Part shown: one piece after another, positions 1-64,000 of the stretch
How the letters are laid out: each line of letters opens with the position of its first letter
Numbering within the stretch: the stretch's first letter is position 1
DNA from: a virus
Strand: one strand, 5' to 3'
IMG/VR virus record: IMGVR_UViG_3300031787_000078
Location: 1,581 to 65,580 of that record
Length of the DNA stretch: 64,000 nucleotides
Notes under the pieces: generated by a model
Database searches by the model: none
The model's input: the letters and a program-made list of their open reading frames with translations, nothing else
Told to the model about the DNA's origin: nothing
Translations under genes and position numbers: made by a program

Positions 1-1
1 A

Positions 2-526
2 ATGAGACCGTATTTCAGACAACTTAAAAGAAAATACGCTCAAGAGTTAACATCTAAGGATACAGGAACATTTGTTCAATTGGAATATCCTAAAGATGAT
101 GCATCTAAATACATTGCACTATTTGGTTTTGAGGAATATTTTGATTCAATTCCTGATAATGTTGAATTCATTAATATGGAAAATAAATCAAATGATGTCA
201 TCGCAATGGATCTACCCGAAAGTATTGGAAAATTTACTGAACTTACAACTTTGGTAATTGATAATATGGTTAAGTCGATACCTGAAAGTATTGGAAACTG
301 TAGACAATTATCATTTTTAAATTTAACAAACAACCCTGAGTTAGATAAGTTACCTGAATCTATTTCTAAATTAACTTGTTTAGAATTCTTTTCAATTATG
401 GGATCAAATCCTAATATCAAGATACCTAAAAAATTAGAAGAATATATGACACCTGATGAGGATTTTTGGTTTATTCATTTCCCTGAAGATATGAAACAAC
501 ACTGTACTGGATTAGGGAAATTCTAA
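2..526 (+). CDS. leucine-rich repeat protein, 5'-truncated at window edge
   Basis: Tandem LxxLxLxxN-type repeats (…LTTLVIDNMVKSIPESIGNCRQLSFLNLTNNPELDKLPESISKLTCLEFF…); the ORF is open at the window start. Confidence 0.5.
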   Translation: MRPYFRQLKRKYAQELTSKDTGTFVQLEYPKDDASKYIALFGFEEYFDSIPDNVEFINMENKSNDVIAMDLPESIGKFTELTTLVIDNMVKSIPESIGNCRQLSFLNLTNNPELDKLPESISKLTCLEFFSIMGSNPNIKIPKKLEEYMTPDEDFWFIHFPEDMKQHCTGLGKF

Positions 527-536
527 AATATAAAAT

Positions 537-833
537 ATGAAAAATATAGATGTTGAAGTATACATAAGACAAATGATAACTTTTTTTGAAAATAACCCCG
601 GTGATTTTATGGATTTAGTGGGTACAGCACAAAAAGATTTGTTCTACCAAAAGATGAAAGAAAAATCATTGGAAAATGTGGAAAAGGGGGAAGATTATAT
701 TTTAACAAAACAACAAATATTAGATATTGTTTTAGAGTTAAAGGCACCTGAATTATTTGAAAAGTTGGCATCAATAGAAAAAATTGAACAACATATAATG
801 AAAACAAAATTCGGTGATATATTTTTAAATTAA
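537..833 (+). CDS. hypothetical protein
   Basis: ATG-started 98-aa ORF on the dominant strand, packed between neighbours; no recognisable motif. Confidence 0.4.
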   Translation: MKNIDVEVYIRQMITFFENNPGDFMDLVGTAQKDLFYQKMKEKSLENVEKGEDYILTKQQILDIVLELKAPELFEKLASIEKIEQHIMKTKFGDIFLN

Positions 834-872
834 AAAAAATCAAAAAATTATTGTGGTTTATAAAAAAAGTGT

Positions 873-880
873 TATCTTTG
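873..880 (+). promoter_or_regulatory. TATCTTTG -7-like promoter element (Bacteroidetes TAnnTTTG type)
   Basis: Exact TATCTTTG 23 nt upstream of the ATG at 904; the same octamer recurs upstream of at least five other genes in this window. Confidence 0.4.
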
Positions 881-903
881 TGGTATAATTAAATTTTATA
901 CTT

Positions 904-1659
904 ATGATTTACACACCAGAATTAATTAAAAAAGTGGCACCATCGGTGTTTGCAACGGAACCTTCAAGTAAGTTGACTAACAAATATTCATTCGTACCTA
1001 CGGATCAGGTAATTGAATATTTTTTGAGAGAAGGTTGGGATGTTTCCTCAGCACATCAAACGGGTAAAGGTATTCATGCGTTACACGAGGTTAAGTTTCG
1101 TAACAAACAATTACCTGCGGTTGGTGATACTTTAGTTGAGGCGATTGTTCGTAACTCACACAATGGTACTTCAGGTTTTTCTTTAGGTGCTGGTCTTTAC
1201 CGACTAGTTTGTAGTAATGGTCTTGTTGTTCCTACGTCTGTATCTGAAAGATTTAATATTCGTCATAAGGCATTTACCTTAGATGAGGTAAAAGAACTAA
1301 CTGAAAGTTTTAGTAAGAAATTACCTAAGATTGAACATTCTGTTGGTAGAATGATGGAAAGAAAATTAACAATTGACGAAAAGATTGATTTTGTTGAGAA
1401 ATCTTCTAAGTTTAGATGGGCTATTGGTTCTGTTCCTGCGGAGTTAAACATCGAAGAAATTTTAACACCTTTAAGACATGAGGACTCTGGTGACGACCTT
1501 TGGTCTACATTCAACATGGTTCAGGAAAAATTTGTCCGAGGAGGTATTGAGTATAAAACAAAAACTGGTCGCAAGTCAAGCTTGAGAAGTTTGAAAAACA
1601 TATCAAGTTTGAATTATGTTAACACAAAACTTTGGGAAACCGCAGAATCAATGTTATAA
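904..1659 (+). CDS. hypothetical protein, possibly DUF932-like phage/plasmid-related protein
   Basis: 251 aa with an RLVCSNGLVVP segment recalled from DUF932 family members; family assignment is from memory and weak. Confidence 0.3.
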   Translation: MIYTPELIKKVAPSVFATEPSSKLTNKYSFVPTDQVIEYFLREGWDVSSAHQTGKGIHALHEVKFRNKQLPAVGDTLVEAIVRNSHNGTSGFSLGAGLYRLVCSNGLVVPTSVSERFNIRHKAFTLDEVKELTESFSKKLPKIEHSVGRMMERKLTIDEKIDFVEKSSKFRWAIGSVPAELNIEEILTPLRHEDSGDDLWSTFNMVQEKFVRGGIEYKTKTGRKSSLRSLKNISSLNYVNTKLWETAESML

Positions 1660-1666
1660 CTACTAC

Positions 1667-1689
1667 GGGGTCTACGGACCCCTTTTTTT
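1667..1689 (+). terminator. rho-independent terminator
   Basis: GGGGTC-TACG-GACCCC hairpin followed by TTTTTTT, starting 8 nt after the stop at 1659. Confidence 0.6.
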
Positions 1690-1694
1690 AAATT

Positions 1695-2039
1695 ATGGAA
1701 GATAAATATTTTTTAAACGAAAATAACTTTTTGGATATCCTTAAAGATAGACATCAAAAATTATATGGTGTTTTAAAAATTAATAGTCCTTTAAATTTAA
1801 CACCAGACGTTTTAATACATAAAAACTTTTTGATAGAATATCTTAAAGGTGAGGAATATGGTGGGGAAATAAAACATACCGAAGGAATTTTTAAACATAG
1901 ATCCGGGTTTTACTTATATTTATCTAAGATTGATTTATCTGAACTAAATTATAATGTGAAAGTTTATTACGATGTGGATCAATATGATGAAGTTAAATTC
2001 TTTATAAAAAATTTATCAAAGTTGAACAGTGGTCATTGA
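1695..2039 (+). CDS. hypothetical protein
   Basis: 114-aa ATG ORF on the dominant strand. Confidence 0.45.
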   Translation: MEDKYFLNENNFLDILKDRHQKLYGVLKINSPLNLTPDVLIHKNFLIEYLKGEEYGGEIKHTEGIFKHRSGFYLYLSKIDLSELNYNVKVYYDVDQYDEVKFFIKNLSKLNSGH

Positions 2040-2064
2040 TCATATAAAATAAAAAAATAAAAAA

Positions 2065-2379
2065 ATGGAAATTACAAGTGTAGAATTAAAAGAAAAAATT
2101 AACAATGGTGAAAAATTAATTGTTGAATTTTGGGCTGAATGGTGTGGACCATGTAGAATGATGAAACCAATATTTGAAAGAATATCAAATGAAAATACAT
2201 CTGATGTTAAGATGTATACAATGAATGTAGATTTAAATAGAGAAGTTGGAGCGTCATTAGGTATTAGAAGTATACCAACGATTAAAGTGATTAATTCTGG
2301 TGAAGTTATTGATACAAAAGTTGGGGTACTTAACGAAGGTCAATTAAAAGATATGTTAACCGAATTAATCAATGGATAA
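2065..2379 (+). CDS. trxA: thioredoxin
   Basis: WAEWCGPCRMMKP active-site motif (WCGPC); 104 aa, thioredoxin length. Confidence 0.9.
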   Translation: MEITSVELKEKINNGEKLIVEFWAEWCGPCRMMKPIFERISNENTSDVKMYTMNVDLNREVGASLGIRSIPTIKVINSGEVIDTKVGVLNEGQLKDMLTELING

Positions 2380-2656
2380 GGTTGCGGTTCTTTTTACGAT
2401 GAAACAATGCCCTTTTTGTCATATGTTAAAAGAAATGTTAGACAAAGAGGGTATTGAATACGTGGATCGTGATATTCACGAATATGAAGAAGAGTATAAC
2501 TTATTTGTTGAGGTAACAGAAAATGAATTTGTTCCGGCATTTATGTTAATTGAATCACCTGAAGATAATCCTGTGACTAAATTGTTTGCTCCTGACCGAG
2601 ATTTTGAAGATATTGAACAAGGCGCTAAAATAATTAAAGAATTTTTTAAAAGATAG
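2372..2656 (+). CDS. glutaredoxin/NrdH-like redoxin
   Basis: CPFC dithiol motif near the N-terminus (MKQCPFCHMLKEML); 94 aa; overlaps trxA by 8 nt. Confidence 0.6.
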   Translation: MDKVAVLFTMKQCPFCHMLKEMLDKEGIEYVDRDIHEYEEEYNLFVEVTENEFVPAFMLIESPEDNPVTKLFAPDRDFEDIEQGAKIIKEFFKR

Positions 2657-2657
2657 A

Positions 2658-3353
2658 TTAGAAGACAATTACGTCTTCCAATCTATCTTGTATTAAATAT
2701 GGTTTTTCTCCCATAGGATCTAATATATCTTGAGTTAAGTCATAACTTACCACTTTGGATGAAAACTCTTCCAAATCGAAGTTAAATACGTCTAAGATAA
2801 GTGATTTGATAATATCTTTATGTAGTCCTTTATCTGTTACTACTTTAATTTTAAAATCTTCATTAGAATCAATTTTTTTGGTGAAGAAAAAATGAACTTC
2901 ATTGGTCATTATTGTACTATAAACTTGATTAAACATATAGTGGGTGTAATAAACCATTAATCTACCGCAGTTTAAACTATGACCATATGGGAATTCAGAA
3001 TTAATTGAAATCTCACTTAAAGGTTCAGGTTCCTCAATAAAAGGAATTTTATTAACTTTAATCCATCCCTTCTCAATATTTCCAATTTCTTGATTGTATT
3101 TGATAATATCGATAACGTTAAGTGATTTAATCTCCAATGACGTTAATATATCTTGGAATTTTTCGGTAAATTCATCTCTTATTGAATTTATATCTAAAAA
3201 TGTTTCACTCGTTGTAATTCCATTAATTACATAAAAAGAACCAACATCTGAAACTTGTATAATTGAATTTTCATTTTTATCAATCTTAGATAAAATGAAA
3301 TCGGCAAATAGATTAACAATGCCTCTTTTTGAATTTTTATTAATTAATCTCAT
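2658..3353 (-). CDS. hypothetical protein (opposite-strand island)
   Basis: 231-aa ATG ORF on the minus strand; first of three co-oriented minus-strand ORFs (2658-4700). Confidence 0.5.
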   Translation of the reverse strand: MRLINKNSKRGIVNLFADFILSKIDKNENSIIQVSDVGSFYVINGITTSETFLDINSIRDEFTEKFQDILTSLEIKSLNVIDIIKYNQEIGNIEKGWIKVNKIPFIEEPEPLSEISINSEFPYGHSLNCGRLMVYYTHYMFNQVYSTIMTNEVHFFFTKKIDSNEDFKIKVVTDKGLHKDIIKSLILDVFNFDLEEFSSKVVSYDLTQDILDPMGEKPYLIQDRLEDVIVF

Positions 3354-3414
3354 ATCTTTTTTTACAATTGATATGGATTTTAAATGAATATATAAATAGT
3401 TAAGGTATTTTTAC

Positions 3415-4497
3415 TTAAATGTAAGAGGTTAACATATCATTTATATTTTTCTCAACTTCACGGTAGTCAGGATAATCTGGTATTCTAAAATCTAAATACT
3501 GTATTTCATCTTCACCCATTAAATGTTTAATCATTTCGGTGTATGATCCGTGATAATCAAGATTGTCATCGTTATAACCTGAACCTACAAACGTGGATAA
3601 AAATAATTTAACATTTCCATAAAAATCTCGGATTTTAATATATGGTCTATAATAAGTTTTTTCGTTTCTTGTTAATGGTTCTTCAATTATATTACCAACA
3701 AATAATCTTTCTAATTCTGACATAACACTAGAATATATTTCATTTTCATATGCTGAATTATATGAACTATCGTGTAATGAGTATAATTCGGATTTTAAAT
3801 CAATAAGATCATTTTTTAAAAGTAGTTTCATTGATTCTTCATCTCTGAGTAGTCCTTCAACATTTTCTGATGTGATTGTAAATTCTCCCAATTCATTTGA
3901 AATTTCATCAAAAAATTGAGTGTCGTAATCATCTATTGATAAAATCTGATTACCAATATGTTCAATTATATATTGTGAAAGGTGACTCAAGTTTTCTTTA
4001 TCTAACACTTCAATTACATCACGATAAACATCATCAGTTGTGTCCCAATATGGGTCCCAAGAATCTTCACCTAAAATTGATTTAGCAACATCTTTAGGTG
4101 ATGTTGATTGACGAGAATCTTTAAAAAATTCGGATAATTCTTCTCTATCCTTTAATTTGAGATAATAATCCTCACCTCTCAACTCAACATCTGTTAATAG
4201 GTTATCACAAATAAATTTTAAAGTTTCCGATGGGTTTTTTTCTAACATATACAAAAGATATCTATTAGATTGTTCATCTGGTACTGATTTATATTCTAAC
4301 CCATCTAAAATACCTAAAGAATCTAAAAACTCCATTTCAGGAAAATCATCTTCCGGTAATTGATTTATATCAATTCTATCTAATAAATTTTTACTTTTTA
4401 AAAATTTTAAAAATGTGGTAGTTTTACGATTAAAAATAGGTGATATGTCATCCCAATCACCATCGTTAAAATTTTGTATTATTTGTTTTAAGTCCAT
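3415..4497 (-). CDS. hypothetical acidic protein (opposite-strand island)
   Basis: 360-aa ATG ORF, D/E-rich, minus strand. Confidence 0.5.
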   Translation of the reverse strand: MDLKQIIQNFNDGDWDDISPIFNRKTTTFLKFLKSKNLLDRIDINQLPEDDFPEMEFLDSLGILDGLEYKSVPDEQSNRYLLYMLEKNPSETLKFICDNLLTDVELRGEDYYLKLKDREELSEFFKDSRQSTSPKDVAKSILGEDSWDPYWDTTDDVYRDVIEVLDKENLSHLSQYIIEHIGNQILSIDDYDTQFFDEISNELGEFTITSENVEGLLRDEESMKLLLKNDLIDLKSELYSLHDSSYNSAYENEIYSSVMSELERLFVGNIIEEPLTRNEKTYYRPYIKIRDFYGNVKLFLSTFVGSGYNDDNLDYHGSYTEMIKHLMGEDEIQYLDFRIPDYPDYREVEKNINDMLTSYI

Positions 4498-4565
4498 ATC
4501 TAACTAATAAATATAAAAAAAGGTGGAAAAATAATTCTCCACCTCAACAATTCGCATAACACCTA

Positions 4566-4700
4566 TTACTTATTCTTGTAATATTTCTCAACAATTTTTT
4601 TCACAGATTCCTGAACCGTAGCATTTTGTTGTGCTGGTTGAGGTTGTGCTTGTGGTTGAGGTGCCGCTTGTGCTTGATTTTTTTTACATCCGCATCCCAT
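4566..4700 (-). CDS. small protein, 44 aa, MGCGC N-terminus with Q/P/A-rich repeat
   Basis: Hand-translated: MGCGCKKNQAQAAPQPQAQPQPAQQNATVQESVKKIVEKYYKNK. ATG and TAA verified codon by codon; co-oriented with the two upstream minus-strand genes; not in the ORF track (below length cutoff). Confidence 0.35.
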   Translation of the reverse strand: MGCGCKKNQAQAAPQPQAQPQPAQQNATVQESVKKIVEKYYKNK

Positions 4701-4750
4701 GGTAATTTGTTTTTATTAGGTTTATTTATCTATAAATATCTAAAGATTAT

Positions 4751-4758
4751 TATATTTG
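4751..4758 (+). promoter_or_regulatory. TATATTTG -7-like promoter element
   Basis: TAnnTTTG match in the divergent gap between the minus-strand island and the + gene; the ATG at 4784 lies 25 nt downstream. Confidence 0.35.
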
Positions 4759-4783
4759 TAAAGAATTGAATATTTATTGTTAT

Positions 4784-6313
4784 ATGTCAAGAATAGTAGA
4801 AATAAAAGGTGGTGATTTAGTTAATTTAATTAAAACTATAATATTTGAAGAAACTGAAGGTGATGATCAATATTATGATATCACACCTGATCAGTATTAT
4901 ATGTTATTAAGATCTGTTAATTATCAAGCTCAGGCAATACCTAAATTACCTATGTTTAAAGGTAAAAAACTTAGAGTTAATGGTCCTGTAAATATAAACG
5001 GTAAACCAATAAAAAGTTTGGGTGAAATTACCATAAATGGTCAGCTCACGATTGCTGGAACACAAATAAAAAGTTTAAATGGTGTTGAATACAATTCTCT
5101 TGGTGCATACTATAATACACCATATGCTGAAGAAATTGAAAGACGTAAAAGACAAAAAGAAAGAGATGATGCGGATCAAAGAAGAATTGATGATGAATGG
5201 AATTTAAATGATACCGATAATACTGGTGAAAGAGCTCATGCGGTATTCCGATTTATGGTTAATGAGGGTGATATTGATGAGTTAGAAGAGAATGAAATTG
5301 AAGAGTTAAAAAGTTTAGAACAAAAACTACAGGAACTCGAAGATAGAATTGATGTTGAAGAAGATCCGGATTTGGTTGATGAGTTAACAAATGATTATGA
5401 TGAATTACAATATGATATTGATGAACTTAAATCTAAAAATAATGATGTATATGGTTTAATTCCTCTTGGTAGTCATTATGAAATGGATACATTTAGATCA
5501 ATTCATCCCGATGCTGATGGTCATGTATATGCAGTTGGTACGGAATACGATGCCGACACATCTCTTCAGGACTATTATAAAGATATGATAGATGACTTAA
5601 GTAATTTTAGTAAAGACACTTTATCTTATCACATTGACGGGGATGATGTTGCGGAATATTTTGAGGATATGATAAGACAATGGATCTATGATGATCCGAG
5701 TAATTATGATGTAAGAAGAGATATATCTGGATATCAGGAACAACAAATAGATGATTTAAAATTTGAGAGAGTTGAATTACAGGGTGAGTTATTTTTAATT
5801 AATTATGGGATAATACCACCATTAGAATTTGTTGTTAATAGAGAGAATAATTGGGAATATAAAGATGGTGCGGGTAACAAAATTAATTTAATTGCCAATC
5901 AAGACGGAAGTAAAACTGTTTTACTAAATGGGACACCAACTTTAAAAAATCCCGTATACAAAGATATAGATTGGGATGAAATGTCTGAAAATATTGCGGA
6001 AAGAATAAGTGAAATTGAGGATCGTTTTGTGGATATTGAAGATGACATAGAAACTATTAAAGATAATCCTGAAGGAGATCCTGATGAAGATGATGTTGAA
6101 AGAGAGGTAGAAGAAAGATTAGATGAAATTAAAGACGACCCGATTAGATGGTTAGACGATTATGGTATGGATTATGAAAATTTTGTGGATAAAAGATCAT
6201 TAGAAGAAGATTTAATTCGTGATTCAGATTACGGTATATTAGCAAATTATGATGGGACTTACGATGAAATTAGAATCAACGATACAAATTACGTTGTCTT
6301 TAGAGTTGATTAA
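4784..6313 (+). CDS. hypothetical acidic coiled-coil protein
   Basis: Track ORF 4766-6313 starts at TTG; the first ATG (MSRIVEIKGG) is at 4784. Highly D/E-rich with predicted coiled-coil segments. Confidence 0.5.
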   Translation: MSRIVEIKGGDLVNLIKTIIFEETEGDDQYYDITPDQYYMLLRSVNYQAQAIPKLPMFKGKKLRVNGPVNINGKPIKSLGEITINGQLTIAGTQIKSLNGVEYNSLGAYYNTPYAEEIERRKRQKERDDADQRRIDDEWNLNDTDNTGERAHAVFRFMVNEGDIDELEENEIEELKSLEQKLQELEDRIDVEEDPDLVDELTNDYDELQYDIDELKSKNNDVYGLIPLGSHYEMDTFRSIHPDADGHVYAVGTEYDADTSLQDYYKDMIDDLSNFSKDTLSYHIDGDDVAEYFEDMIRQWIYDDPSNYDVRRDISGYQEQQIDDLKFERVELQGELFLINYGIIPPLEFVVNRENNWEYKDGAGNKINLIANQDGSKTVLLNGTPTLKNPVYKDIDWDEMSENIAERISEIEDRFVDIEDDIETIKDNPEGDPDEDDVEREVEERLDEIKDDPIRWLDDYGMDYENFVDKRSLEEDLIRDSDYGILANYDGTYDEIRINDTNYVVFRVD

Positions 6314-6354
6314 TATCTTTACAGAATAGAAAAATATTATTATGTTTATGTGTG

Positions 6355-7137
6355 ATGGGAAGAAAGAAAAAAATAGAGTTTTTAATGAACACCGAATGGA
6401 TGTTTGAAAAACCTATTGACCAAGAACACAAAGAATACAAATTATTGTCGTACTTCCAAAAAATGGGGGAAAAATTAGACAACATGGAACTGTATCCAAG
6501 TTTCATTGAATTATCACTACATTTAGCGAATATTCAAACTCTTATTAAGGATAAGAAAATTATCTACACGGATAAGAAATTTTCAACTATAGACGATGAG
6601 TTACTTGTAAAAGATTTAAAGATTAAAGAAATCCCAACTTTAGACAATGAGGAGATGGGTGAATTCACTAAAATATTATCGTATAGTGCTCCAAGAATGT
6701 TAGAATATTTTAATATTGCTAAATCTGTTTGGGAAATAGTATTTGATAGTATCATAATGAAACTAAAGAAAAATAAAGATTCGGTTTTAGAAAAAAAAGG
6801 ATATTTTTATTACATTAATCCTAAGGATGAAATGTATTATGTTTGGGAATATGATGTAAAACCAGTCAATAAAAAATCACCTGAGAGTAAAACTTTAGTT
6901 AATTTAATTTATTCTGATAAGAAAAATAATTTGACAATCACAAAAATTATAAATACATTTAGTCAATGGAACATAGATAATAAATCAAAACTACCTCTAT
7001 TTGAAATGAGTTGTGAAGGTGAGTTCCCAATTAATGAAACACTTTTACCTCTTTTTAAAAGAAAATTGATTAGTTATGTTAACCAAGTACAGATGTTAGA
7101 AAACTACAAGAAAAACAAAGAACAATTAAATTCTTAA
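6355..7137 (+). CDS. hypothetical protein
   Basis: Track ORF 6352 starts at GTG; the adjacent ATG (MGRKKKIEF…) is at 6355. Confidence 0.45.
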   Translation: MGRKKKIEFLMNTEWMFEKPIDQEHKEYKLLSYFQKMGEKLDNMELYPSFIELSLHLANIQTLIKDKKIIYTDKKFSTIDDELLVKDLKIKEIPTLDNEEMGEFTKILSYSAPRMLEYFNIAKSVWEIVFDSIIMKLKKNKDSVLEKKGYFYYINPKDEMYYVWEYDVKPVNKKSPESKTLVNLIYSDKKNNLTITKIINTFSQWNIDNKSKLPLFEMSCEGEFPINETLLPLFKRKLISYVNQVQMLENYKKNKEQLNS

Positions 7138-7138
7138 T

Positions 7139-7291
7139 ATGGATAAAAATTTCGAAAAATTGATTGAAAAATTAATTAAGGACCTACCAAACGATATGGA
7201 TTTAGGTAAAGAAGTCAGAAAAGTTTATATTAAAATTATCGGTCAAAAAAATTCCCAAACCCTTAAATCTAATTCAAATGGGGTTCAATAA
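7139..7291 (+). CDS. small hypothetical protein (50 aa)
   Basis: Hand-translated MDKNFEKLIEKLIKDLPNDMDLGKEVRKVYIKIIGQKNSQTLKSNSNGVQ. Starts 2 nt after the upstream stop; overlaps the alternative ORF 7278-7460 by 14 nt. Confidence 0.25.
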   Translation: MDKNFEKLIEKLIKDLPNDMDLGKEVRKVYIKIIGQKNSQTLKSNSNGVQ

Positions 7292-7460
7292 GAGAATTTT
7301 CACAAAAAAACATATTTTAAGACATTTAGATGATATAGAAAAATATCTTGATGTCGATGCTGCATTTTTAACTGATAAATTCTCAAGAGATGTTTATCGG
7401 TTATTTAATGAAGGAAAATCCAAAGAAGAAATAATAAAATACATAAACGAAAACAAATGA
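7278..7460 (+). CDS. small hypothetical protein (60 aa)
   Basis: ATG ORF ending in an ATGA overlap with the glutamine synthetase start. Confidence 0.3.
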   Translation: MGFNKRIFTKKHILRHLDDIEKYLDVDAAFLTDKFSRDVYRLFNEGKSKEEIIKYINENK

Positions 7461-8581
7461 AAATTAAATTAGAATATGTTTGGCTTGATGGATATAGACC
7501 GGAGCCAAACCTTAGAAGTAAAGTTAAAATTGTTGAAAGTGAAGTTCCTATGGAATTAAATAATATTCCGGTATGGAATTTTGATGGATCATCCACTTCT
7601 CAAGCGGAAACAGGAAATTCAGATCGTCTTTTAAAACCTGTTAGACAGTATACAACACATGGGTTCCCATTCGTAAATGATACTGTATATGTATTATGTG
7701 AAGTATTAAATCCTGATGGGACCCCACATGAATCAAATAAAAGATCTCAGATTGGTGATAACTTTGAAGATCTTTGGTTTGGGTTTGAACAAGAATACTT
7801 CATACGTGAAGAGATTAACGGAAACATTTTAGGTCATAAAAGAAACATCCTTAAAGGACAGGGAGAATATTATTGTGGTGTAGGACATAATGTTGTTGGT
7901 CGTGATTTTGTTGAATCACACTTAGATATGTGTCTAAATTATGGGATTGATATTACCGGTACTAATGCTGAGGTTGCTTTAGGACAATGGGAATATCAAG
8001 TTTTTTCAAAAGGAAAATTAAAAGGTGGTGACGATCTTTGGATGACTCGTTATTTCTTATTCAAAATGGCAGAAAAATATGGTTATCATATTGAATTACA
8101 CCCTAAACCATTAACACACGGTGAGTGGAATGGATCTGGACTTCACACTAATTTCTCAACCGATACTATGAGAAATGATGGAAATGAAAAATATTTTATG
8201 GCTTTATTTAATGCATTTGAATCAAGACATCAAGATCACATCAAAGCGTATGGGTCTAATAATAATTTACGTCTAACTGGTGAATACGAAACACAGGCAA
8301 TTGATAAATTCAGTTGGGGTGTGTCAGATCGTGGAGCATCAATTCGTGTACCACAAGATACGGCAAAAGAATGGAAAGGCTACATTGAAGACCGTAGACC
8401 GGGATCAAATGCGGATCCATATAAAATTATTCGTGAGATTGTTAAATCTCTTGATGTTACAAAACAGATTTATGAAACAAAAATTATGATGACTAAATTT
8501 GTTGATATGGATGGATTAAGTGGTAAATACAATACTATATCAAGAGACGAATTATTAAACGTATATAGAGAAGAAGAATAA
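7457..8581 (+). CDS. glnII: glutamine synthetase, type II (eukaryote-like GSII)
   Basis: Colinear match to GSII signatures: WNFDGSST, LWFGFEQEY, YYCGVGHNVVGRD, GTNAEVALGQWEYQV, NGSGLHTNFST, GASIRVP, YIEDRRPGSNADPY. Confidence 0.92.
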   Translation: MKIKLEYVWLDGYRPEPNLRSKVKIVESEVPMELNNIPVWNFDGSSTSQAETGNSDRLLKPVRQYTTHGFPFVNDTVYVLCEVLNPDGTPHESNKRSQIGDNFEDLWFGFEQEYFIREEINGNILGHKRNILKGQGEYYCGVGHNVVGRDFVESHLDMCLNYGIDITGTNAEVALGQWEYQVFSKGKLKGGDDLWMTRYFLFKMAEKYGYHIELHPKPLTHGEWNGSGLHTNFSTDTMRNDGNEKYFMALFNAFESRHQDHIKAYGSNNNLRLTGEYETQAIDKFSWGVSDRGASIRVPQDTAKEWKGYIEDRRPGSNADPYKIIREIVKSLDVTKQIYETKIMMTKFVDMDGLSGKYNTISRDELLNVYREEE

Positions 8582-8865
8582 TGGATAATATAAAAGTATG
8601 TTTATGTGGGGGTACTGGCGATTGTAAGTGTCCCCCAATAAAAGTAGAACAAGTTAATCATCCACTACATTATGGTGGAGTAAATAATCCTTATGAAGCC
8701 ATCAAGGTTATTGACGCTTGGAATTTAGGATTTAGTTTGGGAAATACAGTAAAGTATATCTCAAGAGCGGGTAAAAAAGATTCGGACAAAGAGTTACAGG
8801 ATTTAAAAAAAGCATTATGGTATTTAGAACACCATATTGAAATGTTAGAAAAACAAAATGGATAA
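8581..8865 (+). CDS. DUF3310-family phage protein
   Basis: NHPLHY…IKVIDAW…GNTVKYISRAGKK…DLKKALWYLEHHI matches the recalled DUF3310 pattern (NHPxHY / GNxxKYxxR / DLxKAxWYL). Confidence 0.7.
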   Translation: MDNIKVCLCGGTGDCKCPPIKVEQVNHPLHYGGVNNPYEAIKVIDAWNLGFSLGNTVKYISRAGKKDSDKELQDLKKALWYLEHHIEMLEKQNG

Positions 8866-9178
8866 AAAAACTAAAAAAGGTTTAGAAAAAGAAATTGTTG
8901 TTTTAGATGCTATAACAAGTCCTGGTGAACTTATAAGAGAAACTGTTATTAATTTTGCTTGGGGATTGTTGGGTAATTCGGTAGTGGTTTTTGTATCTAA
9001 AGAAATGGATTTTATGGTTTTAATTAACTATATTTTATATTACATTTTAATCTCGTACATTGTGAATAGAAAAAAATATGAAACTATGTTAGGTAAATTT
9101 ATTGTACTTCCAGGATCTGCGGCTATTGGGGCTTACACAGGTTATAAGATTGCACAATTAATATCAAGTTCATTATGA
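8858..9178 (+). CDS. hypothetical membrane protein
   Basis: 106 aa with two hydrophobic helices. Confidence 0.4.
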   Translation: MDKKTKKGLEKEIVVLDAITSPGELIRETVINFAWGLLGNSVVVFVSKEMDFMVLINYILYYILISYIVNRKKYETMLGKFIVLPGSAAIGAYTGYKIAQLISSSL

Positions 9179-10119
9179 AAATAGTAGTAACAGGAGGGGC
9201 GGGTTTTATAGGTTCCGCATTTATAAATCACCTATTAGATAACTTTGATTGTGATGTTCTTTGTGTAGATAAATTGACTTATGCAGGTAAAAAAGAAAAT
9301 ATCAAACACAATGTTTCATTTCTACAAAAAGACATTTGTGATGTAACCGATAATGATCTTGGTGATTTTGATTATATAGTTCATTTTGCTGCCGAATCTC
9401 ACGTTGATAACTCAATTAAAAATGGTTTACCTTTTGTTAGAACTAATGTGGAGGGGACCTTTAATCTTTTAGAGATTTCAAGAAAAAATAAGAACTTGAA
9501 AAAATTTATTCATATCTCAACTGACGAGGTTTATGGTGATATGGATGATCATTTTGCGATAAATCATACTGCAACAGAGGATGATAATATTAAACCAAGT
9601 TCATATTATTCATCAACTAAGGCGGCTTCTGATATGTTAGTATTTTCGGCAAATAGAACATATGGTTTACCGTACTTAATTACAAGAACTTGTAATAATT
9701 TTGGAGAACATCAATTTGAGGAAAAATTTCTCCCAACGATTACACGATCAATTAATAAAGGTAAATCGATACCGGTTTATGGTGATGGAAAACAAATTAG
9801 AGAGTGGATGTATGTTTATGACAACGTTAAAGTCATATGTGATCTTATGTTTGACGATGAGGTCATAAACCAAGTTTTTAACATTGGAACTCGATTCAGA
9901 GTAACTAATTTAGATATTATAAATCAAATTGGAGTTATATTAAATAAAAAAGTTAAAATAAAACACGTTGAAGATAGATTGGGGCATGATAAAAAATATG
10001 GTCTTAATTCATCAAAAATGGAAAATTATTATAGACAAAAACACGGACAATTTCCTAATTTTTTAAATTTATTTGATTATCTAAAAAAAATGTATGGATA
10101 TGAAATGGGACAGAAATGA
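9175..10119 (+). CDS. NAD-dependent epimerase/dehydratase, dTDP-glucose 4,6-dehydratase (RmlB)-like
   Basis: N-terminal Rossmann motif VTGGAGFIGS, catalytic YxxxK (YYSSTKAASD), DKLTYAG segment typical of RmlB-type enzymes. Confidence 0.75.
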   Translation: MKIVVTGGAGFIGSAFINHLLDNFDCDVLCVDKLTYAGKKENIKHNVSFLQKDICDVTDNDLGDFDYIVHFAAESHVDNSIKNGLPFVRTNVEGTFNLLEISRKNKNLKKFIHISTDEVYGDMDDHFAINHTATEDDNIKPSSYYSSTKAASDMLVFSANRTYGLPYLITRTCNNFGEHQFEEKFLPTITRSINKGKSIPVYGDGKQIREWMYVYDNVKVICDLMFDDEVINQVFNIGTRFRVTNLDIINQIGVILNKKVKIKHVEDRLGHDKKYGLNSSKMENYYRQKHGQFPNFLNLFDYLKKMYGYEMGQK

Positions 10120-10252
10120 ATGGCAAGGAAGATCTAAAGAGCAGGTTGATCGTAATAATAAAGTATTTGGAATGGCTATGATAGGGATTTCAATTATTAC
10201 TACTGGACTTTTAATTATTTATTTACTATTATTATAAAAAAAACAAAAAAAA

Positions 10253-11098
10253 ATGATTGAAACAGGAAAAATTTTAAATGGTGATTGTGTTGAAATAATG
10301 AAAACACTACCCGAAGGAACAGTAGATTTAATTGTAACATCACCACCCTATGGTGTTGGTATTGATTATGACGTTCACGAAGATGATGTGGAATTTGACG
10401 AATATATTGAGTTCGCAAAAAATTGGTTAACTGAATCATATAGATTATTAAAAGATGATGGAAGAATTGCTTTGAATATTCCTTATGAAATTAATAGACA
10501 AAAGAAAGGTGGTCGAATATTTTTTGTTTCTGAGATGTGGCAAATTATGAAAGAAATTGGTTACGGATTTTTTGGTATTGTGGATCTTGAAGAAGATTCT
10601 CCACACAGGAGTAAAACAACAGCATGGGGATCTTGGATGAGTCCATCAAGCCCTTACATTTACAACCCTAAGGAATGTGTCATTTTGGCTTATAAAAAAC
10701 AGCACATCAAAAAAATAAAAGGAGAACCACAATGGGTTGGAGTACCAACAGATGTTGAACAAGAGGATGGTAGTTCAAAGAAAAAAGTAGTTTATGAGGA
10801 GACGGATAAGAAAGAATTTATGGAGCTTGTTTTTGGTCAGTGGAATTATTTTGCAGATACAAAATCACTCACCAAGGCGACCTTCTCAATGGATATACCA
10901 ACGAAGGCAATTAAGATATTATCCTACAAAAACGATGTAGTATTAGATCCATTTGCAGGATCTGGAACCACATTAGTTGCTGCGGAGATATTAAATCGTA
11001 GATGGTTAGGTATTGAATTAAGTCCTAATTATATGAAAATTGCGGAAGATAGAGTTAAACCTTTTGTTGAACAAAAATCACTCTTTAATCAAAATTGA
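10253..11098 (+). CDS. DNA methyltransferase (N4-C/N6-A beta class; SPPY motif suggests N4-cytosine)
   Basis: Motif IV LIVTSPPYGVG near the N-terminus and motif I DPFAGSGTT near the C-terminus, the beta-class order. Confidence 0.85.
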   Translation: MIETGKILNGDCVEIMKTLPEGTVDLIVTSPPYGVGIDYDVHEDDVEFDEYIEFAKNWLTESYRLLKDDGRIALNIPYEINRQKKGGRIFFVSEMWQIMKEIGYGFFGIVDLEEDSPHRSKTTAWGSWMSPSSPYIYNPKECVILAYKKQHIKKIKGEPQWVGVPTDVEQEDGSSKKKVVYEETDKKEFMELVFGQWNYFADTKSLTKATFSMDIPTKAIKILSYKNDVVLDPFAGSGTTLVAAEILNRRWLGIELSPNYMKIAEDRVKPFVEQKSLFNQN

Positions 11099-11434
11099 AT
11101 CTCCTTCGGTGATATCGTATTTAATACAATCACCACCATTGATCTCTAAGATCATATCACCAACACCTTCATAGTGGGGACATTTCGTATCGTCTTGTTC
11201 CCTACATGGAGGACAGTCACTGTAAATTTTTTGAATTTTACCGTCTGATATATAAATGATATCCAAAGAGATTAAACAATCCTTCATCCAAAAGGAATGG
11301 TACCCTTCGTTCATTATGAATAACATTCCGTTAAAAGTATCGTCAAATTTTTTACCTTTCATTCCTTCTTGAATGTCTTTATCTGTAATTGCAGATTTGA
11401 CATTAAAGAGATTATTGTTTATTATTATTTCCAT
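11078..11434 (-). CDS. DUF192 (COG1430) family protein
   Basis: GMLFIM…FWMKDCLISLDIIYISDG…ILEINGG matches the DUF192 pattern; start set at the first ATG (MEIIINN) because the track start is TTG; minus strand. Confidence 0.6.
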   Translation of the reverse strand: MEIIINNNLFNVKSAITDKDIQEGMKGKKFDDTFNGMLFIMNEGYHSFWMKDCLISLDIIYISDGKIQKIYSDCPPCREQDDTKCPHYEGVGDMILEINGGDCIKYDITEGDSILIKE

Positions 11435-11453
11435 ATTTATAAATATAGAAGGT

Positions 11454-11873
11454 ATGAAGAAAAACAAAAGATTTTCCGGTATATTGGTTAAATGTAATGA
11501 TAAGGTATTGTTATGTAAAAGAAGTAATGATAATACTTTACCTGGAGTTTGGTCAATACCCGGTGGAGGGATAGAAGAAGGGGAAAGTCCTGAAGAGGCG
11601 GCTCGTAGAGAGTTTTATGAGGAAACAAATCTTAAAGTTAATGGTAATTTAGATTTAGTTGGGTTTATTGATCGTTTTAATAAAGATGGAACCTATTTAA
11701 AAGGATTTATGTATGTATATTCTTTAGAGGTTGATGAGGAGATCTATCCTGATTTAGAAAATGCCAAAGATGGTGGTGAACATAGTGAATGTGGTTATTT
11801 TAGTATTGATAATTTACCTTTAGACAAAAAAAATGATGAATTTTACAAAATTATTGTAAAAAATTTAAAATAA
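11454..11873 (+). CDS. Nudix hydrolase (MutT-like)
   Basis: Nudix box GGGIEEGESPEEAARREFYEETNL. Start set at ATG 11454 (MKKNKRF…), 19 nt from the divergent DUF192 start. Confidence 0.85.
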   Translation: MKKNKRFSGILVKCNDKVLLCKRSNDNTLPGVWSIPGGGIEEGESPEEAARREFYEETNLKVNGNLDLVGFIDRFNKDGTYLKGFMYVYSLEVDEEIYPDLENAKDGGEHSECGYFSIDNLPLDKKNDEFYKIIVKNLK

Positions 11874-11964
11874 AATTGAATTTTGGTAAACAATAATATA
11901 TTTATATCATACAAAAAACAACCAAAATCCCCCTTCTCAGTTATTTAATGGTTAATCAAAACAT

Positions 11965-12005
11965 AATCCCATAATTTTTTTAAAAAAAAGTTGTGGGATT
12001 TTTTG
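11965..12005 (+). terminator. rho-independent terminator
   Basis: About 10-bp stem (AATCCCATAA / TTGTGGGATT) with a T7A8 loop that can extend the helix, followed by TTTTT. Confidence 0.45.
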
Positions 12006-12011
12006 TTTTTG

Positions 12012-12042
12012 TTTGGCAGTTTAAAAAAAAGCATTACCTTTG
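12012..12042 (+). promoter_or_regulatory. Bacteroidetes-type promoter (-33 TTTG, 19-nt spacer, -7 TACCTTTG)
   Basis: TTTG at 12012-12015 and TAnnTTTG at 12035-12042; ATG at 12069. Confidence 0.45.
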
Positions 12043-12068
12043 TATTGTAATTAAAAACATAAACAGTT

Positions 12069-12527
12069 ATGACAACTACAAAAACCAACACAATTATCTC
12101 AGTTAATGAAGGAACAATGTCAGGTGACGTATTCTATGGATCCTTTAAAACAATCGTTAAAAATAAGGTAACTACGGTCCAAGTGTCCAATCACCTTAAA
12201 GATATTAATAAAGAATATGAATTCCGTATAGCGGGAAAATGTAGAGCGGGTTTTATTAATATTCACGACACTAAAGGGACACCTTCTAGTGTTATTCGTG
12301 GATATAAAAAAAACGTATTGATTAACATCCAAATGAAAAATGAGTTTGGTCATTGGATGAATGTTTATACAACTAAAGGTGGTAAATGGTATTCCATAGA
12401 CAAAGGATTTTTGGATGTGTTGACAGTAGGAACAATGAGAGAATCATTTCCTGATATGTGTGATATGAATATTTGGACCCGAATGGGAGCAAAAACTTGG
12501 GCTGATAAAGCGTTTACTCAAAATTAA
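12069..12527 (+). CDS. hypothetical protein
   Basis: 152-aa ATG ORF behind its own promoter-like element. Confidence 0.5.
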   Translation: MTTTKTNTIISVNEGTMSGDVFYGSFKTIVKNKVTTVQVSNHLKDINKEYEFRIAGKCRAGFINIHDTKGTPSSVIRGYKKNVLINIQMKNEFGHWMNVYTTKGGKWYSIDKGFLDVLTVGTMRESFPDMCDMNIWTRMGAKTWADKAFTQN

Positions 12528-12568
12528 TTAATCTTCCCCCCTTAATTGGGGGGATAAAATTTTTAAAT

Positions 12569-12898
12569 ATGGGATCTTACATATACACATACAAGAAAAA
12601 ATTAGATAAGAAGGCAACTCTTGATGGACAAGAAGTTATTGTTGGAGAAGCGACTTTCTTATGTAAACAAGATTGGTCTGGTAATTACACACCAACAGAA
12701 AAACGAGAAATGACAAGAGCGAGTTGTTTGGTTGATCACGATCAACCTGATTATATCACATTTGGTGAAGAAGTTTATAAAAATAATAAACGTGGTCTTT
12801 GGAGTGATGGTAGTGGTTTTTGGTCAGGAATTGATTACAAAAACGACTATGTTGGTAAGTTGGAAAAGCAAGGTAAAAAATATATAATAACAAAATAA
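12569..12898 (+). CDS. hypothetical protein
   Basis: 109-aa ORF. Confidence 0.45.
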   Translation: MGSYIYTYKKKLDKKATLDGQEVIVGEATFLCKQDWSGNYTPTEKREMTRASCLVDHDQPDYITFGEEVYKNNKRGLWSDGSGFWSGIDYKNDYVGKLEKQGKKYIITK

Positions 12899-12899
12899 T

Positions 12900-13355
12900 A
12901 TGGGAAGCGTAATTGATTATTTAGAATGTCCAAATTGCAAACAAGAGGCATTTTCTGATTTTTATTATAAAACAGGTGAAGAATATGTGATCTGTAATAA
13001 TTGTGGATTCCATCATTCACAGGTTTGGAAAAGAGATAGTGATGGTAAATTTTTAACTAAAGATGGTTCTGAAAATTATGATTTTGAAAATTTAATTTGG
13101 GATACCAATACGTTAGAAAATCCATACGGTTCATATAGAATAAAAGTTTATCATTCACCGGCAACACAATGTGGATCATTAGAAAATGAGGATCAATATA
13201 ATGAACTTAAACAAAGTATTCAAGAAGATGTTGAAATTGAGTTTTGTTCGGTTTCAAGATTTATTGATGGTGAAATAAAAGTTGAAGTTTTAATTGATAA
13301 TGGACCACAAATTGATTCATCAGGATTTACACACGAAGATAATTTTCTATTATAA
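12900..13355 (+). CDS. hypothetical protein with N-terminal zinc ribbon
   Basis: CPNCKQE…CNNCGFHH (CxxC-x17-CxxC). Confidence 0.45.
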   Translation: MGSVIDYLECPNCKQEAFSDFYYKTGEEYVICNNCGFHHSQVWKRDSDGKFLTKDGSENYDFENLIWDTNTLENPYGSYRIKVYHSPATQCGSLENEDQYNELKQSIQEDVEIEFCSVSRFIDGEIKVEVLIDNGPQIDSSGFTHEDNFLL

Positions 13356-13358
13356 AAA

Positions 13359-13389
13359 TTTGTTATATTAAAATAGTTTACTATCTTTG
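13359..13389 (+). promoter_or_regulatory. Bacteroidetes-type promoter (-33 TTTG, 19-nt spacer, -7 TATCTTTG)
   Basis: TTTG at 13359-13362 and TATCTTTG at 13382-13389; ATG 16 nt downstream at 13406. Confidence 0.45.
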
Positions 13390-13405
13390 TCTAAAATTAT
13401 AGAAT

Positions 13406-13690
13406 ATGTCAAAGCCAACAATTACAGGATATACGTTAAAAGTCATCAATGAGAATATGGGAGTGCTGATTGATGAGACGTTTATGGATCAGATTCAATT
13501 CAAATTATTCGTTAAGATGATTCACGGGGCGATTGAATTGGGTCATAACTTAAGTTTTTATAATGGTAATACATTTTTGGTTCACATCCCAAATAAAATA
13601 TTAGTTAACTCGGTAATTATTAGTAACGAAAGTGATATTTTAATGACTGAACAAATTAAAAGTAAAATTGAATCGTTAGTAACAAAATAA
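13406..13690 (+). CDS. hypothetical protein
   Basis: 94-aa ORF. Confidence 0.45.
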   Translation: MSKPTITGYTLKVINENMGVLIDETFMDQIQFKLFVKMIHGAIELGHNLSFYNGNTFLVHIPNKILVNSVIISNESDILMTEQIKSKIESLVTK

Positions 13691-13693
13691 ATT

Positions 13694-14143
13694 ATGAAAA
13701 GAATATTTTTTTTATTAGTATTAGTGTTAGGAATGATATCCTGTGAGAAACAAGTAATTGAACCAGGAGTGTATCAACCACCAGTTCCCACTAATCCAAA
13801 TCCACAGGATAGTACATATTCTTTGGCGGGACAAACTTGGGTAATTAAACAATATCGTATTGGTGAAATGGGATTACCATCTGAAATGCTTCCACCTGAC
13901 ACTATCAAGTTTATTACAAAGAGTGTATATAAGTATAATTCAATTGGTCCATATAACTATGGGTTTAATTCAGTCGGGACTGTATATTCTTTAACTTTGA
14001 ATTACACAATCTTTGGATATTTGACTGGTAATGTGAATAAGGTCAATTTAGAAATGGGATATATAATCGGAGGAAAATTTACGGATATTTCAATAGGTGT
14101 GGTTAATCCTCCGAACTACTACCTTTGGATTGAAAGATTATAA
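13694..14143 (+). CDS. putative lipoprotein
   Basis: N-terminal signal with lipobox-like LGMISC (MKRIFFLLVLVLGMISC). Confidence 0.5.
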   Translation: MKRIFFLLVLVLGMISCEKQVIEPGVYQPPVPTNPNPQDSTYSLAGQTWVIKQYRIGEMGLPSEMLPPDTIKFITKSVYKYNSIGPYNYGFNSVGTVYSLTLNYTIFGYLTGNVNKVNLEMGYIIGGKFTDISIGVVNPPNYYLWIERL

Positions 14144-14145
14144 AC

Positions 14146-14625
14146 ATGGGAACAAATTTTTATAGAATACCATCTGTTAATGAGTTAGAAACAAGACGTA
14201 ATCGTCTTATGGCTAGAGTTAGACGAATGGAGTTATCTCCATCATCGGTTAATAGTAATTTTGCGATAGAAAACCCAGAAGTATTTGAGGATTGGACACC
14301 TTGGGATGAGTTTAGTGATAGTGTAAAGGTTCATTTAGGTAAACGTAGTATGGGGTGGAAGTTCCTTTGGAATTTTAATGATGATAAGTATTTTAAGGAT
14401 AAAGAATCTCTATTTAAATTCATTAGATCAGGACGTATTGTGGATGAATACGGAAATGAGATGAATCAGGAAAAATTCATTGATATGGCTCTTTCTTGGG
14501 GTAAGGAAGATGGTTATGATATTGAGTCATACAGTTTGGAATATCCTGAACGTAGAACTTATTGGAGTAAACCTGAACGTTGTGTGGATGGATTAAGAAT
14601 ATCGGATTCAACAAACTTTAGTTAA
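14146..14625 (+). CDS. hypothetical protein
   Basis: 159-aa ORF. Confidence 0.45.
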   Translation: MGTNFYRIPSVNELETRRNRLMARVRRMELSPSSVNSNFAIENPEVFEDWTPWDEFSDSVKVHLGKRSMGWKFLWNFNDDKYFKDKESLFKFIRSGRIVDEYGNEMNQEKFIDMALSWGKEDGYDIESYSLEYPERRTYWSKPERCVDGLRISDSTNFS

Positions 14626-14629
14626 TTTT

Positions 14630-14712
14630 CCTTGTTTAGTAAAACAAGGTGGTGGAGTCGGACAATTCATTGTCGACCTTTAAAGGGAGGGGTTAACCTT
14701 CCCTTTTTTTAT
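14630..14712. terminator. convergent intergenic region with several hairpins (bidirectional termination)
   Basis: Perfect hairpin CCTTGTTT-AGTA-AAACAAGG (14630-14649), imperfect GTCGGACAA/TTGTCGAC hairpin, and AAGGGA…TCCCTT followed by TTTTTTT. Sits between the convergent + gene (ends 14625) and the minus-strand sigma gene (ends 14693). Confidence 0.5.
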
Positions 14713-15253
14713 TTAACTTTTCCAAATAAGATTTAACGTTGGCTTTTGCTTTAAATAAATTTGATTTTGATGTACCATCGCTAATTCCTAATTCATCTGC
14801 AATTTCTTGGTGAGACATATCTTCAAAATAATACATATTAAAAATTCTTTTATATGATGGTGATAAAGTTTCCATAGCATCTTTAATATCGGACATAGAA
14901 AACATAGGTTCTTCATTTGGCATATCCTCAAGACCTAAATCTTCACGACCGAAATCAACATCTTTTCTTTTTGGAGATCTTTTTTCTTTTCTTAATTCAT
15001 CAATAATTGTATTTTTTATAATACGTTGAATCCAACCTTCAAGGCTACCTGAACCGTCATACATTCCCATTTTTTGGTGAACCTTTATAAAACCTAATTG
15101 ACAAAAATCATTTGCTTTTTCTTTGTCTCCGTTTGCATATCTTAAACAAATCTGTCTAAATATTTTTGGGTATAACCTTTTATATTCAAGATCAAAATTA
15201 AATCCTTCACTTATTAAGTGTTCATATTGTGACTCAGTTAAAATGATTTTCAT
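14693..15253 (-). CDS. sigma-70 family (ECF-like) RNA polymerase sigma factor
   Basis: Region 2 segment (…FIKVHQKMGMYDGSGSLEGWIQRIIKNTIIDELR) and classic region-4 HTH (FEDMSHQEIADELGISDGTSKSNLFKAKANV). Start trimmed to the first ATG (MKIILTESQ…) at 15253; the track start 15355 is upstream in frame. Confidence 0.85.
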   Translation of the reverse strand: MKIILTESQYEHLISEGFNFDLEYKRLYPKIFRQICLRYANGDKEKANDFCQLGFIKVHQKMGMYDGSGSLEGWIQRIIKNTIIDELRKEKRSPKRKDVDFGREDLGLEDMPNEEPMFSMSDIKDAMETLSPSYKRIFNMYYFEDMSHQEIADELGISDGTSKSNLFKAKANVKSYLEKLNKKREG

Positions 15254-15288
15254 AACAATAAATAGTTGTTTATTGAAAAAAAAATTCA

Positions 15289-15296
15289 TATCTTTG
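15289..15296 (+). promoter_or_regulatory. TATCTTTG -7-like element
   Basis: Exact octamer only 4 nt before the ATG at 15301, which implies a leaderless or near-leaderless transcript. Confidence 0.35.
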
Positions 15297-15300
15297 TGAT

Positions 15301-15702
15301 ATGGAAAAAATATTGTATATAGTTCGTGGAATTCCGGGATCTGGTAAATCCACATTTGCTAAATCTTTAGGTGGTACTCATTTTGAAACTGATATGTTTT
15401 TTATGAAAGATGGGGAATATAAATTTGATATATCTAAAATTAAAGAAGCCCATAAATGGTGTCAAGATAGTGTTTATACTGCAATGTTATTAAATCATAC
15501 TGCGTTATTAAATAATGTAATTGTTGTTTCAAACACATTCACTCAAGAATGGGAAATGAAACCATATTTTGAAATGGCGGAATATTTTGAATATAAAGTT
15601 TTTTCCATAGTTGTGGAAAATAGACACGGAGGTGTTAACAAACACAATGTACCCGAAGAAACATTAACCTCGATGAGAAATCGTTTTGAAATAAATTTGT
15701 AG
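15301..15702 (+). CDS. P-loop kinase, polynucleotide-kinase (Pnk)-like kinase domain
   Basis: Walker A GIPGSGKST at residues 10-18 and small size (133 aa), resembling the T4 Pnk N-terminal kinase (GCPGSGKST). Confidence 0.55.
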   Translation: MEKILYIVRGIPGSGKSTFAKSLGGTHFETDMFFMKDGEYKFDISKIKEAHKWCQDSVYTAMLLNHTALLNNVIVVSNTFTQEWEMKPYFEMAEYFEYKVFSIVVENRHGGVNKHNVPEETLTSMRNRFEINL

Positions 15703-15704
15703 TT

Positions 15705-16613
15705 ATGAGTAGATTAGATAGATTAAAAGAACAACATCCTGAATTAAACATTACCATTATAGATCTTATTGGTATGATAGATCCTACCGATACGTATAAA
15801 TATTCTGAGTTTTTAATTAAAAAATTAAAAACGTGGTATGATAATATTGACATACGATATGGTATTGGGGTTGATTTTTTTGGTGAAGAAAATGTTGAAA
15901 CTTTAAATGAGTTTGAAATACATTGTAAGGCAAAAAGAATTGAGAAAAACGATATTAGTCAACATACCGACTTTAGGACTTTAAAAAATGAGGTTAATAA
16001 GGCTAAAGAAATTGTCAGATTAAAAGAGTTGGAAAAACAAACCAAAAAATTACTTGAATATGGGGAATGGTTAGTTATGATACCATTAAGTTATGAGGCG
16101 GCAAAGTTATATGGTGCAAATACTAAATGGTGTATAACTGAAGAAAAATATTGGAATAACTATGTTGAGAATTATAAAATTATTTATGTGATCAATAGAA
16201 GTACGGATGTTAAATATGCGATCTCTAGAGATAAAACGGATAATAAAGATTTAAAGGCGTGGTTGTCTGATGATAGTGAGACAAGTCCATTATTATTAAA
16301 TATACCTCAGGAAATATGGTCAGTGGTAATACCTGAATTACAAAAAGAAGAATCAATATGGGATTTACTACCGGATAATAATAAGATTATCCCACATAAT
16401 TTGGGTTCGGATAACATTCTTGATAGAGTGAGAAATTTATTAAACAGCAATAGTACGGGTCCACTAAATTTGACCGGAGGTTATATGGGTTACATAAATA
16501 CTGATTCCCATAATGATGTATATAGAACTTACAGTTCTCCCGATTATGTTGATTTTGAAAAGTATCTAAGAGAATATATGTATACGTCAGATGAATCAAT
16601 TGATTTACCTTAA
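15705..16613 (+). CDS. hypothetical protein, KYGAxTKWC family paralog A
   Basis: Shares PLSYEAAKLYGANTKWCITE…YVINR and an N-terminal DPTDTYKYSEFLIKKL block with the ORFs at 22205 and 30420. Confidence 0.5.
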   Translation: MSRLDRLKEQHPELNITIIDLIGMIDPTDTYKYSEFLIKKLKTWYDNIDIRYGIGVDFFGEENVETLNEFEIHCKAKRIEKNDISQHTDFRTLKNEVNKAKEIVRLKELEKQTKKLLEYGEWLVMIPLSYEAAKLYGANTKWCITEEKYWNNYVENYKIIYVINRSTDVKYAISRDKTDNKDLKAWLSDDSETSPLLLNIPQEIWSVVIPELQKEESIWDLLPDNNKIIPHNLGSDNILDRVRNLLNSNSTGPLNLTGGYMGYINTDSHNDVYRTYSSPDYVDFEKYLREYMYTSDESIDLP

Positions 16614-16624
16614 ATAAAAAGAAT

Positions 16625-17278
16625 ATGAAATTTGATAAAATATTAACAACAGGTAGAGTGTGGGTTACATCGGATCCGCATTATAACCATAAAAATATTT
16701 GTAGAGGTGTAACAAATTGGAGAACCCAAGATGGTGAGATTCCTCTTAATAATACAAGAGATTTTCATACAATAGATCTAATGAATAATGTTTTAGTGGA
16801 TAACATAAATTCAAAAGTTGGACAAAACGACACATTAATTATGTTGGGTGATGTTGCATTCGGTGGTTTTGAAAGTATTAGGATTTTCTTGGATCGATTG
16901 GTGTGTAAGAATATTCATTTAGTGATGGGTAATCATGATCAACATATAAGAAATAATAGAGAAAACATAAGAGATATGTTTTTATCTGTAAGTGATTACC
17001 TCCAAGTCCACATAGATGGTGCTGATTTTGTTATGACACATTATCCGTTTGAAAGTTGGAATGGTCTTAATAAAGGTGTTATACATCTTCATGGTCACGT
17101 TCACTTACCTGCAAGTAGAAAATGGGGTAAGGGTAAAAGATTAGATGTTGGCGTTGATGGTAACAATCTATATCCATATAGTATAACTGAAATTGTACAT
17201 ATGATGGATAAAAGAAAAATTGTTCCTGAAATGGAAGGTGATCACCATTTAGATGATTTAGTTGGGGTTATTGGATAA
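16625..17278 (+). CDS. calcineurin-like metallophosphoesterase
   Basis: Motifs VTSDPHYNH, LGDVAFGG, GNHD, HGHVH. Confidence 0.8.
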   Translation: MKFDKILTTGRVWVTSDPHYNHKNICRGVTNWRTQDGEIPLNNTRDFHTIDLMNNVLVDNINSKVGQNDTLIMLGDVAFGGFESIRIFLDRLVCKNIHLVMGNHDQHIRNNRENIRDMFLSVSDYLQVHIDGADFVMTHYPFESWNGLNKGVIHLHGHVHLPASRKWGKGKRLDVGVDGNNLYPYSITEIVHMMDKRKIVPEMEGDHHLDDLVGVIG

Positions 17279-17305
17279 TTTAATAACCCCAATATATTTA
17301 TTAAT

Positions 17306-18547
17306 ATGAAAATTATTATAACAGAAAGTCAGTGTAAAATTATTAATGAAGCGTTAGGTGTTCCTGATAACATTCTTGATGCTGCCGAAAAATTATTTGA
17401 GATAGTATCTAAAGATATTCAATCAATTAATACCAAACAAGAAGAATATAATTTTGATGGTGATTTAGACATTGAGTTAGGTTATAATAAAAAAATAGTT
17501 ATTGATCATTATGAATTAACAGTTAACGTAAAAGAATTTGATGAATATGATGGTGAACCAGATATTTTATCGATGGGGATGGCTCAGACATTTATGTTTG
17601 ATAGAAAAATTATGATGAAGAAAATTAAACCATCAACGAATGCTTCTTTATCAATAACATATGCGGTATCATCATCTTGGGAACCTAATCAGTTGTACGA
17701 AACTTTAATGAGAGAAAAAAATGAGCATATAGCTTCATTGGCTCACGAAATAAAACATAAGTACGATAAGCAGGCGAAACAAATTGATTTAATTGGTCGG
17801 GATGTAAAATATACTGCAACACAAAAAATCTCAACGTTTGGGATACCTGTAATAGATCAAAAGTTTTTCAGGTATATGTATTATATTTCTATTGCGGAAA
17901 ATTTAGTGAGACCAACTGAAATTGCTTCTAAACTTAAAAGTGAAAATATTACAAAATCTCAGTTTAGAGAATTTTTAGAAAACAATAGAGTTTATAAAGA
18001 ATTAGTTGAAATAAAAAATTTCACATATGAAAAACTTATTGAAGGTTTATATGAAAGGATGGACAGAGTAGATGCATTACTTGATCATATTGGAGAAGAT
18101 ACGGATGAAATGACAGATCAAGAAAAAATTAAAAGAGTATTAGAGCTTGTGTTTGTCAATCTTGCAAATATAAAGGTAGAGACATTTGACAAAATGGTTA
18201 GTAATAAGGTAGATATGTTAAAAGACCTTTTCAAACAAATGATGGGTCACGTACCTTCATTTATGAAAGATGATGACGATGAAGAAAATGTTGACAAAGT
18301 GAGAAGAAAAATTATAAATAGTATTATTAAATATGAGAATGACCCTTTAAAATTTTTTCAGGATGAATGTGAAAAATATAATTACATTGCAACAAAAATG
18401 TTGAAAAAAATTGGTAAACTTTATGCTATGGCAAAAGATGATGATCCGGTTAATGAATCCATAATTAATTGGGAACTTCATCAGAAGTTAATGGAAAAAA
18501 AATACGGAAAAAGACCAATACTTACAAAATTTTCTTTTTTAAAGTAA
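17306..18547 (+). CDS. hypothetical protein
   Basis: 413-aa ORF; N-terminus MKIIITESQ resembles that of the ORF at 56256. Confidence 0.5.
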   Translation: MKIIITESQCKIINEALGVPDNILDAAEKLFEIVSKDIQSINTKQEEYNFDGDLDIELGYNKKIVIDHYELTVNVKEFDEYDGEPDILSMGMAQTFMFDRKIMMKKIKPSTNASLSITYAVSSSWEPNQLYETLMREKNEHIASLAHEIKHKYDKQAKQIDLIGRDVKYTATQKISTFGIPVIDQKFFRYMYYISIAENLVRPTEIASKLKSENITKSQFREFLENNRVYKELVEIKNFTYEKLIEGLYERMDRVDALLDHIGEDTDEMTDQEKIKRVLELVFVNLANIKVETFDKMVSNKVDMLKDLFKQMMGHVPSFMKDDDDEENVDKVRRKIINSIIKYENDPLKFFQDECEKYNYIATKMLKKIGKLYAMAKDDDPVNESIINWELHQKLMEKKYGKRPILTKFSFLK

Positions 18548-18567
18548 ATTAATCAAAATTTTTTTAT

Positions 18568-18575
18568 TATCTTTG
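18568..18575 (+). promoter_or_regulatory. TATCTTTG -7-like element
   Basis: Exact octamer 7 nt before the ATG at 18583. Confidence 0.35.
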
Positions 18576-18582
18576 TTCTTAT

Positions 18583-27956: not shown

Positions 27957-28239
27957 TGAACATCTAATGGATTTGGAACCGGTGGAGGAGTTAATTGATT
28001 ATACAAGGGAACTTGAAGAAATCGTATTACAAAGAGAGATTGAAGATTCATATGATAAAGAACATATATTAAGATCTATGTTATTAGACATATTAACAAG
28101 TTGTCGTGATATGGAAGAAACAAACCAACTAGCAGAAAGATATCCTGATATGTATGAAAAATGTGATTCTGAATCTTTAGTTAAAAATTTAAAGATTTAT
28201 ATTATGGATATGAATAGTAAAAATAATTTAAGGTTATGA
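27925..28239 (+). CDS. hypothetical protein
   Basis: 104-aa ORF in a chain of overlapping small ORFs. Confidence 0.35.
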   Translation: MKSISQIFRDNEHLMDLEPVEELIDYTRELEEIVLQREIEDSYDKEHILRSMLLDILTSCRDMEETNQLAERYPDMYEKCDSESLVKNLKIYIMDMNSKNNLRL

Positions 28240-28553
28240 ATAAGATTACTTTAATTGAAAATTGTTTTGGTCCTGATGTTGAAATTGACGATGAGTCATT
28301 ATTTATACATGAGTATGATAATAGAAATCCTGATATGATTAGTGATTTACAGGATCAACTAATTGATAAATTAAAATCACTAAAAAATAATTTAAGTATG
28401 AGTAATTGGACTGAGATTGCAATGATAGTTATTAATAGTGGAGATGAGTTTGAGTATGATGTTGAAAACTCAAAAGATTATGAACCCTGTGATCAATGTG
28501 GTAATTGGAATCATAACCATAAATTTATAAAAAAAAATAAAAACGATGAATAA
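28236..28553 (+). CDS. hypothetical protein with CxxC/HxH cluster
   Basis: CDQCGNWNHNH near the C-terminus. Confidence 0.35.
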   Translation: MNKITLIENCFGPDVEIDDESLFIHEYDNRNPDMISDLQDQLIDKLKSLKNNLSMSNWTEIAMIVINSGDEFEYDVENSKDYEPCDQCGNWNHNHKFIKKNKNDE

Positions 28554-28845
28554 GATTATTATAATGGAAAAGGAACCATATTTGGTTTCTGACGAAGAAA
28601 TTCAATTAGGAGATATTGCTATTGTAACCGTTGGTGGTCAGTATCCATCAAAGGTTGTATGTGAGAATGAAACAGTATTATCGCTAGTAAAAGATCCAAA
28701 GTTAACTTTAACAAAAAGTTATAAATTAGTTGGAGATCCAGATAAGGTAAAATTACCGGAATCAAGAATCAATAATATAATTGAAAATGGTGGTATGTGT
28801 GACGTAACAATCGAAGGTTCTGAAATTAAATTTATGACGGTATGA
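28546..28845 (+). CDS. hypothetical protein
   Basis: 99-aa ORF. Confidence 0.35.
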   Translation: MNKIIIMEKEPYLVSDEEIQLGDIAIVTVGGQYPSKVVCENETVLSLVKDPKLTLTKSYKLVGDPDKVKLPESRINNIIENGGMCDVTIEGSEIKFMTV

Positions 28846-28941
28846 TGTTAATTGAAGGTATTTTACACATAGTTGCAATTGGTTGGTTTGTAATAGTTAT
28901 GCCAATATATTTTGTTATAAGATTTTTTAAAAGTAAAAAAA

Positions 28942-29496
28942 ATGGTTACGGAGATTGATGATTTTTTAAGTCCAGAAGAATGTGATAATTTAATAAGTTT
29001 GGCGTCCGCTACTTTTGATGAGGTAGGAGTCCTTGGAGAAAGCGTAGAAGGTTATAGAGTTGCTTCAGGGGCTTGGTTAGAGGAGGAAGATGGTGAAGTT
29101 CCATTGAAATATATGGATCTTGTTTCAGAAATTACAAAATTACCAAAAGTTAATATGGAGAGTATCCATGTTGTTAAATATGGTATTGGTGAAGAATATA
29201 AGGATCATCACGACTTTTTTCACCCTGGTGAATCTTATTATGAAGATGAATTAAGTAGAGGTGGTCAAAGATTAAAAACTGCGTTAGTGTATTTGAATGA
29301 TGAATTTGAAGGTGGGGAAACTAATTTCCCAAATTTAAATATTATGGTAAAACCTAAAAAGGGAAAATTAGTTTTATGGGATAACATTAATGAGGATGGA
29401 TCTTTAGATTATGATAGCCTTCATGCGGGACTACCTGTAAAAAGTGGATACAAGTATATTGCGGTTATTTGGATAAGAGAAAATGAATTTTATTAA
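28942..29496 (+). CDS. 2OG-Fe(II) oxygenase, prolyl 4-hydroxylase-like
   Basis: HHD (HxD) facial-triad motif, TALVYLNDEFEGGETNFP, KKGKLVLW, distal His in SLHAGLPV, KYIAVIWIRE; matches the P4Hc pattern. Confidence 0.85.
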   Translation: MVTEIDDFLSPEECDNLISLASATFDEVGVLGESVEGYRVASGAWLEEEDGEVPLKYMDLVSEITKLPKVNMESIHVVKYGIGEEYKDHHDFFHPGESYYEDELSRGGQRLKTALVYLNDEFEGGETNFPNLNIMVKPKKGKLVLWDNINEDGSLDYDSLHAGLPVKSGYKYIAVIWIRENEFY

Positions 29497-29547
29497 AAAT
29501 TTGTTTTATTAAAAAAGTTTTATTAAATTTGTCCTATATATTAAGTT

Positions 29548-29784
29548 ATGGACCCAATTAAAGCAAATTTATTATCTCAAACTTTAGAGATTACGTTTAC
29601 TCAGGAGGCGGATTGTTGTTCAATCGAAGAACAATATTTAACCATTAAAACAGAGAATGGTGGTGGGGGTGACTTCTATGTCATTGAGACCAAAAGATGG
29701 TCATTTGATACTATCGAAGAAATTATTGATACATTAACTCAATTTAAAAATAAACACCTTAAAATAAAAGAAGAAAATTTATGA
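29548..29784 (+). CDS. hypothetical protein
   Basis: 78-aa ORF. Confidence 0.35.
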   Translation: MDPIKANLLSQTLEITFTQEADCCSIEEQYLTIKTENGGGGDFYVIETKRWSFDTIEEIIDTLTQFKNKHLKIKEENL

Positions 29785-30023
29785 AAAAATTAATTTTTAT
29801 TACTCTAATTGGATTTATGTTGTTTTCTTGTGTGGGAAAAGAATATAGATACGAAATTCATGGTAAAGTTTATGTCCCAACGTCAGGTTTAAATCCTATG
29901 CATGATGCCATATGGTATACCGATACAATTAGTTTTGATGGAGACACAATTTACTATTTTAACAGTGATGGATCTGAAGTGAGAATTCATCCTCCATATA
30001 TATTAAAAGATTATTCAAAATGA
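29781..30023 (+). CDS. putative lipoprotein
   Basis: Signal plus lipobox-like MLFSC. Confidence 0.4.
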   Translation: MKKLIFITLIGFMLFSCVGKEYRYEIHGKVYVPTSGLNPMHDAIWYTDTISFDGDTIYYFNSDGSEVRIHPPYILKDYSK

Positions 30024-30433
30024 AAATAGGAATAACCTGTTCTTGTTTTGATTTATTTCATGCGGGACACGTAAAAATGTTGGAGGAAGCAAAAACACAG
30101 TGTGATTACTTAATAATAGCATTACAAACAGACCCAACAATTGATAGACCTGAAAAGAATAAACCGGTACAATCAGTTGTTGAAAGATACATCCAACTGA
30201 AAGGATGTAAGTTTGTTGATGAGATCATCCCTTATGAAACAGAAAAAGATTTAGAGGATATTTTTAAGACATTAAAATTAGATGTAAGGATTATAGGTGA
30301 GGATTATAAAGGAAAAGATTTCACCGCAAAACAAATATGTTTAGATAGGAGTATTGTGTTATACTATAATGAAAGAAAACACAATTTCTCAAGTACAGAA
30401 CTTAAAAAAAGAATAAATAATGGCAAAAATTGA
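30020..30433 (+). CDS. cytidylyl/adenylyltransferase (TagD / RfaE domain-II-like nucleotidyltransferase)
   Basis: CFDLFHAGH (HxGH) motif and overall fit to ~130-aa glycerol-3-phosphate cytidylyltransferase / heptose-1-phosphate adenylyltransferase domains. Confidence 0.8.
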   Translation: MKIGITCSCFDLFHAGHVKMLEEAKTQCDYLIIALQTDPTIDRPEKNKPVQSVVERYIQLKGCKFVDEIIPYETEKDLEDIFKTLKLDVRIIGEDYKGKDFTAKQICLDRSIVLYYNERKHNFSSTELKKRINNGKN

Positions 30434-31316
30434 TGAATTAAAAAAAAAATACCCAAAAGTTATTAAATCCGTTGCTGATAGATTTTTTGAAGGTGATAAA
30501 ACACCAACCAAAAAATATCTTGAGTTTATGTTCAAGATGTGGGCAACAAGAACTAATAGACCAACTGAGGCATTTTCTTCCGCTCAGTATGTTAAAGTAA
30601 TTAATCAGTTTGATCAGTTGTTACCATATATTGAAAATAAAGATATATATAGTGGTCAATATAAATCTATAGTGCAATTATTTAGAGTAGTTGATAATGC
30701 TAAAGTATTAAAAGAAGAAAATGAATTTATTCGTGAAGATCATGTTGATGTTTTAATTGATAATGAAGATTATCTTTTAATTAGTCCTTTAACTTTAAAG
30801 GGATCCATAAAATATGGTGCGAATACTAAATGGTGTACTGCCAGTAAATCAAGTTCTTATCACTTTACAAGTTACACTAGAGATGGTTATTTGTTTTATT
30901 TGATCTCAAAAAAAGAAAGAGGTAAAAATCATGATAAGGTTGCGTTTTATTCTCGTGGTGGTAAAAATGAACACTTGACCACGTCTTACGCAATTTATAA
31001 TCAAATTGATACTGAGATTAACGAGCAAAAATTTATTTTGAATGGTTGGACTATGTTTGATCTATTTGAAATAATGACTAAAATAAGAGTTTATGCATAT
31101 GAAAAGTATGTAATTGAAAAGGCTAAAACTGATGTTGAAAAAACTGTTAATATTCTGAAGTCAGTTAATTTAGATGAATTTTTACAACAAGTTAATTTGT
31201 TAGAAAAATACGGAGAAAGTGGGGAAATAGAAGGAAGAGATGAATTGGAAAAAGTAATTCAAACTTTAAGTAAAAAAACAGAAGATTTATTTGGTAAATC
31301 TAAAATTAATGTGTAA
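30420..31316 (+). CDS. hypothetical protein, KYGAxTKWC family paralog C
   Basis: PLTLKGSIKYGANTKWCTASKSS…YLISK and an N-terminal DKTPTKKYLEFMFKMW block. Confidence 0.5.
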   Translation: MAKIDELKKKYPKVIKSVADRFFEGDKTPTKKYLEFMFKMWATRTNRPTEAFSSAQYVKVINQFDQLLPYIENKDIYSGQYKSIVQLFRVVDNAKVLKEENEFIREDHVDVLIDNEDYLLISPLTLKGSIKYGANTKWCTASKSSSYHFTSYTRDGYLFYLISKKERGKNHDKVAFYSRGGKNEHLTTSYAIYNQIDTEINEQKFILNGWTMFDLFEIMTKIRVYAYEKYVIEKAKTDVEKTVNILKSVNLDEFLQQVNLLEKYGESGEIEGRDELEKVIQTLSKKTEDLFGKSKINV

Positions 31317-31354
31317 TTTTGTTATTCACAAGTTAAATAAAATAAATGAAGTAA

Positions 31355-31576
31355 ATGTTTAAAACAGAAAAGTTAGGACTATGGGGAGTCATAATACTAA
31401 CAACGATCTATCTCTATCTAATCAATTTATATTTTGAATATATTCTTAGTAGAGAAGTGGCAACCGAAATCCAAATTGTTGTAAGTTTATTAGCCTTGGC
31501 TTACACAATTTTTCAAGTAAAATTAGTAGTTAACAAGGCAATTAGTTTATTTAAAAAAGAAGAAAAAAATGATTAG
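31355..31576 (+). CDS. small membrane protein
   Basis: 73 aa with two hydrophobic helices. Confidence 0.4.
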   Translation: MFKTEKLGLWGVIILTTIYLYLINLYFEYILSREVATEIQIVVSLLALAYTIFQVKLVVNKAISLFKKEEKND

Positions 31577-32474
31577 TATTGTATTATTTATTGTGTTTAT
31601 TGTTATTGGAGCAATAATGTTTTTATCTGGTCGTGCAAATGACAATGACCGAAAAATGGTAACGGGAATTGCCGTTACTATAATTGGAATTTTAATCTCA
31701 TTTTTCCAACCTTACTCAATTGAAAAAATTGACGCTGGACACAAAGGATTAAAAATTAATTTAGTTGGAAACCAACGAGGAGTGTCAAGTTATCAATATA
31801 AGACAGGATGGGTTTTCTACAATAGTTGGACAGAACAAGTATTAGAATTTCCAACATATCAACAACATATTGAATATGAAGACCAAGGAGTTATCCTTAA
31901 AGGTGGGTTCTCGGCGACAATTAAACCAACATTCAACTATTCGTTACGTGAGGATGCTATTGGTGATATGTTTGTAAATTTACGTAGAGATATTAAAGAA
32001 GTTGAACAAGGATGGTTAAAAAATGCTATTATTGGTGCCGTTAATGACGTTGCGAACACATGGGAAGTAGATAGTATTTTTAATCACCGACAAGCATTTG
32101 AGGCTGCGATTGTATTGGAATGTAATAATCGTTTATCCAAGTGGTTTAATGTATCTCAATTACGAACTAATATTGTTCCACCTGATGCTTTACAAGAGTC
32201 GATTATTGCGAAGACCAAGGCAATCCAACAAGCGGAGGCATCAGAACAACAAGCGATCGCTGCGATTTCTGAGGGTAGACGTAAAGTTGCTGTTGCCAGA
32301 GCTGACTCAGCGGAAACTATCATCAACGCACAAGCTGCGGCACTTGCAATCAAGATCAAACAGAATCAATTATCTCCTCTGTATATTGAATACTTGAAAG
32401 CACAGGCTTGGGATGGAAAATTGCCTACCACAATGGCAGGAGGATCAGGGACCTTCCTTAATATAAAGAACTAA
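31569..32474 (+). CDS. SPFH/band-7 (stomatin/prohibitin/HflC-like) domain protein
   Basis: N-terminal TM helix then a band-7-like core and an Ala/Gln-rich C-terminal helix (AIQQAEASEQQAIAAISEGRRKVAVARADSAETIINAQAAALAIKIKQ), typical of SPFH proteins. Confidence 0.65.
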   Translation: MISIVLFIVFIVIGAIMFLSGRANDNDRKMVTGIAVTIIGILISFFQPYSIEKIDAGHKGLKINLVGNQRGVSSYQYKTGWVFYNSWTEQVLEFPTYQQHIEYEDQGVILKGGFSATIKPTFNYSLREDAIGDMFVNLRRDIKEVEQGWLKNAIIGAVNDVANTWEVDSIFNHRQAFEAAIVLECNNRLSKWFNVSQLRTNIVPPDALQESIIAKTKAIQQAEASEQQAIAAISEGRRKVAVARADSAETIINAQAAALAIKIKQNQLSPLYIEYLKAQAWDGKLPTTMAGGSGTFLNIKN

Positions 32475-32479
32475 AAATT

Positions 32480-32507
32480 AACCCCAATCTTATGGTTGGG
32501 GTTTTTT
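32480..32507 (+). terminator. rho-independent terminator
   Basis: AACCCCAA-TCTTATGG-TTGGGGTT stem followed by TTTTT, directly after the stop. Confidence 0.6.
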
Positions 32508-32524
32508 ATTTAAAAATATTTTAT

Positions 32525-32532
32525 TATATTTG
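32525..32532 (+). promoter_or_regulatory. TATATTTG -7-like element
   Basis: TAnnTTTG 4 nt before the ATG at 32537. Confidence 0.3.
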
Positions 32533-32536
32533 AATT

Positions 32537-32770
32537 ATGGTAAATAGAAGTAGACATTACGGAGACGTACAAAATTGGATTGAGAAAGTTATTGACTCTT
32601 GTGAGACATATGAACAAACCCGTTCGGCAAGAAGATTAGTATGGAACTTTGAAAAACAAATGGTTAGAAATAAAGTAGATAGTAATATTCTTTATACTAT
32701 TGGGGGTTATTTGCGTGACTTAATTAGTAACAAGGTAAAGGAAATACAAGGAAAATATTTAGAATTATAG
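32537..32770 (+). CDS. hypothetical protein
   Basis: 77-aa ORF. Confidence 0.4.
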   Translation: MVNRSRHYGDVQNWIEKVIDSCETYEQTRSARRLVWNFEKQMVRNKVDSNILYTIGGYLRDLISNKVKEIQGKYLEL

Positions 32771-32773
32771 GAT

Positions 32774-32947
32774 ATGGGAAATAAAGGAGAAAAAATAGCG
32801 ATAGTGATTGGAATCATTATAGGATGTATTTTAGGTGGCATTATGTCACATTCAATACTTAAGGATGCAAAGAAATGTGAATTACTTGTTGAAGAAAATA
32901 AAATGTTGAGAGATATGCTCTATGAGGAGCAAAATGATGGTCAATAA
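32774..32947 (+). CDS. small membrane protein (57 aa)
   Basis: Hand-translated MGNKGEKIAIVIGIIIGCILGGIMSHSILKDAKKCELLVEENKMLRDMLYEEQNDGQ. Its stop abuts the ATG at 32948; not in the ORF track. Confidence 0.35.
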   Translation: MGNKGEKIAIVIGIIIGCILGGIMSHSILKDAKKCELLVEENKMLRDMLYEEQNDGQ

Positions 32948-33871
32948 ATGGGAGAATTGGGATTTAAAATATCTGGTTGTTTTGGAGATGTTCTTAACTC
33001 TACTCCTGTATTAAGATATTTTAGTTTATCACATAACCGTAAATTAAGTATTGAAACAAATAGACCTCAAGTTTTTAAAAATAATCCGTATGTGGATAAA
33101 ATATATAATCCTGAAGAAGGTGTAATAATGCCACATCATATACCATTTTATGATTGTAATGGTCATAATTTTGGTGAAAGTCAAAAACAAATCAGGAAAA
33201 TGAGTTTAGTTGATTATTGGTCAACTCAACTTGGGTGTATATTAACACCTGAAGAAAGGACCTTGGAGTTTTATCCGGATCCAATAGACATTGATATCCC
33301 TGAAGGTAAATATGTGGTATTAAACCCTTCGATAACTTGGGAGTCAAGAACTTGGGATCAACACAAATGGGAAGAACTTATTGAAAAGATACTTAGTATT
33401 GGTTTAAAAGTTGTTGTTGATGGTAAAGATGTTACATATGGTGAAGGAGATAAAAAAAGTTTTTTTAAAATAGAAACCCCAAATGTAATTAATACCGGTA
33501 ATAAATTAAATCTATCTCAAATTTGGCATTTAATAAATAATAGTTTTGCCATTGTTACCATGGATAGTGGTTTGTTGCATTTGGCAGGAACTACTGATAC
33601 AAATATAATAGAGTTAGGTAGTGCAATTAATCCATATTATAGGACACCATATCGTAAAGGAAGTCAGGACTATAAACATAAGTTTGTTGGTGGATCCTGT
33701 AAGTTATTTTGTCAATCAGATATGAAATACAATATGTTAGTTAACGAAAAACTAACGGCCTGGAACGCATATTTAAAACCAGGTTGTTATGAAAATAAAC
33801 CAACGTATGAATGTCAACCATCTGTCAGTGCGGCATTCAACGCATTACTTGAATTAATAGTTAATAAATAA
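32948..33871 (+). CDS. glycosyltransferase family 9 (heptosyltransferase-like)
   Basis: YVVLNPSITWESRTW…WEELIEKI and TMDSGLLHLAGTTDTNIIELGS match the GT9 DSGPMHLAAALGTPxVxLFG region. Confidence 0.65.
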   Translation: MGELGFKISGCFGDVLNSTPVLRYFSLSHNRKLSIETNRPQVFKNNPYVDKIYNPEEGVIMPHHIPFYDCNGHNFGESQKQIRKMSLVDYWSTQLGCILTPEERTLEFYPDPIDIDIPEGKYVVLNPSITWESRTWDQHKWEELIEKILSIGLKVVVDGKDVTYGEGDKKSFFKIETPNVINTGNKLNLSQIWHLINNSFAIVTMDSGLLHLAGTTDTNIIELGSAINPYYRTPYRKGSQDYKHKFVGGSCKLFCQSDMKYNMLVNEKLTAWNAYLKPGCYENKPTYECQPSVSAAFNALLELIVNK

Positions 33872-34245
33872 TGGAAATAGAAGTATCAATTGGGGAGATT
33901 GTTGATAAATTATCAATTCTCAATATTAAAAAAGATAATATAGTTGATGAACTTAAGTTGGAAAACATTAGCAAAGAATATCTTTACTTACACGAAATAG
34001 TATTTGCAAAACTAAATATTAGTTATGATGATGAGTATCTTATCTTACTTGAGGTTAATAAATTGCTATGGGATGTTGAAGATAAATTAAGAGATAAAGA
34101 AAGAAGTAAAGAATTTGATTCTGAGTTTATCGAACTGGCAAGATCTGTTTATTTTATAAACGATAAAAGATCAAGAATAAAAAAAGAAATAAATGAAAAA
34201 TATTCTTCAGATTTTATTGAGGAAAAATCATATAAACCATATTAA
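33871..34245 (+). CDS. hypothetical protein
   Basis: 124-aa ORF. Confidence 0.4.
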   Translation: MEIEVSIGEIVDKLSILNIKKDNIVDELKLENISKEYLYLHEIVFAKLNISYDDEYLILLEVNKLLWDVEDKLRDKERSKEFDSEFIELARSVYFINDKRSRIKKEINEKYSSDFIEEKSYKPY

Positions 34246-34253
34246 AATAAAAT

Positions 34254-34871
34254 ATGAATTTTACAAATAGAGAACAAATTGGTGATTTTCTTAAACATCA
34301 TAATTTAAATAGGATTGGGGTTGAGTTAGGATCCTTCAAAGGACAATTTGCAAATACAATTTTAAATAATTGGGAAGGTAAATTGTTAATGGTAGATGTG
34401 TGGAGAGAACTACCTCATCAGGAGTATGATGATGCTTCTAACCATAGAGAACATATTGATGCTTACTCACAATCAATGGAAAACATAAAGGGTTTTGAGG
34501 ACCGAGCATATATGCTGAGAATGAAAGGTGAGCACGCTTGTGATTTTATTCAAGACGAATCTTTAGATTTCATTTATATTGATGCTAATCACACATACGA
34601 TGCGGTTAAACAGGATCTCAAGTTGTGGTACCCAAAAATTAAATCGGGTGGTTTAGTAATGGGTCACGATTATTTACCGGATTATTTTTATGAAGGTAAA
34701 GAAGAAAAAGATCAGGCACTTTATACTTTTCCTGATGGGCAACCTGAAAAAGCAAAATACACTGGTATGTTTGGAGTTAACCCTGCGGTAAATGAATTCT
34801 GTAAAGATAATGGTTATCTTATAAACAAAACTGATGAGTTCCTTGCGACTTGGTGGTTCATTAAAAAATAG
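34254..34871 (+). CDS. class I SAM-dependent methyltransferase (Methyltransf_24 / O-methyltransferase-like)
   Basis: GVELGSFKG Gly-rich motif; IYIDANHTYDAVKQDLKLWYPKIKSGGLVMGHDY matches the family's C-terminal region. Confidence 0.55.
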   Translation: MNFTNREQIGDFLKHHNLNRIGVELGSFKGQFANTILNNWEGKLLMVDVWRELPHQEYDDASNHREHIDAYSQSMENIKGFEDRAYMLRMKGEHACDFIQDESLDFIYIDANHTYDAVKQDLKLWYPKIKSGGLVMGHDYLPDYFYEGKEEKDQALYTFPDGQPEKAKYTGMFGVNPAVNEFCKDNGYLINKTDEFLATWWFIKK

Positions 34872-34875
34872 TTAT

Positions 34876-36018
34876 ATGGATAGAGTATCAATTATACTTC
34901 ATTGTACTGAGAATTATTTACAAAATTCATTGAACTTAGTTAAGTCATTAAATCTATATCATAACAATTTAGATTTTTATTTATATACGCTTAACTTTAG
35001 TCACGATTCAGATATACCAAACTTAACCACAGTTCCAATTGGTGAAGTTAGTATTGAAAACAATATGAGTTTTATTGGTAACAAAAATGATGTGTCCAAT
35101 AAAAATATGTTTAAGTCAGTATTCTTCAAAAGTAAGGTGGTATTAAGTACTTTAGAATATCTTAAGTTGGATCAGGCGATCTATATTGATTCCGATATGG
35201 TAGCCACAGGTGATATATCAGAGTTATTTAAATATTTTGATCAGGTTGAGGATTACCCATTAATTCAACAGGGGTTATTTGAATATCAGATAAATTATGG
35301 TAGAGGAAATCCGTTTCATAATGGAGGATTTGACGAAACAAACATATTGGAATATCCATTAATGAATAAACACCACATACCGGTAAAGAATAGAACACAT
35401 TATTCGGTTACATCAGTAATGGTTTATAATAAAAATTGTAAACAATTCTTCAAAGAGTATGATTGGATGAATGAGTTTGCATTTGATATGGATATTGAAG
35501 ATATAAAATATTATTATCCATTTAGTGATGAGACAACAATGAATGTTTTATTGTGGAAATATAAATACAATAAAAGATTACCTTTTATGCAAATGAATAT
35601 TGATAACATTGATAATGTTGTTGAGTTTTACGAATCCAATTATGAATATGAAAAAGAATTGAGTTCTTATGTTAGAGTACCAAGTTCAGAAAAAAGAAAA
35701 GATATATTATTTTTTCACGGAGCAAAAGGAGAATTATCTAATGAAATTCAATTTCTACAGAGAGAAATTTTTAATGTTAGAATAGATTATAATGAAAATA
35801 AGTATTATATTTCATCTAAGATTAATTTTGATCGAGAATTAAATATTACTTTTTATGATGGGGATGATTTAATCTATCAATCCACAAACCATATAAAAAA
35901 AGGATTTGAATATTGGTTTAGTCCCAGTAGAAAATTTGTTGATGTTGAGAGTTTAAGAGTTAAAATAGTTGATGATGGTAAATTAATATTCAAAGATGAT
36001 AAATTTAAAAGATTATAA
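34876..36018 (+). CDS. glycosyltransferase family 8-like (DxD)
   Basis: AIYIDSDMVATGDISELF resembles the GT8 DxD region (YLDSDxxVxxDxxELW). Start set at ATG 34876 to avoid a 38-nt overlap with the upstream gene. Confidence 0.45.
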   Translation: MDRVSIILHCTENYLQNSLNLVKSLNLYHNNLDFYLYTLNFSHDSDIPNLTTVPIGEVSIENNMSFIGNKNDVSNKNMFKSVFFKSKVVLSTLEYLKLDQAIYIDSDMVATGDISELFKYFDQVEDYPLIQQGLFEYQINYGRGNPFHNGGFDETNILEYPLMNKHHIPVKNRTHYSVTSVMVYNKNCKQFFKEYDWMNEFAFDMDIEDIKYYYPFSDETTMNVLLWKYKYNKRLPFMQMNIDNIDNVVEFYESNYEYEKELSSYVRVPSSEKRKDILFFHGAKGELSNEIQFLQREIFNVRIDYNENKYYISSKINFDRELNITFYDGDDLIYQSTNHIKKGFEYWFSPSRKFVDVESLRVKIVDDGKLIFKDDKFKRL

Positions 36019-36430
36019 AATAATAAAATATACGTATGTCTTAGGTAATAAAGAATTGACTGTCCAACTTTGGGATAAAATGAATTTCCAAGAAACTAGA
36101 TGGGCGGTTAAGTTAACTTTGGAAGGAGTTAATGATTCCTCATCAAATGATGATTACCCTGCTTGGGATGTATTCTTTCTTGAAAGTAAATTAGAGGAAA
36201 AAATTAATGAGATATTATTCAAATATGAAATTGAATATGTTGCCGAAGATTTATCACATTTATTATTGGAGGACCCATCAGGATTAACTGAAGAACTTAT
36301 CAATAAAATAGATTTCTTTTTGGAAAAAAATTTAACTATTGATGATGTTTTAGATAATATAATTGATGTGGGCATTGAAAATATTACTATCTTTGAAAAA
36401 TATTTTTTGAAAAAACAAGAAAATGAATAA
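35996..36430 (+). CDS. hypothetical protein
   Basis: 144-aa ORF. Confidence 0.4.
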   Translation: MINLKDYKIIKYTYVLGNKELTVQLWDKMNFQETRWAVKLTLEGVNDSSSNDDYPAWDVFFLESKLEEKINEILFKYEIEYVAEDLSHLLLEDPSGLTEELINKIDFFLEKNLTIDDVLDNIIDVGIENITIFEKYFLKKQENE

Positions 36431-37406
36431 TAAAGAGAGAATTTTAAAGAAATTATTATTTGATATATTTGATAAATTAAGTAAAGATGCGGATGTATAT
36501 AATCATAACGGATCTTTATGGTTGATTAATACGGATAGTACAAGATGGATTTTTGAGTTTACCAAAAGTAAAACTTTATGGTATAATTATAATTTTTTTA
36601 GATCTGCTTTAAAATTTGTTTCTTTGGATGTTAATGAGGGTGATAACCAAAAATATATAACTGAATGGTTTGAATCTAGATACTTAAATATCAATCAGGT
36701 GAAACACACCCACTACCAAAATTTCAAGAAACGAGCTCAAGTTGAAGACACCATTCAAAATGGGGTGAAAGACACAAAATCCAATGTTCATCCTTATCCC
36801 AAAGAGGTTAGAGACACCATTCAAAATGGGGTGAAAGATATGAAAGAATCTCACTTTTATCGTAAATCAAGAATAACAGATGTTACTCAAGACGGAGTTA
36901 AGGAAACTGAATTACATAAAGGAGTTAGACCATCCGCAGTTGGAGATGCCATTCAAAATGGGGTGAAACGCACCTTACCTGAATCAATTCCCGATTCATT
37001 TGGTATTAACGATGCTATTCAAAATGGGGTAAAAGAAACAAAACAAAGGCAGAAGGTTTTTCAGTTTAGGGTTGATGGTACCATTCAAAATGGGGTGAAA
37101 GAAACCAAGAAAGGTATTGGAATCCCAAGTTCCAAAGTTGACGACACTATTCAAAATGGGGTTAAAGAAATTCAACCACTACCGGCTCAGGATGGTAATA
37201 TGGATTGGGGTTTATATTATCAAAGACAAGAAGACAGAACCAAACCACATATTGAATATGTTAGAGATGTGATTGAAGAACATCATCATAGAAGAAGAGA
37301 GGTGATTGTAACAATAAAAGATGGCGTAAAAGAAACTCACCAAGATTGTTCAAATAACACTGCAAGAGTTGAAGGTATAATTAGAGTTGGAGAAAAATTA
37401 GATTAA
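36423..37406 (+). CDS. repeat protein with about nine xIQNGVK(E/D)T units
   Basis: Repeats DTIQNGVKDTK, DTIQNGVKDMK, DVTQDGVKETE, DAIQNGVKRTL, DAIQNGVKETK, GTIQNGVKETK, DTIQNGVKEIQ, TIKDGVKETH separated by variable spacers. Confidence 0.5.
   Translation: MNNKERILKKLLFDIFDKLSKDADVYNHNGSLWLINTDSTRWIFEFTKSKTLWYNYNFFRSALKFVSLDVNEGDNQKYITEWFESRYLNINQVKHTHYQNFKKRAQVEDTIQNGVKDTKSNVHPYPKEVRDTIQNGVKDMKESHFYRKSRITDVTQDGVKETELHKGVRPSAVGDAIQNGVKRTLPESIPDSFGINDAIQNGVKETKQRQKVFQFRVDGTIQNGVKETKKGIGIPSSKVDDTIQNGVKEIQPLPAQDGNMDWGLYYQRQEDRTKPHIEYVRDVIEEHHHRRREVIVTIKDGVKETHQDCSNNTARVEGIIRVGEKLD
36745..37180 (+). repeat. imperfect tandem repeats (caccattcaaaatggggtgaaaga core) encoding the IQNGVKET motif
   Basis: Core 24-nt sequence recurs at about 36751, 36819, 36949, 37010, 37083, 37148 with degenerate copies beyond. 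Confidence 0.5.
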
Positions 37407-37407
37407 C

Positions 37408-37716
37408 ATGGGGTTTGATAAGAAAATAATGGAATTGAGTAGGACTATTTACCAAACATCTATTATGTCTCACGGAACAAAAGAAGATCCGGCAAAACAG
37501 ATTGATAAGATCCGTGCAATGATTAGAGAGTTTATACGAGTTGAAGTGGTTCCATATGAATTAACCAATCAGGAAAAACTATCTTTTATTTTAAAAAATG
37601 AGGCAATGATTAATAGTGCTGTTATGGGTGGTCATCAAGCAACAAATCAAGATGAGTATCAACCTGTGAGAGATAAAATAAAACAATATAGAAAAGAGTT
37701 GGGGTTGATTAAATGA
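37408..37716 (+). CDS. hypothetical protein
   Basis: 102-aa ORF. Confidence 0.4.
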   Translation: MGFDKKIMELSRTIYQTSIMSHGTKEDPAKQIDKIRAMIREFIRVEVVPYELTNQEKLSFILKNEAMINSAVMGGHQATNQDEYQPVRDKIKQYRKELGLIK

Positions 37717-37901
37717 AAAAAATTGATTATTATAAACTTGTATATGACATAATAGATAAACTATATGAAAATCCGGGTTTTAGTGAGTGGTATGATAGTT
37801 TAGATGATGATCAGGAGAATAAAATGAATGATGATCTTATTGAAATAGTGGAAAAAAGAATTAACAAAATTAAAAATCAAGATGGAAGAGAAATTAAATA
37901 A
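37713..37901 (+). CDS. hypothetical protein
   Basis: 62-aa ORF with ATGA overlap. Confidence 0.3.
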   Translation: MKKIDYYKLVYDIIDKLYENPGFSEWYDSLDDDQENKMNDDLIEIVEKRINKIKNQDGREIK

Positions 37902-38124
37902 ATTATATGATCAGTTGGAAGAATTCCAAAACGTCAGATACCGAATGGGTGCTGAAGGATTTCATTATTGTTTTAAAAGTTACTCAAGTTTTGAAGAAAT
38001 TGAGGATGATAAATTTCACGATTTAAGAAATGAATATCTTAGAGTAAGTAAAGAGTTAGAGAACTATGTTATAAATAAAATTTCTGAAATAGAAACTGAA
38101 ATTGCAATTAATGAATATGAATAG
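37882..38124 (+). CDS. hypothetical protein
   Basis: 80-aa ORF. Confidence 0.35.
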   Translation: MEEKLNKLYDQLEEFQNVRYRMGAEGFHYCFKSYSSFEEIEDDKFHDLRNEYLRVSKELENYVINKISEIETEIAINEYE

Positions 38125-39202
38125 TTTAGACAAACAATACCAAGATTTACTCCAATCAATTTTAGATTACGGAGTTGAAAAACAAGACCGTACAGGTACA
38201 GGAACCAAATCAATCTTTGGTTATACAATCCGTCATAATATGAAAGATGGGTTTCCTGTATTAACAACCAAGAAAATGGCGTGGAAGACGATGGTAACCG
38301 AATTGTTATGGTTCCTTCGTGGTGATACAAACATCAAGTTCCTTATTGATAATAATTGTCATATTTGGGATGGTGATGCGTACAAGAATTACTGTACCGC
38401 TTATAAAGATGGTCATGAATTTTATGAGGATGAACAAGTAAAGCGTTCTTTTACTCAAGAAGAATTCATCGACAAAATCAAAACAGATGATGAGTTTGCT
38501 AAGAAATGGGGTGACTTAGGTCCTGTATATGGTAAGCAATGGAGAAGTTGGGAAAATTTTTTCTATGATAACCCAGACCCATATGGTGATGGTTTTAGTC
38601 ACTATAAAGTAGACCAAATTCAAAATTTAATCAACGACCTTAAAACAAATCCTGACTCAAGACGACTAATGGTTAATGCTTGGAATGTAGGTGAATTAGA
38701 CCGAATGGTTCTTCCACCTTGTCATTATGGGTTCCAAGTTTATACAAGAGAATTGAGTTTGGAAGAAAGAAATGAAATTAGAGATATGCAATATTTTAGA
38801 AATAACTTACATAAATCCTTAAAAGGAAGTGATACTAAAATTGATTGGGAAAATATCCCAACTAGAGCAATCTCTTTAATGTGGAATCAACGTTCGGTAG
38901 ACACATTCTTAGGTTTACCGTTCAATATAGCATCTTACGGACTTCTACTTACAATCTTAGCAAAAGAAGTTAACATGGTTCCTGACCAACTGATTGGTAA
39001 TTTAGGTGATACCCACCTTTATCTTAATCATATTGAACAGGCAAAAGAACAGATTACAAGAGAACCATTTGAGTTACCAACACTTAATCAATTCCCAACT
39101 TACGAAGGGTCAAGACCATCAATAGAATCTTATGTGGTTAGTGATTTTACACTTAAAGATTATAAATCACACGAATCAATTAAAGCCCCTTTATCAAATT
39201 AA
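38117..39202 (+). CDS. thyA: thymidylate synthase (ThyA) with internal insertions
   Basis: DRTGTGTKSIFG, LLWFLRGDTN, PPCHYGFQVY (catalytic Cys), NQRSVD, DTHLYLNH. Track start 38102 is TTG; ATG (MNSLDKQY…) at 38117. Confidence 0.93.
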   Translation: MNSLDKQYQDLLQSILDYGVEKQDRTGTGTKSIFGYTIRHNMKDGFPVLTTKKMAWKTMVTELLWFLRGDTNIKFLIDNNCHIWDGDAYKNYCTAYKDGHEFYEDEQVKRSFTQEEFIDKIKTDDEFAKKWGDLGPVYGKQWRSWENFFYDNPDPYGDGFSHYKVDQIQNLINDLKTNPDSRRLMVNAWNVGELDRMVLPPCHYGFQVYTRELSLEERNEIRDMQYFRNNLHKSLKGSDTKIDWENIPTRAISLMWNQRSVDTFLGLPFNIASYGLLLTILAKEVNMVPDQLIGNLGDTHLYLNHIEQAKEQITREPFELPTLNQFPTYEGSRPSIESYVVSDFTLKDYKSHESIKAPLSN

Positions 39203-39206
39203 AATT

Positions 39207-39443
39207 ATGAAAGAACAAAACAATTGGAATGACCCACAATTATCAGATGGAGATTTCCCACAACAAAACAAAACAAAATTCCAAGTAGGTGACAAGGCAA
39301 TTAAAGTTAAGGGATATAAATTTCCTTGCACAATCGTATCGGTATTTAAAACCGTAGACGGAAATGTCCGAGTGGTTGGAGAAATGGATGAATATGGATT
39401 ACTACACATTTTTAACGAAGAACAATTAGAAAAAGCAAATTAA
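39207..39443 (+). CDS. hypothetical protein
   Basis: First ATG (MKEQNNW…) after the thyA stop. Confidence 0.4.
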   Translation: MKEQNNWNDPQLSDGDFPQQNKTKFQVGDKAIKVKGYKFPCTIVSVFKTVDGNVRVVGEMDEYGLLHIFNEEQLEKAN

Positions 39444-39444
39444 T

Positions 39445-40167
39445 ATGAATTACGGAAAAGAATTTAGAAAATTCGCAAAGAGCGAAGGAATTAACTCACT
39501 GGTATTGGATCAGTTTGAGAATGGGTTAACACCATACATTTTGGAAGAACGAGAAATGAGAGCAACGCAAATGGATATTTTCTCCAGATTGATGCGTGAT
39601 CGTATCTTATGGGTGTCAGGACCTGTTAATCAATATATGTCTGATATTGTTCAGGCTCAATTATTGTTTCTTGATTCTGTTGAGAAAAAAGATATTACAT
39701 TATATATTAATTCACCTGGTGGGTCTGTATTATGTGGATTAGGGATTGTTGATCTTATGAACTTTGTAAATTCAGATGTTGCCACAACAAACATTGGGAT
39801 GTGTGCATCAATGGGGTCGGTATTGTTATCTGCGGGGGCAAAAGGAAAACGATCATCTTTAATCTATTCAAAAGTAATGACACACCAAGTAAGTCACGGA
39901 ACACAAGGTAATGTTCAGGACACACGTATTAACCAAATGGAGGCGGAGAAGTACAATTACGTTTTATTCAAAATGATTGCTGAGAATTGTGGTAGATCAT
40001 TTGATGAGGTGTTGGAGTTTTCAAGGAGAGATCGTTGGTATACTTCTGACGAAGCATTAGAATTTGGTTTGGTTGATGAAGTTATTGGTGTGGATAAGAA
40101 TAAATCCATTACACAAATGTTGGAAGGGTTTGATGATTATTATCAAAAAGAAGTAATGTCTAAATAA
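39445..40167 (+). CDS. clpP: ATP-dependent Clp protease proteolytic subunit ClpP
   Basis: INSPGGSV, catalytic Ser in GMCASMGSVLLSAG, His in MTHQVSHG, downstream Asp; colinear with ClpP. Confidence 0.9.
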   Translation: MNYGKEFRKFAKSEGINSLVLDQFENGLTPYILEEREMRATQMDIFSRLMRDRILWVSGPVNQYMSDIVQAQLLFLDSVEKKDITLYINSPGGSVLCGLGIVDLMNFVNSDVATTNIGMCASMGSVLLSAGAKGKRSSLIYSKVMTHQVSHGTQGNVQDTRINQMEAEKYNYVLFKMIAENCGRSFDEVLEFSRRDRWYTSDEALEFGLVDEVIGVDKNKSITQMLEGFDDYYQKEVMSK

Positions 40168-40174
40168 TAATTAT

Positions 40175-40408
40175 ATGGAACCATCTCAAGAAATATTCAT
40201 TGAAATGAAAAAGGTTGCAATCTCAATATGGAAAGATTACGACAATAAATTTGGATATGCAACAGAAAAGATTAAAAGAGTAAACTCAATAGAAAATGTA
40301 TCGGATAATGCGATGGTGTTTTATCGTATGTTCGATCATTGGAATAAACAATTAATGGAATCTAAACTAAGTGAGGAGGCAATAAATTATATTAATAATA
40401 ACAAATAA
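40175..40408 (+). CDS. hypothetical protein
   Basis: 77-aa ORF. Confidence 0.35.
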   Translation: MEPSQEIFIEMKKVAISIWKDYDNKFGYATEKIKRVNSIENVSDNAMVFYRMFDHWNKQLMESKLSEEAINYINNNK

Positions 40409-40710
40409 TGATTGAAAAAATTATATTAAAAGAAACGATAAGTAAAGAAAAAGTTCAGGTTGATAAAAAACCTAAAAAAAAATATTATAAACCAAAAAAG
40501 AAAAAAGAGGACGATAGTTTAAATCACGAAGTTCAAAATTCTGAAAAACCATTTGTTGATCAGAAAGATTTTAAACTACCTAATACGGTTGGGAGATATT
40601 CAATTGGATCGGGTAAAAAGTTTTCTATTTATATGGAGAAAAAACCAAAATGGTTACATAGAAAATGTATGGAATTATTTTTAGGTTGGGAATGGGAAGA
40701 TAACAAATAA
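40408..40710 (+). CDS. hypothetical basic protein
   Basis: 100 aa, K-rich N-terminus. Confidence 0.35.
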   Translation: MIEKIILKETISKEKVQVDKKPKKKYYKPKKKKEDDSLNHEVQNSEKPFVDQKDFKLPNTVGRYSIGSGKKFSIYMEKKPKWLHRKCMELFLGWEWEDNK

Positions 40711-40804
40711 AATAAAAAAGTAAATAAAAAATAAAAAATTTTTATTGTCTTTAGGTTTTTTATGATATTTATCAATATCAAATTAACCTTTAAAAACAAT
40801 ATTA

Positions 40805-42712
40805 ATGTCTAAATTACTAAGAGTAATATTTACTTTATTTTTATTGACTCCGTTGTTTGTGTTTTCACAAGTACCTCAGGCACCTTCTAATGGTATCTGG
40901 GGTATAATTGATACACAATATCAAGTCGGTACAACTGCTCAGGGATCGACCCAAGCAAAAATCACTTTACAAAACACAACATTAACTAAGTACGCAGGTA
41001 CTCAGTTTAGAGTGTTTTATGACAACACAGCGTTCACAAACGCAACCGTATCATTGATTGGATCAACTACAAACCTCGATCTTCAATATACAACAAATAC
41101 CGCAAACGGATATATCACTATGACCTTAGTTTATACAGGTCCAAGTGCTACTTATACGTTGGCTAATGGTGAGAGATTTTTAATTACATTCACTCATGCG
41201 GCTCCTGCGGTGTTTAATAACTTGGCATCAATTTCACCACTTACTTGGTCAGGTGCTCAGGTGTTCCCAACATACGCAGCTAAACAAGATGGGATGGACA
41301 CAACATTAAGTGTACATAATTATGGAGGTAACTTCACATTTCAAAACTTCCAATATGCTGGAACATTTACAAACGTAACAGGGTCACCGGCTAAGTATTT
41401 AAATTTGGCACTTCAAAGAAGACCACAGACAGGAGGTTCGTGGGCACAACACTCCACTTATTCAACAGATATAAATGGTAACTTTTCAATATCGGTTCCA
41501 TTAGATACTACGTATTGGGATGTTCGTTTGGCAATCCAAGGAGATACAATGGGTGTTGGTAATATTATTTCATCAACAGATGCCCAACAAGTTAATCAAT
41601 GGGTATTAGGTAATGGTACAATGACAGGATTTGACTACTACACTGCAGATGTAAATAATTCGGGTAATATTACAATTTCAGATGTATGGGGTGTATTCGG
41701 TAGAGTATCTGGTAGATTCACACAATGGCCAAATAACGTTAAAGATGTAAAATTCTTTACCGCATCTGAATACTCAACAATCAACGGATCCAACACAAAC
41801 TACACTCAAACTATTCCTGGTGTAACAAACTTTACATTTGAAATTATTGCGGGTCAACCATCTTCAGTAACATATTATGTTATGGTTCCTGGTGATGCTA
41901 ATGGTACAGGATATCATATGGCACGTGTTACTCCAATTGAAGTATTAGTAGGACCAATACCTGGTTTAGAATCACAAATTTATAATGTAATAGATACTAA
42001 AGTTGAATATGATTTCCCAACTCAAACAATTGAAGTTAATGTACCACATATTTCAGTTGATGCTGGTAATTTAGTTAACCTTCCCGTGAAAGTATTTACA
42101 AATGGTATAGAATTATCTTCGTTACAGTTTGGTTTAAAATACAATACAGACCTATTGGAATTCAAAGGAGTTATTGCAAGTGAAAATGCGATGAAGTGGA
42201 TGTCTTATGTTAACCCAAATGGTAATCAAATTGATTGGGGTGGATTTGATGTAACAAATAATCAACAAACGCTTAAGGATGGTGATGAAGTTGTAACATT
42301 ACAATTCATAGCAAAACAACCACAAAACTTATGGGAAGAAAGTCCTTTATATACTTCATTAAAATTTGCGGGAACCACAGAATCTAATGACTTAACAATT
42401 ACCCCAACTAACGGAATCTTACAAGTATTAAAAAGTAATATTGGTGAAGTAATTGGAAATAGTATAGAAGTGTTTCCTAATCCATTTGTTGAAAATGTAA
42501 CAATAACATTTGAAGTAAAAGAAACGACAAACGCAAATCTTTCGGTTTATGATGTTGTAGGTAGAAAAGTTGTTACTATCCTTGAAGGTCAATTACCTGA
42601 TGGAACATATAATTACAATGAAAACTTAGGACAATTAGAACCAGGACTTTACATAGTAACCTTAAATATGGACAATGAAAGTCCAAAGTTTGAGAAAATT
42701 GTAAAACAATAA
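40805..42712 (+). CDS. secreted protein with T9SS (Por) C-terminal sorting domain and EF-hand/dockerin-like Ca loop
   Basis: Signal peptide MSKLLRVIFTLFLLTPLFVFSQ. C-terminal VFPNPFVENVTITFEV…LSVYDVVGRKVV…GLYIVTLNM matches the Por_Secre_tail pattern. Internal DVNNSGNITISD loop. Confidence 0.8.
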   Translation: MSKLLRVIFTLFLLTPLFVFSQVPQAPSNGIWGIIDTQYQVGTTAQGSTQAKITLQNTTLTKYAGTQFRVFYDNTAFTNATVSLIGSTTNLDLQYTTNTANGYITMTLVYTGPSATYTLANGERFLITFTHAAPAVFNNLASISPLTWSGAQVFPTYAAKQDGMDTTLSVHNYGGNFTFQNFQYAGTFTNVTGSPAKYLNLALQRRPQTGGSWAQHSTYSTDINGNFSISVPLDTTYWDVRLAIQGDTMGVGNIISSTDAQQVNQWVLGNGTMTGFDYYTADVNNSGNITISDVWGVFGRVSGRFTQWPNNVKDVKFFTASEYSTINGSNTNYTQTIPGVTNFTFEIIAGQPSSVTYYVMVPGDANGTGYHMARVTPIEVLVGPIPGLESQIYNVIDTKVEYDFPTQTIEVNVPHISVDAGNLVNLPVKVFTNGIELSSLQFGLKYNTDLLEFKGVIASENAMKWMSYVNPNGNQIDWGGFDVTNNQQTLKDGDEVVTLQFIAKQPQNLWEESPLYTSLKFAGTTESNDLTITPTNGILQVLKSNIGEVIGNSIEVFPNPFVENVTITFEVKETTNANLSVYDVVGRKVVTILEGQLPDGTYNYNENLGQLEPGLYIVTLNMDNESPKFEKIVKQ

Positions 42713-42733
42713 ACAATATAAATAAATAACAAA

Positions 42734-43078
42734 ATGTCAGAAGAACAAACACAAGAAACGAACGACGGAACTTGGTCAGGATTGAAAAAAACAATCATTG
42801 GAACATTAACAACGGTAATTGCTGGTGGCGGAGTATGGGTAAGTACATTGATATTCGGTGGTGGTGATGAACCTACTGAAGAAACAAAAACTGAACAAGC
42901 GGCACCTGCATCACAACCTGTGATTAATCTTAATGTACAACAAAACCAAGAAAATAAACAAAAAACTGAGAACAATAACGGTGGTGGTGTAGTTCGTGAA
43001 AGAATTATTGAAAGACCTGCACAACAACCACAACCACAACCTGAAAAACCAAAAAAGGTTGAGGAAGAATCTTGGTAA
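42734..43078 (+). CDS. hypothetical membrane-anchored low-complexity protein
   Basis: One TM helix (IIGTLTTVIAGGGVWVSTLIF) then a Q/P/E/K-rich tail; preferred over the overlapping minus-strand ORFs because of strand bias and packing. Confidence 0.45.
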   Translation: MSEEQTQETNDGTWSGLKKTIIGTLTTVIAGGGVWVSTLIFGGGDEPTEETKTEQAAPASQPVINLNVQQNQENKQKTENNNGGGVVRERIIERPAQQPQPQPEKPKKVEEESW

Positions 43079-43103
43079 TAAACAATTAAAATAAAACAAA
43101 ACA

Positions 43104-43484
43104 ATGTCATTTTTAAAAAACCTTTTTAGTGGTGGATCGCAAGAATTCACAAAAGTTGAGAACGATCAAAGATTTAACTTTATGTTACAACAAATGCAAG
43201 GAAACAGATGGAAGATTACTCTTATCATTCTATTAACTTTCTTCTTTATAATTTTCGGTATTGTATTATCGGTAATGTTTAAAGCTGAAATTCAAGAATC
43301 TTGGAAAGAGTTACTTTTATTATTGTTAGGTGCATTCGTTGGTAACTTAAATAAAGTTATTGACTTTTGGTTCTCTAATGAAGATAGAGATAAAATGTTA
43401 GTTCAAAAAATGGATGAGGAAGATAACGTCTCAAAACCGGATTTAGAATCATACGAAGAACCAACTGAAGAAATAGAAGGATAA
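43104..43484 (+). CDS. hypothetical membrane protein
   Basis: 126 aa, two TM helices. Confidence 0.45.
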   Translation: MSFLKNLFSGGSQEFTKVENDQRFNFMLQQMQGNRWKITLIILLTFFFIIFGIVLSVMFKAEIQESWKELLLLLLGAFVGNLNKVIDFWFSNEDRDKMLVQKMDEEDNVSKPDLESYEEPTEEIEG

Positions 43485-44224
43485 TGAAAAAAATATTTTA
43501 CATATTACCTTTTTTTTTAATAGGTTGTAAAACTTTACAGGCCCAGCCCCCTCAAAATGGAGGGGGTATTGGTTCTGTAAAAACTGAACAGTATCAAGCA
43601 GAATTTGAAAAAAAACAATCAATTACAGAAGTTGCGGAATATACTGATACAATACAAGTTCCAATACAATTATTAAAAATTGGTATTAACGAAGAATTAT
43701 ATGAATTGTATCCTGAACTTAAAGACAAACGTGTAGGTTTAGGTGTTACAAACATTGTAATTGAATATTTGGAGTATACGGGTAGATTTGTTTTTACCGA
43801 AGAAAAGGAAGACATCAAACAACGAATGATTGCTCAGGATAAAGCATCTGACAAAGGGATCTCGGTTAATAAAATTGATGTAAAAGGAAATGTAATCTTA
43901 GCAAAATACTTTGTTTATGTTGAGGTATATGACTTTAGTGTATCGGAAGATGAGGTGGTTAAAGTTAACGGTCAACAAACAACAACACAGACCACAAGAT
44001 TAGGATTACAAATTAAATTCGTAGATGCTGAAACAAGTCAAGTGATCGTAGGATCTGGATTGGGTGAGGCAAGTACGGTAAAAACCTCAAATTTATTAGG
44101 GGACATTTCTGATGATGTTAAATTTAACCAATCAACAATTGGTATAACAACAAAGAAGGCGTTGGAAACGGCATCTTCAAGGGTAGTGACACGACTTATT
44201 TCAAAAGGTGTCTTTAAAAATTGA
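43484..44224 (+). CDS. putative lipoprotein
   Basis: MKKIFYILPFFLIGC signal/lipobox. Confidence 0.5.
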   Translation: MKKIFYILPFFLIGCKTLQAQPPQNGGGIGSVKTEQYQAEFEKKQSITEVAEYTDTIQVPIQLLKIGINEELYELYPELKDKRVGLGVTNIVIEYLEYTGRFVFTEEKEDIKQRMIAQDKASDKGISVNKIDVKGNVILAKYFVYVEVYDFSVSEDEVVKVNGQQTTTQTTRLGLQIKFVDAETSQVIVGSGLGEASTVKTSNLLGDISDDVKFNQSTIGITTKKALETASSRVVTRLISKGVFKN

Positions 44225-45852
44225 AATTAAATGTATTCATACTATTGTTCTTTTGCGTGTTTAGGTTCTTAAACCTAAATGCGCAAACTTACAATTATAG
44301 TTATTCCGATCCATGTACAGGCAATTTAAAAACAATAATAGTACCTATTAACGGAAGCGTAACAGTTTCATATTATGGATCAATCGCATCGTTTACTCAA
44401 AACGATTTCACAAACGGAACATTTGATGCTTGGACTAGTAACATATTTTCACAATATGGAACAAATAGTCCTTGTTCGGAAATAGTGGGGTTGGGTACGG
44501 CAGTTAACGTAACCCAAAATACTGCATTAAATGTTATTGGAATTCTTAACTCACTCTCAACAATATCTGATTTGGCAGCAGGATCTACTAATATATTAGG
44601 TGGATCTGTTACGTCTATTAATAATGCTGGAGGAAATAATAATTCTAAAAATAACAAAGGAGGGAATAATTCCCAAAATGGAAGTGGAGGTAATACAACA
44701 AATACTAATAACACCACAACCAATAATAATCAAAATCAAACAAATGGGACAAGTAACACTAATGAAGGAAGTACAACCAATTCTGGAACAAATGAAACAA
44801 GTTCAAACGGAGGAAATGGAGCCCCTAATTCAAATGTTGGAAATGAAAATTCAACACAAGCAGGAGGAACTACAACTCAAGGTGGATCAAATGAAAATGG
44901 AAATACATCGTCTAGCACGACTGTAAATGGGGAAACTCCCAACAACCAAACTCAAACAACAGGAGGGGAAACATCTGAAACACCAATAAACAATGAAACA
45001 ACAACTGAAAATGGAAATAATATCGGCAACACTGGCAGTGGTAATAACGGGAACACTGGTAATAATGGGAATGGTGGGTCTGGTTCAGGAAATAATCAGA
45101 CGGAAGAAAATAATGCAACACCTGAAACAACAGAAGAAAAAGGACAGACAAATATAACAGGAGGTGCCACAACCACAGTTAGATCAACACCAACAAGTAA
45201 AGAAGGTGGAAAACCCACTGTAGTGGGAAGTGCGGATTTTATTGGTTTTAATTTTAAAAATTCTGAAGTTAAAACAGGATTGAAGTTAACTGGTGGGTAT
45301 ACCGCAATGAGATGGGACGGTAAAAGAAGTTCAGGGTGTTTAGTTGATTATACTTCAGCACTTAGAGGACCAAACATTACAGGTTTTTATGCGTTCATTA
45401 GACCTAAATCTATTGTATTAGGGTCAGGAACATTAACGGTTGGATTTGAAGGTAACAAATCATTATATGGTACGATTGCTTTAGGACAAATGTTTACATT
45501 TAAAAAACCTAAATCCCTTAAACTTCTTTACATGGCGACTGTATCTTATGGTCAGGTCTATAGAGAATCGTTTTTAGGTACTGCCGCTATTGTGGGGGGG
45601 ACATATGATTTTAGTATTGGTAAACGATTTGATGTAAAATTAATGAACTTATTTGTTTACGCTCCTTATGTTAGTTATTATAATGATGTGGTATTGAAGT
45701 CACCTTATGTGATGTTACCAAGTATTGGTACAAATATAAAATTAACGAAAAAGTTTAAATTTAACATAAATGCAGGTGGTGCTTGGGATTTAAAAACAAG
45801 TGCTTTAAATTATACAGTAACGTGTGGAACAAGATTATTAATTGGACAATAG
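44221..45852 (+). CDS. secreted protein with N/T/G-rich low-complexity region and C-terminal beta-rich (possibly outer-membrane barrel) domain
   Basis: TTG start gives signal peptide MKLNVFILLFFCVFRFLNLNAQ; aa ~130-320 are N/T/G/S low complexity; the C-terminal ~250 aa show alternating hydrophobic beta-strand-like patterning. Confidence 0.45.
   Translation: MKLNVFILLFFCVFRFLNLNAQTYNYSYSDPCTGNLKTIIVPINGSVTVSYYGSIASFTQNDFTNGTFDAWTSNIFSQYGTNSPCSEIVGLGTAVNVTQNTALNVIGILNSLSTISDLAAGSTNILGGSVTSINNAGGNNNSKNNKGGNNSQNGSGGNTTNTNNTTTNNNQNQTNGTSNTNEGSTTNSGTNETSSNGGNGAPNSNVGNENSTQAGGTTTQGGSNENGNTSSSTTVNGETPNNQTQTTGGETSETPINNETTTENGNNIGNTGSGNNGNTGNNGNGGSGSGNNQTEENNATPETTEEKGQTNITGGATTTVRSTPTSKEGGKPTVVGSADFIGFNFKNSEVKTGLKLTGGYTAMRWDGKRSSGCLVDYTSALRGPNITGFYAFIRPKSIVLGSGTLTVGFEGNKSLYGTIALGQMFTFKKPKSLKLLYMATVSYGQVYRESFLGTAAIVGGTYDFSIGKRFDVKLMNLFVYAPYVSYYNDVVLKSPYVMLPSIGTNIKLTKKFKFNINAGGAWDLKTSALNYTVTCGTRLLIGQ
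44611..45181 (+). repeat. low-complexity (Asn/Thr/Gly/Ser-rich) coding region
   Basis: GGNNNSKNNKGGNNSQNGSGGNTTNTNNTTTNNNQNQTNGTSNTNEGSTTNSGTNETSSNGG…. Confidence 0.5.
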
Positions 45853-45860
45853 TATTATTG

Positions 45861-47513
45861 ATGTTATTTTTTGTGTCCTTCTTTGGATTGGGCCAAACAT
45901 TTACCTATTCTGGTTACATTTATAATGCTGATGGGACAGGTGCGGTAAATGTACCTGTTAAGTTGTATAAAAGAACTACACCCGTGATGAATGGGTTTAC
46001 GTCACAAACTAATTATAACGGACATTCATATTATCGATCAACAGGGGTTGCGACTTGGACGACAGCAAAAAGTGCGTGTGAGGCAATGAATGGTCATTTA
46101 GCCACAATATCGAATGCCTCAGAAAATACATTTCTTTTTAATACGTGGCCTTCAGGTTGGATTGGGTATTATCAAGACCGTGTAGCAGGATATACCTATT
46201 CAGAACCAACGGGTGGATATAGATGGACAGAAACTCAAGTTACAAGTGGTTTAGATGCTGACTATGATGTATCATCTTATACATCAGGACCAACTTTAGT
46301 TGATATCAAATCATCAATTAATGCCACACTATATAATTCTCCGACCTATTCAAGTACGGGAGGTAAATACTTAACATTCAATGGTTCTAATCAATATGCG
46401 ATAACTAATAACTTAGCTTCAAAATTCACATCAACCGCAATATCAGTAGTTGCTTGGATTTATCCAACAGGAAATGGGGTGATTGCATCTGAATTAAATA
46501 TCCCAAGCACAACATCAGGTTGGCACGAATCAATTATAGAAATTACAGGGTCAAATACCTTAAGAGTTGGGTTTTGGAACGGTACGGGTATTACGCAATT
46601 AAACACTCCTATTACACTTAATACATGGAATATGGTTTGTATCACTTATGATGGAACCACAATGAGAGGTTATTTAAATAATGTGAGTTTTGGAAGTGTA
46701 AACTTTTCTCGACAAGCGGCATTTATACATGGAGGAAATGGTCAACAACATTTCGCATTTGGATTAAATGATGCAACCAATATGGGTTCAGGTGCATTTG
46801 GGTCGTTTAGATTAGGTGACATCCAATTTTTTGACCGAGCAATTACCGTAGATGAAATTGATAGAACATTTAATTTATATGCTTATAGATATAGAACAAA
46901 TCAATATACTAACTGGAATCCTGGTGAACCAAATGATTCGGGTGGTGAGGATTATACACAATTTGTGGGTGGTGGTAAATGGAATGACTTACCCGTAAAT
47001 TATAGTTTCCAATACGTAATTGAGTTTGATTATATTGTTGATTATACACCATGGGTTTTATTTCAAACGGTATACACTAACTCATCAGGATACTATAGTT
47101 TTTCACAACCAACGAATCCTGCAGTAGAATGGTACTTACAATACGATGCACCAACACCAGTTACGACTTTACAAATAACAGACATGGTTGAAGTGTCTAA
47201 ATTGGTTTTAGGTATTACACCAATTAAAAGTATTCATTATCACAGATATGATGTTAACTATGATGGTAAAATAAATGTTGCTGATGAAAACTACATAAAC
47301 TTAAGAAGATATAATTTTTTTAATAGTTGGGTAACGATGTCACCTGCTAGATTATTTACACCGGCACAATACACAACATTAACAACAAATACAACAGATT
47401 TAAGAGTAACTATTCCTGGTGTATCATCTATAACAATAAACTCACCTGTAAGTGGAGGTTCGCAAAACTACTACTTAATAGCTCCGGGTTATAAAACAAC
47501 TGTAAACTATTAA
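45861..47513 (+). CDS. secreted C-type lectin-like protein with nested LamG (concanavalin-like) insertion and EF-hand/dockerin-like loop
   Basis: CTLD N-half WTTAKSACEAMNGHLATISNASENTFLFNTW…WIGY and C-half NWNPGEPND…EDY…KWND with EPN/WND Ca-sugar motifs and only one Cys; about 250 aa between the halves looks LamG-like (VVAWIYP…WHE…VCITYDGTTMRGYLNNV); DVNYDGKINVAD loop. Start uncertain: track TTG 45783, GTG 45822 or ATG 45861. Confidence 0.55.
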   Translation: MLFFVSFFGLGQTFTYSGYIYNADGTGAVNVPVKLYKRTTPVMNGFTSQTNYNGHSYYRSTGVATWTTAKSACEAMNGHLATISNASENTFLFNTWPSGWIGYYQDRVAGYTYSEPTGGYRWTETQVTSGLDADYDVSSYTSGPTLVDIKSSINATLYNSPTYSSTGGKYLTFNGSNQYAITNNLASKFTSTAISVVAWIYPTGNGVIASELNIPSTTSGWHESIIEITGSNTLRVGFWNGTGITQLNTPITLNTWNMVCITYDGTTMRGYLNNVSFGSVNFSRQAAFIHGGNGQQHFAFGLNDATNMGSGAFGSFRLGDIQFFDRAITVDEIDRTFNLYAYRYRTNQYTNWNPGEPNDSGGEDYTQFVGGGKWNDLPVNYSFQYVIEFDYIVDYTPWVLFQTVYTNSSGYYSFSQPTNPAVEWYLQYDAPTPVTTLQITDMVEVSKLVLGITPIKSIHYHRYDVNYDGKINVADENYINLRRYNFFNSWVTMSPARLFTPAQYTTLTTNTTDLRVTIPGVSSITINSPVSGGSQNYYLIAPGYKTTVNY

Positions 47514-47514
47514 C

Positions 47515-47964
47515 ATGAAAAATTTATTATTTACCTTGATATTGTTATTTCCGTTTTTTATCTTTTCACAAGAATGTGTTAAGGTTGATACGGTATTTGT
47601 AACGGCAAAACTAAGAGAACTTGGATCAAGAGACATTAGATTTGGTATTAAACAAATAGTTGAGGAAGAACTTTCTCAGAAGTTTTGTTTATCTGATGAT
47701 GGGGAATCTGTAAAAGTTGAAGTTTTTTATTTTGGATTACCAAAAACAACAATTAGAGTTGTTGGGGTTGAAAAAACTAATACAATAACTCAAGTGGGGG
47801 TAAAACTTCACTACAAAGGTAATTGCTATGAAGGTATTGGAGAATCGGATACTGAGATCAGGGCAATTATGATTGAAGTTAAAGAAGGAACAATTCCATT
47901 TGAAAAAATGACCGTATCAACAGCACTTAAAAAAGCAATACACGAAGCGGCAATTAAGTTATGA
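47515..47964 (+). CDS. secreted hypothetical protein
   Basis: Signal peptide MKNLLFTLILLFPFFIFSQ. Confidence 0.45.
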   Translation: MKNLLFTLILLFPFFIFSQECVKVDTVFVTAKLRELGSRDIRFGIKQIVEEELSQKFCLSDDGESVKVEVFYFGLPKTTIRVVGVEKTNTITQVGVKLHYKGNCYEGIGESDTEIRAIMIEVKEGTIPFEKMTVSTALKKAIHEAAIKL

Positions 47965-48416
47965 AAAAATTATGGATAGTTTTATTGTTTTTATTCACTT
48001 CAATATATTCGTTTGGACAGTTAACTGTTACCGATGTAGGGGATGGATGGAAAAACAAAGTTGATAGTGCGTTAAAAATAATTCAAACTTACGATATTGA
48101 AAAATATAATGTAATACTTGAAACTTGTACTCTCATTGGATATTGGAATGAATCTTTTTCAACAACTGAAGGTGATTCTGTTATTTTAATATCAGTAAAA
48201 GATATGAATAACACAAGTATTAATAATATTGCGGCAATTTTAGTTCACGAATCTTTACATTTATTTATAAAACAGATGTATACCAAACTTAATCCTAATA
48301 AAGAAGAAACTATGTGTTATGCTTATGAATTAAATTTTCTACAAAAAATACCAAATGTTGAAAAATGGTTAATTGATAATGCAACAACCAAAATAAAATA
48401 TTATTCATCACAATAG
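47961..48416 (+). CDS. secreted protein with HExxH motif (possible small zinc metallopeptidase)
   Basis: Signal peptide MKKLWIVLLFLFTSIYSFGQ; ILVHESLHLF contains HESLH. Confidence 0.35.
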   Translation: MKKLWIVLLFLFTSIYSFGQLTVTDVGDGWKNKVDSALKIIQTYDIEKYNVILETCTLIGYWNESFSTTEGDSVILISVKDMNNTSINNIAAILVHESLHLFIKQMYTKLNPNKEETMCYAYELNFLQKIPNVEKWLIDNATTKIKYYSSQ

Positions 48417-48452
48417 TTGATATTGTCATTCAAATTGCTTAATTTTAGTCAT

Positions 48453-48680
48453 ATGGAAGCAATATTGAAATTTAATTTACCTGAAGAAACCCACGAATTT
48501 AAAATGGCGATAGATGGATCTAAATGGTCTCTCGCAATGTGGGAACTTGACCAATGGTTAAGATCTGAGACAAAATATAATGCGGAAGCATTATCACAAG
48601 AAAAATACGATGCTTATTGTGAAATTAGAGATAAGATATATAGTATTTTAAATAAAGATGGAATAAGTTTTGACGATTAA
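48453..48680 (+). CDS. hypothetical protein
   Basis: Track start 48417 is TTG; first ATG (MEAILKF…) at 48453. Confidence 0.35.
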   Translation: MEAILKFNLPEETHEFKMAIDGSKWSLAMWELDQWLRSETKYNAEALSQEKYDAYCEIRDKIYSILNKDGISFDD

Positions 48681-48684
48681 GATT

Positions 48685-48963
48685 ATGAAAAAAAATAACA
48701 CTAACGAAAACAATAGTCCTGAACTATTGATTGTTTTAATATTGGGTATCGCATTGGGTTTATTTTTAATATCTTGTGATGAACAACCAAAAACAAAACA
48801 AATCCCCCAAGAACCTAAAGTATTAACTAAAGATACTGAAAATTATTATCAAAGAGTGACCGAATACACTTATGAAGGGTGCGAATATATCAAAGTTGGT
48901 TATGGTCAAAGTATTTGGGGATCACATAAAGGTAATTGTAAAAACCCAATACATAGTAAATAA
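48685..48963 (+). CDS. putative lipoprotein
   Basis: Track start is TTG; ATG at 48685 gives MKKNNTNENNSPELLIVLILGIALGLFLISC, a signal with lipobox-like LISC. Confidence 0.4.
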   Translation: MKKNNTNENNSPELLIVLILGIALGLFLISCDEQPKTKQIPQEPKVLTKDTENYYQRVTEYTYEGCEYIKVGYGQSIWGSHKGNCKNPIHSK

Positions 48964-48964
48964 T

Positions 48965-49288
48965 ATGACAGATCAAGAAATACTTAAGTTTGGTGAGATC
49001 CAGTACTTAAAAGGTCGTTTGGATGAGTTATATAAGGCAATCCCAACCATCACCAACATGGAAAGACGAAGAAAATTGGATCAAAGAATTGAAAAGTACA
49101 TTAACAAACTAAAAAAAGTTGATGAGGTTGCTTATCGTTTGTATGAGGTTGAATTAAATGCAAGGCACAGAGTTAAAGTTAAGGGAAAGTTAGAGACAGA
49201 AAACTTATTAAATGAGATACTTAATTCTGAAATGATTACGGACGAAAACCTTATTAAAAAAATTAAAGATAAGTTAGAAACTTTTTGA
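48965..49288 (+). CDS. hypothetical coiled-coil protein
   Basis: ATG at 48965 directly after the upstream stop; the longer track ORF 48872 overlaps the upstream gene. Confidence 0.4.
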   Translation: MTDQEILKFGEIQYLKGRLDELYKAIPTITNMERRRKLDQRIEKYINKLKKVDEVAYRLYEVELNARHRVKVKGKLETENLLNEILNSEMITDENLIKKIKDKLETF

Positions 49289-49662
49289 TGAGTAAGAAAC
49301 CTGACAATGTTGCGGATAATCCGGGTTTATTACCGTATGGGTCAAATGTGGGTGCACCATCAATAAAGGTGGACAATATTGAAAGTTGGAAAAATTCTAA
49401 AGTAATAAAAGTTAATAAGGAATTCAATAATAGATATGAATCACTAAAGAAACAATATGATGAATTGGTGGAAGAATTTAAATGGAATGAAATCGTTTAT
49501 AATTCTAAGTTTAATTTTGAACCTGTTGTTGGTGAAACTTATCATTTGTACTATGGACAAAATAGATCAACATTTCTATCATTAGTTGAACCGAGTCAAT
49601 GGAATAAAGAACACATTGGTTCGTTTACATTAAACTATGATAATAAATGGATTAAATTATGA
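49288..49662 (+). CDS. hypothetical protein
   Basis: Track start 49285 is TTG; ATG one codon later. Confidence 0.4.
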   Translation: MSKKPDNVADNPGLLPYGSNVGAPSIKVDNIESWKNSKVIKVNKEFNNRYESLKKQYDELVEEFKWNEIVYNSKFNFEPVVGETYHLYYGQNRSTFLSLVEPSQWNKEHIGSFTLNYDNKWIKL

Positions 49663-49807
49663 ATGATAGATTTGGATTTTTTGTTGATACCTTTAAAGGG
49701 ATTGGTTTAGGAATTACTTTTGGGGTTTATGATAAACATTTAATTGGTATGGGAACCTTTTTATGTTTTAATTTTTACATAGAAATTAGATTAAAAAAAT
49801 AATTATT

Positions 49808-49815
49808 ATATTTGT
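49808..49815 (+). promoter_or_regulatory. TATATTTG -7-like element
   Basis: TAnnTTTG 4 nt before the ATG at 49819 (position approximate to within 1 nt). Confidence 0.3.
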
Positions 49816-49818
49816 AAA

Positions 49819-50526
49819 ATGAAAATTACTATAATATCAGATACTCACAATCATCACAATAGAATTACTGATGACTTACCTGGTGGTGATCTACTTATTC
49901 ACGCTGGTGACCTTAGTTCTATGGGTTATCAACATGAGATTGAAAATTTTGCAAAATGGTTTGATGGTTTAAATAACTATGATCATAAAGTTTTTATTAG
50001 TGGTAACCACGACTGGGGATTTCAAAATAACAGTGAGAAAATTAAAGGTCTTTTAACGGGTTATAAAACAATTGATTATCTTGAAGATGATTGGATTACC
50101 GTTGGAGATGATGATCCACATAATGTAAATGTAAAAACTGCTAAAATTTGGGGTAGTCCTTGGCAACCTGAGTTTTATAATTGGGCATTCAATTTACCCC
50201 GAAATGGTGATGAGTTGAAATCAAAATGGGATATGATTCCTGAGGACATTGACATTTTAATTACTCATGGACCGGCTTGGGGTTTTCTTGATGATGTTGA
50301 AGGTAGAAGAGGGGAACATCTTGGGTGTGAATTACTTATAGAAAAAATAAGACAGATTAAACCAAAAATTCATATATGTGGACACATTCATACAGGATAT
50401 GGTCATTTCTACAATGGGCAAACTCACTTCTTCAACGCTTCGGTTCTTAATGAAAGATATGCTTACGCTCATTTACCTTGGAATATAGATTGGAATCCGA
50501 TAACAAATGAAATTGAATTTTTATGA
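49819..50526 (+). CDS. calcineurin-like metallophosphoesterase
   Basis: ISDTHNHH, HAGDL, ISGNHD, ITHGP, CGHIHTGYGH. Confidence 0.8.
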   Translation: MKITIISDTHNHHNRITDDLPGGDLLIHAGDLSSMGYQHEIENFAKWFDGLNNYDHKVFISGNHDWGFQNNSEKIKGLLTGYKTIDYLEDDWITVGDDDPHNVNVKTAKIWGSPWQPEFYNWAFNLPRNGDELKSKWDMIPEDIDILITHGPAWGFLDDVEGRRGEHLGCELLIEKIRQIKPKIHICGHIHTGYGHFYNGQTHFFNASVLNERYAYAHLPWNIDWNPITNEIEFL

Positions 50527-51023
50527 TGGAAAAGGCAAAATTTATTGAGAATAAAATTTTTAAAGATAAACGAGGTACGTTTAGTCCTTTAGATCTGGCT
50601 AAACTTGATAAAAATTGGGTTCAAAGTAATATTAGTACAAATCCCCAAAAATTTACACTCAGAGGATTACATTTCCAAAAGAATGAATACGCTCAGGCCA
50701 AGTTAATTAAAGTCATCTCAGGTAAGATATTGGACTTTGTTGTTGATCTTAGAACAGTATCTGAAGATTATGAAAAAGTATTTTTCTTTGAGATGAATGA
50801 AGGGGATGAGGTTTATGTCCCAAGATATTTTGCTCACGGATTTATCACACTTCAAAAAGATACTGTGGTTCAATATTTAGTTGATAACGATTACAGTCCT
50901 GAGAATGAAGGTGTGGCAGTGTGGACCAAATATCCTGAAATTGAGAGAGAAATAAAGAAGTTAGATTTAACGTTTGATAGTAATTTGATTATTATTGAAA
51001 ACAAAGATTTGGTGGAAAAATAA
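50523..51023 (+). CDS. dTDP-4-dehydrorhamnose 3,5-epimerase (RmlC)-like cupin
   Basis: FKDKRGTF, RGLHFQ, KLIKVISGKILDFVVDLR, YVPRYFAHGFITL match the RmlC pattern. Confidence 0.6.
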   Translation: MMEKAKFIENKIFKDKRGTFSPLDLAKLDKNWVQSNISTNPQKFTLRGLHFQKNEYAQAKLIKVISGKILDFVVDLRTVSEDYEKVFFFEMNEGDEVYVPRYFAHGFITLQKDTVVQYLVDNDYSPENEGVAVWTKYPEIEREIKKLDLTFDSNLIIIENKDLVEK

Positions 51024-51058
51024 AATTTAGTTGATATTTATAATTAAAAATAAATATT

Positions 51059-51568
51059 ATGGAAGAAAAAGATTTAACTAAAAAAGTTTTTGAAGAACTA
51101 AAGAGACGTGGCTTATATGAGCAAGACGATACTTTAGAGGATGAGGACGATAATGACGATGAAGATAACGATACCCAAGATGATGATATCAACGACAATA
51201 CCAATGATGAATTCTGTGAAATGGTTTGTCGTTTGTTACATTCTCAAACACAAGTTCACGTATTTCATTTACAAACTAAGTCATATTCTGAGCACAAAGC
51301 ATTACAAGGATATTACGAAGGCATTGATGCGTTAGTTGATGGAATTGTTGAGTCATATCAAGGTAAATACGGTCTTATTACAAATTATAAATCATATGAT
51401 ATGGAACAATACTCTAACGGAAAGAAAACCATTAATTACTTTATGGAATTATTAAAAGTAATTGAGGAAAATAGAGAATCAGTTGAAGATTCCTATATCC
51501 AAAATCAAATTGATACCGTTCAGGAATTAATTAACTCTACCGTGTATAAACTTAAATTTTTAAAATAA
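51059..51568 (+). CDS. hypothetical protein with poly-acidic N-terminal region
   Basis: DTLEDEDDNDDEDNDTQDDDINDNTNDE stretch. Confidence 0.45.
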   Translation: MEEKDLTKKVFEELKRRGLYEQDDTLEDEDDNDDEDNDTQDDDINDNTNDEFCEMVCRLLHSQTQVHVFHLQTKSYSEHKALQGYYEGIDALVDGIVESYQGKYGLITNYKSYDMEQYSNGKKTINYFMELLKVIEENRESVEDSYIQNQIDTVQELINSTVYKLKFLK

Positions 51569-51576
51569 TTTATTTT

Positions 51577-51612
51577 TTTGTTTGACCAATTAAAAATAAA
51601 TTGTTATCTTTG
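51577..51612 (+). promoter_or_regulatory. Bacteroidetes-type promoter (-33 TTTG(TTTG), 20-nt spacer, -7 TATCTTTG)
   Basis: TTTG at 51577-51584 and TATCTTTG at 51605-51612; ATG 29 nt downstream at 51642. Confidence 0.45.
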
Positions 51613-51641
51613 TTGAAGTATTAATTAAATCATTTTAAAAA

Positions 51642-51872
51642 ATGGGAAAAGGAACAACAAAAGGTCGTTACATTTGTAAAGTAGGATTTTATGACATTTA
51701 TGCATCTGACTCAATGAGAAAAGTTGCTGGTAGAGGAAACTTAACTGAAGTTGCATCTACAGTGTATAATGTCTATCATGCAAAGAAGTTAAAAGAGAAA
51801 GGGTTTAAAACAAAAGATTTAGCTGTAGAAAAGGCTAAAGAAATGATGGAGTACCATATGATTGGGAAATAA
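51642..51872 (+). CDS. hypothetical protein
   Basis: 76-aa ORF behind a promoter-like element. Confidence 0.4.
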   Translation: MGKGTTKGRYICKVGFYDIYASDSMRKVAGRGNLTEVASTVYNVYHAKKLKEKGFKTKDLAVEKAKEMMEYHMIGK

Positions 51873-51903
51873 AAAAAAGTCGGATGAAAGTCCGACTTTT
51901 TTA
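51871..51903. terminator. bidirectional rho-independent terminator
   Basis: A8-AGTCGGA-TGAAAG-TCCGACT-T6: A-tract and T-tract flank a 7-bp stem between convergent genes. Confidence 0.65.
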
Positions 51904-51904
51904 T

Positions 51905-52870
51905 TTAATTAATATTTGGATTGTCAAGATACGAGACATTAACAACAATATCTCTTGAGACATCTCTACCTAATACGGACGATGAGTACCTTGAAATATA
52001 ATCTTTCATTAGATCGGTAACATATTCTTTTGTTACTCCCATCATTTCATCTCTGAAGAAATTACCCGCTTCTCTATCAATTTTAAGACCATTCATTTTA
52101 TCGACTGTTACAACTTCAACGTCAATCACAGGATTACCGTCTTCAATATTAACACTCATAAAATTAAAACCAACCCTTACTCTTGGATCCCAACCTAATC
52201 TTACCTGTTTGAATTCATTAAGTTGTTTTTCAATTGTATTAATAAACTTTTCATTTTTATTTGTGATAACTTTATCTACTGATTCATTACCTGATTTAAG
52301 ATCTTTCATTTCATTTCTTGATACGATAATCATTGTTTTACCAATTGAACTATTGTATCTTGTTGGGTTGGATTGAGACATATGTTTACTGGTTGATGAT
52401 GAATATTTGTTATCAACTTCAAACCATCTTCTATATTTGTACATAAATATTGGATACCAATTCCAAGAATAAACAATATAAGCCCAATCGCCTTTATAAT
52501 CTTTTTCCCATTCTGCGTGTAAGTTTGAACCTTTAAATGGTTTTAGTTCTCTAACTAAATCTCCTGCTCTTTGATTAGATGTTCTTTGAGATTTTAATTT
52601 ATGGTATTGATTTAATTCACTTTTTTTAGTTAAATCATATCTACCATCTTCTCTGTAATTTTGAGTATATAAATTAAAATAATGAGTATGTTCAGATGGA
52701 TCAAGACCAAATGATTTCATATTTTTTAACATAAAATCACCAAGTTTTGATGAGGTTGCATTAGGTGATTTTTTATAGTTATTAAGAAATTTAAAAAATA
52801 ATGATTCTTTTTTTGTAAAAGCGTTCTCTTCTTCAAATTCCCTTAATAGTTTTCGTAATAAATCTCTCAT
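51905..52870 (-). CDS. hypothetical protein (opposite strand)
   Basis: 321-aa ATG ORF on the minus strand with terminator and divergent intergenic context. Confidence 0.5.
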   Translation of the reverse strand: MRDLLRKLLREFEEENAFTKKESLFFKFLNNYKKSPNATSSKLGDFMLKNMKSFGLDPSEHTHYFNLYTQNYREDGRYDLTKKSELNQYHKLKSQRTSNQRAGDLVRELKPFKGSNLHAEWEKDYKGDWAYIVYSWNWYPIFMYKYRRWFEVDNKYSSSTSKHMSQSNPTRYNSSIGKTMIIVSRNEMKDLKSGNESVDKVITNKNEKFINTIEKQLNEFKQVRLGWDPRVRVGFNFMSVNIEDGNPVIDVEVVTVDKMNGLKIDREAGNFFRDEMMGVTKEYVTDLMKDYISRYSSSVLGRDVSRDIVVNVSYLDNPNIN

Positions 52871-52955
52871 AATATATAAATACCGATTAAAATAAAAAAT
52901 ATCATTTATTTAATATTATGTAATTATTTTTATAATTAAGGTAAATAGTATTTTT

Positions 52956-53309
52956 ATGGCACATCCTTTATTACACGCAAAAAGTTCCGTCAAAAAGTTT
53001 GGTGGGAAGGTTGAAGATTATATTCATTTACATAATTGGATGGATGAAACAAAAGCATGGGTCGGTCATTCTTATCATAGAATGTTTAGACACCATTCTG
53101 AGGGTATTTTTGAAATGGAAAAAATATTTGGCGATTCATTTATTAATAGTGATGATAAAGTTGTTTATACAAGATACGTGGGGGAACAACACGTTAAGGA
53201 AGATTGTTATGATTATATCCCAACGGCAAAAGAATGGATTCAAGGTATTCAAAGTAAAGAAAAACCCATGTGGATGACAAGAACATTGGATCTTAAATTT
53301 GATGATTAA
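52956..53309 (+). CDS. hypothetical protein
   Basis: 117-aa ORF. Confidence 0.4.
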   Translation: MAHPLLHAKSSVKKFGGKVEDYIHLHNWMDETKAWVGHSYHRMFRHHSEGIFEMEKIFGDSFINSDDKVVYTRYVGEQHVKEDCYDYIPTAKEWIQGIQSKEKPMWMTRTLDLKFDD

Positions 53310-53332
53310 CATATTTATATAATAAAAAACTT

Positions 53333-54004
53333 ATGAAAAAATATTTTGAATCATTATTACTCTACATGAGAAATTTAGGTGTTGATAGAATATGGACTGA
53401 AATGACAATGGATGGATCACACGTTGACTATTGGGACGAAGATTTTCAAGCAACTAAAAATGGGGATTATAAACAAATCCCAATCCCCAAACAATTTATA
53501 AAATTGTTTGATACGTTAATTGAAAAATATGGTAAAGAAATATGGGATGGATCGAGTAATGAATGGGATTCTGAGTATTATAGAGTTAATATTAATGTTT
53601 CGTTATCTGAAAGAAAAATAATCATTACTAGTGATATTGAAGAACAAACAAGTGAGGGTTCTTCAGATGAATATGATGTTATTGAGGATCCTGAAGTACA
53701 ATCCTTTTTAGATGACAATAAAATAGATGATCTTGTAGTTAAATATTCTGGTGGGGGTGATGATGGTTATATTGACGATGATGGATATGACGATGAAGGT
53801 AATCAATATAGGTTATCGGATGATTTAGAAAATTACTTATATACAAAGTTAAATAATACTTTTGGTGGTTGGGAAATAAATGAAGGATCTAGTGGTAAAT
53901 TTATCATTAATAGACAAACTATGGAAATTGAACATGAGTGGTATGATAGAGAATGGGTCCCAAGCGATTTACGAATTGAAATAACAGAAAAAGATTTGAA
54001 TTAA
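53333..54004 (+). CDS. hypothetical protein (tandem paralog 1)
   Basis: C-terminal FGGWEINEGSSGKFIINRQTMEIEHEWYDREW resembles the C-terminus of the next ORF; acidic middle region. Confidence 0.45.
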   Translation: MKKYFESLLLYMRNLGVDRIWTEMTMDGSHVDYWDEDFQATKNGDYKQIPIPKQFIKLFDTLIEKYGKEIWDGSSNEWDSEYYRVNINVSLSERKIIITSDIEEQTSEGSSDEYDVIEDPEVQSFLDDNKIDDLVVKYSGGGDDGYIDDDGYDDEGNQYRLSDDLENYLYTKLNNTFGGWEINEGSSGKFIINRQTMEIEHEWYDREWVPSDLRIEITEKDLN

Positions 54005-54005
54005 A

Positions 54006-54683
54006 ATGGAGGAAAAACTATTAAATGATTTAAAACCTTTATTTATTTATACCAAAAAAGTTGGTGAGTGTGCGATTACTGCCGAAATGGAATTAAATCG
54101 TGTTACAAATATATCTAAACACATTTCTAAAATTGATAAGGAAGGAAAAACAATCCCGGCAATTCCAATGATAGGTATGTTTAAAGGACCAATTAAACAA
54201 ATATTAGAAATGTATGGGGAAGAAATGATTAGACATTTAGATGATAATAATGATGAAGATGACTATCACTCTCCATTAGTTACTATTTATCCTGATCAAA
54301 AAAAAATAAATATCCGTGATTTTGCTTATTTTGTTATTGAAGAAGAGTACGATGGTGTTTTTAGAAATAGTGAAAGGTTAATGGAAGATATGATTGAAGA
54401 CAATGTTAAAAATTTTAGGTTTGATTTTTGGGGAGGTTGGGGTGATAGAGAATTAGATATTCAAGCTCTTAGAGGTGATAGAAATGCTGTCCCTGGATTA
54501 GTAAGACCATATTATCGTTTTTTCACTGATTTACTTGAAGAAAAATTTACAGGATGGGATACGGAAGAAGGATCTTATGGGACAATAGAAGTTAATGAAT
54601 CAAGAATAATAGTAAGTTGTTATATGAGATCAAAAGAATGGCGTTGGACTGGATTTGAAAAAACTTTAAGTGTGAATTCTTAA
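54006..54683 (+). CDS. hypothetical protein (tandem paralog 2)
   Basis: C-terminal FTGWDTEEGSYGTIEVNESRIIVSCYMRSKEWRW. Confidence 0.45.
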   Translation: MEEKLLNDLKPLFIYTKKVGECAITAEMELNRVTNISKHISKIDKEGKTIPAIPMIGMFKGPIKQILEMYGEEMIRHLDDNNDEDDYHSPLVTIYPDQKKINIRDFAYFVIEEEYDGVFRNSERLMEDMIEDNVKNFRFDFWGGWGDRELDIQALRGDRNAVPGLVRPYYRFFTDLLEEKFTGWDTEEGSYGTIEVNESRIIVSCYMRSKEWRWTGFEKTLSVNS

Positions 54684-54717
54684 AGTAAAGACATATTTAT
54701 TAATAAAACAAATAAAT

Positions 54718-55317
54718 ATGGGATACACAAGAGAACAGGTTGAGGCTGCCGTTAAAGCCAAAGGTTACGTTTACTTTGAGGACACTAATAACAAAGGGTT
54801 TGATGTAAACATAATTGGAATAAGAAACGCCGCTACAGGTCAAAAAGTAACAAATGCGTTTGATGACTTATTAACAGTAAGTTATAAAGATGAAACAGGT
54901 GTGTGGAAATACCACGAATGGCCGGCGACAACAGATCCTGGTAAAAAAGGAGTGATGGAATATCACAATAAGGCTGGAGTTGCTCGTCTTGTTGAGGGTC
55001 AATACAGAGGATCTCACACAATTGGGTTACACCAAGGAAAATACGAAGCATTAAGACAAGCAAAAAATGTTAAAGTTTATCGTGATCCGAATCGTGATTT
55101 AACTTATGATGAAACAAAAATTGCTGAAGGTGTGTTTGGTATTAACATTCACAAAGCAGGTGCTGATTCAACTTATGTTGAAAACTGGTCTGAAGGATGT
55201 CAAGTATTCAAAAGATCAAAAGATTTTGATGAATTTATGGCAATCTGTAGAAAGGCTCGTGAAAAACACGGAAACTCTTTTACTTATACATTGATTGAAT
55301 CAAGTGATATTAAGTAA
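54718..55317 (+). CDS. hypothetical protein with YkuD-like (L,D-transpeptidase fold) His/Cys signature; possible cell-wall enzyme
   Basis: GINIHKAG…(13 aa)…WSEGCQVF resembles the YkuD catalytic IHGT…SHGCIR spacing; weak. Confidence 0.3.
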   Translation: MGYTREQVEAAVKAKGYVYFEDTNNKGFDVNIIGIRNAATGQKVTNAFDDLLTVSYKDETGVWKYHEWPATTDPGKKGVMEYHNKAGVARLVEGQYRGSHTIGLHQGKYEALRQAKNVKVYRDPNRDLTYDETKIAEGVFGINIHKAGADSTYVENWSEGCQVFKRSKDFDEFMAICRKAREKHGNSFTYTLIESSDIK

Positions 55318-55332
55318 TAGAAAATAACTAAT

Positions 55333-55375
55333 AAACCCCCATTTCTAAAAAAGATTTGGGGGTTTTGTTTTTTTA
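55333..55375 (+). terminator. rho-independent terminator
   Basis: AAACCCCCA…TGGGGGTTT 9-bp stem followed by TGTTTTTTT. Confidence 0.6.
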
Positions 55376-55390
55376 TTGAAATTTTATTTA

Positions 55391-55398
55391 TATATTTG
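55391..55398 (+). promoter_or_regulatory. TATATTTG -7-like element
   Basis: TAnnTTTG 18 nt before the ATG at 55417. Confidence 0.35.
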
Positions 55399-55416
55399 TC
55401 TTCTTAAAATAATCTA

Positions 55417-56259
55417 ATGGTAGAAAAATACAGATATAAAATACAAAACCGATTGAGTAGTTTCACATATTGGTTGTATAATGAAAAATTCTTGGGCTTA
55501 CAAAAAGTTATTGATGTTATACTTAAACCACTTGAAACTAAACTCAGTGAAGAAGAGAAAAATAAACATATTTTTGGTGCGAATGTTTTAAGATCTAATG
55601 GAAAGATAACAGAATCTCAATATAATAATTTCATTGATAATTTATCAAACAGAACATTAATATATACCGATGAGAATGGAAACATTGATCCAAAGGGTAA
55701 ATGGCACTACGTCAATAAGTTAAATACCAATTATTATGATTTAGCGGAGTTATTGACGGAATTACTTATAAGATCATATAACAACAATAGTGTTGTTAGT
55801 AAAACCATTATCCAAAGTTTGATAGGTAAATCATCTGATATTGAAACTAAAAATGTTTTACTTAAACATAAACACAAACTACCTCAATTATTTAATGACT
55901 ATTTAAAATCTCCACAGGAACTACTTAAGTTTACTAAAGCAATACAACGAACTAGTGCAATGGGTGAGAAATTGGAGGATGATATAGTAAAAAGATTAAC
56001 TGAGATTGGTTATGAGGTTATATACCAAGGTGGTAATGGTGATTATATTGACATGGTCTATTCAATTGATTTTATCATAAAAGGAAAAGATAAAATTTAT
56101 ACCGTACAATCAAAGACAACTCAAAATCAGGTTGATAAGTTTATGAAAGATAGTAATTGGGGGAAATATAAAGAGGTTGATTTATTAATATATCCGTCAA
56201 ATACAAAATACAAGATATTTATGGTGAAAGATAAAGTAACCAAAGAAATTGATAAATGA
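55417..56259 (+). CDS. hypothetical protein
   Basis: 280-aa ORF; no confident motif. A possible degenerate PD-(D/E)xK-like D…QSK was considered only as a guess. Confidence 0.45.
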   Translation: MVEKYRYKIQNRLSSFTYWLYNEKFLGLQKVIDVILKPLETKLSEEEKNKHIFGANVLRSNGKITESQYNNFIDNLSNRTLIYTDENGNIDPKGKWHYVNKLNTNYYDLAELLTELLIRSYNNNSVVSKTIIQSLIGKSSDIETKNVLLKHKHKLPQLFNDYLKSPQELLKFTKAIQRTSAMGEKLEDDIVKRLTEIGYEVIYQGGNGDYIDMVYSIDFIIKGKDKIYTVQSKTTQNQVDKFMKDSNWGKYKEVDLLIYPSNTKYKIFMVKDKVTKEIDK

Positions 56260-57638
56260 AAATCATTATTACTGAAACACAAGCAAAATTACTTATTGAG
56301 GGTAAAATAAAATGTCTTAAATGTGATCATTCTTGGGTTAAAGAAAAAGATGATGAGCACCCAGATCTTTGTCATTCTTGTGGGTGGGATTCAAAAGAAA
56401 ATAAGTACAATAAAACTGAACTAAAAAAGTTTTGGAAGAACTATAATTCAATCAATGAGGTTAGAGATAGTGGAATTAAAGTAACCGAAGAATACCTTAA
56501 AAAAAGAATTCCCTTTTTAAAACATCTTGAAACATCCGTTACCGATGAAAGAGATGGTGATCTTAGAATACAATTCCAAAACGTTACTTATAATCAAAAC
56601 GTTGAATACGTTAATTATAAGACGGATCCACCTACAGAACTTAAATTCAAACAATACAACACGGTTCTTGAACTTTATTATTATGAATACAAAATGGGTG
56701 GTTCAAGAAATGAAAACCCAAGATACAGATATGCAATTGGATTAAGATTTGAAATCCCATTATCATTTGAAGATGGTGGGGATGAATTATTTGAACATAT
56801 TTATAGGTTAGCAAACAAACAGGTTACCGAAAAATTATCATATAATAATGATGTGATAACTGAGAGTCCAACAGTACCAAAAGAATTTATGGATGAATCG
56901 GTTAATCAGATTTTAAAAAGATTCTTTGAAATTGAGGAATGGATTGAGAATTTACCAATGGATATAAAAAATCCGTTGGCTGGTTATATTAAAGAAATGA
57001 AATTCTTAAAAAATAAAATAGGTGTATTATCTGAAAATAGTTTTGAGAGGACAAAAGAGATGATTGCAAAATCTGTTGATCGTATTGGAATTGTTGATAC
57101 AATAAAAAAGTTTGGATTATCAGTTAAGGCTGCGGACAAGTTCATTGAACCAAGTGTTATTTTACCTGGTGATCATCAGTTGAGTTTGGAAAGAATAAAA
57201 TCATTTTCAACTTATCAGTGTAGAGAAATATTACAATATTATATTTTTAATAAAAAATCACTACCGTCATATTATAAGGATGACGAAGTTAAAATACATC
57301 TTTCATTTGATTCGTTTGTTGGTACTTGGAACTTTTCAATTTATTTTGATGAAAATGAGGCAATGACGGGTTATGCCACAATGTTTTGGGATGACAATAA
57401 AGAACTACCAATATCAATAGATTTTTATAGAAATGAAACGGAACAATATGAAAATGAATTTGAATTTAATGATTATATGACAATAGATCAAAAATTTAAA
57501 ACAGTTCAACAGTTAGTTGATTTCTATAATGAAAACTATTTTTCTGCGATTAAATACTACACTAAAAAAGCATTACATTTTGCTAGAAAAGAAATGTATG
57601 AATGGTTTGAAGATAATAGAAGTGATTCTGATATTTGA
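56256..57638 (+). CDS. hypothetical protein with N-terminal zinc ribbon
   Basis: CLKCDHSW…CHSCGW; 460 aa. Confidence 0.5.
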   Translation: MKIIITETQAKLLIEGKIKCLKCDHSWVKEKDDEHPDLCHSCGWDSKENKYNKTELKKFWKNYNSINEVRDSGIKVTEEYLKKRIPFLKHLETSVTDERDGDLRIQFQNVTYNQNVEYVNYKTDPPTELKFKQYNTVLELYYYEYKMGGSRNENPRYRYAIGLRFEIPLSFEDGGDELFEHIYRLANKQVTEKLSYNNDVITESPTVPKEFMDESVNQILKRFFEIEEWIENLPMDIKNPLAGYIKEMKFLKNKIGVLSENSFERTKEMIAKSVDRIGIVDTIKKFGLSVKAADKFIEPSVILPGDHQLSLERIKSFSTYQCREILQYYIFNKKSLPSYYKDDEVKIHLSFDSFVGTWNFSIYFDENEAMTGYATMFWDDNKELPISIDFYRNETEQYENEFEFNDYMTIDQKFKTVQQLVDFYNENYFSAIKYYTKKALHFARKEMYEWFEDNRSDSDI

Positions 57639-57680
57639 TTTATTAAAAAGAAATGTTTATTATTAACTAAAACATACAAC

Positions 57681-57860
57681 ATGAGTAATAATAATAGTAG
57701 TAGTGGAGGTCTAAGTTTAACAACTATCCTATTTTTAATCTTTTTAGTTTTAAAACTTACAAATTATATTGATTGGTCTTGGTGGTGGGTTACTTCACCG
57801 TTATGGATTAGTGCAATACTTGTAATTTTAATTTTTTCAATCCTTTTAAAAATAAAATAA
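57681..57860 (+). CDS. small membrane protein (59 aa)
   Basis: Hand-translated MSNNNSSSGGLSLTTILFLIFLVLKLTNYIDWSWWWVTSPLWISAILVILIFSILLKIK, two TM helices; not in the ORF track. Confidence 0.35.
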   Translation: MSNNNSSSGGLSLTTILFLIFLVLKLTNYIDWSWWWVTSPLWISAILVILIFSILLKIK

Positions 57861-57866
57861 TAAGTT

Positions 57867-58376
57867 ATGTTAGAATTATTAACAGGATACTTAAAACAAT
57901 TACCTGATGGTAGTTTTGTTGTTAGATTTGCCGACACGGTTAATTCATTTAAACCAATATTTTTTGATCTTCCTTTACATCCTTCAAGTAAAGATAATGA
58001 AGGACTTGTTCACGGAAAAGAAGTTGAATTTGTAATTGAAACAATCGCAATAGGTGATAGTGAATTTGATATTATTGATTGTGATGTTGCTAAGTTATTA
58101 CCATTTTATTCTGATGTATCCAATTACCCAATGTTAGATTCAATCATTGAGAATTATCCTGATGAGGAATTTTTAAAGGCGGATGGGCTTGATGATGCAA
58201 TCATTGGTGTTGATGAAGGTTCATTCCGACTTATATACTCAAAGAGTAAATGTATTGATATATTTGTGAGTGAGGGAATGGATGTGGAAGATGCCTTAGA
58301 GCATTATTATTATAATGTTGTTGGATCCTATGTGGGAGAAAAAACTCCTATCTGGTGTGAAGATACTTTACTATAG
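57867..58376 (+). CDS. hypothetical protein
   Basis: 169-aa ORF. Confidence 0.45.
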   Translation: MLELLTGYLKQLPDGSFVVRFADTVNSFKPIFFDLPLHPSSKDNEGLVHGKEVEFVIETIAIGDSEFDIIDCDVAKLLPFYSDVSNYPMLDSIIENYPDEEFLKADGLDDAIIGVDEGSFRLIYSKSKCIDIFVSEGMDVEDALEHYYYNVVGSYVGEKTPIWCEDTLL

Positions 58377-58402
58377 TTGTATTTATTTATAAATCTAATC
58401 AT

Positions 58403-58645
58403 ATGGGAACTATTACTAAAAAAATTATTAAACTCATTGAAGAAAAAGAAAGTTTATTATCCGATGAGATTAAAGATCATTTAATTGAATTAAAGGAAGA
58501 AATTAAAAATCTTAAAAAACAAGAATCGGATTTAATTAACAGGACATATATGGTTGGGTATATGGACAAAGAAAGTAACCGACGTATGAAAGGAAATTAT
58601 TACAAGGAAACTTATGAACCATTTTTATTTTTAAGATCAGAATGA
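58403..58645 (+). CDS. hypothetical protein
   Basis: 80-aa ORF. Confidence 0.4.
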   Translation: MGTITKKIIKLIEEKESLLSDEIKDHLIELKEEIKNLKKQESDLINRTYMVGYMDKESNRRMKGNYYKETYEPFLFLRSE

Positions 58646-58755
58646 AAAGATTAATATTAATAGTATTAGTTATGATTACAATTGTAAGTTGTAAATCATC
58701 AAAACATACCAATTGTGATGCTTACGGATCTGTAAGTAAAACCACACAAAAATAA
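58642..58755 (+). CDS. small putative lipoprotein (37 aa)
   Basis: Hand-translated MKRLILIVLVMITIVSCKSSKHTNCDAYGSVSKTTQK; ATGA overlap with the upstream stop; lipobox-like IVSC. Confidence 0.3.
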   Translation: MKRLILIVLVMITIVSCKSSKHTNCDAYGSVSKTTQK

Positions 58756-58790
58756 TTTATTTTTCATTACTCAAAGTATTTATATACTAT

Positions 58791-60398
58791 ATGAGTAGTG
58801 ACCATAATATTCCACCATTCTTTAGAAGAAGAATAGATCATCATAAATTTGAAAAAATGATGAGACAGGGTATTATGTATATCTATTATGATTCCAAAAG
58901 TTTAGAAGAGTTCAAATGGAAATTAGTCCAAGCGACATTAGAAAACTATCTCCACTATAAATATGAAATTGATTTGGATACCGTACCTGAAGATGAGGTG
59001 ACTGATTTCATTAAATATATGATTGATGTTTATGATCCATTATTAAAAAGTTATTATTACAGTGCAAGAAAAGAAGGAAGAGGACCTGTTAACGAAGGGG
59101 CTATGGATGGTACCATACAAAAAATAATTGATTCCTCAATAAAGGACTTAATTAATATATGTGGTAATTTTGATAGTGAGAATTTTCCTGATTATATATC
59201 ATTTGAGGCTTGTGAAAACATTGAACAAATTGATAAAATTACCGTAAAAAAAATCACCCCAATTAAAAAATTAAGCAACATCCCAATGTTTGATGTTGAG
59301 GTAGATATTGATTTTGTTAGTGCATCTGCTTGGGTGGACTTTGAGAATGAATTGGTAATGATTACTGATTATATAAAAAACAAGTATAAAATTTTTGTTG
59401 TTTTTACTGTGATGGAACAATGGAATGTTCATAAACGTCAAATGGAGGGATCATTAAAACCACTTATCAAAAATGTTCTAAGAGAAGAGATGACAGATAT
59501 ACAAATGTATATGTGGAAACTTAAACGTGAGATTGAAGAAAATTATTATAAAGTTACCAGAAAATTTGAAGATCCTTGGTTAAAACATACAAGAATTGAA
59601 TCAATATATTGGGATAACTTTGGGAAAATATTTGAAGTTGTCATAAAGAGCGATACCAATTATGACTTAACTTGGTGGATCCAATTTGATGAAAATATGA
59701 AAATGGAAAGTGTTATAAAGCACGAAATAAAAGATTGGGAGTATAACATAAAAGATGTTGAGCAAATTGGTGGATTTGAGAACGATTCTAAGGACTTTTG
59801 GTCCGTCATTAGATACATCTATCCATATGCTCAAAAATATATCATTAAAAGGAAGAAAGAAATGATTAATGAAAGTGAGGAAGACAAACTTAAAAGTTTC
59901 TTTTTTAAATTATGGGACAGTAAAAAAAATGGGGGTCAAACACCAAAATTTGATTTAAAGACACTTCAAAAATTAGGATTATTAAAAAAAGAAGACAAGA
60001 TCCGTAATTACTATACGGAATATATGGGTGGTCAAGAAGAGTTAGAAAGAAATGTTAAAAACTTTTTTATTGGTCAAACATTTAGTACTGACGACATTCA
60101 AAAACATAAAATAAATGTTGGTGGATATGATTTTGTATTTAAAATAGTTGATGTTTTTTTTGATCAAACAACTATGGGTAATGGGGAAGTTGAATGTTAT
60201 GCGTCATTTGACATTATAAAAGGAAATGTAACCGTATTCTCAGGTGAAGAGTTTGATTTAATGGATCACGATTCAATTAGTGATGAACTATGGTGGGAGT
60301 TAGATGAAGAAATAAAAGATTTGATACAAGATTTCATGTTTGAAATTATTGATTCTTTTGGTGTTAATGTTGATCAAATATATTTAGAGTGGGGATAG
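58791..60398 (+). CDS. hypothetical protein; C-terminal ~180 aa paralogous to the ORF at 60400
   Basis: EEDKLKSFFFKLWDSKKNGG…LQKLGLLKKEDKIRNYYTEYMGGQEE aligns with MKSLIKKILKEETEDKLKNFFFKIWDQQ…LKKLGLYRPEDKRRRIWEYYVDYMGGKEN. Confidence 0.5.
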   Translation: MSSDHNIPPFFRRRIDHHKFEKMMRQGIMYIYYDSKSLEEFKWKLVQATLENYLHYKYEIDLDTVPEDEVTDFIKYMIDVYDPLLKSYYYSARKEGRGPVNEGAMDGTIQKIIDSSIKDLINICGNFDSENFPDYISFEACENIEQIDKITVKKITPIKKLSNIPMFDVEVDIDFVSASAWVDFENELVMITDYIKNKYKIFVVFTVMEQWNVHKRQMEGSLKPLIKNVLREEMTDIQMYMWKLKREIEENYYKVTRKFEDPWLKHTRIESIYWDNFGKIFEVVIKSDTNYDLTWWIQFDENMKMESVIKHEIKDWEYNIKDVEQIGGFENDSKDFWSVIRYIYPYAQKYIIKRKKEMINESEEDKLKSFFFKLWDSKKNGGQTPKFDLKTLQKLGLLKKEDKIRNYYTEYMGGQEELERNVKNFFIGQTFSTDDIQKHKINVGGYDFVFKIVDVFFDQTTMGNGEVECYASFDIIKGNVTVFSGEEFDLMDHDSISDELWWELDEEIKDLIQDFMFEIIDSFGVNVDQIYLEWG

Positions 60399-60399
60399 T

Positions 60400-60963
60400 A
60401 TGAAAAGTTTAATTAAGAAAATATTAAAAGAAGAAACTGAAGATAAGTTGAAAAACTTTTTCTTTAAGATATGGGACCAACAAAAGGAAAAACAAGGTGT
60501 TGCGTTCTATGATGAAGGTCTTCTTAAAAAATTAGGTCTTTATAGACCAGAAGATAAAAGACGCCGTATATGGGAATACTATGTTGATTACATGGGTGGT
60601 AAAGAAAATCAGACAAATGAGTTTATTAATTACTTAGAGAATACAATCTTTAATGCTTCTGACAGTGAAGAAATTCAAGACAGAATATCTTTTGACTTTA
60701 AATTCAAACTTTTAAATGTTGATATTAATAACAAAAGAGAATTAAAAGGATCATACTTTATTGTTGAAGGAGTATGGGATGATGCAGATTCAGGAGAAAC
60801 ATATAGTATAGTTACAGGACAAAATGAAATTGACGATATGGCAACTTATTTTGATATGCAATATGAAATAGGTGAAGGTATAAGTGATTTTGTAACTCAA
60901 ATTGGTAGAAAATTTGGGTTAATGTTAAATTTTGTTGATATTAGAGAATACAAAGTAAATTAA
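60400..60963 (+). CDS. hypothetical protein, MKxLIxxILxEET family
   Basis: N-terminus MKSLIKKILKEETEDK; tandem paralog of the upstream C-terminal domain. Confidence 0.5.
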   Translation: MKSLIKKILKEETEDKLKNFFFKIWDQQKEKQGVAFYDEGLLKKLGLYRPEDKRRRIWEYYVDYMGGKENQTNEFINYLENTIFNASDSEEIQDRISFDFKFKLLNVDINNKRELKGSYFIVEGVWDDADSGETYSIVTGQNEIDDMATYFDMQYEIGEGISDFVTQIGRKFGLMLNFVDIREYKVN

Positions 60964-61280
60964 CAAAAATAACCGGACTCCATATCACACACAATTTTAA
61001 TACCACAATCGTGTAATTGAGGTTTGAATGTGGAACGAAACTTATGACCAATGTCTACAAGCTCATCAGTATAAATGGGATGTACGCTAATTACTTTTAT
61101 TGTTACCATAGAATTACATTCATTAAAAATTATCCTATCACCTATTCTTTGTGCGTACCTAAAAGACCTCATATTTTGTTCAGGGTATTCGAGGACCATA
61201 GATTCAATGGAAATAATACGACCATTACTTACCATTTTTAAAAAAGATAAAAATGACTGTTTTAATTTGTTGGATATCAT
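60960..61280 (-). CDS. hypothetical protein (opposite strand)
   Basis: 106-aa ATG ORF on the minus strand, 4-nt overlap with the next minus-strand ORF suggests a two-gene operon. Confidence 0.4.
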   Translation of the reverse strand: MISNKLKQSFLSFLKMVSNGRIISIESMVLEYPEQNMRSFRYAQRIGDRIIFNECNSMVTIKVISVHPIYTDELVDIGHKFRSTFKPQLHDCGIKIVCDMESGYFC

Positions 61281-61603
61281 TTCATTCCATTTAAAATTGC
61301 TTGTATAACAGAAATAGATTCTTTGTCTTTATCTGTTTTATATTCTTTTTTCTTGAGGTAATCTAATGAATCAATGAGTTCTTGTTTTTTAGATGATTCC
61401 TTAGGTTCTGTTACGGTAGGTTCACAGTAAGGGCATTCAATCAATTCTTTACGATAAAAATGTTTATTTTGACATTTTTTAAACGAACCAATTTCTTTGT
61501 CTTGGTGTGTTGATCTACCATAAACAATGTTCATAACTGCTTTTGTTTTGGATTCCGATTTACATACGGACATAACAATATGCTCAAATAATTTTCTTTC
61601 CAT
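61277..61603 (-). CDS. hypothetical Cys-containing protein (opposite strand)
   Basis: Track start 61633 is TTG; ATG (MERKLFEH…) at 61603; contains a CPYCEP segment and several other Cys. Confidence 0.4.
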   Translation of the reverse strand: MERKLFEHIVMSVCKSESKTKAVMNIVYGRSTHQDKEIGSFKKCQNKHFYRKELIECPYCEPTVTEPKESSKKQELIDSLDYLKKKEYKTDKDKESISVIQAILNGMK

Positions 61604-61662
61604 GGGACAAATATAGTTATTTTTTCTAAACAAACAAATTTGTTTTCATATATTTATATAAG

Positions 61663-62028
61663 ATGAAAGAACTAATACGAAATATTTTAAGGGAAGAAAC
61701 CGAAAAAAGTACAAATATAGAAAAGTATTTAAACCCTTTAAAAAAATATATTTCGTTGAGACCTTTACCGGATTCTGTTTGCTTTACGTCTATTGTATTA
61801 TCTGAAAATATAATAATTGTAATGTTCCGATATAATAGGGTAATGACTAAAACTCTTGAAGAAAAAATTCAATCGGAAATTAAAAAAGTGTTTAACACAA
61901 ATAATATTTATGTAACAAGTTTTTTTACTGATGAGAAAACCTGTAAGGAAAATTTAGAAAGATTATTAAACAGTGATGATTATAATAAAAAATTATTTCT
62001 GATTCCTAATAAAAATTATAATTCATAA
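61663..62028 (+). CDS. hypothetical protein, MKxLIxxILxEET family
   Basis: N-terminus MKELIRNILREETEKS. Confidence 0.45.
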   Translation: MKELIRNILREETEKSTNIEKYLNPLKKYISLRPLPDSVCFTSIVLSENIIIVMFRYNRVMTKTLEEKIQSEIKKVFNTNNIYVTSFFTDEKTCKENLERLLNSDDYNKKLFLIPNKNYNS

Positions 62029-62031
62029 ATT

Positions 62032-63063
62032 TTGTCAACAGCGAGACCTTTTGCATATAATACGGGATCCACAATATCGGGGACAATACAATTGGGTGAT
62101 CTTGCAATTGGTGTAGATCCTTTGGACTATCCTGGTGGTGTTGGTGGTGTAAGATGGTGGAATGGTCCTGATGAAGATTTGGGATATATAATATGTAGAC
62201 CAAATTTAAATGGTAACCAACCAAATCCCGACAATGATCCTGCTTACATTCGATTTTTAAGATCCAAATTAAAAACAGAGGATTCTTTTGTAAATTTAAC
62301 TAATACAGTTTTTGGGCAGTCATTTACAAACGGGAACGATTGTAAAAGTTATTTAGATTCAAATGGGTATTGGAATTCTTGGATTGACACTAGTCCAACA
62401 CCTACACCAACTCAAACCATTACACCAACTATAACTGTAACTCCAACTATAACTGTAACTCCAACCAATACAATAACTCCAACCAATACAATAACTCCAA
62501 CAAAAACTATAACACCAACCAATACAACAACTCCAACAAAAACTATAACACCAACAGTTACACCAACCAATACAATTACGCCAACAGTTACACCAACCAA
62601 TACAATAACCCCATCAACATCCCCTTCACCATCTTCGGCGGTAACATTCTTACAAACATTTACATCAGGGGTGGCACCTGGAACAACAATAGAAAATGCT
62701 TGGACAACATTTAGAGCACAGTTAACAGGAACATATACTAAATTTGATTTTACAAGCTCTAATGGTCAAGGATATACAGGGATTACAGATGCCGTCAAAG
62801 TTCAACAAATTGCAAATGCTTTACGTACTGGAACAACAGGAGTTACATTGGCGGTAACAATTAGTGGTGTGACTTGGAATGTTGGGTGTTGTACTTGTAG
62901 ATCTGGTGGTGCTATTAACGGAGCTGTTGAGTTCGCAAACGTGGCACTTTGTAGTGGTAGTAGTACCGCAGCATTAAGACCATTTATAAATAACAGTAAC
63001 TGGGGTGGTATTGGGTCAACAGTAGGTGCTGCCACACAAACATTAACACTTAAATTTTATTAA
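62032..63063 (+). CDS. hypothetical protein with Thr/Pro tandem-repeat linker
   Basis: TTG start (no in-frame ATG for >100 codons). N-terminal domain, then TPTPTQTITPTITVTPTITVTPTNTITPTNTITPTKTITPTNTTTPTKTITPTVTPTNTITPTVTPTNTITPSTSPSPSS, then a Gly/Thr-rich C-terminal domain. Confidence 0.45.
   Translation: MSTARPFAYNTGSTISGTIQLGDLAIGVDPLDYPGGVGGVRWWNGPDEDLGYIICRPNLNGNQPNPDNDPAYIRFLRSKLKTEDSFVNLTNTVFGQSFTNGNDCKSYLDSNGYWNSWIDTSPTPTPTQTITPTITVTPTITVTPTNTITPTNTITPTKTITPTNTTTPTKTITPTVTPTNTITPTVTPTNTITPSTSPSPSSAVTFLQTFTSGVAPGTTIENAWTTFRAQLTGTYTKFDFTSSNGQGYTGITDAVKVQQIANALRTGTTGVTLAVTISGVTWNVGCCTCRSGGAINGAVEFANVALCSGSSTAALRPFINNSNWGGIGSTVGAATQTLTLKFY
62393..62640 (+). repeat. tandem DNA repeats (18/30/36-nt units) encoding the TP-rich linker
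   Basis: actccaactataactgta x2, actccaaccaatacaata x2, ~36-nt unit x2, ccaacagttacaccaaccaatacaat x2. Confidence 0.6.
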
Positions 63064-63068
63064 AGGAT

Positions 63069-63194
63069 ATGTATAATGTAATAGAAATATCAACAGGAAA
63101 CATTATGTTGGAAAACTCAACATATGAAGAATGTATACAATGGATTGAAACATATGGTGATATCATAAATTATACAATTGTACCGTACCAATAA
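63069..63194 (+). CDS. small hypothetical protein (41 aa)
   Basis: Hand-translated MYNVIEISTGNIMLENSTYEECIQWIETYGDIINYTIVPYQ in the gap before the next gene. Confidence 0.25.
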   Translation: MYNVIEISTGNIMLENSTYEECIQWIETYGDIINYTIVPYQ

Positions 63195-63219
63195 GGGTTT
63201 ATAAATATATTTATAGATA

Positions 63220-64000
63220 GTGAAAGAATTAATCAAACATATATTGAGAGAAGAGACCAAAGATTATAGATCAGGTATACTTGATATTATAAATAAAAAG
63301 GGATTATTCACTGGTGCCAAAATAGTTGGTGGGATTAATAATTTAAAAAAAGTATTCAAAGATAACGATGAAATTATTAATAAGATTGAAAGACAAAAAG
63401 GATTACTTGAAGTCCGATATCATCCTAATAATGAAGTTATCGTTAGGTTAGTATTACCATTTAAAATTATAGGACAAGAAAATAATATATGGAAAACAAA
63501 TAATTGGGGGGTTATAAATCTTATATATGATGAAAGTAAGTTAACTGAAGAAGAAAATAATATATTTAAACTTTTTTTAGTTGATGCTATTGTTCATGAT
63601 GGTGTCTCAGAAGTTGTTGCGAATGAAAGTAATGAGTTTAGAGATTCATCTTATGTTACATTAAGTGAAATTAATGGTGTTCCCATTAAAAAATTTGGGG
63701 ATCCTGAAGGGAGATATCCATATGAAAGAGTGGAGGAAATCATTACAAAAATACAAAATAAGTCAAATATATATGAAAATACTAAATCTCCATTAAATTA
63801 TTTAAAAAGAAGAATTAATAGTGAAGATATAATTAAAGCCATAAACGACTCAATTAAATTTGTTAATGGGTTTAGAGATAGAGAAGAAATGGATGGTAAC
63901 ACATTTGAACGTATTGTTTTAGATGCAACAATGGATGACTTCCATTCGGATCTATCAGATGATGGCGCCGTTAATTTTGATTATGATGGTATTCATAAAG
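63220..64000 (+). CDS. hypothetical protein, MKxLIxxILxEET family, 3'-truncated at window end
   Basis: GTG start preceded by an in-frame TAG; N-terminus (M)KELIKHILREETKDY parallels the paralogs at 60400 and 61663; the ORF stays open to the last base. Confidence 0.45.
   Translation, partial: MKELIKHILREETKDYRSGILDIINKKGLFTGAKIVGGINNLKKVFKDNDEIINKIERQKGLLEVRYHPNNEVIVRLVLPFKIIGQENNIWKTNNWGVINLIYDESKLTEEENNIFKLFLVDAIVHDGVSEVVANESNEFRDSSYVTLSEINGVPIKKFGDPEGRYPYERVEEIITKIQNKSNIYENTKSPLNYLKRRINSEDIIKAINDSIKFVNGFRDREEMDGNTFERIVLDATMDDFHSDLSDDGAVNFDYDGIHK

Follow-up and report, generated by a model that had tools for sequence, protein, structure and literature searches.

A type II glutamine synthetase of bacterial affinity, with a clade-specific C-terminal extension, in a large freshwater phage with a probable Bacteroidota host

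Glutamine is the amide-nitrogen donor for the synthesis of purines, pyrimidines, amino sugars and NAD. Type II glutamine synthetase (GSII) is the textbook eukaryotic type of glutamine synthetase (GS): it is a decamer made of two stacked pentameric rings, and its active sites are located between neighbouring subunits.

Glutamine synthetase genes of huge phages are known from published work. A 2025 preprint lists 248 GS genes in 247 huge phages and reads them as auxiliary metabolic genes (10.1101/2025.02.27.640493); another 2025 study found GS in 9 of 25 'moraphages', large phages of freshwater Bacteroidota that also carry DnaK and DnaJ (PMC12619734); and a survey of jumbo phages likewise reports phage GS genes (PMC13037316). 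In these sources the genes, mostly from freshwater and marine samples, are treated as nitrogen-related auxiliary metabolic genes. The accessible text of the three papers gives the presence of GS and a speculated role, and does not describe GS type, an active-site check, a C-terminal extension or the genomic slot. What we report here is incremental: for one phage clade, we add the assignment to type II with bacterial affinity, an intact active site under strong selection, a clade-specific tail and a defined slot of gain and loss. The statement in the initial annotation of this locus that virus-encoded nitrogen-assimilation enzymes are rare is outdated for GS, in view of the above counts and of IMG/VR, where relatives of the present gene are found on at least 593 viral contigs with lengths of up to 290 kb.

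The gene lies in a 64,000-nucleotide stretch of DNA from an IMG/VR virus record, analysed as a whole and hereafter called the window. Its features are collected in Table 1.

Table 1. Coordinates of the GS gene, its domains and residues, and other features of the window
Feature	Position	Strand	Details
Glutamine synthetase type II (GlnII-like) gene	7457..8581	+	374-aa ORF, ATG start
N-terminal beta-grasp domain, residues 5-86	7469..7714	+	Pfam PF03951; carries ammonium-site residues D43 and S46
Catalytic domain, ~residues 100-331	7754..8449	+	Alignment to human GS
Metal ligands E111, E113, E172, E179, H230, E311	within 7754..8449	+	Human GS mapping
Substrate arginines R272, R292, R297, R313, R314	within 7754..8449	+	Human GS mapping
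Flap residue E278	within 7754..8449	+	Human GS mapping
Clade-specific C-terminal extension, residues 332-374 (~43 aa)	8450..8578	+	NCBIfam and PDB alignments end at ~residue 331
Conserved 60-aa ORF (MGFNKR...)	7278..7460	+	Stop overlaps GS start (ATGA)
DUF3310 gene, 94 aa	8581..8865	+	PF11753, E = 1.6e-13; ATG overlaps GS stop (TAATG)
Thioredoxin and glutaredoxin genes	~2065-2379, 2372-2656	+	Pfam matches on identical contig
DnaK/HSP70 gene	23858..25714	+	Pfam HSP70, E = 3e-259
Secreted protein with type IX secretion (T9SS) C-terminal sorting domain and Cohesin domain	40805..42712	+	Por_Secre_tail, E = 3.8e-11

The content of the window is phage-like. It holds DUF3310, DUF932, a PHA02142-type RNA ligase, a DNA methylase, ThyA, ClpP, a sigma factor, phrog_17056 paralogues and an endolysin-like phrog, together with many ORFs that match no family, and nearly all genes lie on one strand. 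The flanks of the GS gene include DUF932, DUF3310, phrog-family ORFs, the RNA ligase and the DNA methylase. When 20 larger ORFs of the 64-kb window were compared with PHROGs in two scans, none matched a family of capsid, portal, terminase or tail proteins; what speaks for a viral assignment is therefore the gene content, the membership in IMG/VR and the published relatives. On this basis the context looks like that of a phage, as the initial annotation described, although the window is devoid of a capsid or terminase gene. A tRNA scan of the window found none, and a megablast search of window positions 1-25000 against 50,697 phage records gave no match, hence no close sequenced relative among those records. 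The T9SS sorting domain is a clue to a Bacteroidota host. The source is most likely a large freshwater phage, with a genome of probably 200-300 kb and a host among the Bacteroidota. Moraphages and the window phage have in common a predicted Bacteroidota host, DnaK and DnaJ (the latter lying upstream on contig L007), an origin in freshwater metagenomes and a GS gene that only a subset of genomes carries, and their sizes are comparable (200-307 kb for moraphage genomes, 250-317 kb for the contigs considered here). The window contains none of TerL, MCP and PolB, the genes by which moraphages are placed phylogenetically alongside shared orthologous groups, and the window phage may belong to the moraphage lineage, to judge from the shared features.

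The type of the enzyme is clear. Both Pfam domains of GS, Gln-synt_N (PF03951, 35.5 bits) and Gln-synt_C (PF00120, 66.9 bits), exceed their gathering cut-offs in the ORF, with the beta-grasp domain preceding the catalytic domain in one chain whose length falls within the expected ~330-380 aa. The NCBIfam GlnII model NF041605 matches residues 1-331 with 331.3 bits (E = 6e-99), against 65 bits for the type I (GlnA) model and 36.5 bits for the type III model. In the PDB, residues 2-331 match yeast Gln1 (3fky, 2.9e-86) and Streptomyces GlnII (4bax, 2.4e-84), human GS is matched at 1.7e-74, and type I GS reaches 1e-11. The protein is nearer to GSII than to GSI or GSIII, and the GSII match level is, by these scores, far beyond chance. 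The four motifs quoted in the initial annotation (WNFDGSST, GTNAEVALGQWEYQV, NGSGLHTNFST and YIEDRRPGSNADPY) are all present in the translation, and its ORF coordinates and unambiguous type II identity are borne out by the ORF itself and by the Pfam, NCBIfam and PDB matches. The protein nevertheless stays below the curated GlnII equivalog cut-off of 500 bits, which marks it as a divergent member of GSII: the matches make superfamily and type clear, while membership in the narrow GlnII equivalog is not established. An AlphaFold2 monomer model computed from a shallow family alignment (36 sequences, 79-93% identity) was of low confidence (mean pLDDT 43.9); the sequence matches had already settled the fold.

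The label 'eukaryote-type', under which the gene was initially annotated, is correct as nomenclature but not as a statement of relatedness. Identity to bacterial GlnII ranges from 49 to 58%, with many of these sequences coming from Bacteroidota and others from Planctomycetota and Proteobacteria, against ~46% to human GS over conserved columns, and the N-terminus is that of the bacterial enzyme, residue 2 aligning to residue 3 of 4bax. With bacterial GlnII (NF041605; Streptomyces coelicolor 4bax) the window protein shares the two-domain architecture, the start point and all catalytic residues; it differs in being phage-encoded, in forming a clade of its own, in its extra tail and in its score below the cut-off. 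Eukaryotic GSII (yeast Gln1 3fky, human GLUL 8dnu/2qc8, maize GS1a 2d3a) belongs to the same fold family, but the window protein does not have its ~20-residue N-terminal segment and ends in a different, longer C-terminal tail. The phage clade to which the window GS belongs is monophyletic in 100/100 neighbour-joining (NJ) bootstraps, SAR86-type GlnII adjoins it in only 34/100, and no cellular sister is supported; in the genomes of 185,579 species, no copy exceeds 58% identity. The GSII proteins of the 635-735 kb 'uncultured phage' records LR756501/LR756503, LR756502 and LR745206 (331, 365 and 358 aa) are 45-55% identical to the window protein, lack the conserved extension of its clade and never join this clade directly in 100 NJ bootstraps, that of LR756501 falling among Bacteroidota GlnII with up to 69% identity. 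By sequence, these proteins look like separate lineages, possibly separate acquisitions.

Active-site residues were mapped by alignment to human GS, the sequence of which is identical to PDB 8dnu_A, using the substrate and metal sites given for the mammalian enzyme in PMC6601560 and PMC9713474. Window residues D43 and S46 correspond to human D63 and S66. Mutagenesis has probed 26 substrate-binding positions of mammalian GS (PMC6601560): the window protein has the human residue at 24 of them, and at all 26 its residue is invariant in 120/120 relatives. The mutation-sensitive substrate and metal residues of the mammalian enzyme are all kept, in the window protein as in the 120 relatives, so the inactivating substitutions that the initial annotation suggested looking for are absent. 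The two differences from human GS are P208 to S and K333 to W. An alanine mutant of P208 is not critical in the mammalian enzyme (PMC6601560), and the K333 position varies among active enzymes, yeast Gln1 having a glycine. The tryptophan W306, where mammalian GS has a lysine, does not vary among the 120 family members checked and also occurs in the GS of LR756501. A further change, A191 to T, is the residue of hamster GS. Against 54 distinct homologous coding sequences, the median dN/dS of the gene is 0.07, with 0.04 for the closest pairs and synonymous sites near saturation (Nei-Gojobori): the GS gene is under strong purifying selection.

The gene occupies a well-delimited slot. It is preceded by the 60-aa ORF, whose stop overlaps the GS start; co-transcription and translational coupling of the two are probable. 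With this ORF as a query, GS is found downstream in 40 of the 47 evaluable IMG/VR loci (immediately in 39, at 0.7 kb in one), and the two also adjoin each other in a rearranged context (L001). A clade 57% identical to the window protein has its GS gene in this slot too, flanked by the MGFNKR small ORF and DUF3310; to judge from this and from the monophyly of the phage clade, the gene is a long-standing resident of this phage lineage. DUF3310 forms the downstream border, and it is within this gene that relatives without GS regain synteny: L175 and L177 are syntenic with the window as far as position 7458 and again from 8637, and in L218 and L220 another gene of ~1 kb occupies the slot. The existence of such relatives shows the GS gene to be dispensable. 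It is an accessory rather than a core gene, and its single-gene slot is empty or otherwise filled in related phages. The 60-aa ORF is retained in relatives without GS and is thus not dependent on it, which weakens the case for a dedicated GS partner; it matches no Pfam or PADLOC family. No defence-system family was found in a PADLOC scan of GS and five neighbour proteins, and a promoter and terminator scan around GS, whose models do not cover Bacteroidota-type promoters, returned no more sites than in shuffled sequence.

Several other origins or fates of the gene were weighed against this evidence. An origin in a eukaryote, or in a giant virus infecting eukaryotes, might be suggested by the eukaryotic name of the type and by the nominal rank of yeast Gln1 as top PDB match, but we reject it as almost certainly wrong: bacterial GlnII is closer, the N-terminus has bacterial length, and the window codes for DUF3310, for a T9SS sorting domain and for a sigma factor of bacteria. 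It is also very improbable that the gene is cellular, whether as a host fragment, a misassembled chimera or part of a bacterial contig mistaken for a virus. Such a case could invoke the lack of a virion hallmark gene in the window and the binning of some relatives in MAGs labelled Bacteroidetes (P0111), yet the identical protein with identical neighbours in the same order recurs on at least 23 independent contigs from different samples, which argues against both misassembly and a recent host-derived fragment. In addition, the composition of the gene (GC 33.5%, GC3 19.5%) is like that of the rest of the window, the best match among species genomes is the distant one given above, the surrounding content is phage-like with most ORFs lacking a family, relatives extend over hundreds of large IMG/VR contigs, and the same set of features appears in published phage lineages. 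The contamination or misassembly envisaged as a possible refutation in the initial annotation is therefore contradicted by the repeated context and by the low cellular identity. Nor do we give any real credence to the idea of a decaying passenger without function. Related phages do lack GS and one IMG/VR contig (L191) has a copy with a 29-codon in-frame deletion, but the low dN/dS with synonymous sites near saturation, the invariance of the mapped positions and a reading frame that stays intact across hundreds of contigs largely refute it.

A different function calls for a closer look at the C-terminal extension. Its motif, MM..V...L..KY.T...ELL.EY.EE, is conserved across the phage family, including the clade 57% identical, whereas neither cellular GlnII nor the GS encoded in phage record LR756501 has the extension; some clade members have an even longer tail, in proteins of ~400-427 aa. 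With a dN/dS of 0.19-0.26 (Nei-Gojobori), it is under purifying selection. The extension has no match to a Pfam or PADLOC family, and among all ORFs of 93 phage loci a tail HMM picked up no non-GS protein at E < 0.4, so that it is not a tag common to other proteins in those loci. Being without counterpart in characterised GSII, it could alter regulation, assembly or function. The GS fold and chemistry may have been kept but repurposed, the tail, possibly with the 60-aa ORF, changing how the protein is regulated, what it binds or what it acts on. It might, for instance, escape the nitrogen control of the host, bind a host or phage factor, or work as an amidoligase on substrates other than free glutamate and ammonia. 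The conserved and selected tail, absent from cellular GlnII and other huge-phage GS, is in line with this reading, as are the score under the equivalog cut-off, the invariant W306, and a small ORF that is directly upstream in most loci and follows GS into a rearranged context. However, the protein retains every residue for glutamate, ammonium, ATP and metals, a point in favour of ordinary GS chemistry. In addition, relatives without GS still have the small ORF, the tail HMM finds no other protein in the 93 loci, and neither tail nor small ORF matches a Pfam or PADLOC family. We consider repurposing unlikely. Equally doubtful is that the phage GSII clade forms a functionally distinct subfamily in which the tail, perhaps together with the 60-aa MGFNKR protein, uncouples the enzyme from host nitrogen control or docks a phage or host partner; if true, the phage would rewire the nitrogen assimilation of Bacteroidota, beyond merely adding GS activity.

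The reading that we favour, and hold to be likely, is that of a catalytically competent GSII of a large freshwater Bacteroidota phage, encoded by a long-inherited accessory gene and adding glutamine synthesis during infection. The gene would then be a real and probably functional auxiliary metabolic gene, of a kind already described: it has a cellular homologue in bacterial GlnII, and syntenic relatives either lack exactly this gene or have another in its place. The initial annotation had proposed such a role, which is plausible for an intact GSII in a phage-like context. It had also pointed to thioredoxin and glutaredoxin as parts of the same reprogramming of host metabolism. Both genes are real (their positions were transferred from the identical-contig locus L004, offset by 2544 nt from the window), but any functional link with GS is hypothetical. 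A distance of 5 kb, in which there are two minus-strand genes, separates them from GS.

In the scheme that we infer for enzymatic activity, oligomeric state, time of expression and physiological benefit, GS would be expressed from the phage genome in a tight, translationally coupled string leading from the 60-aa ORF through GS to DUF3310. A GSII enzyme of the decameric kind may convert ATP, glutamate and NH4+ into glutamine, ADP and Pi, and would add a glutamine synthesis independent of host GS and of its regulation. The glutamine produced would sustain the supply of amide nitrogen for the nucleotides, amino sugars and protein of a very large phage. No glutamine-consuming amidotransferase was seen in the 64-kb window, so this proposed use of glutamine is unsupported by local gene linkage.

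In lake water poor in nitrogen, a phage with a genome of 200-300 kb to build could benefit from a GS of its own. Abundant as it is, on hundreds of viral contigs, and strongly conserved, phage GS is probably of ecological relevance to the flow of nitrogen in freshwater Bacteroidota. The slot in which the gene is gained and lost provides natural pairs of GS-plus and GS-minus phages for ecological comparison.

The protein of interest is a type II glutamine synthetase (GSII), as the initial annotation had proposed, and all the motifs quoted there are present in the translation. Pfam recognises a GS beta-grasp domain (residues 5-86) and a GS catalytic domain, both above gathering scores. By far the best NCBIfam model is GlnII (NF041605: 331 bits, E = 6e-99, residues 1-331, a score below the 500-bit equivalog cut-off of that model), with type I and type III GS models at 65 and 36.5 bits. 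Among all PDB chains, the top matches are yeast Gln1 (3fky, 2.9e-86) and Streptomyces coelicolor GlnII (4bax, 2.4e-84). GSII of insects, plants and mammals come next, to 1e-74, and type I enzymes get no further than 1e-11.

The active site is intact. We examined 26 positions taken from two studies: one replaced substrate-binding residues of mammalian GS by alanine (PMC6601560), and the other, by cryo-EM, identified Mn2+ ligands and arginines that contact the substrate (PMC9713474). PDB 8dnu_A (identical at 373/373 residues) served as the human GLUL reference sequence. In a MAFFT alignment the window protein has the human residue at 24 positions, and its own residue is invariant at all 26 across the 120 closest database clusters. 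The ammonium-site residues D43 and S46 are kept, as are the metal residues E111, E113, E172, E179, H230 and E311, together with Y139, N225, G226, R272, E278 (flap), R292, R297, R313 and R314. Relative to human GS, P208 is replaced by S184, and a P208A mutant is still active (PMC6601560). K333 is replaced by W306; K333A retains 5-15% of activity (PMC6601560), and this position differs among active enzymes, being G in yeast Gln1 in the PDB-match alignment. T167, which corresponds to A191, is the hamster residue. This check of catalytic residues thus revealed no inactivating substitution, and nothing in the sequence suggests that the enzyme has lost its function.

The initial annotation also described the enzyme as eukaryote-type, which is right as the traditional class name but not as a statement of affinity, since bacterial GlnII are closer and the N-terminus is bacterial-like. 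The closest named sequences by identity are bacterial GlnII (49-58% over full length, up to 62% over conserved columns), many of them from Bacteroidota (Saprospiraceae, Roseivirgaceae, Flavobacteriales), whereas human GS shows 46% identity over conserved columns. Residue 2 of the window protein aligns to residue 3 of 4bax, as opposed to residue 25 of human GS, so that the protein has the same start as Streptomyces GlnII. A eukaryotic origin, for all the traditional name of the class, is unlikely. We built a neighbour-joining tree (Kimura distances, 297 well-aligned columns) of 230 GSII sequences: the window protein with 14 members of its family, representatives of 50%-identity clusters found by searching 1.84 billion proteins, 79 named sequences from bacteria and archaea, three GS of huge phages, and human GS. 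One clade, recovered in 100/100 bootstraps, unites the window family, P0122 and a group of ~401-aa proteins (P0121, P0125 and P0271; 57% identical); SAR86-type GlnII stands next to it in just 34/100.

Other phage enzymes fall elsewhere. The window GS is 45-55% identical to ORFs of the 635-735 kb "uncultured phage" records LR756501, LR756502, LR756503 and LR745206. The LR756501 enzyme lies among Bacteroidota GlnII (up to 69% identity), separate from the window clade, and those of LR756502 and LR745206 pair with each other (91/100) in another part of the tree. In 100 replicates, neither the former nor the pair ever branched directly with the window clade, which suggests more than one GS acquisition by huge phages, with deep nodes too weak for proof. 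Where its relative has TSIRIP, the LR745206 copy has TSRIP, a one-residue deletion beside a substrate arginine.

The assignment of the window to a virus is strong but indirect: the search for capsid, portal and terminase families found none in it. GS relatives are present on 593 or more viral contigs of IMG/VR; the best 80, on contigs of up to 290 kb, are 81-94% identical. Protein-database clusters 78-93% identical come from contigs of up to 317 kb. The window has 30% GC, nearly all coding on the plus strand, and close-packed, often overlapping ORFs, most of them without a Pfam family; no tRNA gene was found in it. Recognisable genes encode DUF932, thioredoxin, glutaredoxin, DUF3310, an RmlB-like dehydratase, N6/N4 DNA methylase, NUDIX, an ECF-type sigma factor, a PHA02142-type RNA ligase, DnaK, a 2OG-Fe(II) oxygenase, ThyA, ClpP, glycosyl- and methyltransferases, an RmlC-like isomerase, an endolysin-like protein and three phrog_17056 paralogues, a family that has expanded within the phage. 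The type IX secretion sorting domain at the C-terminal end of a 635-aa protein (Por_Secre_tail, E = 3.8e-11) points to a Bacteroidota host. This clue comes from phage-encoded T9SS-sorted proteins, which are unusual. In a run of large, secreted-looking ORFs with hydrophobic N-termini, one ORF, that of the 635-aa protein, combines a Cohesin domain with its type IX secretion sorting domain, and Laminin_G_3 occurs in another. The chaperone and protease set (DnaK, DnaJ, ClpP) matches that of published large freshwater Bacteroidota phages. The match of the ThyA homologue covers the entire 266-position Pfam profile, so that ~100 extra residues lie inside the domain; in two relatives (L001, L002) the ThyA gene is just downstream of GS.

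Features of the window and of related loci (window coordinates unless a locus is named)
Feature	Position	Strand	Remarks
Small ORF	7278..7460	plus	60 aa, MGFNKR...; stop overlaps GS start (ATGA)
GS	7457..8581	plus	ATG start, 374 aa
Deletion in L191 GS copy	7536-7688		in frame, ~29 codons
RmlB-like NAD-dependent dehydratase	9175-10119
ECF-type sigma factor	~14693-15253 (L004 17237-17797)	minus
phrog_17056 / phrog_28193 paralogues	15705-16613, 22205-23239, 30420-31316		~300-344 aa, function unknown
DnaK	23858-25714
Thymidylate synthase homologue (ThyA)	38102-39202		366 aa
ClpP	39445-40167
Run of large secreted-looking ORFs	40805-47513
RmlC-like dTDP-sugar isomerase	50523-51023
DnaJ	L007 1-183		just upstream of window region
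Small ORF relatives	L001 9722-9922; L221 5804-6004
Insertion, contig 3300042557_000524	L173 729-1424; L095 802-1413		~670 nt, between small ORF and GS
Huge-phage GSII, LR756501	L008 7995-8990
Huge-phage GSII, LR756502	L009 2992-4089
Huge-phage GSII, LR745206	L010 2998-4074

GS is probably co-transcribed and translationally coupled with the small ORF upstream and with the DUF3310 gene, whose start overlaps the GS stop (TAATG). With the small ORF as query, GS was found downstream in 40 of the 47 evaluable IMG/VR loci (WVDG variants and the L191 copy included), immediately in 39 and 0.7 kb off in L173; seven loci have the small ORF without GS. The pair also occurs in another setting, where it is preceded by a UvrC-like gene and followed by ThyA, and the 57% identical clade has the same order (a 66-aa MGFNKR ORF, GS, DUF3310 and, further on, HSP70), although just the N-terminal 13 residues of the two clades' small ORFs align (E = 8e-4). 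Members of the small ORF family have 59-66 aa (MGFNKR...D.FSR.VY...EEII..IN), usually with the ATGA overlap, and match no Pfam or PADLOC family. In L175 and L177, synteny with the window (71-77% nucleotide identity) runs up to 7458 and resumes from 8637 inside DUF3310, the GS gene alone being absent at the slot; in L218 and L220 the slot is filled by another gene of ~1 kb (281-aa ORF). Given the shared order in the 57% clade and the absence or replacement of GS in relatives, the gene is an old resident of the phage lineage, yet a dispensable one, in a defined gain/loss slot.

Since 8852-10234 is also absent from L175 and L177, this segment is a second indel cassette adjoining the slot; it contains a 106-aa ORF and the RmlB-like dehydratase. 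In other parts of the window, the RmlC-like isomerase, a gene resembling cytidylyltransferases and several glycosyl- and methyltransferases suggest a phage-encoded sugar modification pathway. On IMG/VR contig 3300042557_000524, which is 94% identical to the window at the nucleotide level upstream and 89% across GS and downstream, the inserted 203-aa ORF (starting MVGYVYVIINT..KKYIGV) looks by eye like a GIY-YIG homing endonuclease.

Cellular contamination is unlikely. Among 185,579 bacterial and archaeal species (one genome each) we found 599 GS relatives, the best just 58% identical, whereas 43 index blocks of public assemblies contain the identical protein, which has the window's neighbourhood on all 23 contigs read (e.g. 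JGI 3300008107 Ga0114340_1000439); the gene is therefore neither a misassembly nor a recent host fragment. The gene's GC content (33.5%; GC3 19.5%) is in line with adjacent genes and with the window as a whole (30.7%), and its codon usage is inside the window's range. A decaying passenger gene is likewise unlikely: in Nei-Gojobori comparisons of the window gene with 54 distinct homologous coding sequences out of 80 IMG/VR loci, the core (residues 1-331) has dN 0.09, dS 1.26 and dN/dS 0.07, and the five closest pairs 0.04. Host contamination, misassembly and catalytic loss, named beforehand as grounds for abandoning the initial annotation, were thus not found. The L191 copy (IMG/VR contig 3300008267_010598) lacks the N-domain segment after FDGS, S46 position included; this is an inactive allele or else an artefact of assembly.

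The main rival reading concerns the C-terminal tail, which, with or without the small ORF, might confer other regulation or bind another partner; we regard this as rather improbable. Alignments to cellular and solved GSII all stop at ~residue 331, and the LR756501 enzyme consists of 331 aa, whereas the window protein has 43 further residues; the LR756501, LR756502 and LR745206 enzymes have no such extension. The tail is kept across the family and in the 57% identical clade (MM..V...L..KY.T...ELL.EY.EE), some members having an additional variable extension (398-427 aa in total), and is under purifying selection (dN/dS 0.19-0.26). It has no Pfam match, and a tail HMM found no other protein among 93 phage loci; AlphaFold2 on a shallow family alignment gave a mean pLDDT of 43.9. 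The tail is possibly a minor variant.

That huge phages can carry a GS gene has already been published, in a preprint (10.1101/2025.02.27.640493), in an Archives of Virology article (PMC12619734) and in a jumbo-phage survey (PMC13037316), which lists glnA. The preprint gives 248 GS genes for 247 huge phages. PMC12619734 describes "moraphages", a set of 25 phage genomes that measure 200-307 kb and come mainly from freshwater. They contain DnaK and DnaJ genes, their predicted hosts are Bacteroidota (Flavobacteriia), and nine carry GS as an auxiliary metabolic gene, in agreement with a dispensable gene here. The window and its relatives share all these features (freshwater, Bacteroidota host clue, DnaK, DnaJ, GS), from which, rather than from sequence comparison, we infer that the window phage may belong to the moraphage lineage. 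Our additions are the type of the enzyme and its bacterial affinity, the checks of active site and selection, a tail specific to the clade, and a slot for one gene; they help follow-up and leave the overall picture unchanged.

The role in host metabolism first guessed for the gene is reasonable, and the preprint proposes the same nitrogen-supply role for huge-phage GS. The analysis shows what the enzyme is, that its active site is intact, and the selection and context of its gene; we infer its activity, oligomeric state, timing and benefit. Most likely, a working GSII in the infected cell would convert glutamate, ammonium and ATP to glutamine, providing a supply of amide nitrogen that would persist under host expression shutdown or down-regulation of host GS. 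In water poor in nitrogen, this glutamine would feed the nucleotide, amino-sugar and protein synthesis that a very large phage needs.

Follow-up and report, generated by a model that had tools for sequence, protein, structure and literature searches.

Three open reading frames in a virus-derived stretch of 64,000 nucleotides (the window, by which we mean the whole stretch analysed; G+C content 30%) share the short motif YGA(N/G)TKWC, which raises the question of whether they belong to one protein family and, if so, what such a family does in a phage genome. A preliminary description took them for three diverged paralogs of a family matching none known, and suggested that they were diversifying under selection as anti-defence or host-interaction proteins do.

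Three paralogs in the window

The three ORFs, here named copies A, B and C, all contain the N-terminal and central blocks that had been described (Table 1). Pairwise BLASTP with compositional adjustment gave E values of 2e-24 for A versus B (26% identity over 238 aa), 2e-11 for A versus C and 3e-17 for B versus C, which supports a real family of three paralogs in this virus genome; a search of all six frames with a three-copy HMM and a motif regular expression found no fourth copy in the 64 kb. YGA(N/G)TKWC is strictly common to the copies, but the leading K of the "KYGA" core first proposed is not, as copy A reads K-L-YGA. A chance or compositional resemblance between unrelated AT-rich ORFs, an objection foreseen from the start since 30% G+C biases amino acid composition, has a practically negligible probability, given the composition-adjusted E values (2e-11 to 2e-24) and the thousands of homologs that share the invariant columns.

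Table 1. The three family members and their conserved blocks, in window coordinates.
Feature	Position	Strand	Length	Description
Copy A	15705..16613	+	302 aa	ORF confirmed at this position
Copy A, N-terminal block	15780..15821	+		DPTDTYKYSEFLIK; contains the family-wide conserved K32
Copy A, core block	16083..16211	+		PLS...YGANTKWCI...YVINR; begins PLSYEAAKLYGANTKWCIT; YGANTKWC at 16110-16133
Copy B	22205..23239	+	344 aa	ORF confirmed at this position
Copy B, N-terminal block	22277..22318	+		DPSKTNKLTPFMVK; contains K31
Copy B, core block	22667..22792	+		PLS...YGAGTKWCT...YLINK; begins PLSFEASLKYGAGTKWCTS; YGAGTKWC at 22694-22717
Copy C	30420..31316	+	298 aa	ORF confirmed at this position
Copy C, N-terminal block	30495..30536	+		DKTPTKKYLEFMFK; contains K32
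Copy C, core block	30786..30914	+		PLT...YGANTKWCT...YLISKK; begins PLTLKGSIKYGANTKWCTA; YGANTKWC at 30813-30836

The module common to A, B and C, or head, spans about 200-260 aa and is made of a DPTxTxKY N-terminal lobe and a PL[ST]...YGx[GN]TKWC...Y[LV]I[NS][KR] core. The C-terminal tails, rightly noted as divergent, do not align with one another and are unrelated: that of A (102 aa) is rich in N, S, D and L; that of B (78 aa) is acidic, poorly conserved and disordered at residues 270-301; that of C (88 aa) is helical, K/E-rich and kept among orthologs. Copy B represents the canonical family type, being the nearest copy for 148 of the 157 diverse representatives, and its orthologs display strong conservation of the N-terminus starting at residue 1. 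Copy A belongs to a divergent subfamily, in which all the strictly invariant residues are retained and seven near-invariant sites differ.

A large viral family

Representatives of the family numbered 7,486 at E<=1e-3 (clusters at 50% identity), 3,534 at E<=1e-10 and 516 at E<=1e-30. They lie on more than 522 viral contigs of up to 316 kb, the carriers being large and jumbo phages, such as the Bacteroidota phage of the window, and a few giant-virus bins; among 185,579 species genomes only 4 loci were found, all of them in MAG bins. The family is thus essentially virus-restricted. Members in cultured phages were found in SCTP-2, CcrBL9 and PA5oct-like phages. The multi-copy occurrence seen in the window recurs in other large phages, Salicola phage SCTP-2 having the family at 5-7 places, and the window locus is an ordinary instance of the family, not a special one.

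In agreement with the statement that the motif maps to no known family, A, B and C had no match in Pfam, NCBIfam, PADLOC (at E<=0.1 for its defence models) or PDB sequences, the last of which were also without a match to the family profiles A1, A2 and A4; a housekeeping domain, named beforehand as evidence against the proposal, was likewise not found in Pfam, NCBIfam or PDB sequences. The only PHROGs matching the window copies by HMM were phrog_17056 (E values of 1.2e-14 for B, 7.4e-8 for C and 6.4e-6 for A) and phrog_28193 (2.2e-9, 1.5e-4 and 3.6e-5 for the three copies). Both are annotated "unknown function", being automatic clusters which carry no description, motif, structure or function, and copies A and C belong to them only distantly. 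A literature search on the family motif or PcfJ (see below) returned no relevant paper.

Conservation was analyzed in 160 diverse sequences, using copy C numbering: P123, Y132, G133, W138 and C139 were 100% conserved, and K32, F64, D75, T136, T140, K173 and D197 were conserved in at least 95%; all of these residues are present in A, B and C. There is no conserved His in the family, and thus no classical Cys-His catalytic pair. With regard to architecture, the 1,844 aa protein P0124 contains five tandem heads with intact motifs, an arrangement more in keeping with a binding module than with an enzyme. Head fusions annotated as ankyrin or GluRS were found in BFVD; informative domain fusions were discarded as a lead, since Pfam analysis of the ten longest members plus 124 members gave nothing beyond WG repeats and a single weak Fic-like_C match.

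Gene neighbourhoods and orthologs

The start of copy A abuts the stop codon of an upstream AAA_33 kinase gene, and that of copy C overlaps the end of a cytidylyltransferase gene by 14 nt. Each copy has a positional ortholog in related phages: that of A (53% identity) lies between AAA_33 and Metallophos genes in L002, that of B (47%) downstream of an RNA ligase gene and that of C (44%) upstream of a Band_7 gene. Orthologs of copy C keep ~96% length coverage even at ~40% identity. The existence of one positional ortholog per copy indicates that the duplication is ancient and that each copy was stably maintained; together with the full-length conservation of copy C, this argues for purifying selection. 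Judging from these sequence comparisons, A, B and C are ancient, stably kept paralogs and not the outcome of recent diversification. Within the region they belong to the faster-evolving genes, without being outliers (neighbours show 49-88% identity).

The copies are surrounded by auxiliary-metabolism genes (DnaK, RNA-repair-like, nucleotide and sugar metabolism), not by structural genes, and no conserved functional neighbour was found in close and distant relatives or in 80 IMG/VR loci. Some apparent linkages were considered and rejected. A divergent sigma-factor gene lies near copy A and near SCTP-2 gene 37, but is missing in the close relatives L002-L004. Membership of an RNA-repair operon is suggested by the location of A between AAA_33 kinase and Metallophos genes and of B after an RNA ligase gene; this order is held in close relatives only, and no association with RNA-repair genes was observed in L005-L008, L095 or the 80 IMG/VR loci. 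A divergent neighbour with an HExxH-like motif was found at 28 of the 80 loci, but within one lineage only, and is unrelated to the 413-aa ORF of the window.

Predicted structure of the head

Models were obtained for copy B (pLDDT 77.5) and copy C (pLDDT 87.8, pTM 0.67). In both, the head consists of a helical N-terminal lobe, which carries the conserved K32 and D75, and a five-stranded antiparallel alpha/beta lobe, which carries the Y132-G133-x-(G/N)-T136-K137-W138-C139-T140 loop-helix, K173 and D197 (copy C numbering); the invariant Cys opens a short helix that follows a Gly-rich turn. We infer that the conserved polar residues may form a single pocket between the lobes and that the invariant Cys may act as a reactive thiol, either as a nucleophile or as a ligand contact, helped by Lys and Asp residues. 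The head, common to all members, would be an enzyme or a unit binding small ligands or nucleic-acid ends, while the variable tails, or the ankyrin, WG-repeat or other extensions found elsewhere, would steer each paralog to a different partner.

Known families were compared with the head by inspection. The peroxiredoxin-like PxxxTxxC motif, PD-(D/E)xK nucleases, Pol-beta nucleotidyltransferases, papain-like Cys-His enzymes and isochorismatase-type amidases, with their Asp-Lys-Cys triad, were all rejected because of misfits in spacing, a missing His or topology. That the family is a divergent acyl-CoA-dependent acyltransferase of the GNAT fold is very unlikely: a strong structural match to the 6-7 strand mixed sheet of that fold was not found, the window family having fewer strands; Z for the family models was similar to that of unrelated alpha+beta folds; and there was no sequence signal. 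GNAT motif A (Q/R-x-x-G-x-G/A) was not found on inspection of LYGANT (A), KYGAGT (B) or KYGANT (C), which have no conserved Q/R at -3 and, in A and C, an Asn for the second Gly; moreover, motif A sits directly between beta4 and alpha3, whereas the copy C model has a helix between strand and loop.

Possible distant relationship to the PcfJ domain

The Pfam PcfJ model (PF14284) matched none of A, B or C at E<=1, and only 2 of 124 diverse family members, with a best E value of 0.024, which falls short of the Pfam thresholds. A PcfJ profile assembled from 13 plasmid and phage loci was compared with the family alignments by hhalign, giving P values of 0.0027 (A3), 0.009 (A4) and 0.091 (A2) at low HH-suite probabilities (11%, 4.5% and 0.6%, respectively). 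The alignments share one register over 90-99 columns, in which D, P, G, C, Y and the G..I-strand are paired, and scored 29.2 (A3), 25.5 (A4) and 19.0 (A2, marginal). Reversed decoys scored 12.9-14.9 and the best of 30 column shuffles reached 18.8; A3 and A4 lie above all 36 decoys. With the PcfJ HMM, 16 of 402 family members, each aligned in that register, scored higher than any decoy, and copy A was the top match among the 494 ORFs of the window; the PcfJ profile had no match in the PDB. On these borderline statistics, the family head and the PcfJ domain are probably related, if very distantly.

The likeness lies in the order and nearly identical spacing of landmarks: an Asp after a Pro-containing turn, a helix of ~40 residues and a hydrophobic strand with Pro at its end, identical distances from P to G (10) and from G to C (6), and, further on, Tyr, Gly and another hydrophobic strand that ends in a basic residue. 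Both families reside on mobile elements or viruses and neither is characterised. However, the PcfJ core P-x10-(E)G-x5-(H/N)C-V...Y...G...I.F.R has EG and (H/N)C where the window family has YG and WC; the invariant T-x-E and Q..G..N of PcfJ (T219, E221, Q229, G232) are missing from the window family, which has K-[FY]-[GA] and D..ID (K173, D197..D201) instead; and the domain is N-terminal in the window family, with its own DPTxTxKY lobe, but C-terminal in PcfJ. PcfJ is carried by conjugative plasmids (pCF10) and by phages (Herelleviridae, Polaribacter phage Freya and others), with a PcfK/AcrIIA9-family gene immediately upstream at 7 of the 13 sampled loci; a PcfK HMM found no such partner beside A, B or C, nor flanking the 80 viral loci.

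A virion-linked homolog and alternative roles

PA5oct gp205 (EST35_0205) is annotated as "structural protein, ESI-MS/MS", that is, it was found in virions, and 93 proteins of this phage are "virion-linked" (PMC7318152). It carries both family blocks (SADPTSNQKYLQWI; FFGKGTRWCTAAD...PLYTW) and matches the copy B model with a Foldseek E value of 1.3e-5 and a probability of 1.00. It differs from the window copies in its length (482 aa), in an unrelated C-terminal extension of 250 aa and in being single-copy in its genome, that of a Pseudomonas jumbo phage with a Pseudomonadota host. Its gene adjoins the terminase and other virion genes; in MIJ3 the gp205-orthologous gene comes after the large terminase gene. 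The packaging of gp205 suggests that some family members may be active as soon as infection begins.

We weighed whether A, B and C could be virion-internal or structural proteins, their head being conserved for packaging or assembly and not for catalysis. Paralogous packaged inner-body or head proteins are known in phiKZ-like phages, and the conserved N-terminus of the B orthologs could be a targeting signal; together with the detection of gp205 and its place in a run of virion genes beside the terminase ortholog, this gives the idea some appeal. We nevertheless find it rather unlikely, as the proteomic observation is a single one, on one distant homolog from an unrelated jumbo phage, and the MIJ3 proteomics, spanning four major bands only, is uninformative; besides, the window copies lie among metabolic genes, and a protein with a purely structural role rarely shows invariant Cys, Lys, Asp and Thr.

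The suggestion that these proteins serve anti-defence or host interaction and diversify rapidly in an arms race, their variable tails following the defence targets of the host, could draw on the multi-copy state in several large phages, the virus-restricted distribution, the somewhat faster evolution of A, B and C relative to neighbouring enzymes and the possible PcfJ kinship, given the PcfK/AcrIIA9-family genes next to PcfJ. Several observations speak against it: positional orthologs exist for every paralog (44-53% identity), copy C is full-length down to ~40%, the window and the 80 viral loci have no PcfK-like partner, there is no PADLOC match, and no anti-defence evidence was found, the weak likeness to PcfJ being the sole and indirect hint. 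We thus consider it improbable. Instead we tentatively favour, at slightly less than even confidence, the reading of A, B and C as ancient, separately kept paralogs with a putative thiol-centred enzyme or ligand-binding head, variable targeting tails and distant kinship to PcfJ. A bolder form of it seems unlikely to us, namely that of a virus-specific enzyme superfamily with a fold new to the PDB, in which Cys-thiol chemistry, aided by Lys and Asp, would act on a universal substrate, the tails of several paralogs, some of them packaged, would pick targets in host or phage as infection sets in, and the PcfJ proteins encoded in plasmid and phage early regions would be both a functional parallel and ancient kin.

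Significance of the family

With ~7,500 clusters at 50% identity and recurrent multi-copy occurrence in jumbo phages, this family is one of the bigger blocks of viral "dark matter", having neither a curated description nor a solved relative. It is now defined by two blocks, a list of conserved residues, two confident models, a candidate bridge to the widespread PcfJ domain and a set of mutational targets. Solving a single member could bring annotation to thousands of phage genes and perhaps to the PcfJ proteins of conjugative elements.

Three ancient paralogs in the window

Copies A, B and C were all recovered as ORFs where the preliminary description had placed a three-copy family, and they are real ancient paralogs, composition-adjusted BLASTP E-values being 2e-24 for A/B, 2e-11 for A/C and 3e-17 for B/C at about 26% identity. 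Both sequence blocks named in that description are found in the three proteins; of the core given there as KYGA(N/G)TKWC(T/I), the stretch YGA(N/G)TKWC is common to all, while the leading K is not (copy A reads KLYGA). The C-termini had also been described as diverged, and indeed the tails past the core are unalignable among the copies and differ in composition. Using a three-protein profile and a motif regular expression, no fourth copy was found among all 494 six-frame ORFs of the window. The three genes lack intergenic regions of their own, each adjoining or overlapping its upstream neighbour.

Positional orthologs were detected in syntenic relatives. As in the window, that of copy A (53% identity) is flanked by the AAA_33 and Metallophos genes, that of copy B (47%) lies downstream of the RNA ligase, and that of copy C (44%), on a 308-kb contig, precedes the small membrane ORF and the Band_7 gene. 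Identity of the surrounding genes in these relatives is 49-88%; the copies rank among the quickest to diverge, yet are retained. Judging from the sequences, the duplication is older than the split of these phages. It had been proposed that the copies are products of diversification under selection, as in anti-defence or host-interaction proteins; we consider this unlikely, and the ortholog pattern speaks against a recent diversification.

Coordinates of the family copies and other features (window positions unless a locus is named)
Feature	Position	Strand	Remarks
Copy A	15705-16613	+	302 aa
Copy B	22205-23239	+	344 aa
Copy C	30420-31316	+	298 aa
RNA-repair-like set: AAA_33 kinase, metallophosphoesterase, RNA ligase with PHA02142 OB domain, HAD_SAK_2 'Swiss army knife' phosphatase	15301-15702, 16625-17278, 20756-21886, 26763-27347	+	Interspersed with the copies; conserved in syntenic contigs L002-L004
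ECF-type sigma-70 gene	14693-15355	-	Minority strand; 5' end overlaps AAA_33 gene start by 55 nt
DnaK/HSP70, full-length phage protein	23858-25714	+	82% identity to ortholog on L095 (308-kb metagenomic contig)
Small two-TM ORF, then SPFH/Band_7 gene	31355-31576, then 31569-32474	+	Directly 3' of copy C; trio with copy C also kept on L095
Glutamine-synthetase-like protein	7457-8581	+	
Thymidylate synthase	38102-39202	+	366 aa against a profile of 266 positions, so an insertion is probably present
Cohesin + T9SS sorting domain (Por_Secre_tail) protein	40805-42712	+	635 aa; 32% identity to Flavobacterium phage vB_FspM_immuto proteins
C-type lectin + LamG protein	45783-47513	+	
HExxH-like ORF (examples)	L054:1-879; L087:529-1506	-	Both on this strand

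Conserved residues and predicted structure

Across 160 diverse sequences (copy C numbering) P123, Y132, G133, W138 and C139 are invariant, and K32, F64, D75, S129, T136, T140, F149, G156, L158, Y160, K173 and D197 are at least 95% conserved. The invariant set is retained in A, B and C; copy B is of the canonical family type, and near-invariant sites are departed from seven times in A and twice in C. The AlphaFold models of B (pLDDT 77.5) and C (pLDDT 87.8, pTM 0.67) both display a helical N-lobe followed by a beta-hairpin, by three helices and by a meander of three strands, with the conserved K and D placed in inter-helix loops of the N-lobe, the Gly-rich segment forming a loop and the Cys starting a short helix. 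A disordered linker (residues 270-301) plus a terminal helix complete the model of copy B, and long C-terminal helices, conserved among copy C orthologs, that of copy C. The family has a conserved two-lobed head with invariant polar residues, and modular tails.

Size and distribution of the family

Copy B matched 217 database proteins and copy C 471, every one labelled 'hypothetical' and none carrying a Pfam domain. Searched with a profile, 1.84 billion cluster representatives gave 7,486 matches at E<=1e-3, 3,534 at <=1e-10 and 516 at <=1e-30. Relatives are encoded on more than 522 IMG/VR viral contigs of up to 316 kb; scanning one prokaryotic genome per species (185,579 species) yielded four loci, all on short metagenome-bin contigs. 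The family is essentially virus-restricted. Its cultured carriers are jumbo phages, namely Salicola phage SCTP-2 (5-7 tblastn places), Caulobacter phage CcrBL9 and the PA5oct group of Pseudomonas phages, and BFVD holds members from several Caudovirales that are uncultured, three 'Myoviridae sp. ctWb16' proteins among them, as well as fused members in metagenomic Marseillevirus bins. The ENA metagenome protein P0124 (1,844 aa) comprises five complete tandem modules interleaved with WG (KWG-type) repeats, the DPTS..YVKWI and KLYGxGTKWC blocks being intact in each.

The motif had not been mapped to a familiar family, and searches of Pfam, NCBIfam, PADLOC and PDB sequences were indeed empty; no curated or structural relative was found in these databases. 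The sole matches were PHROGs 17056 and 28193, both annotated 'unknown function'. Copies A, B and C are ordinary members of a large phage family, catalogued but undescribed.

Comparison with PcfJ

Two independent hints pointed to PcfJ (PF14284): weak matches of 2 of 124 family members at E 0.024, and a weak BFVD Foldseek match (E 0.21). A PcfJ profile built from the C-terminal domains of pCF10 PcfJ and 12 diverse plasmid/phage PcfJ-domain proteins was aligned by hhalign to three separately built family alignments, giving P-values of 0.0027, 0.009 and 0.091 over 90-99 columns, with HH-suite probabilities of only 0.6-11%. Scores were 29.2, 25.5 and 19.0; reversed decoys reached 12.9-14.9, and none of 30 column shuffles exceeded 18.8. 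All three alignments share one register, in which the family D, P, G, C, Y and G..I strand correspond to PcfJ HD, P, EG, HC, Y and G..I.F.R. With the PcfJ HMM, 16 of 402 family proteins outscored every reversed decoy, in each case in the hhalign register, and copy A was the best match among window ORFs.

The family does not reach the Pfam threshold for PcfJ, however, and lacks its T-x-E and Q..G..N motifs. In 7 of 13 sampled PcfJ loci (Bacillota and Bacteroidota) a PcfK-like or 'Cas9 inhibitor AcrIIA9 family' gene lies directly upstream, two of these partners being homologs that carry no annotation (Listeria phage B054 gp61, Streptococcus phage Javan567_0037), whereas no counterpart was found beside copies A, B and C or beside the family genes of 80 viral loci. 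On these sequence comparisons, true distant homology between the family and PcfJ seems slightly the better bet. For PcfJ itself, no described function was found in the searched literature and no solved structure was matched in PDB.

Neighbourhoods and a virion-associated homolog

No functional neighbour of the family genes was conserved beyond close relatives. In 28 of 80 IMG/VR loci, the region just upstream of the family gene holds a divergently transcribed ORF with an HExxH-like motif (RHELEHIKQY); this ORF matches nothing in Pfam and is unrelated to the 413-aa ORF of the window. In the PA5oct-like jumbo phages PA5oct and MIJ3, a single family gene sits directly between the large terminase and another virion protein gene; in MIJ3 it directly follows the terminase gene, which is annotated there and 'hypothetical' in PA5oct. 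The PA5oct product, EST35_0205 (gp205), has both family motifs and is annotated as a virion protein from ESI-MS/MS, so that one family homolog has been detected in virions; PMC7318152 gives 93 virion-linked products for that phage. MIJ3 proteomics covered four bands only.

The source phage and its host

The window has a G+C content of 30%, nearly all genes on the + strand and, by ARAGORN, no tRNA genes in positions 1-64000. Its products include DnaK, an ECF-type sigma factor, an AAA_33 kinase, a metallophosphoesterase, an RNA ligase, a HAD_SAK_2 protein, a 2OG oxygenase, a cytidylyltransferase, an SPFH protein, thymidylate synthase and a glutamine-synthetase-like protein. A sigma-factor gene near a family member also occurs in SCTP-2 and is absent from close relatives of the window phage. 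Orthologs of window genes are collinear with them on metagenomic contigs as long as 308 kb, so the source is probably a large or jumbo phage. The host is very likely a member of Bacteroidota, given the cohesin/T9SS protein with similarity to Flavobacterium phage proteins, a protein that also implies T9SS cargo encoded by the phage.

Proposed function

The head may be a unit for catalysis or ligand binding centred on a thiol, with specificity conferred by the tails; by analogy with PcfJ and PA5oct gp205, a role in early infection is possible. Having no structural or functional precedent, the family is notable also for its size and its invariant motif.

Follow-up and report, generated by a model that had tools for sequence, protein, structure and literature searches.

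Animal Ca-dependent C-type lectin domains (CTLDs) are found in mannose-binding protein, CD23, ASGPR, langerin and DC-SIGN. Many CTLDs bind no sugars, and in Mtd of Bordetella phage BPP-1 the CTLD fold forms a receptor-binding domain. The lectin described here, from a giant phage of Bacteroidota, differs from the animal Ca-dependent CTLDs in three respects: it retains only Cys1 of the four canonical cysteines, it carries a 221-aa domain in the long-loop hairpin while being itself nested in another domain, and it is phage-encoded and exported in a bacterium. Laminin_G_3 or ConA-like jelly rolls of the same fold and Pfam family as the inserted domain are domain 4 of the GH43 arabinanase AbnA and the receptor-binding fragments of clostridial neurotoxins; trypanosomal sialidase and phage structural LamG proteins are further relatives of the same fold. 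In the known proteins the jelly roll occurs in tandem, whereas here it lies inside another lectin domain.

The closest described system is gene 13 of Flavobacterium phage vB_FspM_immuto (QQO91931, 'lectin C-type domain-containing protein') together with genes 14-19; the GenBank record gives Flavobacterium sp. LMO8 as the host. Gene 13 shares with the lectin of the window (the whole stretch of 64,000 nt analysed) the scaffold, the type of signal peptide and a Cys-poor CTLD with EPN, EDY and WND, and both modules consist of exported proteins that include a protein with cohesin and T9SS domains. However, the immuto protein has only 332 aa, lacks the LamG domain and has a TGEP turn instead; its identity to the window lectin is 45-47% on both sides of the insert. 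It stands at the start of its module, whereas the window lectin follows the gene corresponding to 44221, and the immuto cohesin protein is split in two genes, with the anchor (cohesin plus CTD, gene 15) apart from the scaffold-bearing genes 13 and 14.

Two more distant systems are instructive. In cellulosome-type cohesin-dockerin systems one gene combines cohesin domains (here cohesin-like ones) with a cell-surface anchor, and co-encoded proteins share a helical module with a Ca loop but carry different payloads, a feature also of non-cellulosomal modules. Unlike a cellulosomal dockerin, the phage module scores below the Pfam threshold; just one of its two Ca loops is intact, and a beta-sandwich and a C-terminal beta region are joined to it. 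Moreover, its anchor is a T9SS sorting domain and not an SLH or sortase type, enzymes are absent, the system is phage-encoded and the interaction is putative. The second system is RemA of Flavobacterium johnsoniae, a mobile cell-surface lectin adhesin secreted by the type IX secretion system (T9SS). It offers a functional analogy for the proposed role, T9SS-aided display of a lectin on the Flavobacterium surface, but is a host protein of another lectin type with its own T9SS sorting domain and no known sequence relationship. A literature search found no relevant paper on phage-encoded T9SS cargo, on cohesin/dockerin proteins of jumbo phages or on C-type lectins in Flavobacterium phages.

Domain nesting in the lectin

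The lectin gene lies at 45822..47513 of the window (stop codon included; all features given here are on the + strand). An open reading frame listing extends it to an upstream TTG (45783..47513), which is not the true start. Because the homologs begin with MWNKII..., which corresponds in the DNA to the GTG at 45822, the protein has 563 aa. The gene overlaps the preceding one by 31 nt. More than 120 full-length homologs have 67-95% identity, and in a search of representative proteins the family formed a few 50%-identity clusters (330, 558 and 776 aa), while the top of the list consisted mostly of multi-CTLD proteins.

The protein, predicted to be exported, is built in three nested levels. Residues 1-24 (45822..45893) form a Sec/SPI signal peptide that is kept across the homologs, with the predicted cleavage site between MWNKIINWTIVLLMLFFVSFFGLG and QTF. 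Cleavage would expose Gln25, which is invariant in 121 sequences, and Gln occupies the predicted +1 site in all six exported proteins of the module. This agrees with the Q-rule of Bacteroidetes, Gln at +1 after signal peptide cleavage (PMC5837995), for which a phage precedent exists (PMC10367356).

The preliminary description of this DNA had proposed one CTLD interrupted by a LamG-like domain, with the sugar-Ca motifs intact, and comparison with profiles, structures and orthologs bears this out. The N-terminal half of the CTLD comprises residues 58-137 (45993..46232), as delimited by Lectin_C positions 4-58, AF2 secondary structure and alignment to canonical CTLDs, and the C-terminal half residues 359-404 (46896..47033), as delimited by the spliced Lectin_C match and PDB alignments. 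In the native protein Pfam Lectin_C (PF00059) matches the N-terminal half only (34.4 bits, positions 4-58 of 107; gathering score 22.6), and the C-terminal half by itself reaches 14.4 bits (E 0.065). With the insert spliced out the match runs end to end and covers both halves (positions 4-104 of 107, 43.6 bits, E 5.5e-11). A phmmer search of the PDB with the spliced CTLD retrieved CD23 (E 1e-14) and MBP-C (E 7.6e-13), the latter aligned over its full length with EPN, Glu and WND in register. Orthologs of about 332 aa that naturally lack the insert have the same CTLD, with the four-residue TGEP turn at that site.

The hallmarks of the domain, in the numbering of the 563-aa protein, are W79...A82...C86, GHLATISNASENTFLF, WIGY113, NWNPGEPND and EDY 376-378. 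Along the chain, the N-terminal half consists of beta1, alpha1 with Cys86, alpha2, the WIGY strand, a remodelled loop and the YRWTE strand, and the C-terminal half of YTNW, EPN, Glu376-Asp377-Tyr, WND and beta5 (YVIEF). EPN (residues 369-371, nt 46926-46934) and WND (387-389, nt 46980-46988) contribute to the sugar site. All five principal ligands of this site, Ca site 2, are present (Glu369, Asn371, Glu376, Asn388 and Asp389) and align with those of MBP-C and CD23. EPN is found in 290 and WND in all of the 291 relatives, the sole exception being a QPD variant. Within the protein, conservation is highest in the CTLD, with a mean pairwise distance of 0.22 as compared to 0.58 for the dockerin-like part. 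In the inserted forms the auxiliary Ca site 1 seems to have two altered ligands, judged from the CTLD alignment and the residue numbering of MBP-A; the remodelled loop adjoins the insert. A diversity-generating retroelement of the Mtd (CLec) type was considered and rejected: no direct repeat of 40 nt or longer overlaps 45822-47513, and the CTLD is the region that varies least.

The whole lectin has two cysteines, C86 (canonical Cys1) and C273 within the LamG domain. As initially noted, three of the four canonical cysteines are gone and EDY replaces EDC: Cys2 corresponds to Tyr378 and Cys4 to Ile400, and Cys3 is absent as well; in canonical CTLDs the four cysteines form two disulfides (C1-C4 and C2-C3). 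The depletion is thus real, but it is no special trait, since many bacterial Lectin_C domains in genomes likewise lack the canonical cysteines. For the same reason it does not exclude the domain from the bacterial CTLDs, and a Lectin_C score in excess of the gathering threshold, together with the double-loop alpha/beta fold with paired N- and C-terminal strands, places it among CTLDs.

The inserted domain spans residues 138-358 (46233..46895), ends with a connector helix (343-357) and occupies the hairpin turn in the long-loop region that is TGEP in uninserted relatives. Its LamG character is clear from an above-gathering match to Pfam Laminin_G_3 (E 6.1e-14) and a jelly-roll fold; its length is 221 aa rather than the roughly 250 aa estimated before. 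A first AF2 run on close, inserted homologs only gave pLDDT below 50 for the CTLD (58-137 and 360-406), with the other parts folded. A confident CTLD fold required the addition of uninserted orthologs and canonical CTLDs to the alignment. In that model (pLDDT 87.8) the CTLD fold re-forms around the insert, as had been anticipated; at a pTM of 0.60 the model does not fix the relative domain orientation.

The outermost level is a scaffold of about 190 aa, in which a beta-sandwich is followed by a dockerin-like helical module, which holds one Ca loop, and then by a C-terminal beta region. The CTLD is itself inserted in a loop of the scaffold beta-sandwich, so the nesting reaches three levels and not the two described at first. 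The N-terminal strands of the sandwich are in residues 25-57 (45894..45992; AF2 strands 26-34 and 45-52, pLDDT about 95) and the remaining ones in residues 405-445 (47034..47156; strands 412-418, 424-430 and 435-442, pLDDT above 90); in an ortholog this region has weak SdrD_B and CarboxypepD_reg matches. Then follow the helical module in residues 446-500 (47157..47321; AF2 helices 452-462, 470-476 and 486-496) and the C-terminal region in residues 501-563 (47322..47510; one helix and beta strands, pLDDT 83-97), which is homologous to residues 310-368 of the protein encoded at 40805. That neighbour carries a contiguous paralogous scaffold, in which the counterparts of residues 25-57 and 405-563 adjoin. 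In hhalign the spliced lectin scaffold aligns with it across the splice point (probability 100%, E 1.8e-39, 184 columns).

An intact 12-residue Ca loop, DVNYDGKINVAD, lies at residues 477-488 of the lectin (nt 47250-47285), and its counterpart in the neighbour is DVNNSGNITISD (nt 41648-41683). Among the 30,161 aa of six-frame ORFs in the window, the pattern D.[ND].[DNS]G.[IVL]...D matches at these two loops only, as compared to a mean of 0.03 matches in residue shuffles. Across the family the loop never varies at positions 3 and 12, and at least 90% of the sequences retain position 1. The loop shared with the neighbour was thus correctly recognised, but the resemblance is not limited to 12 residues, as a module of about 185 aa is homologous in the two proteins (BLASTP E 1e-9). 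The likeness to dockerins can likewise be upheld in part. The lectin-family profile matches solved dockerins in the PDB with E 0.01-0.05, whereas Pfam Dockerin_1 (PF00404) scores 16.9 bits for the whole protein and 20.0 for the C-terminal fragment, below the gathering score of 22.9. Of the two duplicated Ca loop-helix segments of type I dockerins only the second loop is intact; all that remains of the first is an Asp at the helix start (D454). The label 'dockerin' stands for no more than a resemblance.

Neither the insert nor the scaffold was found in bacterial genomes among the 80 best loci. Long CTLD matches in such genomes that looked like split CTLDs were tandem CTLD repeats. A scaffold-only alignment was too divergent for scanning viral contigs.

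The candidate cohesin partner and the payload slot

The candidate partner at 40805..42712 has 635 aa and comprises a signal peptide, a weakly cohesin-like N domain, an uninterrupted scaffold homologous to that of the lectin (residues 180-368, nt 41342-41908), a putative cohesin domain (residues about 409-508, nt 42029-42328) and, at the C-terminus, a T9SS type A sorting domain (residues 556-635, nt 42470-42709). It corresponds to a fusion of immuto genes 14 and 15. Its assignment as a T9SS protein, already made in the preliminary description, is well founded (Por_Secre_tail E 3.8e-11; TIGR04183 43.7 bits, cut-off 23). Pfam Cohesin (PF00963) reaches 23.9 bits, narrowly below its gathering score of 24.1, and the family profile of the cohesin domain matches the type I cohesins 6kg8, 2vn5 and 1g1k over their full length with E 3e-4 to 5e-3. 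The profile of the N domain had a single match, the ScaC cohesin (E 0.1). Dockerin_1 was also matched in this protein. In a mirror-tree comparison the dockerin-like part showed no signal specific to the C-terminal cohesin (partial r 0.31), its values for the N domain (0.56) and the sorting domain (0.62) being higher.

Between the partner and the lectin lie four genes, which encode proteins with one TM segment (42734-43078), two TM segments (43104-43484), an exported protein or lipoprotein that is the most conserved of the module (43484-44224), and a protein with a signal peptide, a low-complexity linker and a beta-rich C-terminus (44221-45852). They are syntenic with the immuto phage and about 50 IMG/VR and metagenome loci and had no family matches in searches of PHROGs, NCBIfam and Pfam. 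The profile of the 43484 family had no match in the PDB, and an impression of a CsgG-like motif in that protein was dropped as unsupported. Two small exported proteins with signal peptides, at 47515-47964 and 47961-48416 (the latter with a match to phrog_1365, a family of unknown function), are conserved beside the lectin slot.

Overall, 7-8 genes for exported proteins form a conserved module, seen at about 60 phage loci; the contigs that carry it reach 373 kb. The lectin gene fills its payload slot, in jumbo phages as well as in the 160-kb immuto phages of Flavobacterium, and in other phages different payloads are carried on scaffolds in the same slot. Mosaic proteins have flanks 64-83% identical to immuto and an N-terminal CTLD half 88% identical to the window. 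Distances of the payload correlate with those of the rest of the module at r 0.24-0.50, as compared to 0.65-0.80 for the scaffold. The payload of CTLD and LamG evolves and recombines independently of the scaffold.

Possible functions of the lectin

A T9SS-sorted cohesin protein is always part of the module, which points to the cell surface. The reading that we favour, with a probability of roughly 0.55, is that the lectin is a Ca-dependent glycan binder that is exported to the surface of the infected cell and docked there on the T9SS-anchored cohesin partner. During infection the host Sec pathway would export the lectin, and signal peptidase I would uncover Gln25 as in Bacteroidota. The host T9SS would take the partner to the cell surface and anchor it, and the dockerin-like scaffold could then dock on its cohesin domain. 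The CTLD would bind, in a Ca-dependent manner, glycans with equatorial 3- and 4-hydroxyls, of the mannose, GlcNAc or glucose type, and the LamG domain could be a second binding surface or a spacer. The purpose may be to alter what the infected-cell surface sticks to, or what sticks to it, by adhesion or aggregation; alternatively, surface glycans might be masked against further phage adsorption. The module as a whole probably decorates the surface of the infected cell. Profile searches with TIGR04183 and PF18962 detected no T9SS sorting domain in the lectin itself, which counts against this reading, as the lectin would have to cross the outer membrane.

It is unlikely, in our estimate, that the lectin instead stays in the periplasm as an envelope- or peptidoglycan-binding factor, its EPN-type CTLD acting on GlcNAc glycan strands or lipopolysaccharide precursors in a module for envelope remodelling or lysis. 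Such a location would agree with an export signal of the Sec type only, lacking outer-membrane targeting, and with the holin- or spanin-like appearance of the two small module proteins with TM segments. In close relatives an endolysin with GH19 and PG_binding_1 domains is encoded directly upstream of the module. However, this adjacency is not conserved, as neither the window nor immuto has it; the T9SS-sorted cohesin protein, in contrast, is present in every module, and known lysis cassettes need no dockerin-like scaffold with exchangeable payloads.

We consider it improbable that the CTLD and LamG domains are lectin folds without lectin function, serving as protein-protein or structural modules in which EPN and WND mark a retained Ca site. 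The many CTLDs that do not bind sugars, the remodelled loop beside the insert with the apparent loss of two Ca site 1 ligands, and the absence of three stabilising cysteines would all fit such a role. Yet Cys-poor CTLDs are common in bacteria, the five sugar-site ligands are kept in about 290 relatives, and the one relative that deviates has QPD, a classic switch of specificity that is difficult to account for unless sugar is bound.

A receptor-binding or decoration protein of the virion, with CTLD and LamG as adhesins on a tail fibre or the capsid, is just as improbable: CTLD folds are known as phage receptor-binding domains and phage structural proteins often contain LamG jelly rolls (a virion structural protein of a cyanophage is among the best BFVD matches, and tblastn gave a 'baseplate wedge subunit'), but all homologs keep a cleavable signal peptide and a Gln at +1, the gene lies amid replication, nucleotide-metabolism and auxiliary genes and not structural ones, its neighbours are exported or T9SS-sorted, and the most conserved part is the CTLD, with no hypervariable tip and no TR/VR-type repeat touching the gene.

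The reading of a surface-displayed glycan binder can be extended, more tentatively, to a portable, cellulosome-like kit with which jumbo and immuto-type phages of Flavobacteriia might re-program the binding of the infected cell before lysis. In such a kit a cohesin anchor would be placed by the host T9SS, and a dedicated gene slot would encode a dockerin-like scaffold in which binding domains have been inserted or swapped by recombination. Its payloads would be a CTLD, either alone or with the LamG domain nested in it, and two unrelated domains.

Meaning for lectins and for phages of Bacteroidota

The lectin is a clean natural case of three-level domain nesting with intermediates extant in related phages, so that a contiguous scaffold, a scaffold with CTLD and a scaffold with a LamG-containing CTLD can be compared directly. 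It also demonstrates that the CTLD long-loop hairpin accommodates an insertion of 221 aa while the sugar site is conserved, which is useful for lectin engineering. For the phages, the gene points to a conserved, abundant and hitherto undescribed module by which large Bacteroidota phages export lectins and cohesin- and dockerin-like proteins via host secretion. Phage immuto and Flavobacterium sp. LMO8 provide a system in which surface display could be examined. If it takes place as proposed, these phages would use the T9SS of their host to modify the surface of the infected cell with exchangeable binding domains.

The lectin gene and its phage

The ORF listing gives the lectin gene as 45783..47513 with a TTG start. 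Homologs begin with MWNKII..., and comparison of their N-termini with the DNA places the matching start at the GTG at 45822. The lectin is therefore a 563-aa protein (45822..47513, plus strand) whose gene shares 31 nt with the 3' end of the gene before it.

The window has a G+C content of about 30% and its coding is nearly all on one strand. It encodes, among others, Hsp70/DnaK (23858-25714, E 3e-259), a glutamine-synthetase-like protein (7457-8581), an RNA ligase (20756-21886), ThyA and ClpP (39445-40167), and no tRNA genes were found in the 64 kb. Among cultured phages, Flavobacterium phage vB_FspM_immuto (160 kb) is the nearest relative. This kinship, together with the presence of full-length lectin relatives on IMG/VR viral contigs up to 373 kb and metagenome contigs up to 338 kb, indicates that the window is a piece of a jumbo phage. 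The T9SS sorting domain encoded near the lectin gene, the Gln-exposing signal peptides and the relationship to immuto point to a host in the Bacteroidota. Two repeats lie within reading frames: an 18-nt tandem repeat of 8 copies (62376-62597, in ORF 62032-63063) and a 66-nt periodic repeat of 5 copies, corresponding to 22-aa repeats (36735-37174, in ORF 36423-37406).

A C-type lectin domain interrupted by a LamG domain

The preliminary description proposed a Cys-depleted C-type lectin domain (CTLD) split by a LamG-like domain, and all CTLD motifs that it quoted are found in the sequence. Only two Cys occur in the lectin: Cys86, which is the canonical Cys1 and invariant in the family, and Cys273, which lies within LamG. 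In the native protein Pfam detects Laminin_G_3 (E 6.1e-14) and a Lectin_C match that covers the N-terminal half only (profile 4-58 of 107, 34.4 bits); the C-terminal half scores 14.4 bits on its own. With residues 138-358 deleted, Lectin_C matches from end to end (4-104 of 107, 43.6 bits, E 5.5e-11), which bears out the proposed split. The spliced CTLD also matches solved CTLDs, with E 1e-14 for CD23 and, along the whole length, 7.6e-13 for MBP-C. In these alignments EPN, the downstream Glu and WND are matched, while Cys2 is replaced by Tyr and Cys4 by Ile.

Uninserted relatives define the insertion point. Gene 13 of immuto encodes a 332-aa protein, annotated as 'lectin C-type domain-containing protein', that aligns to lectin residues 11-148 and 362-557 with 45-47% identity and to nothing between, and more than 100 comparable proteins of about 332 aa occur in metagenomes. 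When canonical CTLDs and the uninserted orthologs are aligned together with it, they match both CTLD halves, and the insert stands in place of a short turn (TGEP in these orthologs and DGS-like in the animal CTLDs). The site is in the long-loop region, after the 'W-x-W' strand and before the 'Y-x-N-W...GEPN' segment. The loop directly before the insert is altered from WIGLTDEVVEGQWRW to WIGYYQDRVAGYTYSEPxGGYRW. Judging from the sequence, this change appears to remove two ligands of the auxiliary Ca site 1, as we assign them by presumed equivalence to MBP-A residue numbers.

An AlphaFold run with an alignment of close inserted homologs only folded everything but the CTLD. In a second run, for which the alignment was extended by 64 orthologs without the insert and by 35 canonical CTLDs, the model reached a pLDDT of 87.8 and the CTLD re-formed around the insert with its secondary structure in the expected order: beta1, alpha1, alpha2 and the WIG and W-x-W strands before LamG, and beta3, beta4 and beta5 after it. 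The outcome agrees with the structural check set in the preliminary description, with the qualification that it comes from a model for which canonical CTLDs were among the aligned sequences. The pTM of 0.60 means that the relative orientation of the domains is not fixed by this model.

The sugar/Ca site is conserved, with EPN present in 290 of 291 relatives and WND in all 291; this speaks against the rival explanation that the lectin fold does not bind sugar. The CTLD is the most conserved segment of the protein (mean distance 0.22), and no direct repeat of 40 nt or more touches the gene, which excludes a variable lectin of the DGR type within the window.

A common scaffold with an exchangeable payload

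The CTLD is itself nested. Residues 411-556 of the lectin resemble residues 213-363 of the 635-aa product of 40805..42712 (plus strand; BLASTP, E 1e-9), and there is a weak resemblance between the N-terminal strands 25-51 and residues 180-206, which lie directly upstream in that protein. When the lectin family without its CTLD and LamG columns (24-57 plus 405-563) was compared by hhalign with the contiguous segment 180-368 of the 40805 family, the match had a probability of 100% and E 1.8e-39 over 184 columns, unbroken across the splice point. Strands 26-34, 45-52 and 412-442 are modeled with very high confidence, and the ortholog weakly matches SdrD_B and CarboxypepD_reg in this sandwich region. 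The continuous alignment and the sandwich strands thus place the CTLD in a loop of a beta-sandwich, which together with a dockerin-like module and a C-terminal beta region forms a scaffold of about 190 aa. As proposed earlier, the two proteins share a 12-residue Ca-binding loop; its pattern occurs exactly twice in the six-frame ORFs of the window, once in each, with a mean of 0.03 matches in shuffled sequences.

The gene belongs to a syntenic module of 7-8 genes, conserved in order in immuto and about 60 viral or metagenomic loci with varying flanking genes. These genes encode, in order, the cohesin/T9SS protein, one or two small transmembrane proteins, an exported protein or lipoprotein that is well conserved, a protein containing a low-complexity linker and then the lectin, which is followed by two small exported proteins. 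The lectin gene sits in a slot whose content varies. A CTLD with nested LamG occupies it in most jumbo-phage loci, and a distant inserted variant (P0352, 776 aa, metagenomic) has QPD for EPN and a second LamG at the C-terminus, and it retains the canonical Cys2 (ENFC). In four loci (L133-L136, e.g. L133 2700-3872), on viral contigs up to 252 kb, an unrelated domain of about 200 aa with motif FNFFGNNYTQFYVGSNGWIGF and no Pfam match is nested in the same sandwich loop. In L137-L144 (e.g. L139 5464-6540) an N-terminal domain of about 170 aa, rich in Cys, precedes an uninterrupted scaffold, so that a payload need not be nested but can also be joined in tandem. Recombination shows in mosaics such as P0229, which combine immuto-like flanks (64-83% identity) with a CTLD N half 88% identical to that of the window protein. 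Over 30 distinct loci, scaffold distances follow those of other module genes (r 0.65-0.80), and those of the CTLD and of LamG do not (r 0.24-0.50).

The 543-aa exported protein at 44221-45852 is conserved in all module copies and has no family match in Pfam, PHROGs or NCBIfam. It consists of a conserved N domain of about 130 aa, about 200 aa of N/G/T/S low complexity and a beta-rich C-terminus, whose last 210 or so residues alternate hydrophobic and polar, in the manner of an outer-membrane beta-barrel. The product of 43484-44224 is the best conserved of the module, with 57-94% identity in nearly every locus and 37% in L041, the most divergent; it gave no family match and no PDB sequence match. 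Its N-terminus fits either a lipobox (LIGC) or an SPI site that exposes Gln; no support was found for a first impression of a CsgG-like motif. The two small membrane proteins at 42734-43484, with one and two transmembrane segments and charged tails, look holin- or spanin-like. Immediately before the module, close relatives carry an endolysin with GH19 plus PG_binding_1 (L002 3627-4457), which is not found at this place in the window or immuto. A secreted nuclease with signal peptide adjoins the lectin gene in immuto and some jumbo-phage relatives (L001 7388-7966 and L002 11771-12268; DNA/RNA endonuclease G in immuto, Endonuclease_NS in L002) and is absent there in the window.

Proposed export, docking and function

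The signal peptide of the lectin is conserved, and in all six module proteins with signal peptides the predicted +1 residue is Gln. This is the Bacteroidetes Q-rule (PMC5837995), previously noted in Porphyromonas phage proteins (PMC10367356). The candidate partner, the 40805 protein, carries a T9SS type A sorting domain. The family of its C-terminal domain matches cellulosomal type I cohesins over the full length (E 3e-4), and its N domain gave a single weak match, also to a cohesin (E 0.1). In immuto the anchor with cohesin and sorting domain (gene 15) is separate from the scaffold-bearing genes 13 and 14. The resemblance of the scaffold to dockerins is below threshold (Pfam 20.0 bits vs a gathering score of 22.9; E 0.01-0.05 against solved dockerins), and of its dockerin-type Ca loops only the second is intact. 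In a co-variation test, the C-terminal cohesin of the 40805 protein showed no specific signal.

In view of the above, we infer that the lectin would be exported via the Sec pathway and would dock on the partner that bears the cohesin and is anchored through the T9SS. If it crosses the outer membrane without a sorting domain of its own, it could bind mannose/GlcNAc-type glycans at the infected cell's surface in a Ca-dependent manner, and may serve adhesion or aggregation, or the masking of surface glycans. Less probable readings place it in the periplasm, where it would bind peptidoglycan or the envelope, or on the virion as an adhesin.

The building blocks themselves (CTLD, LamG, cohesin, dockerin-like modules, T9SS sorting domains) are known, Cys-poor CTLDs are frequent among bacteria, and a lectin and a cohesin protein are already annotated in the immuto genome. 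A Lectin_C domain split by LamG, the three-level nesting, and a phage module with a scaffolded slot for exchangeable payloads were not found in the literature searched, the 80 best bacterial loci or the 50 BFVD matches listed. Display at the cell surface, if true, would make the lectin module more noteworthy.
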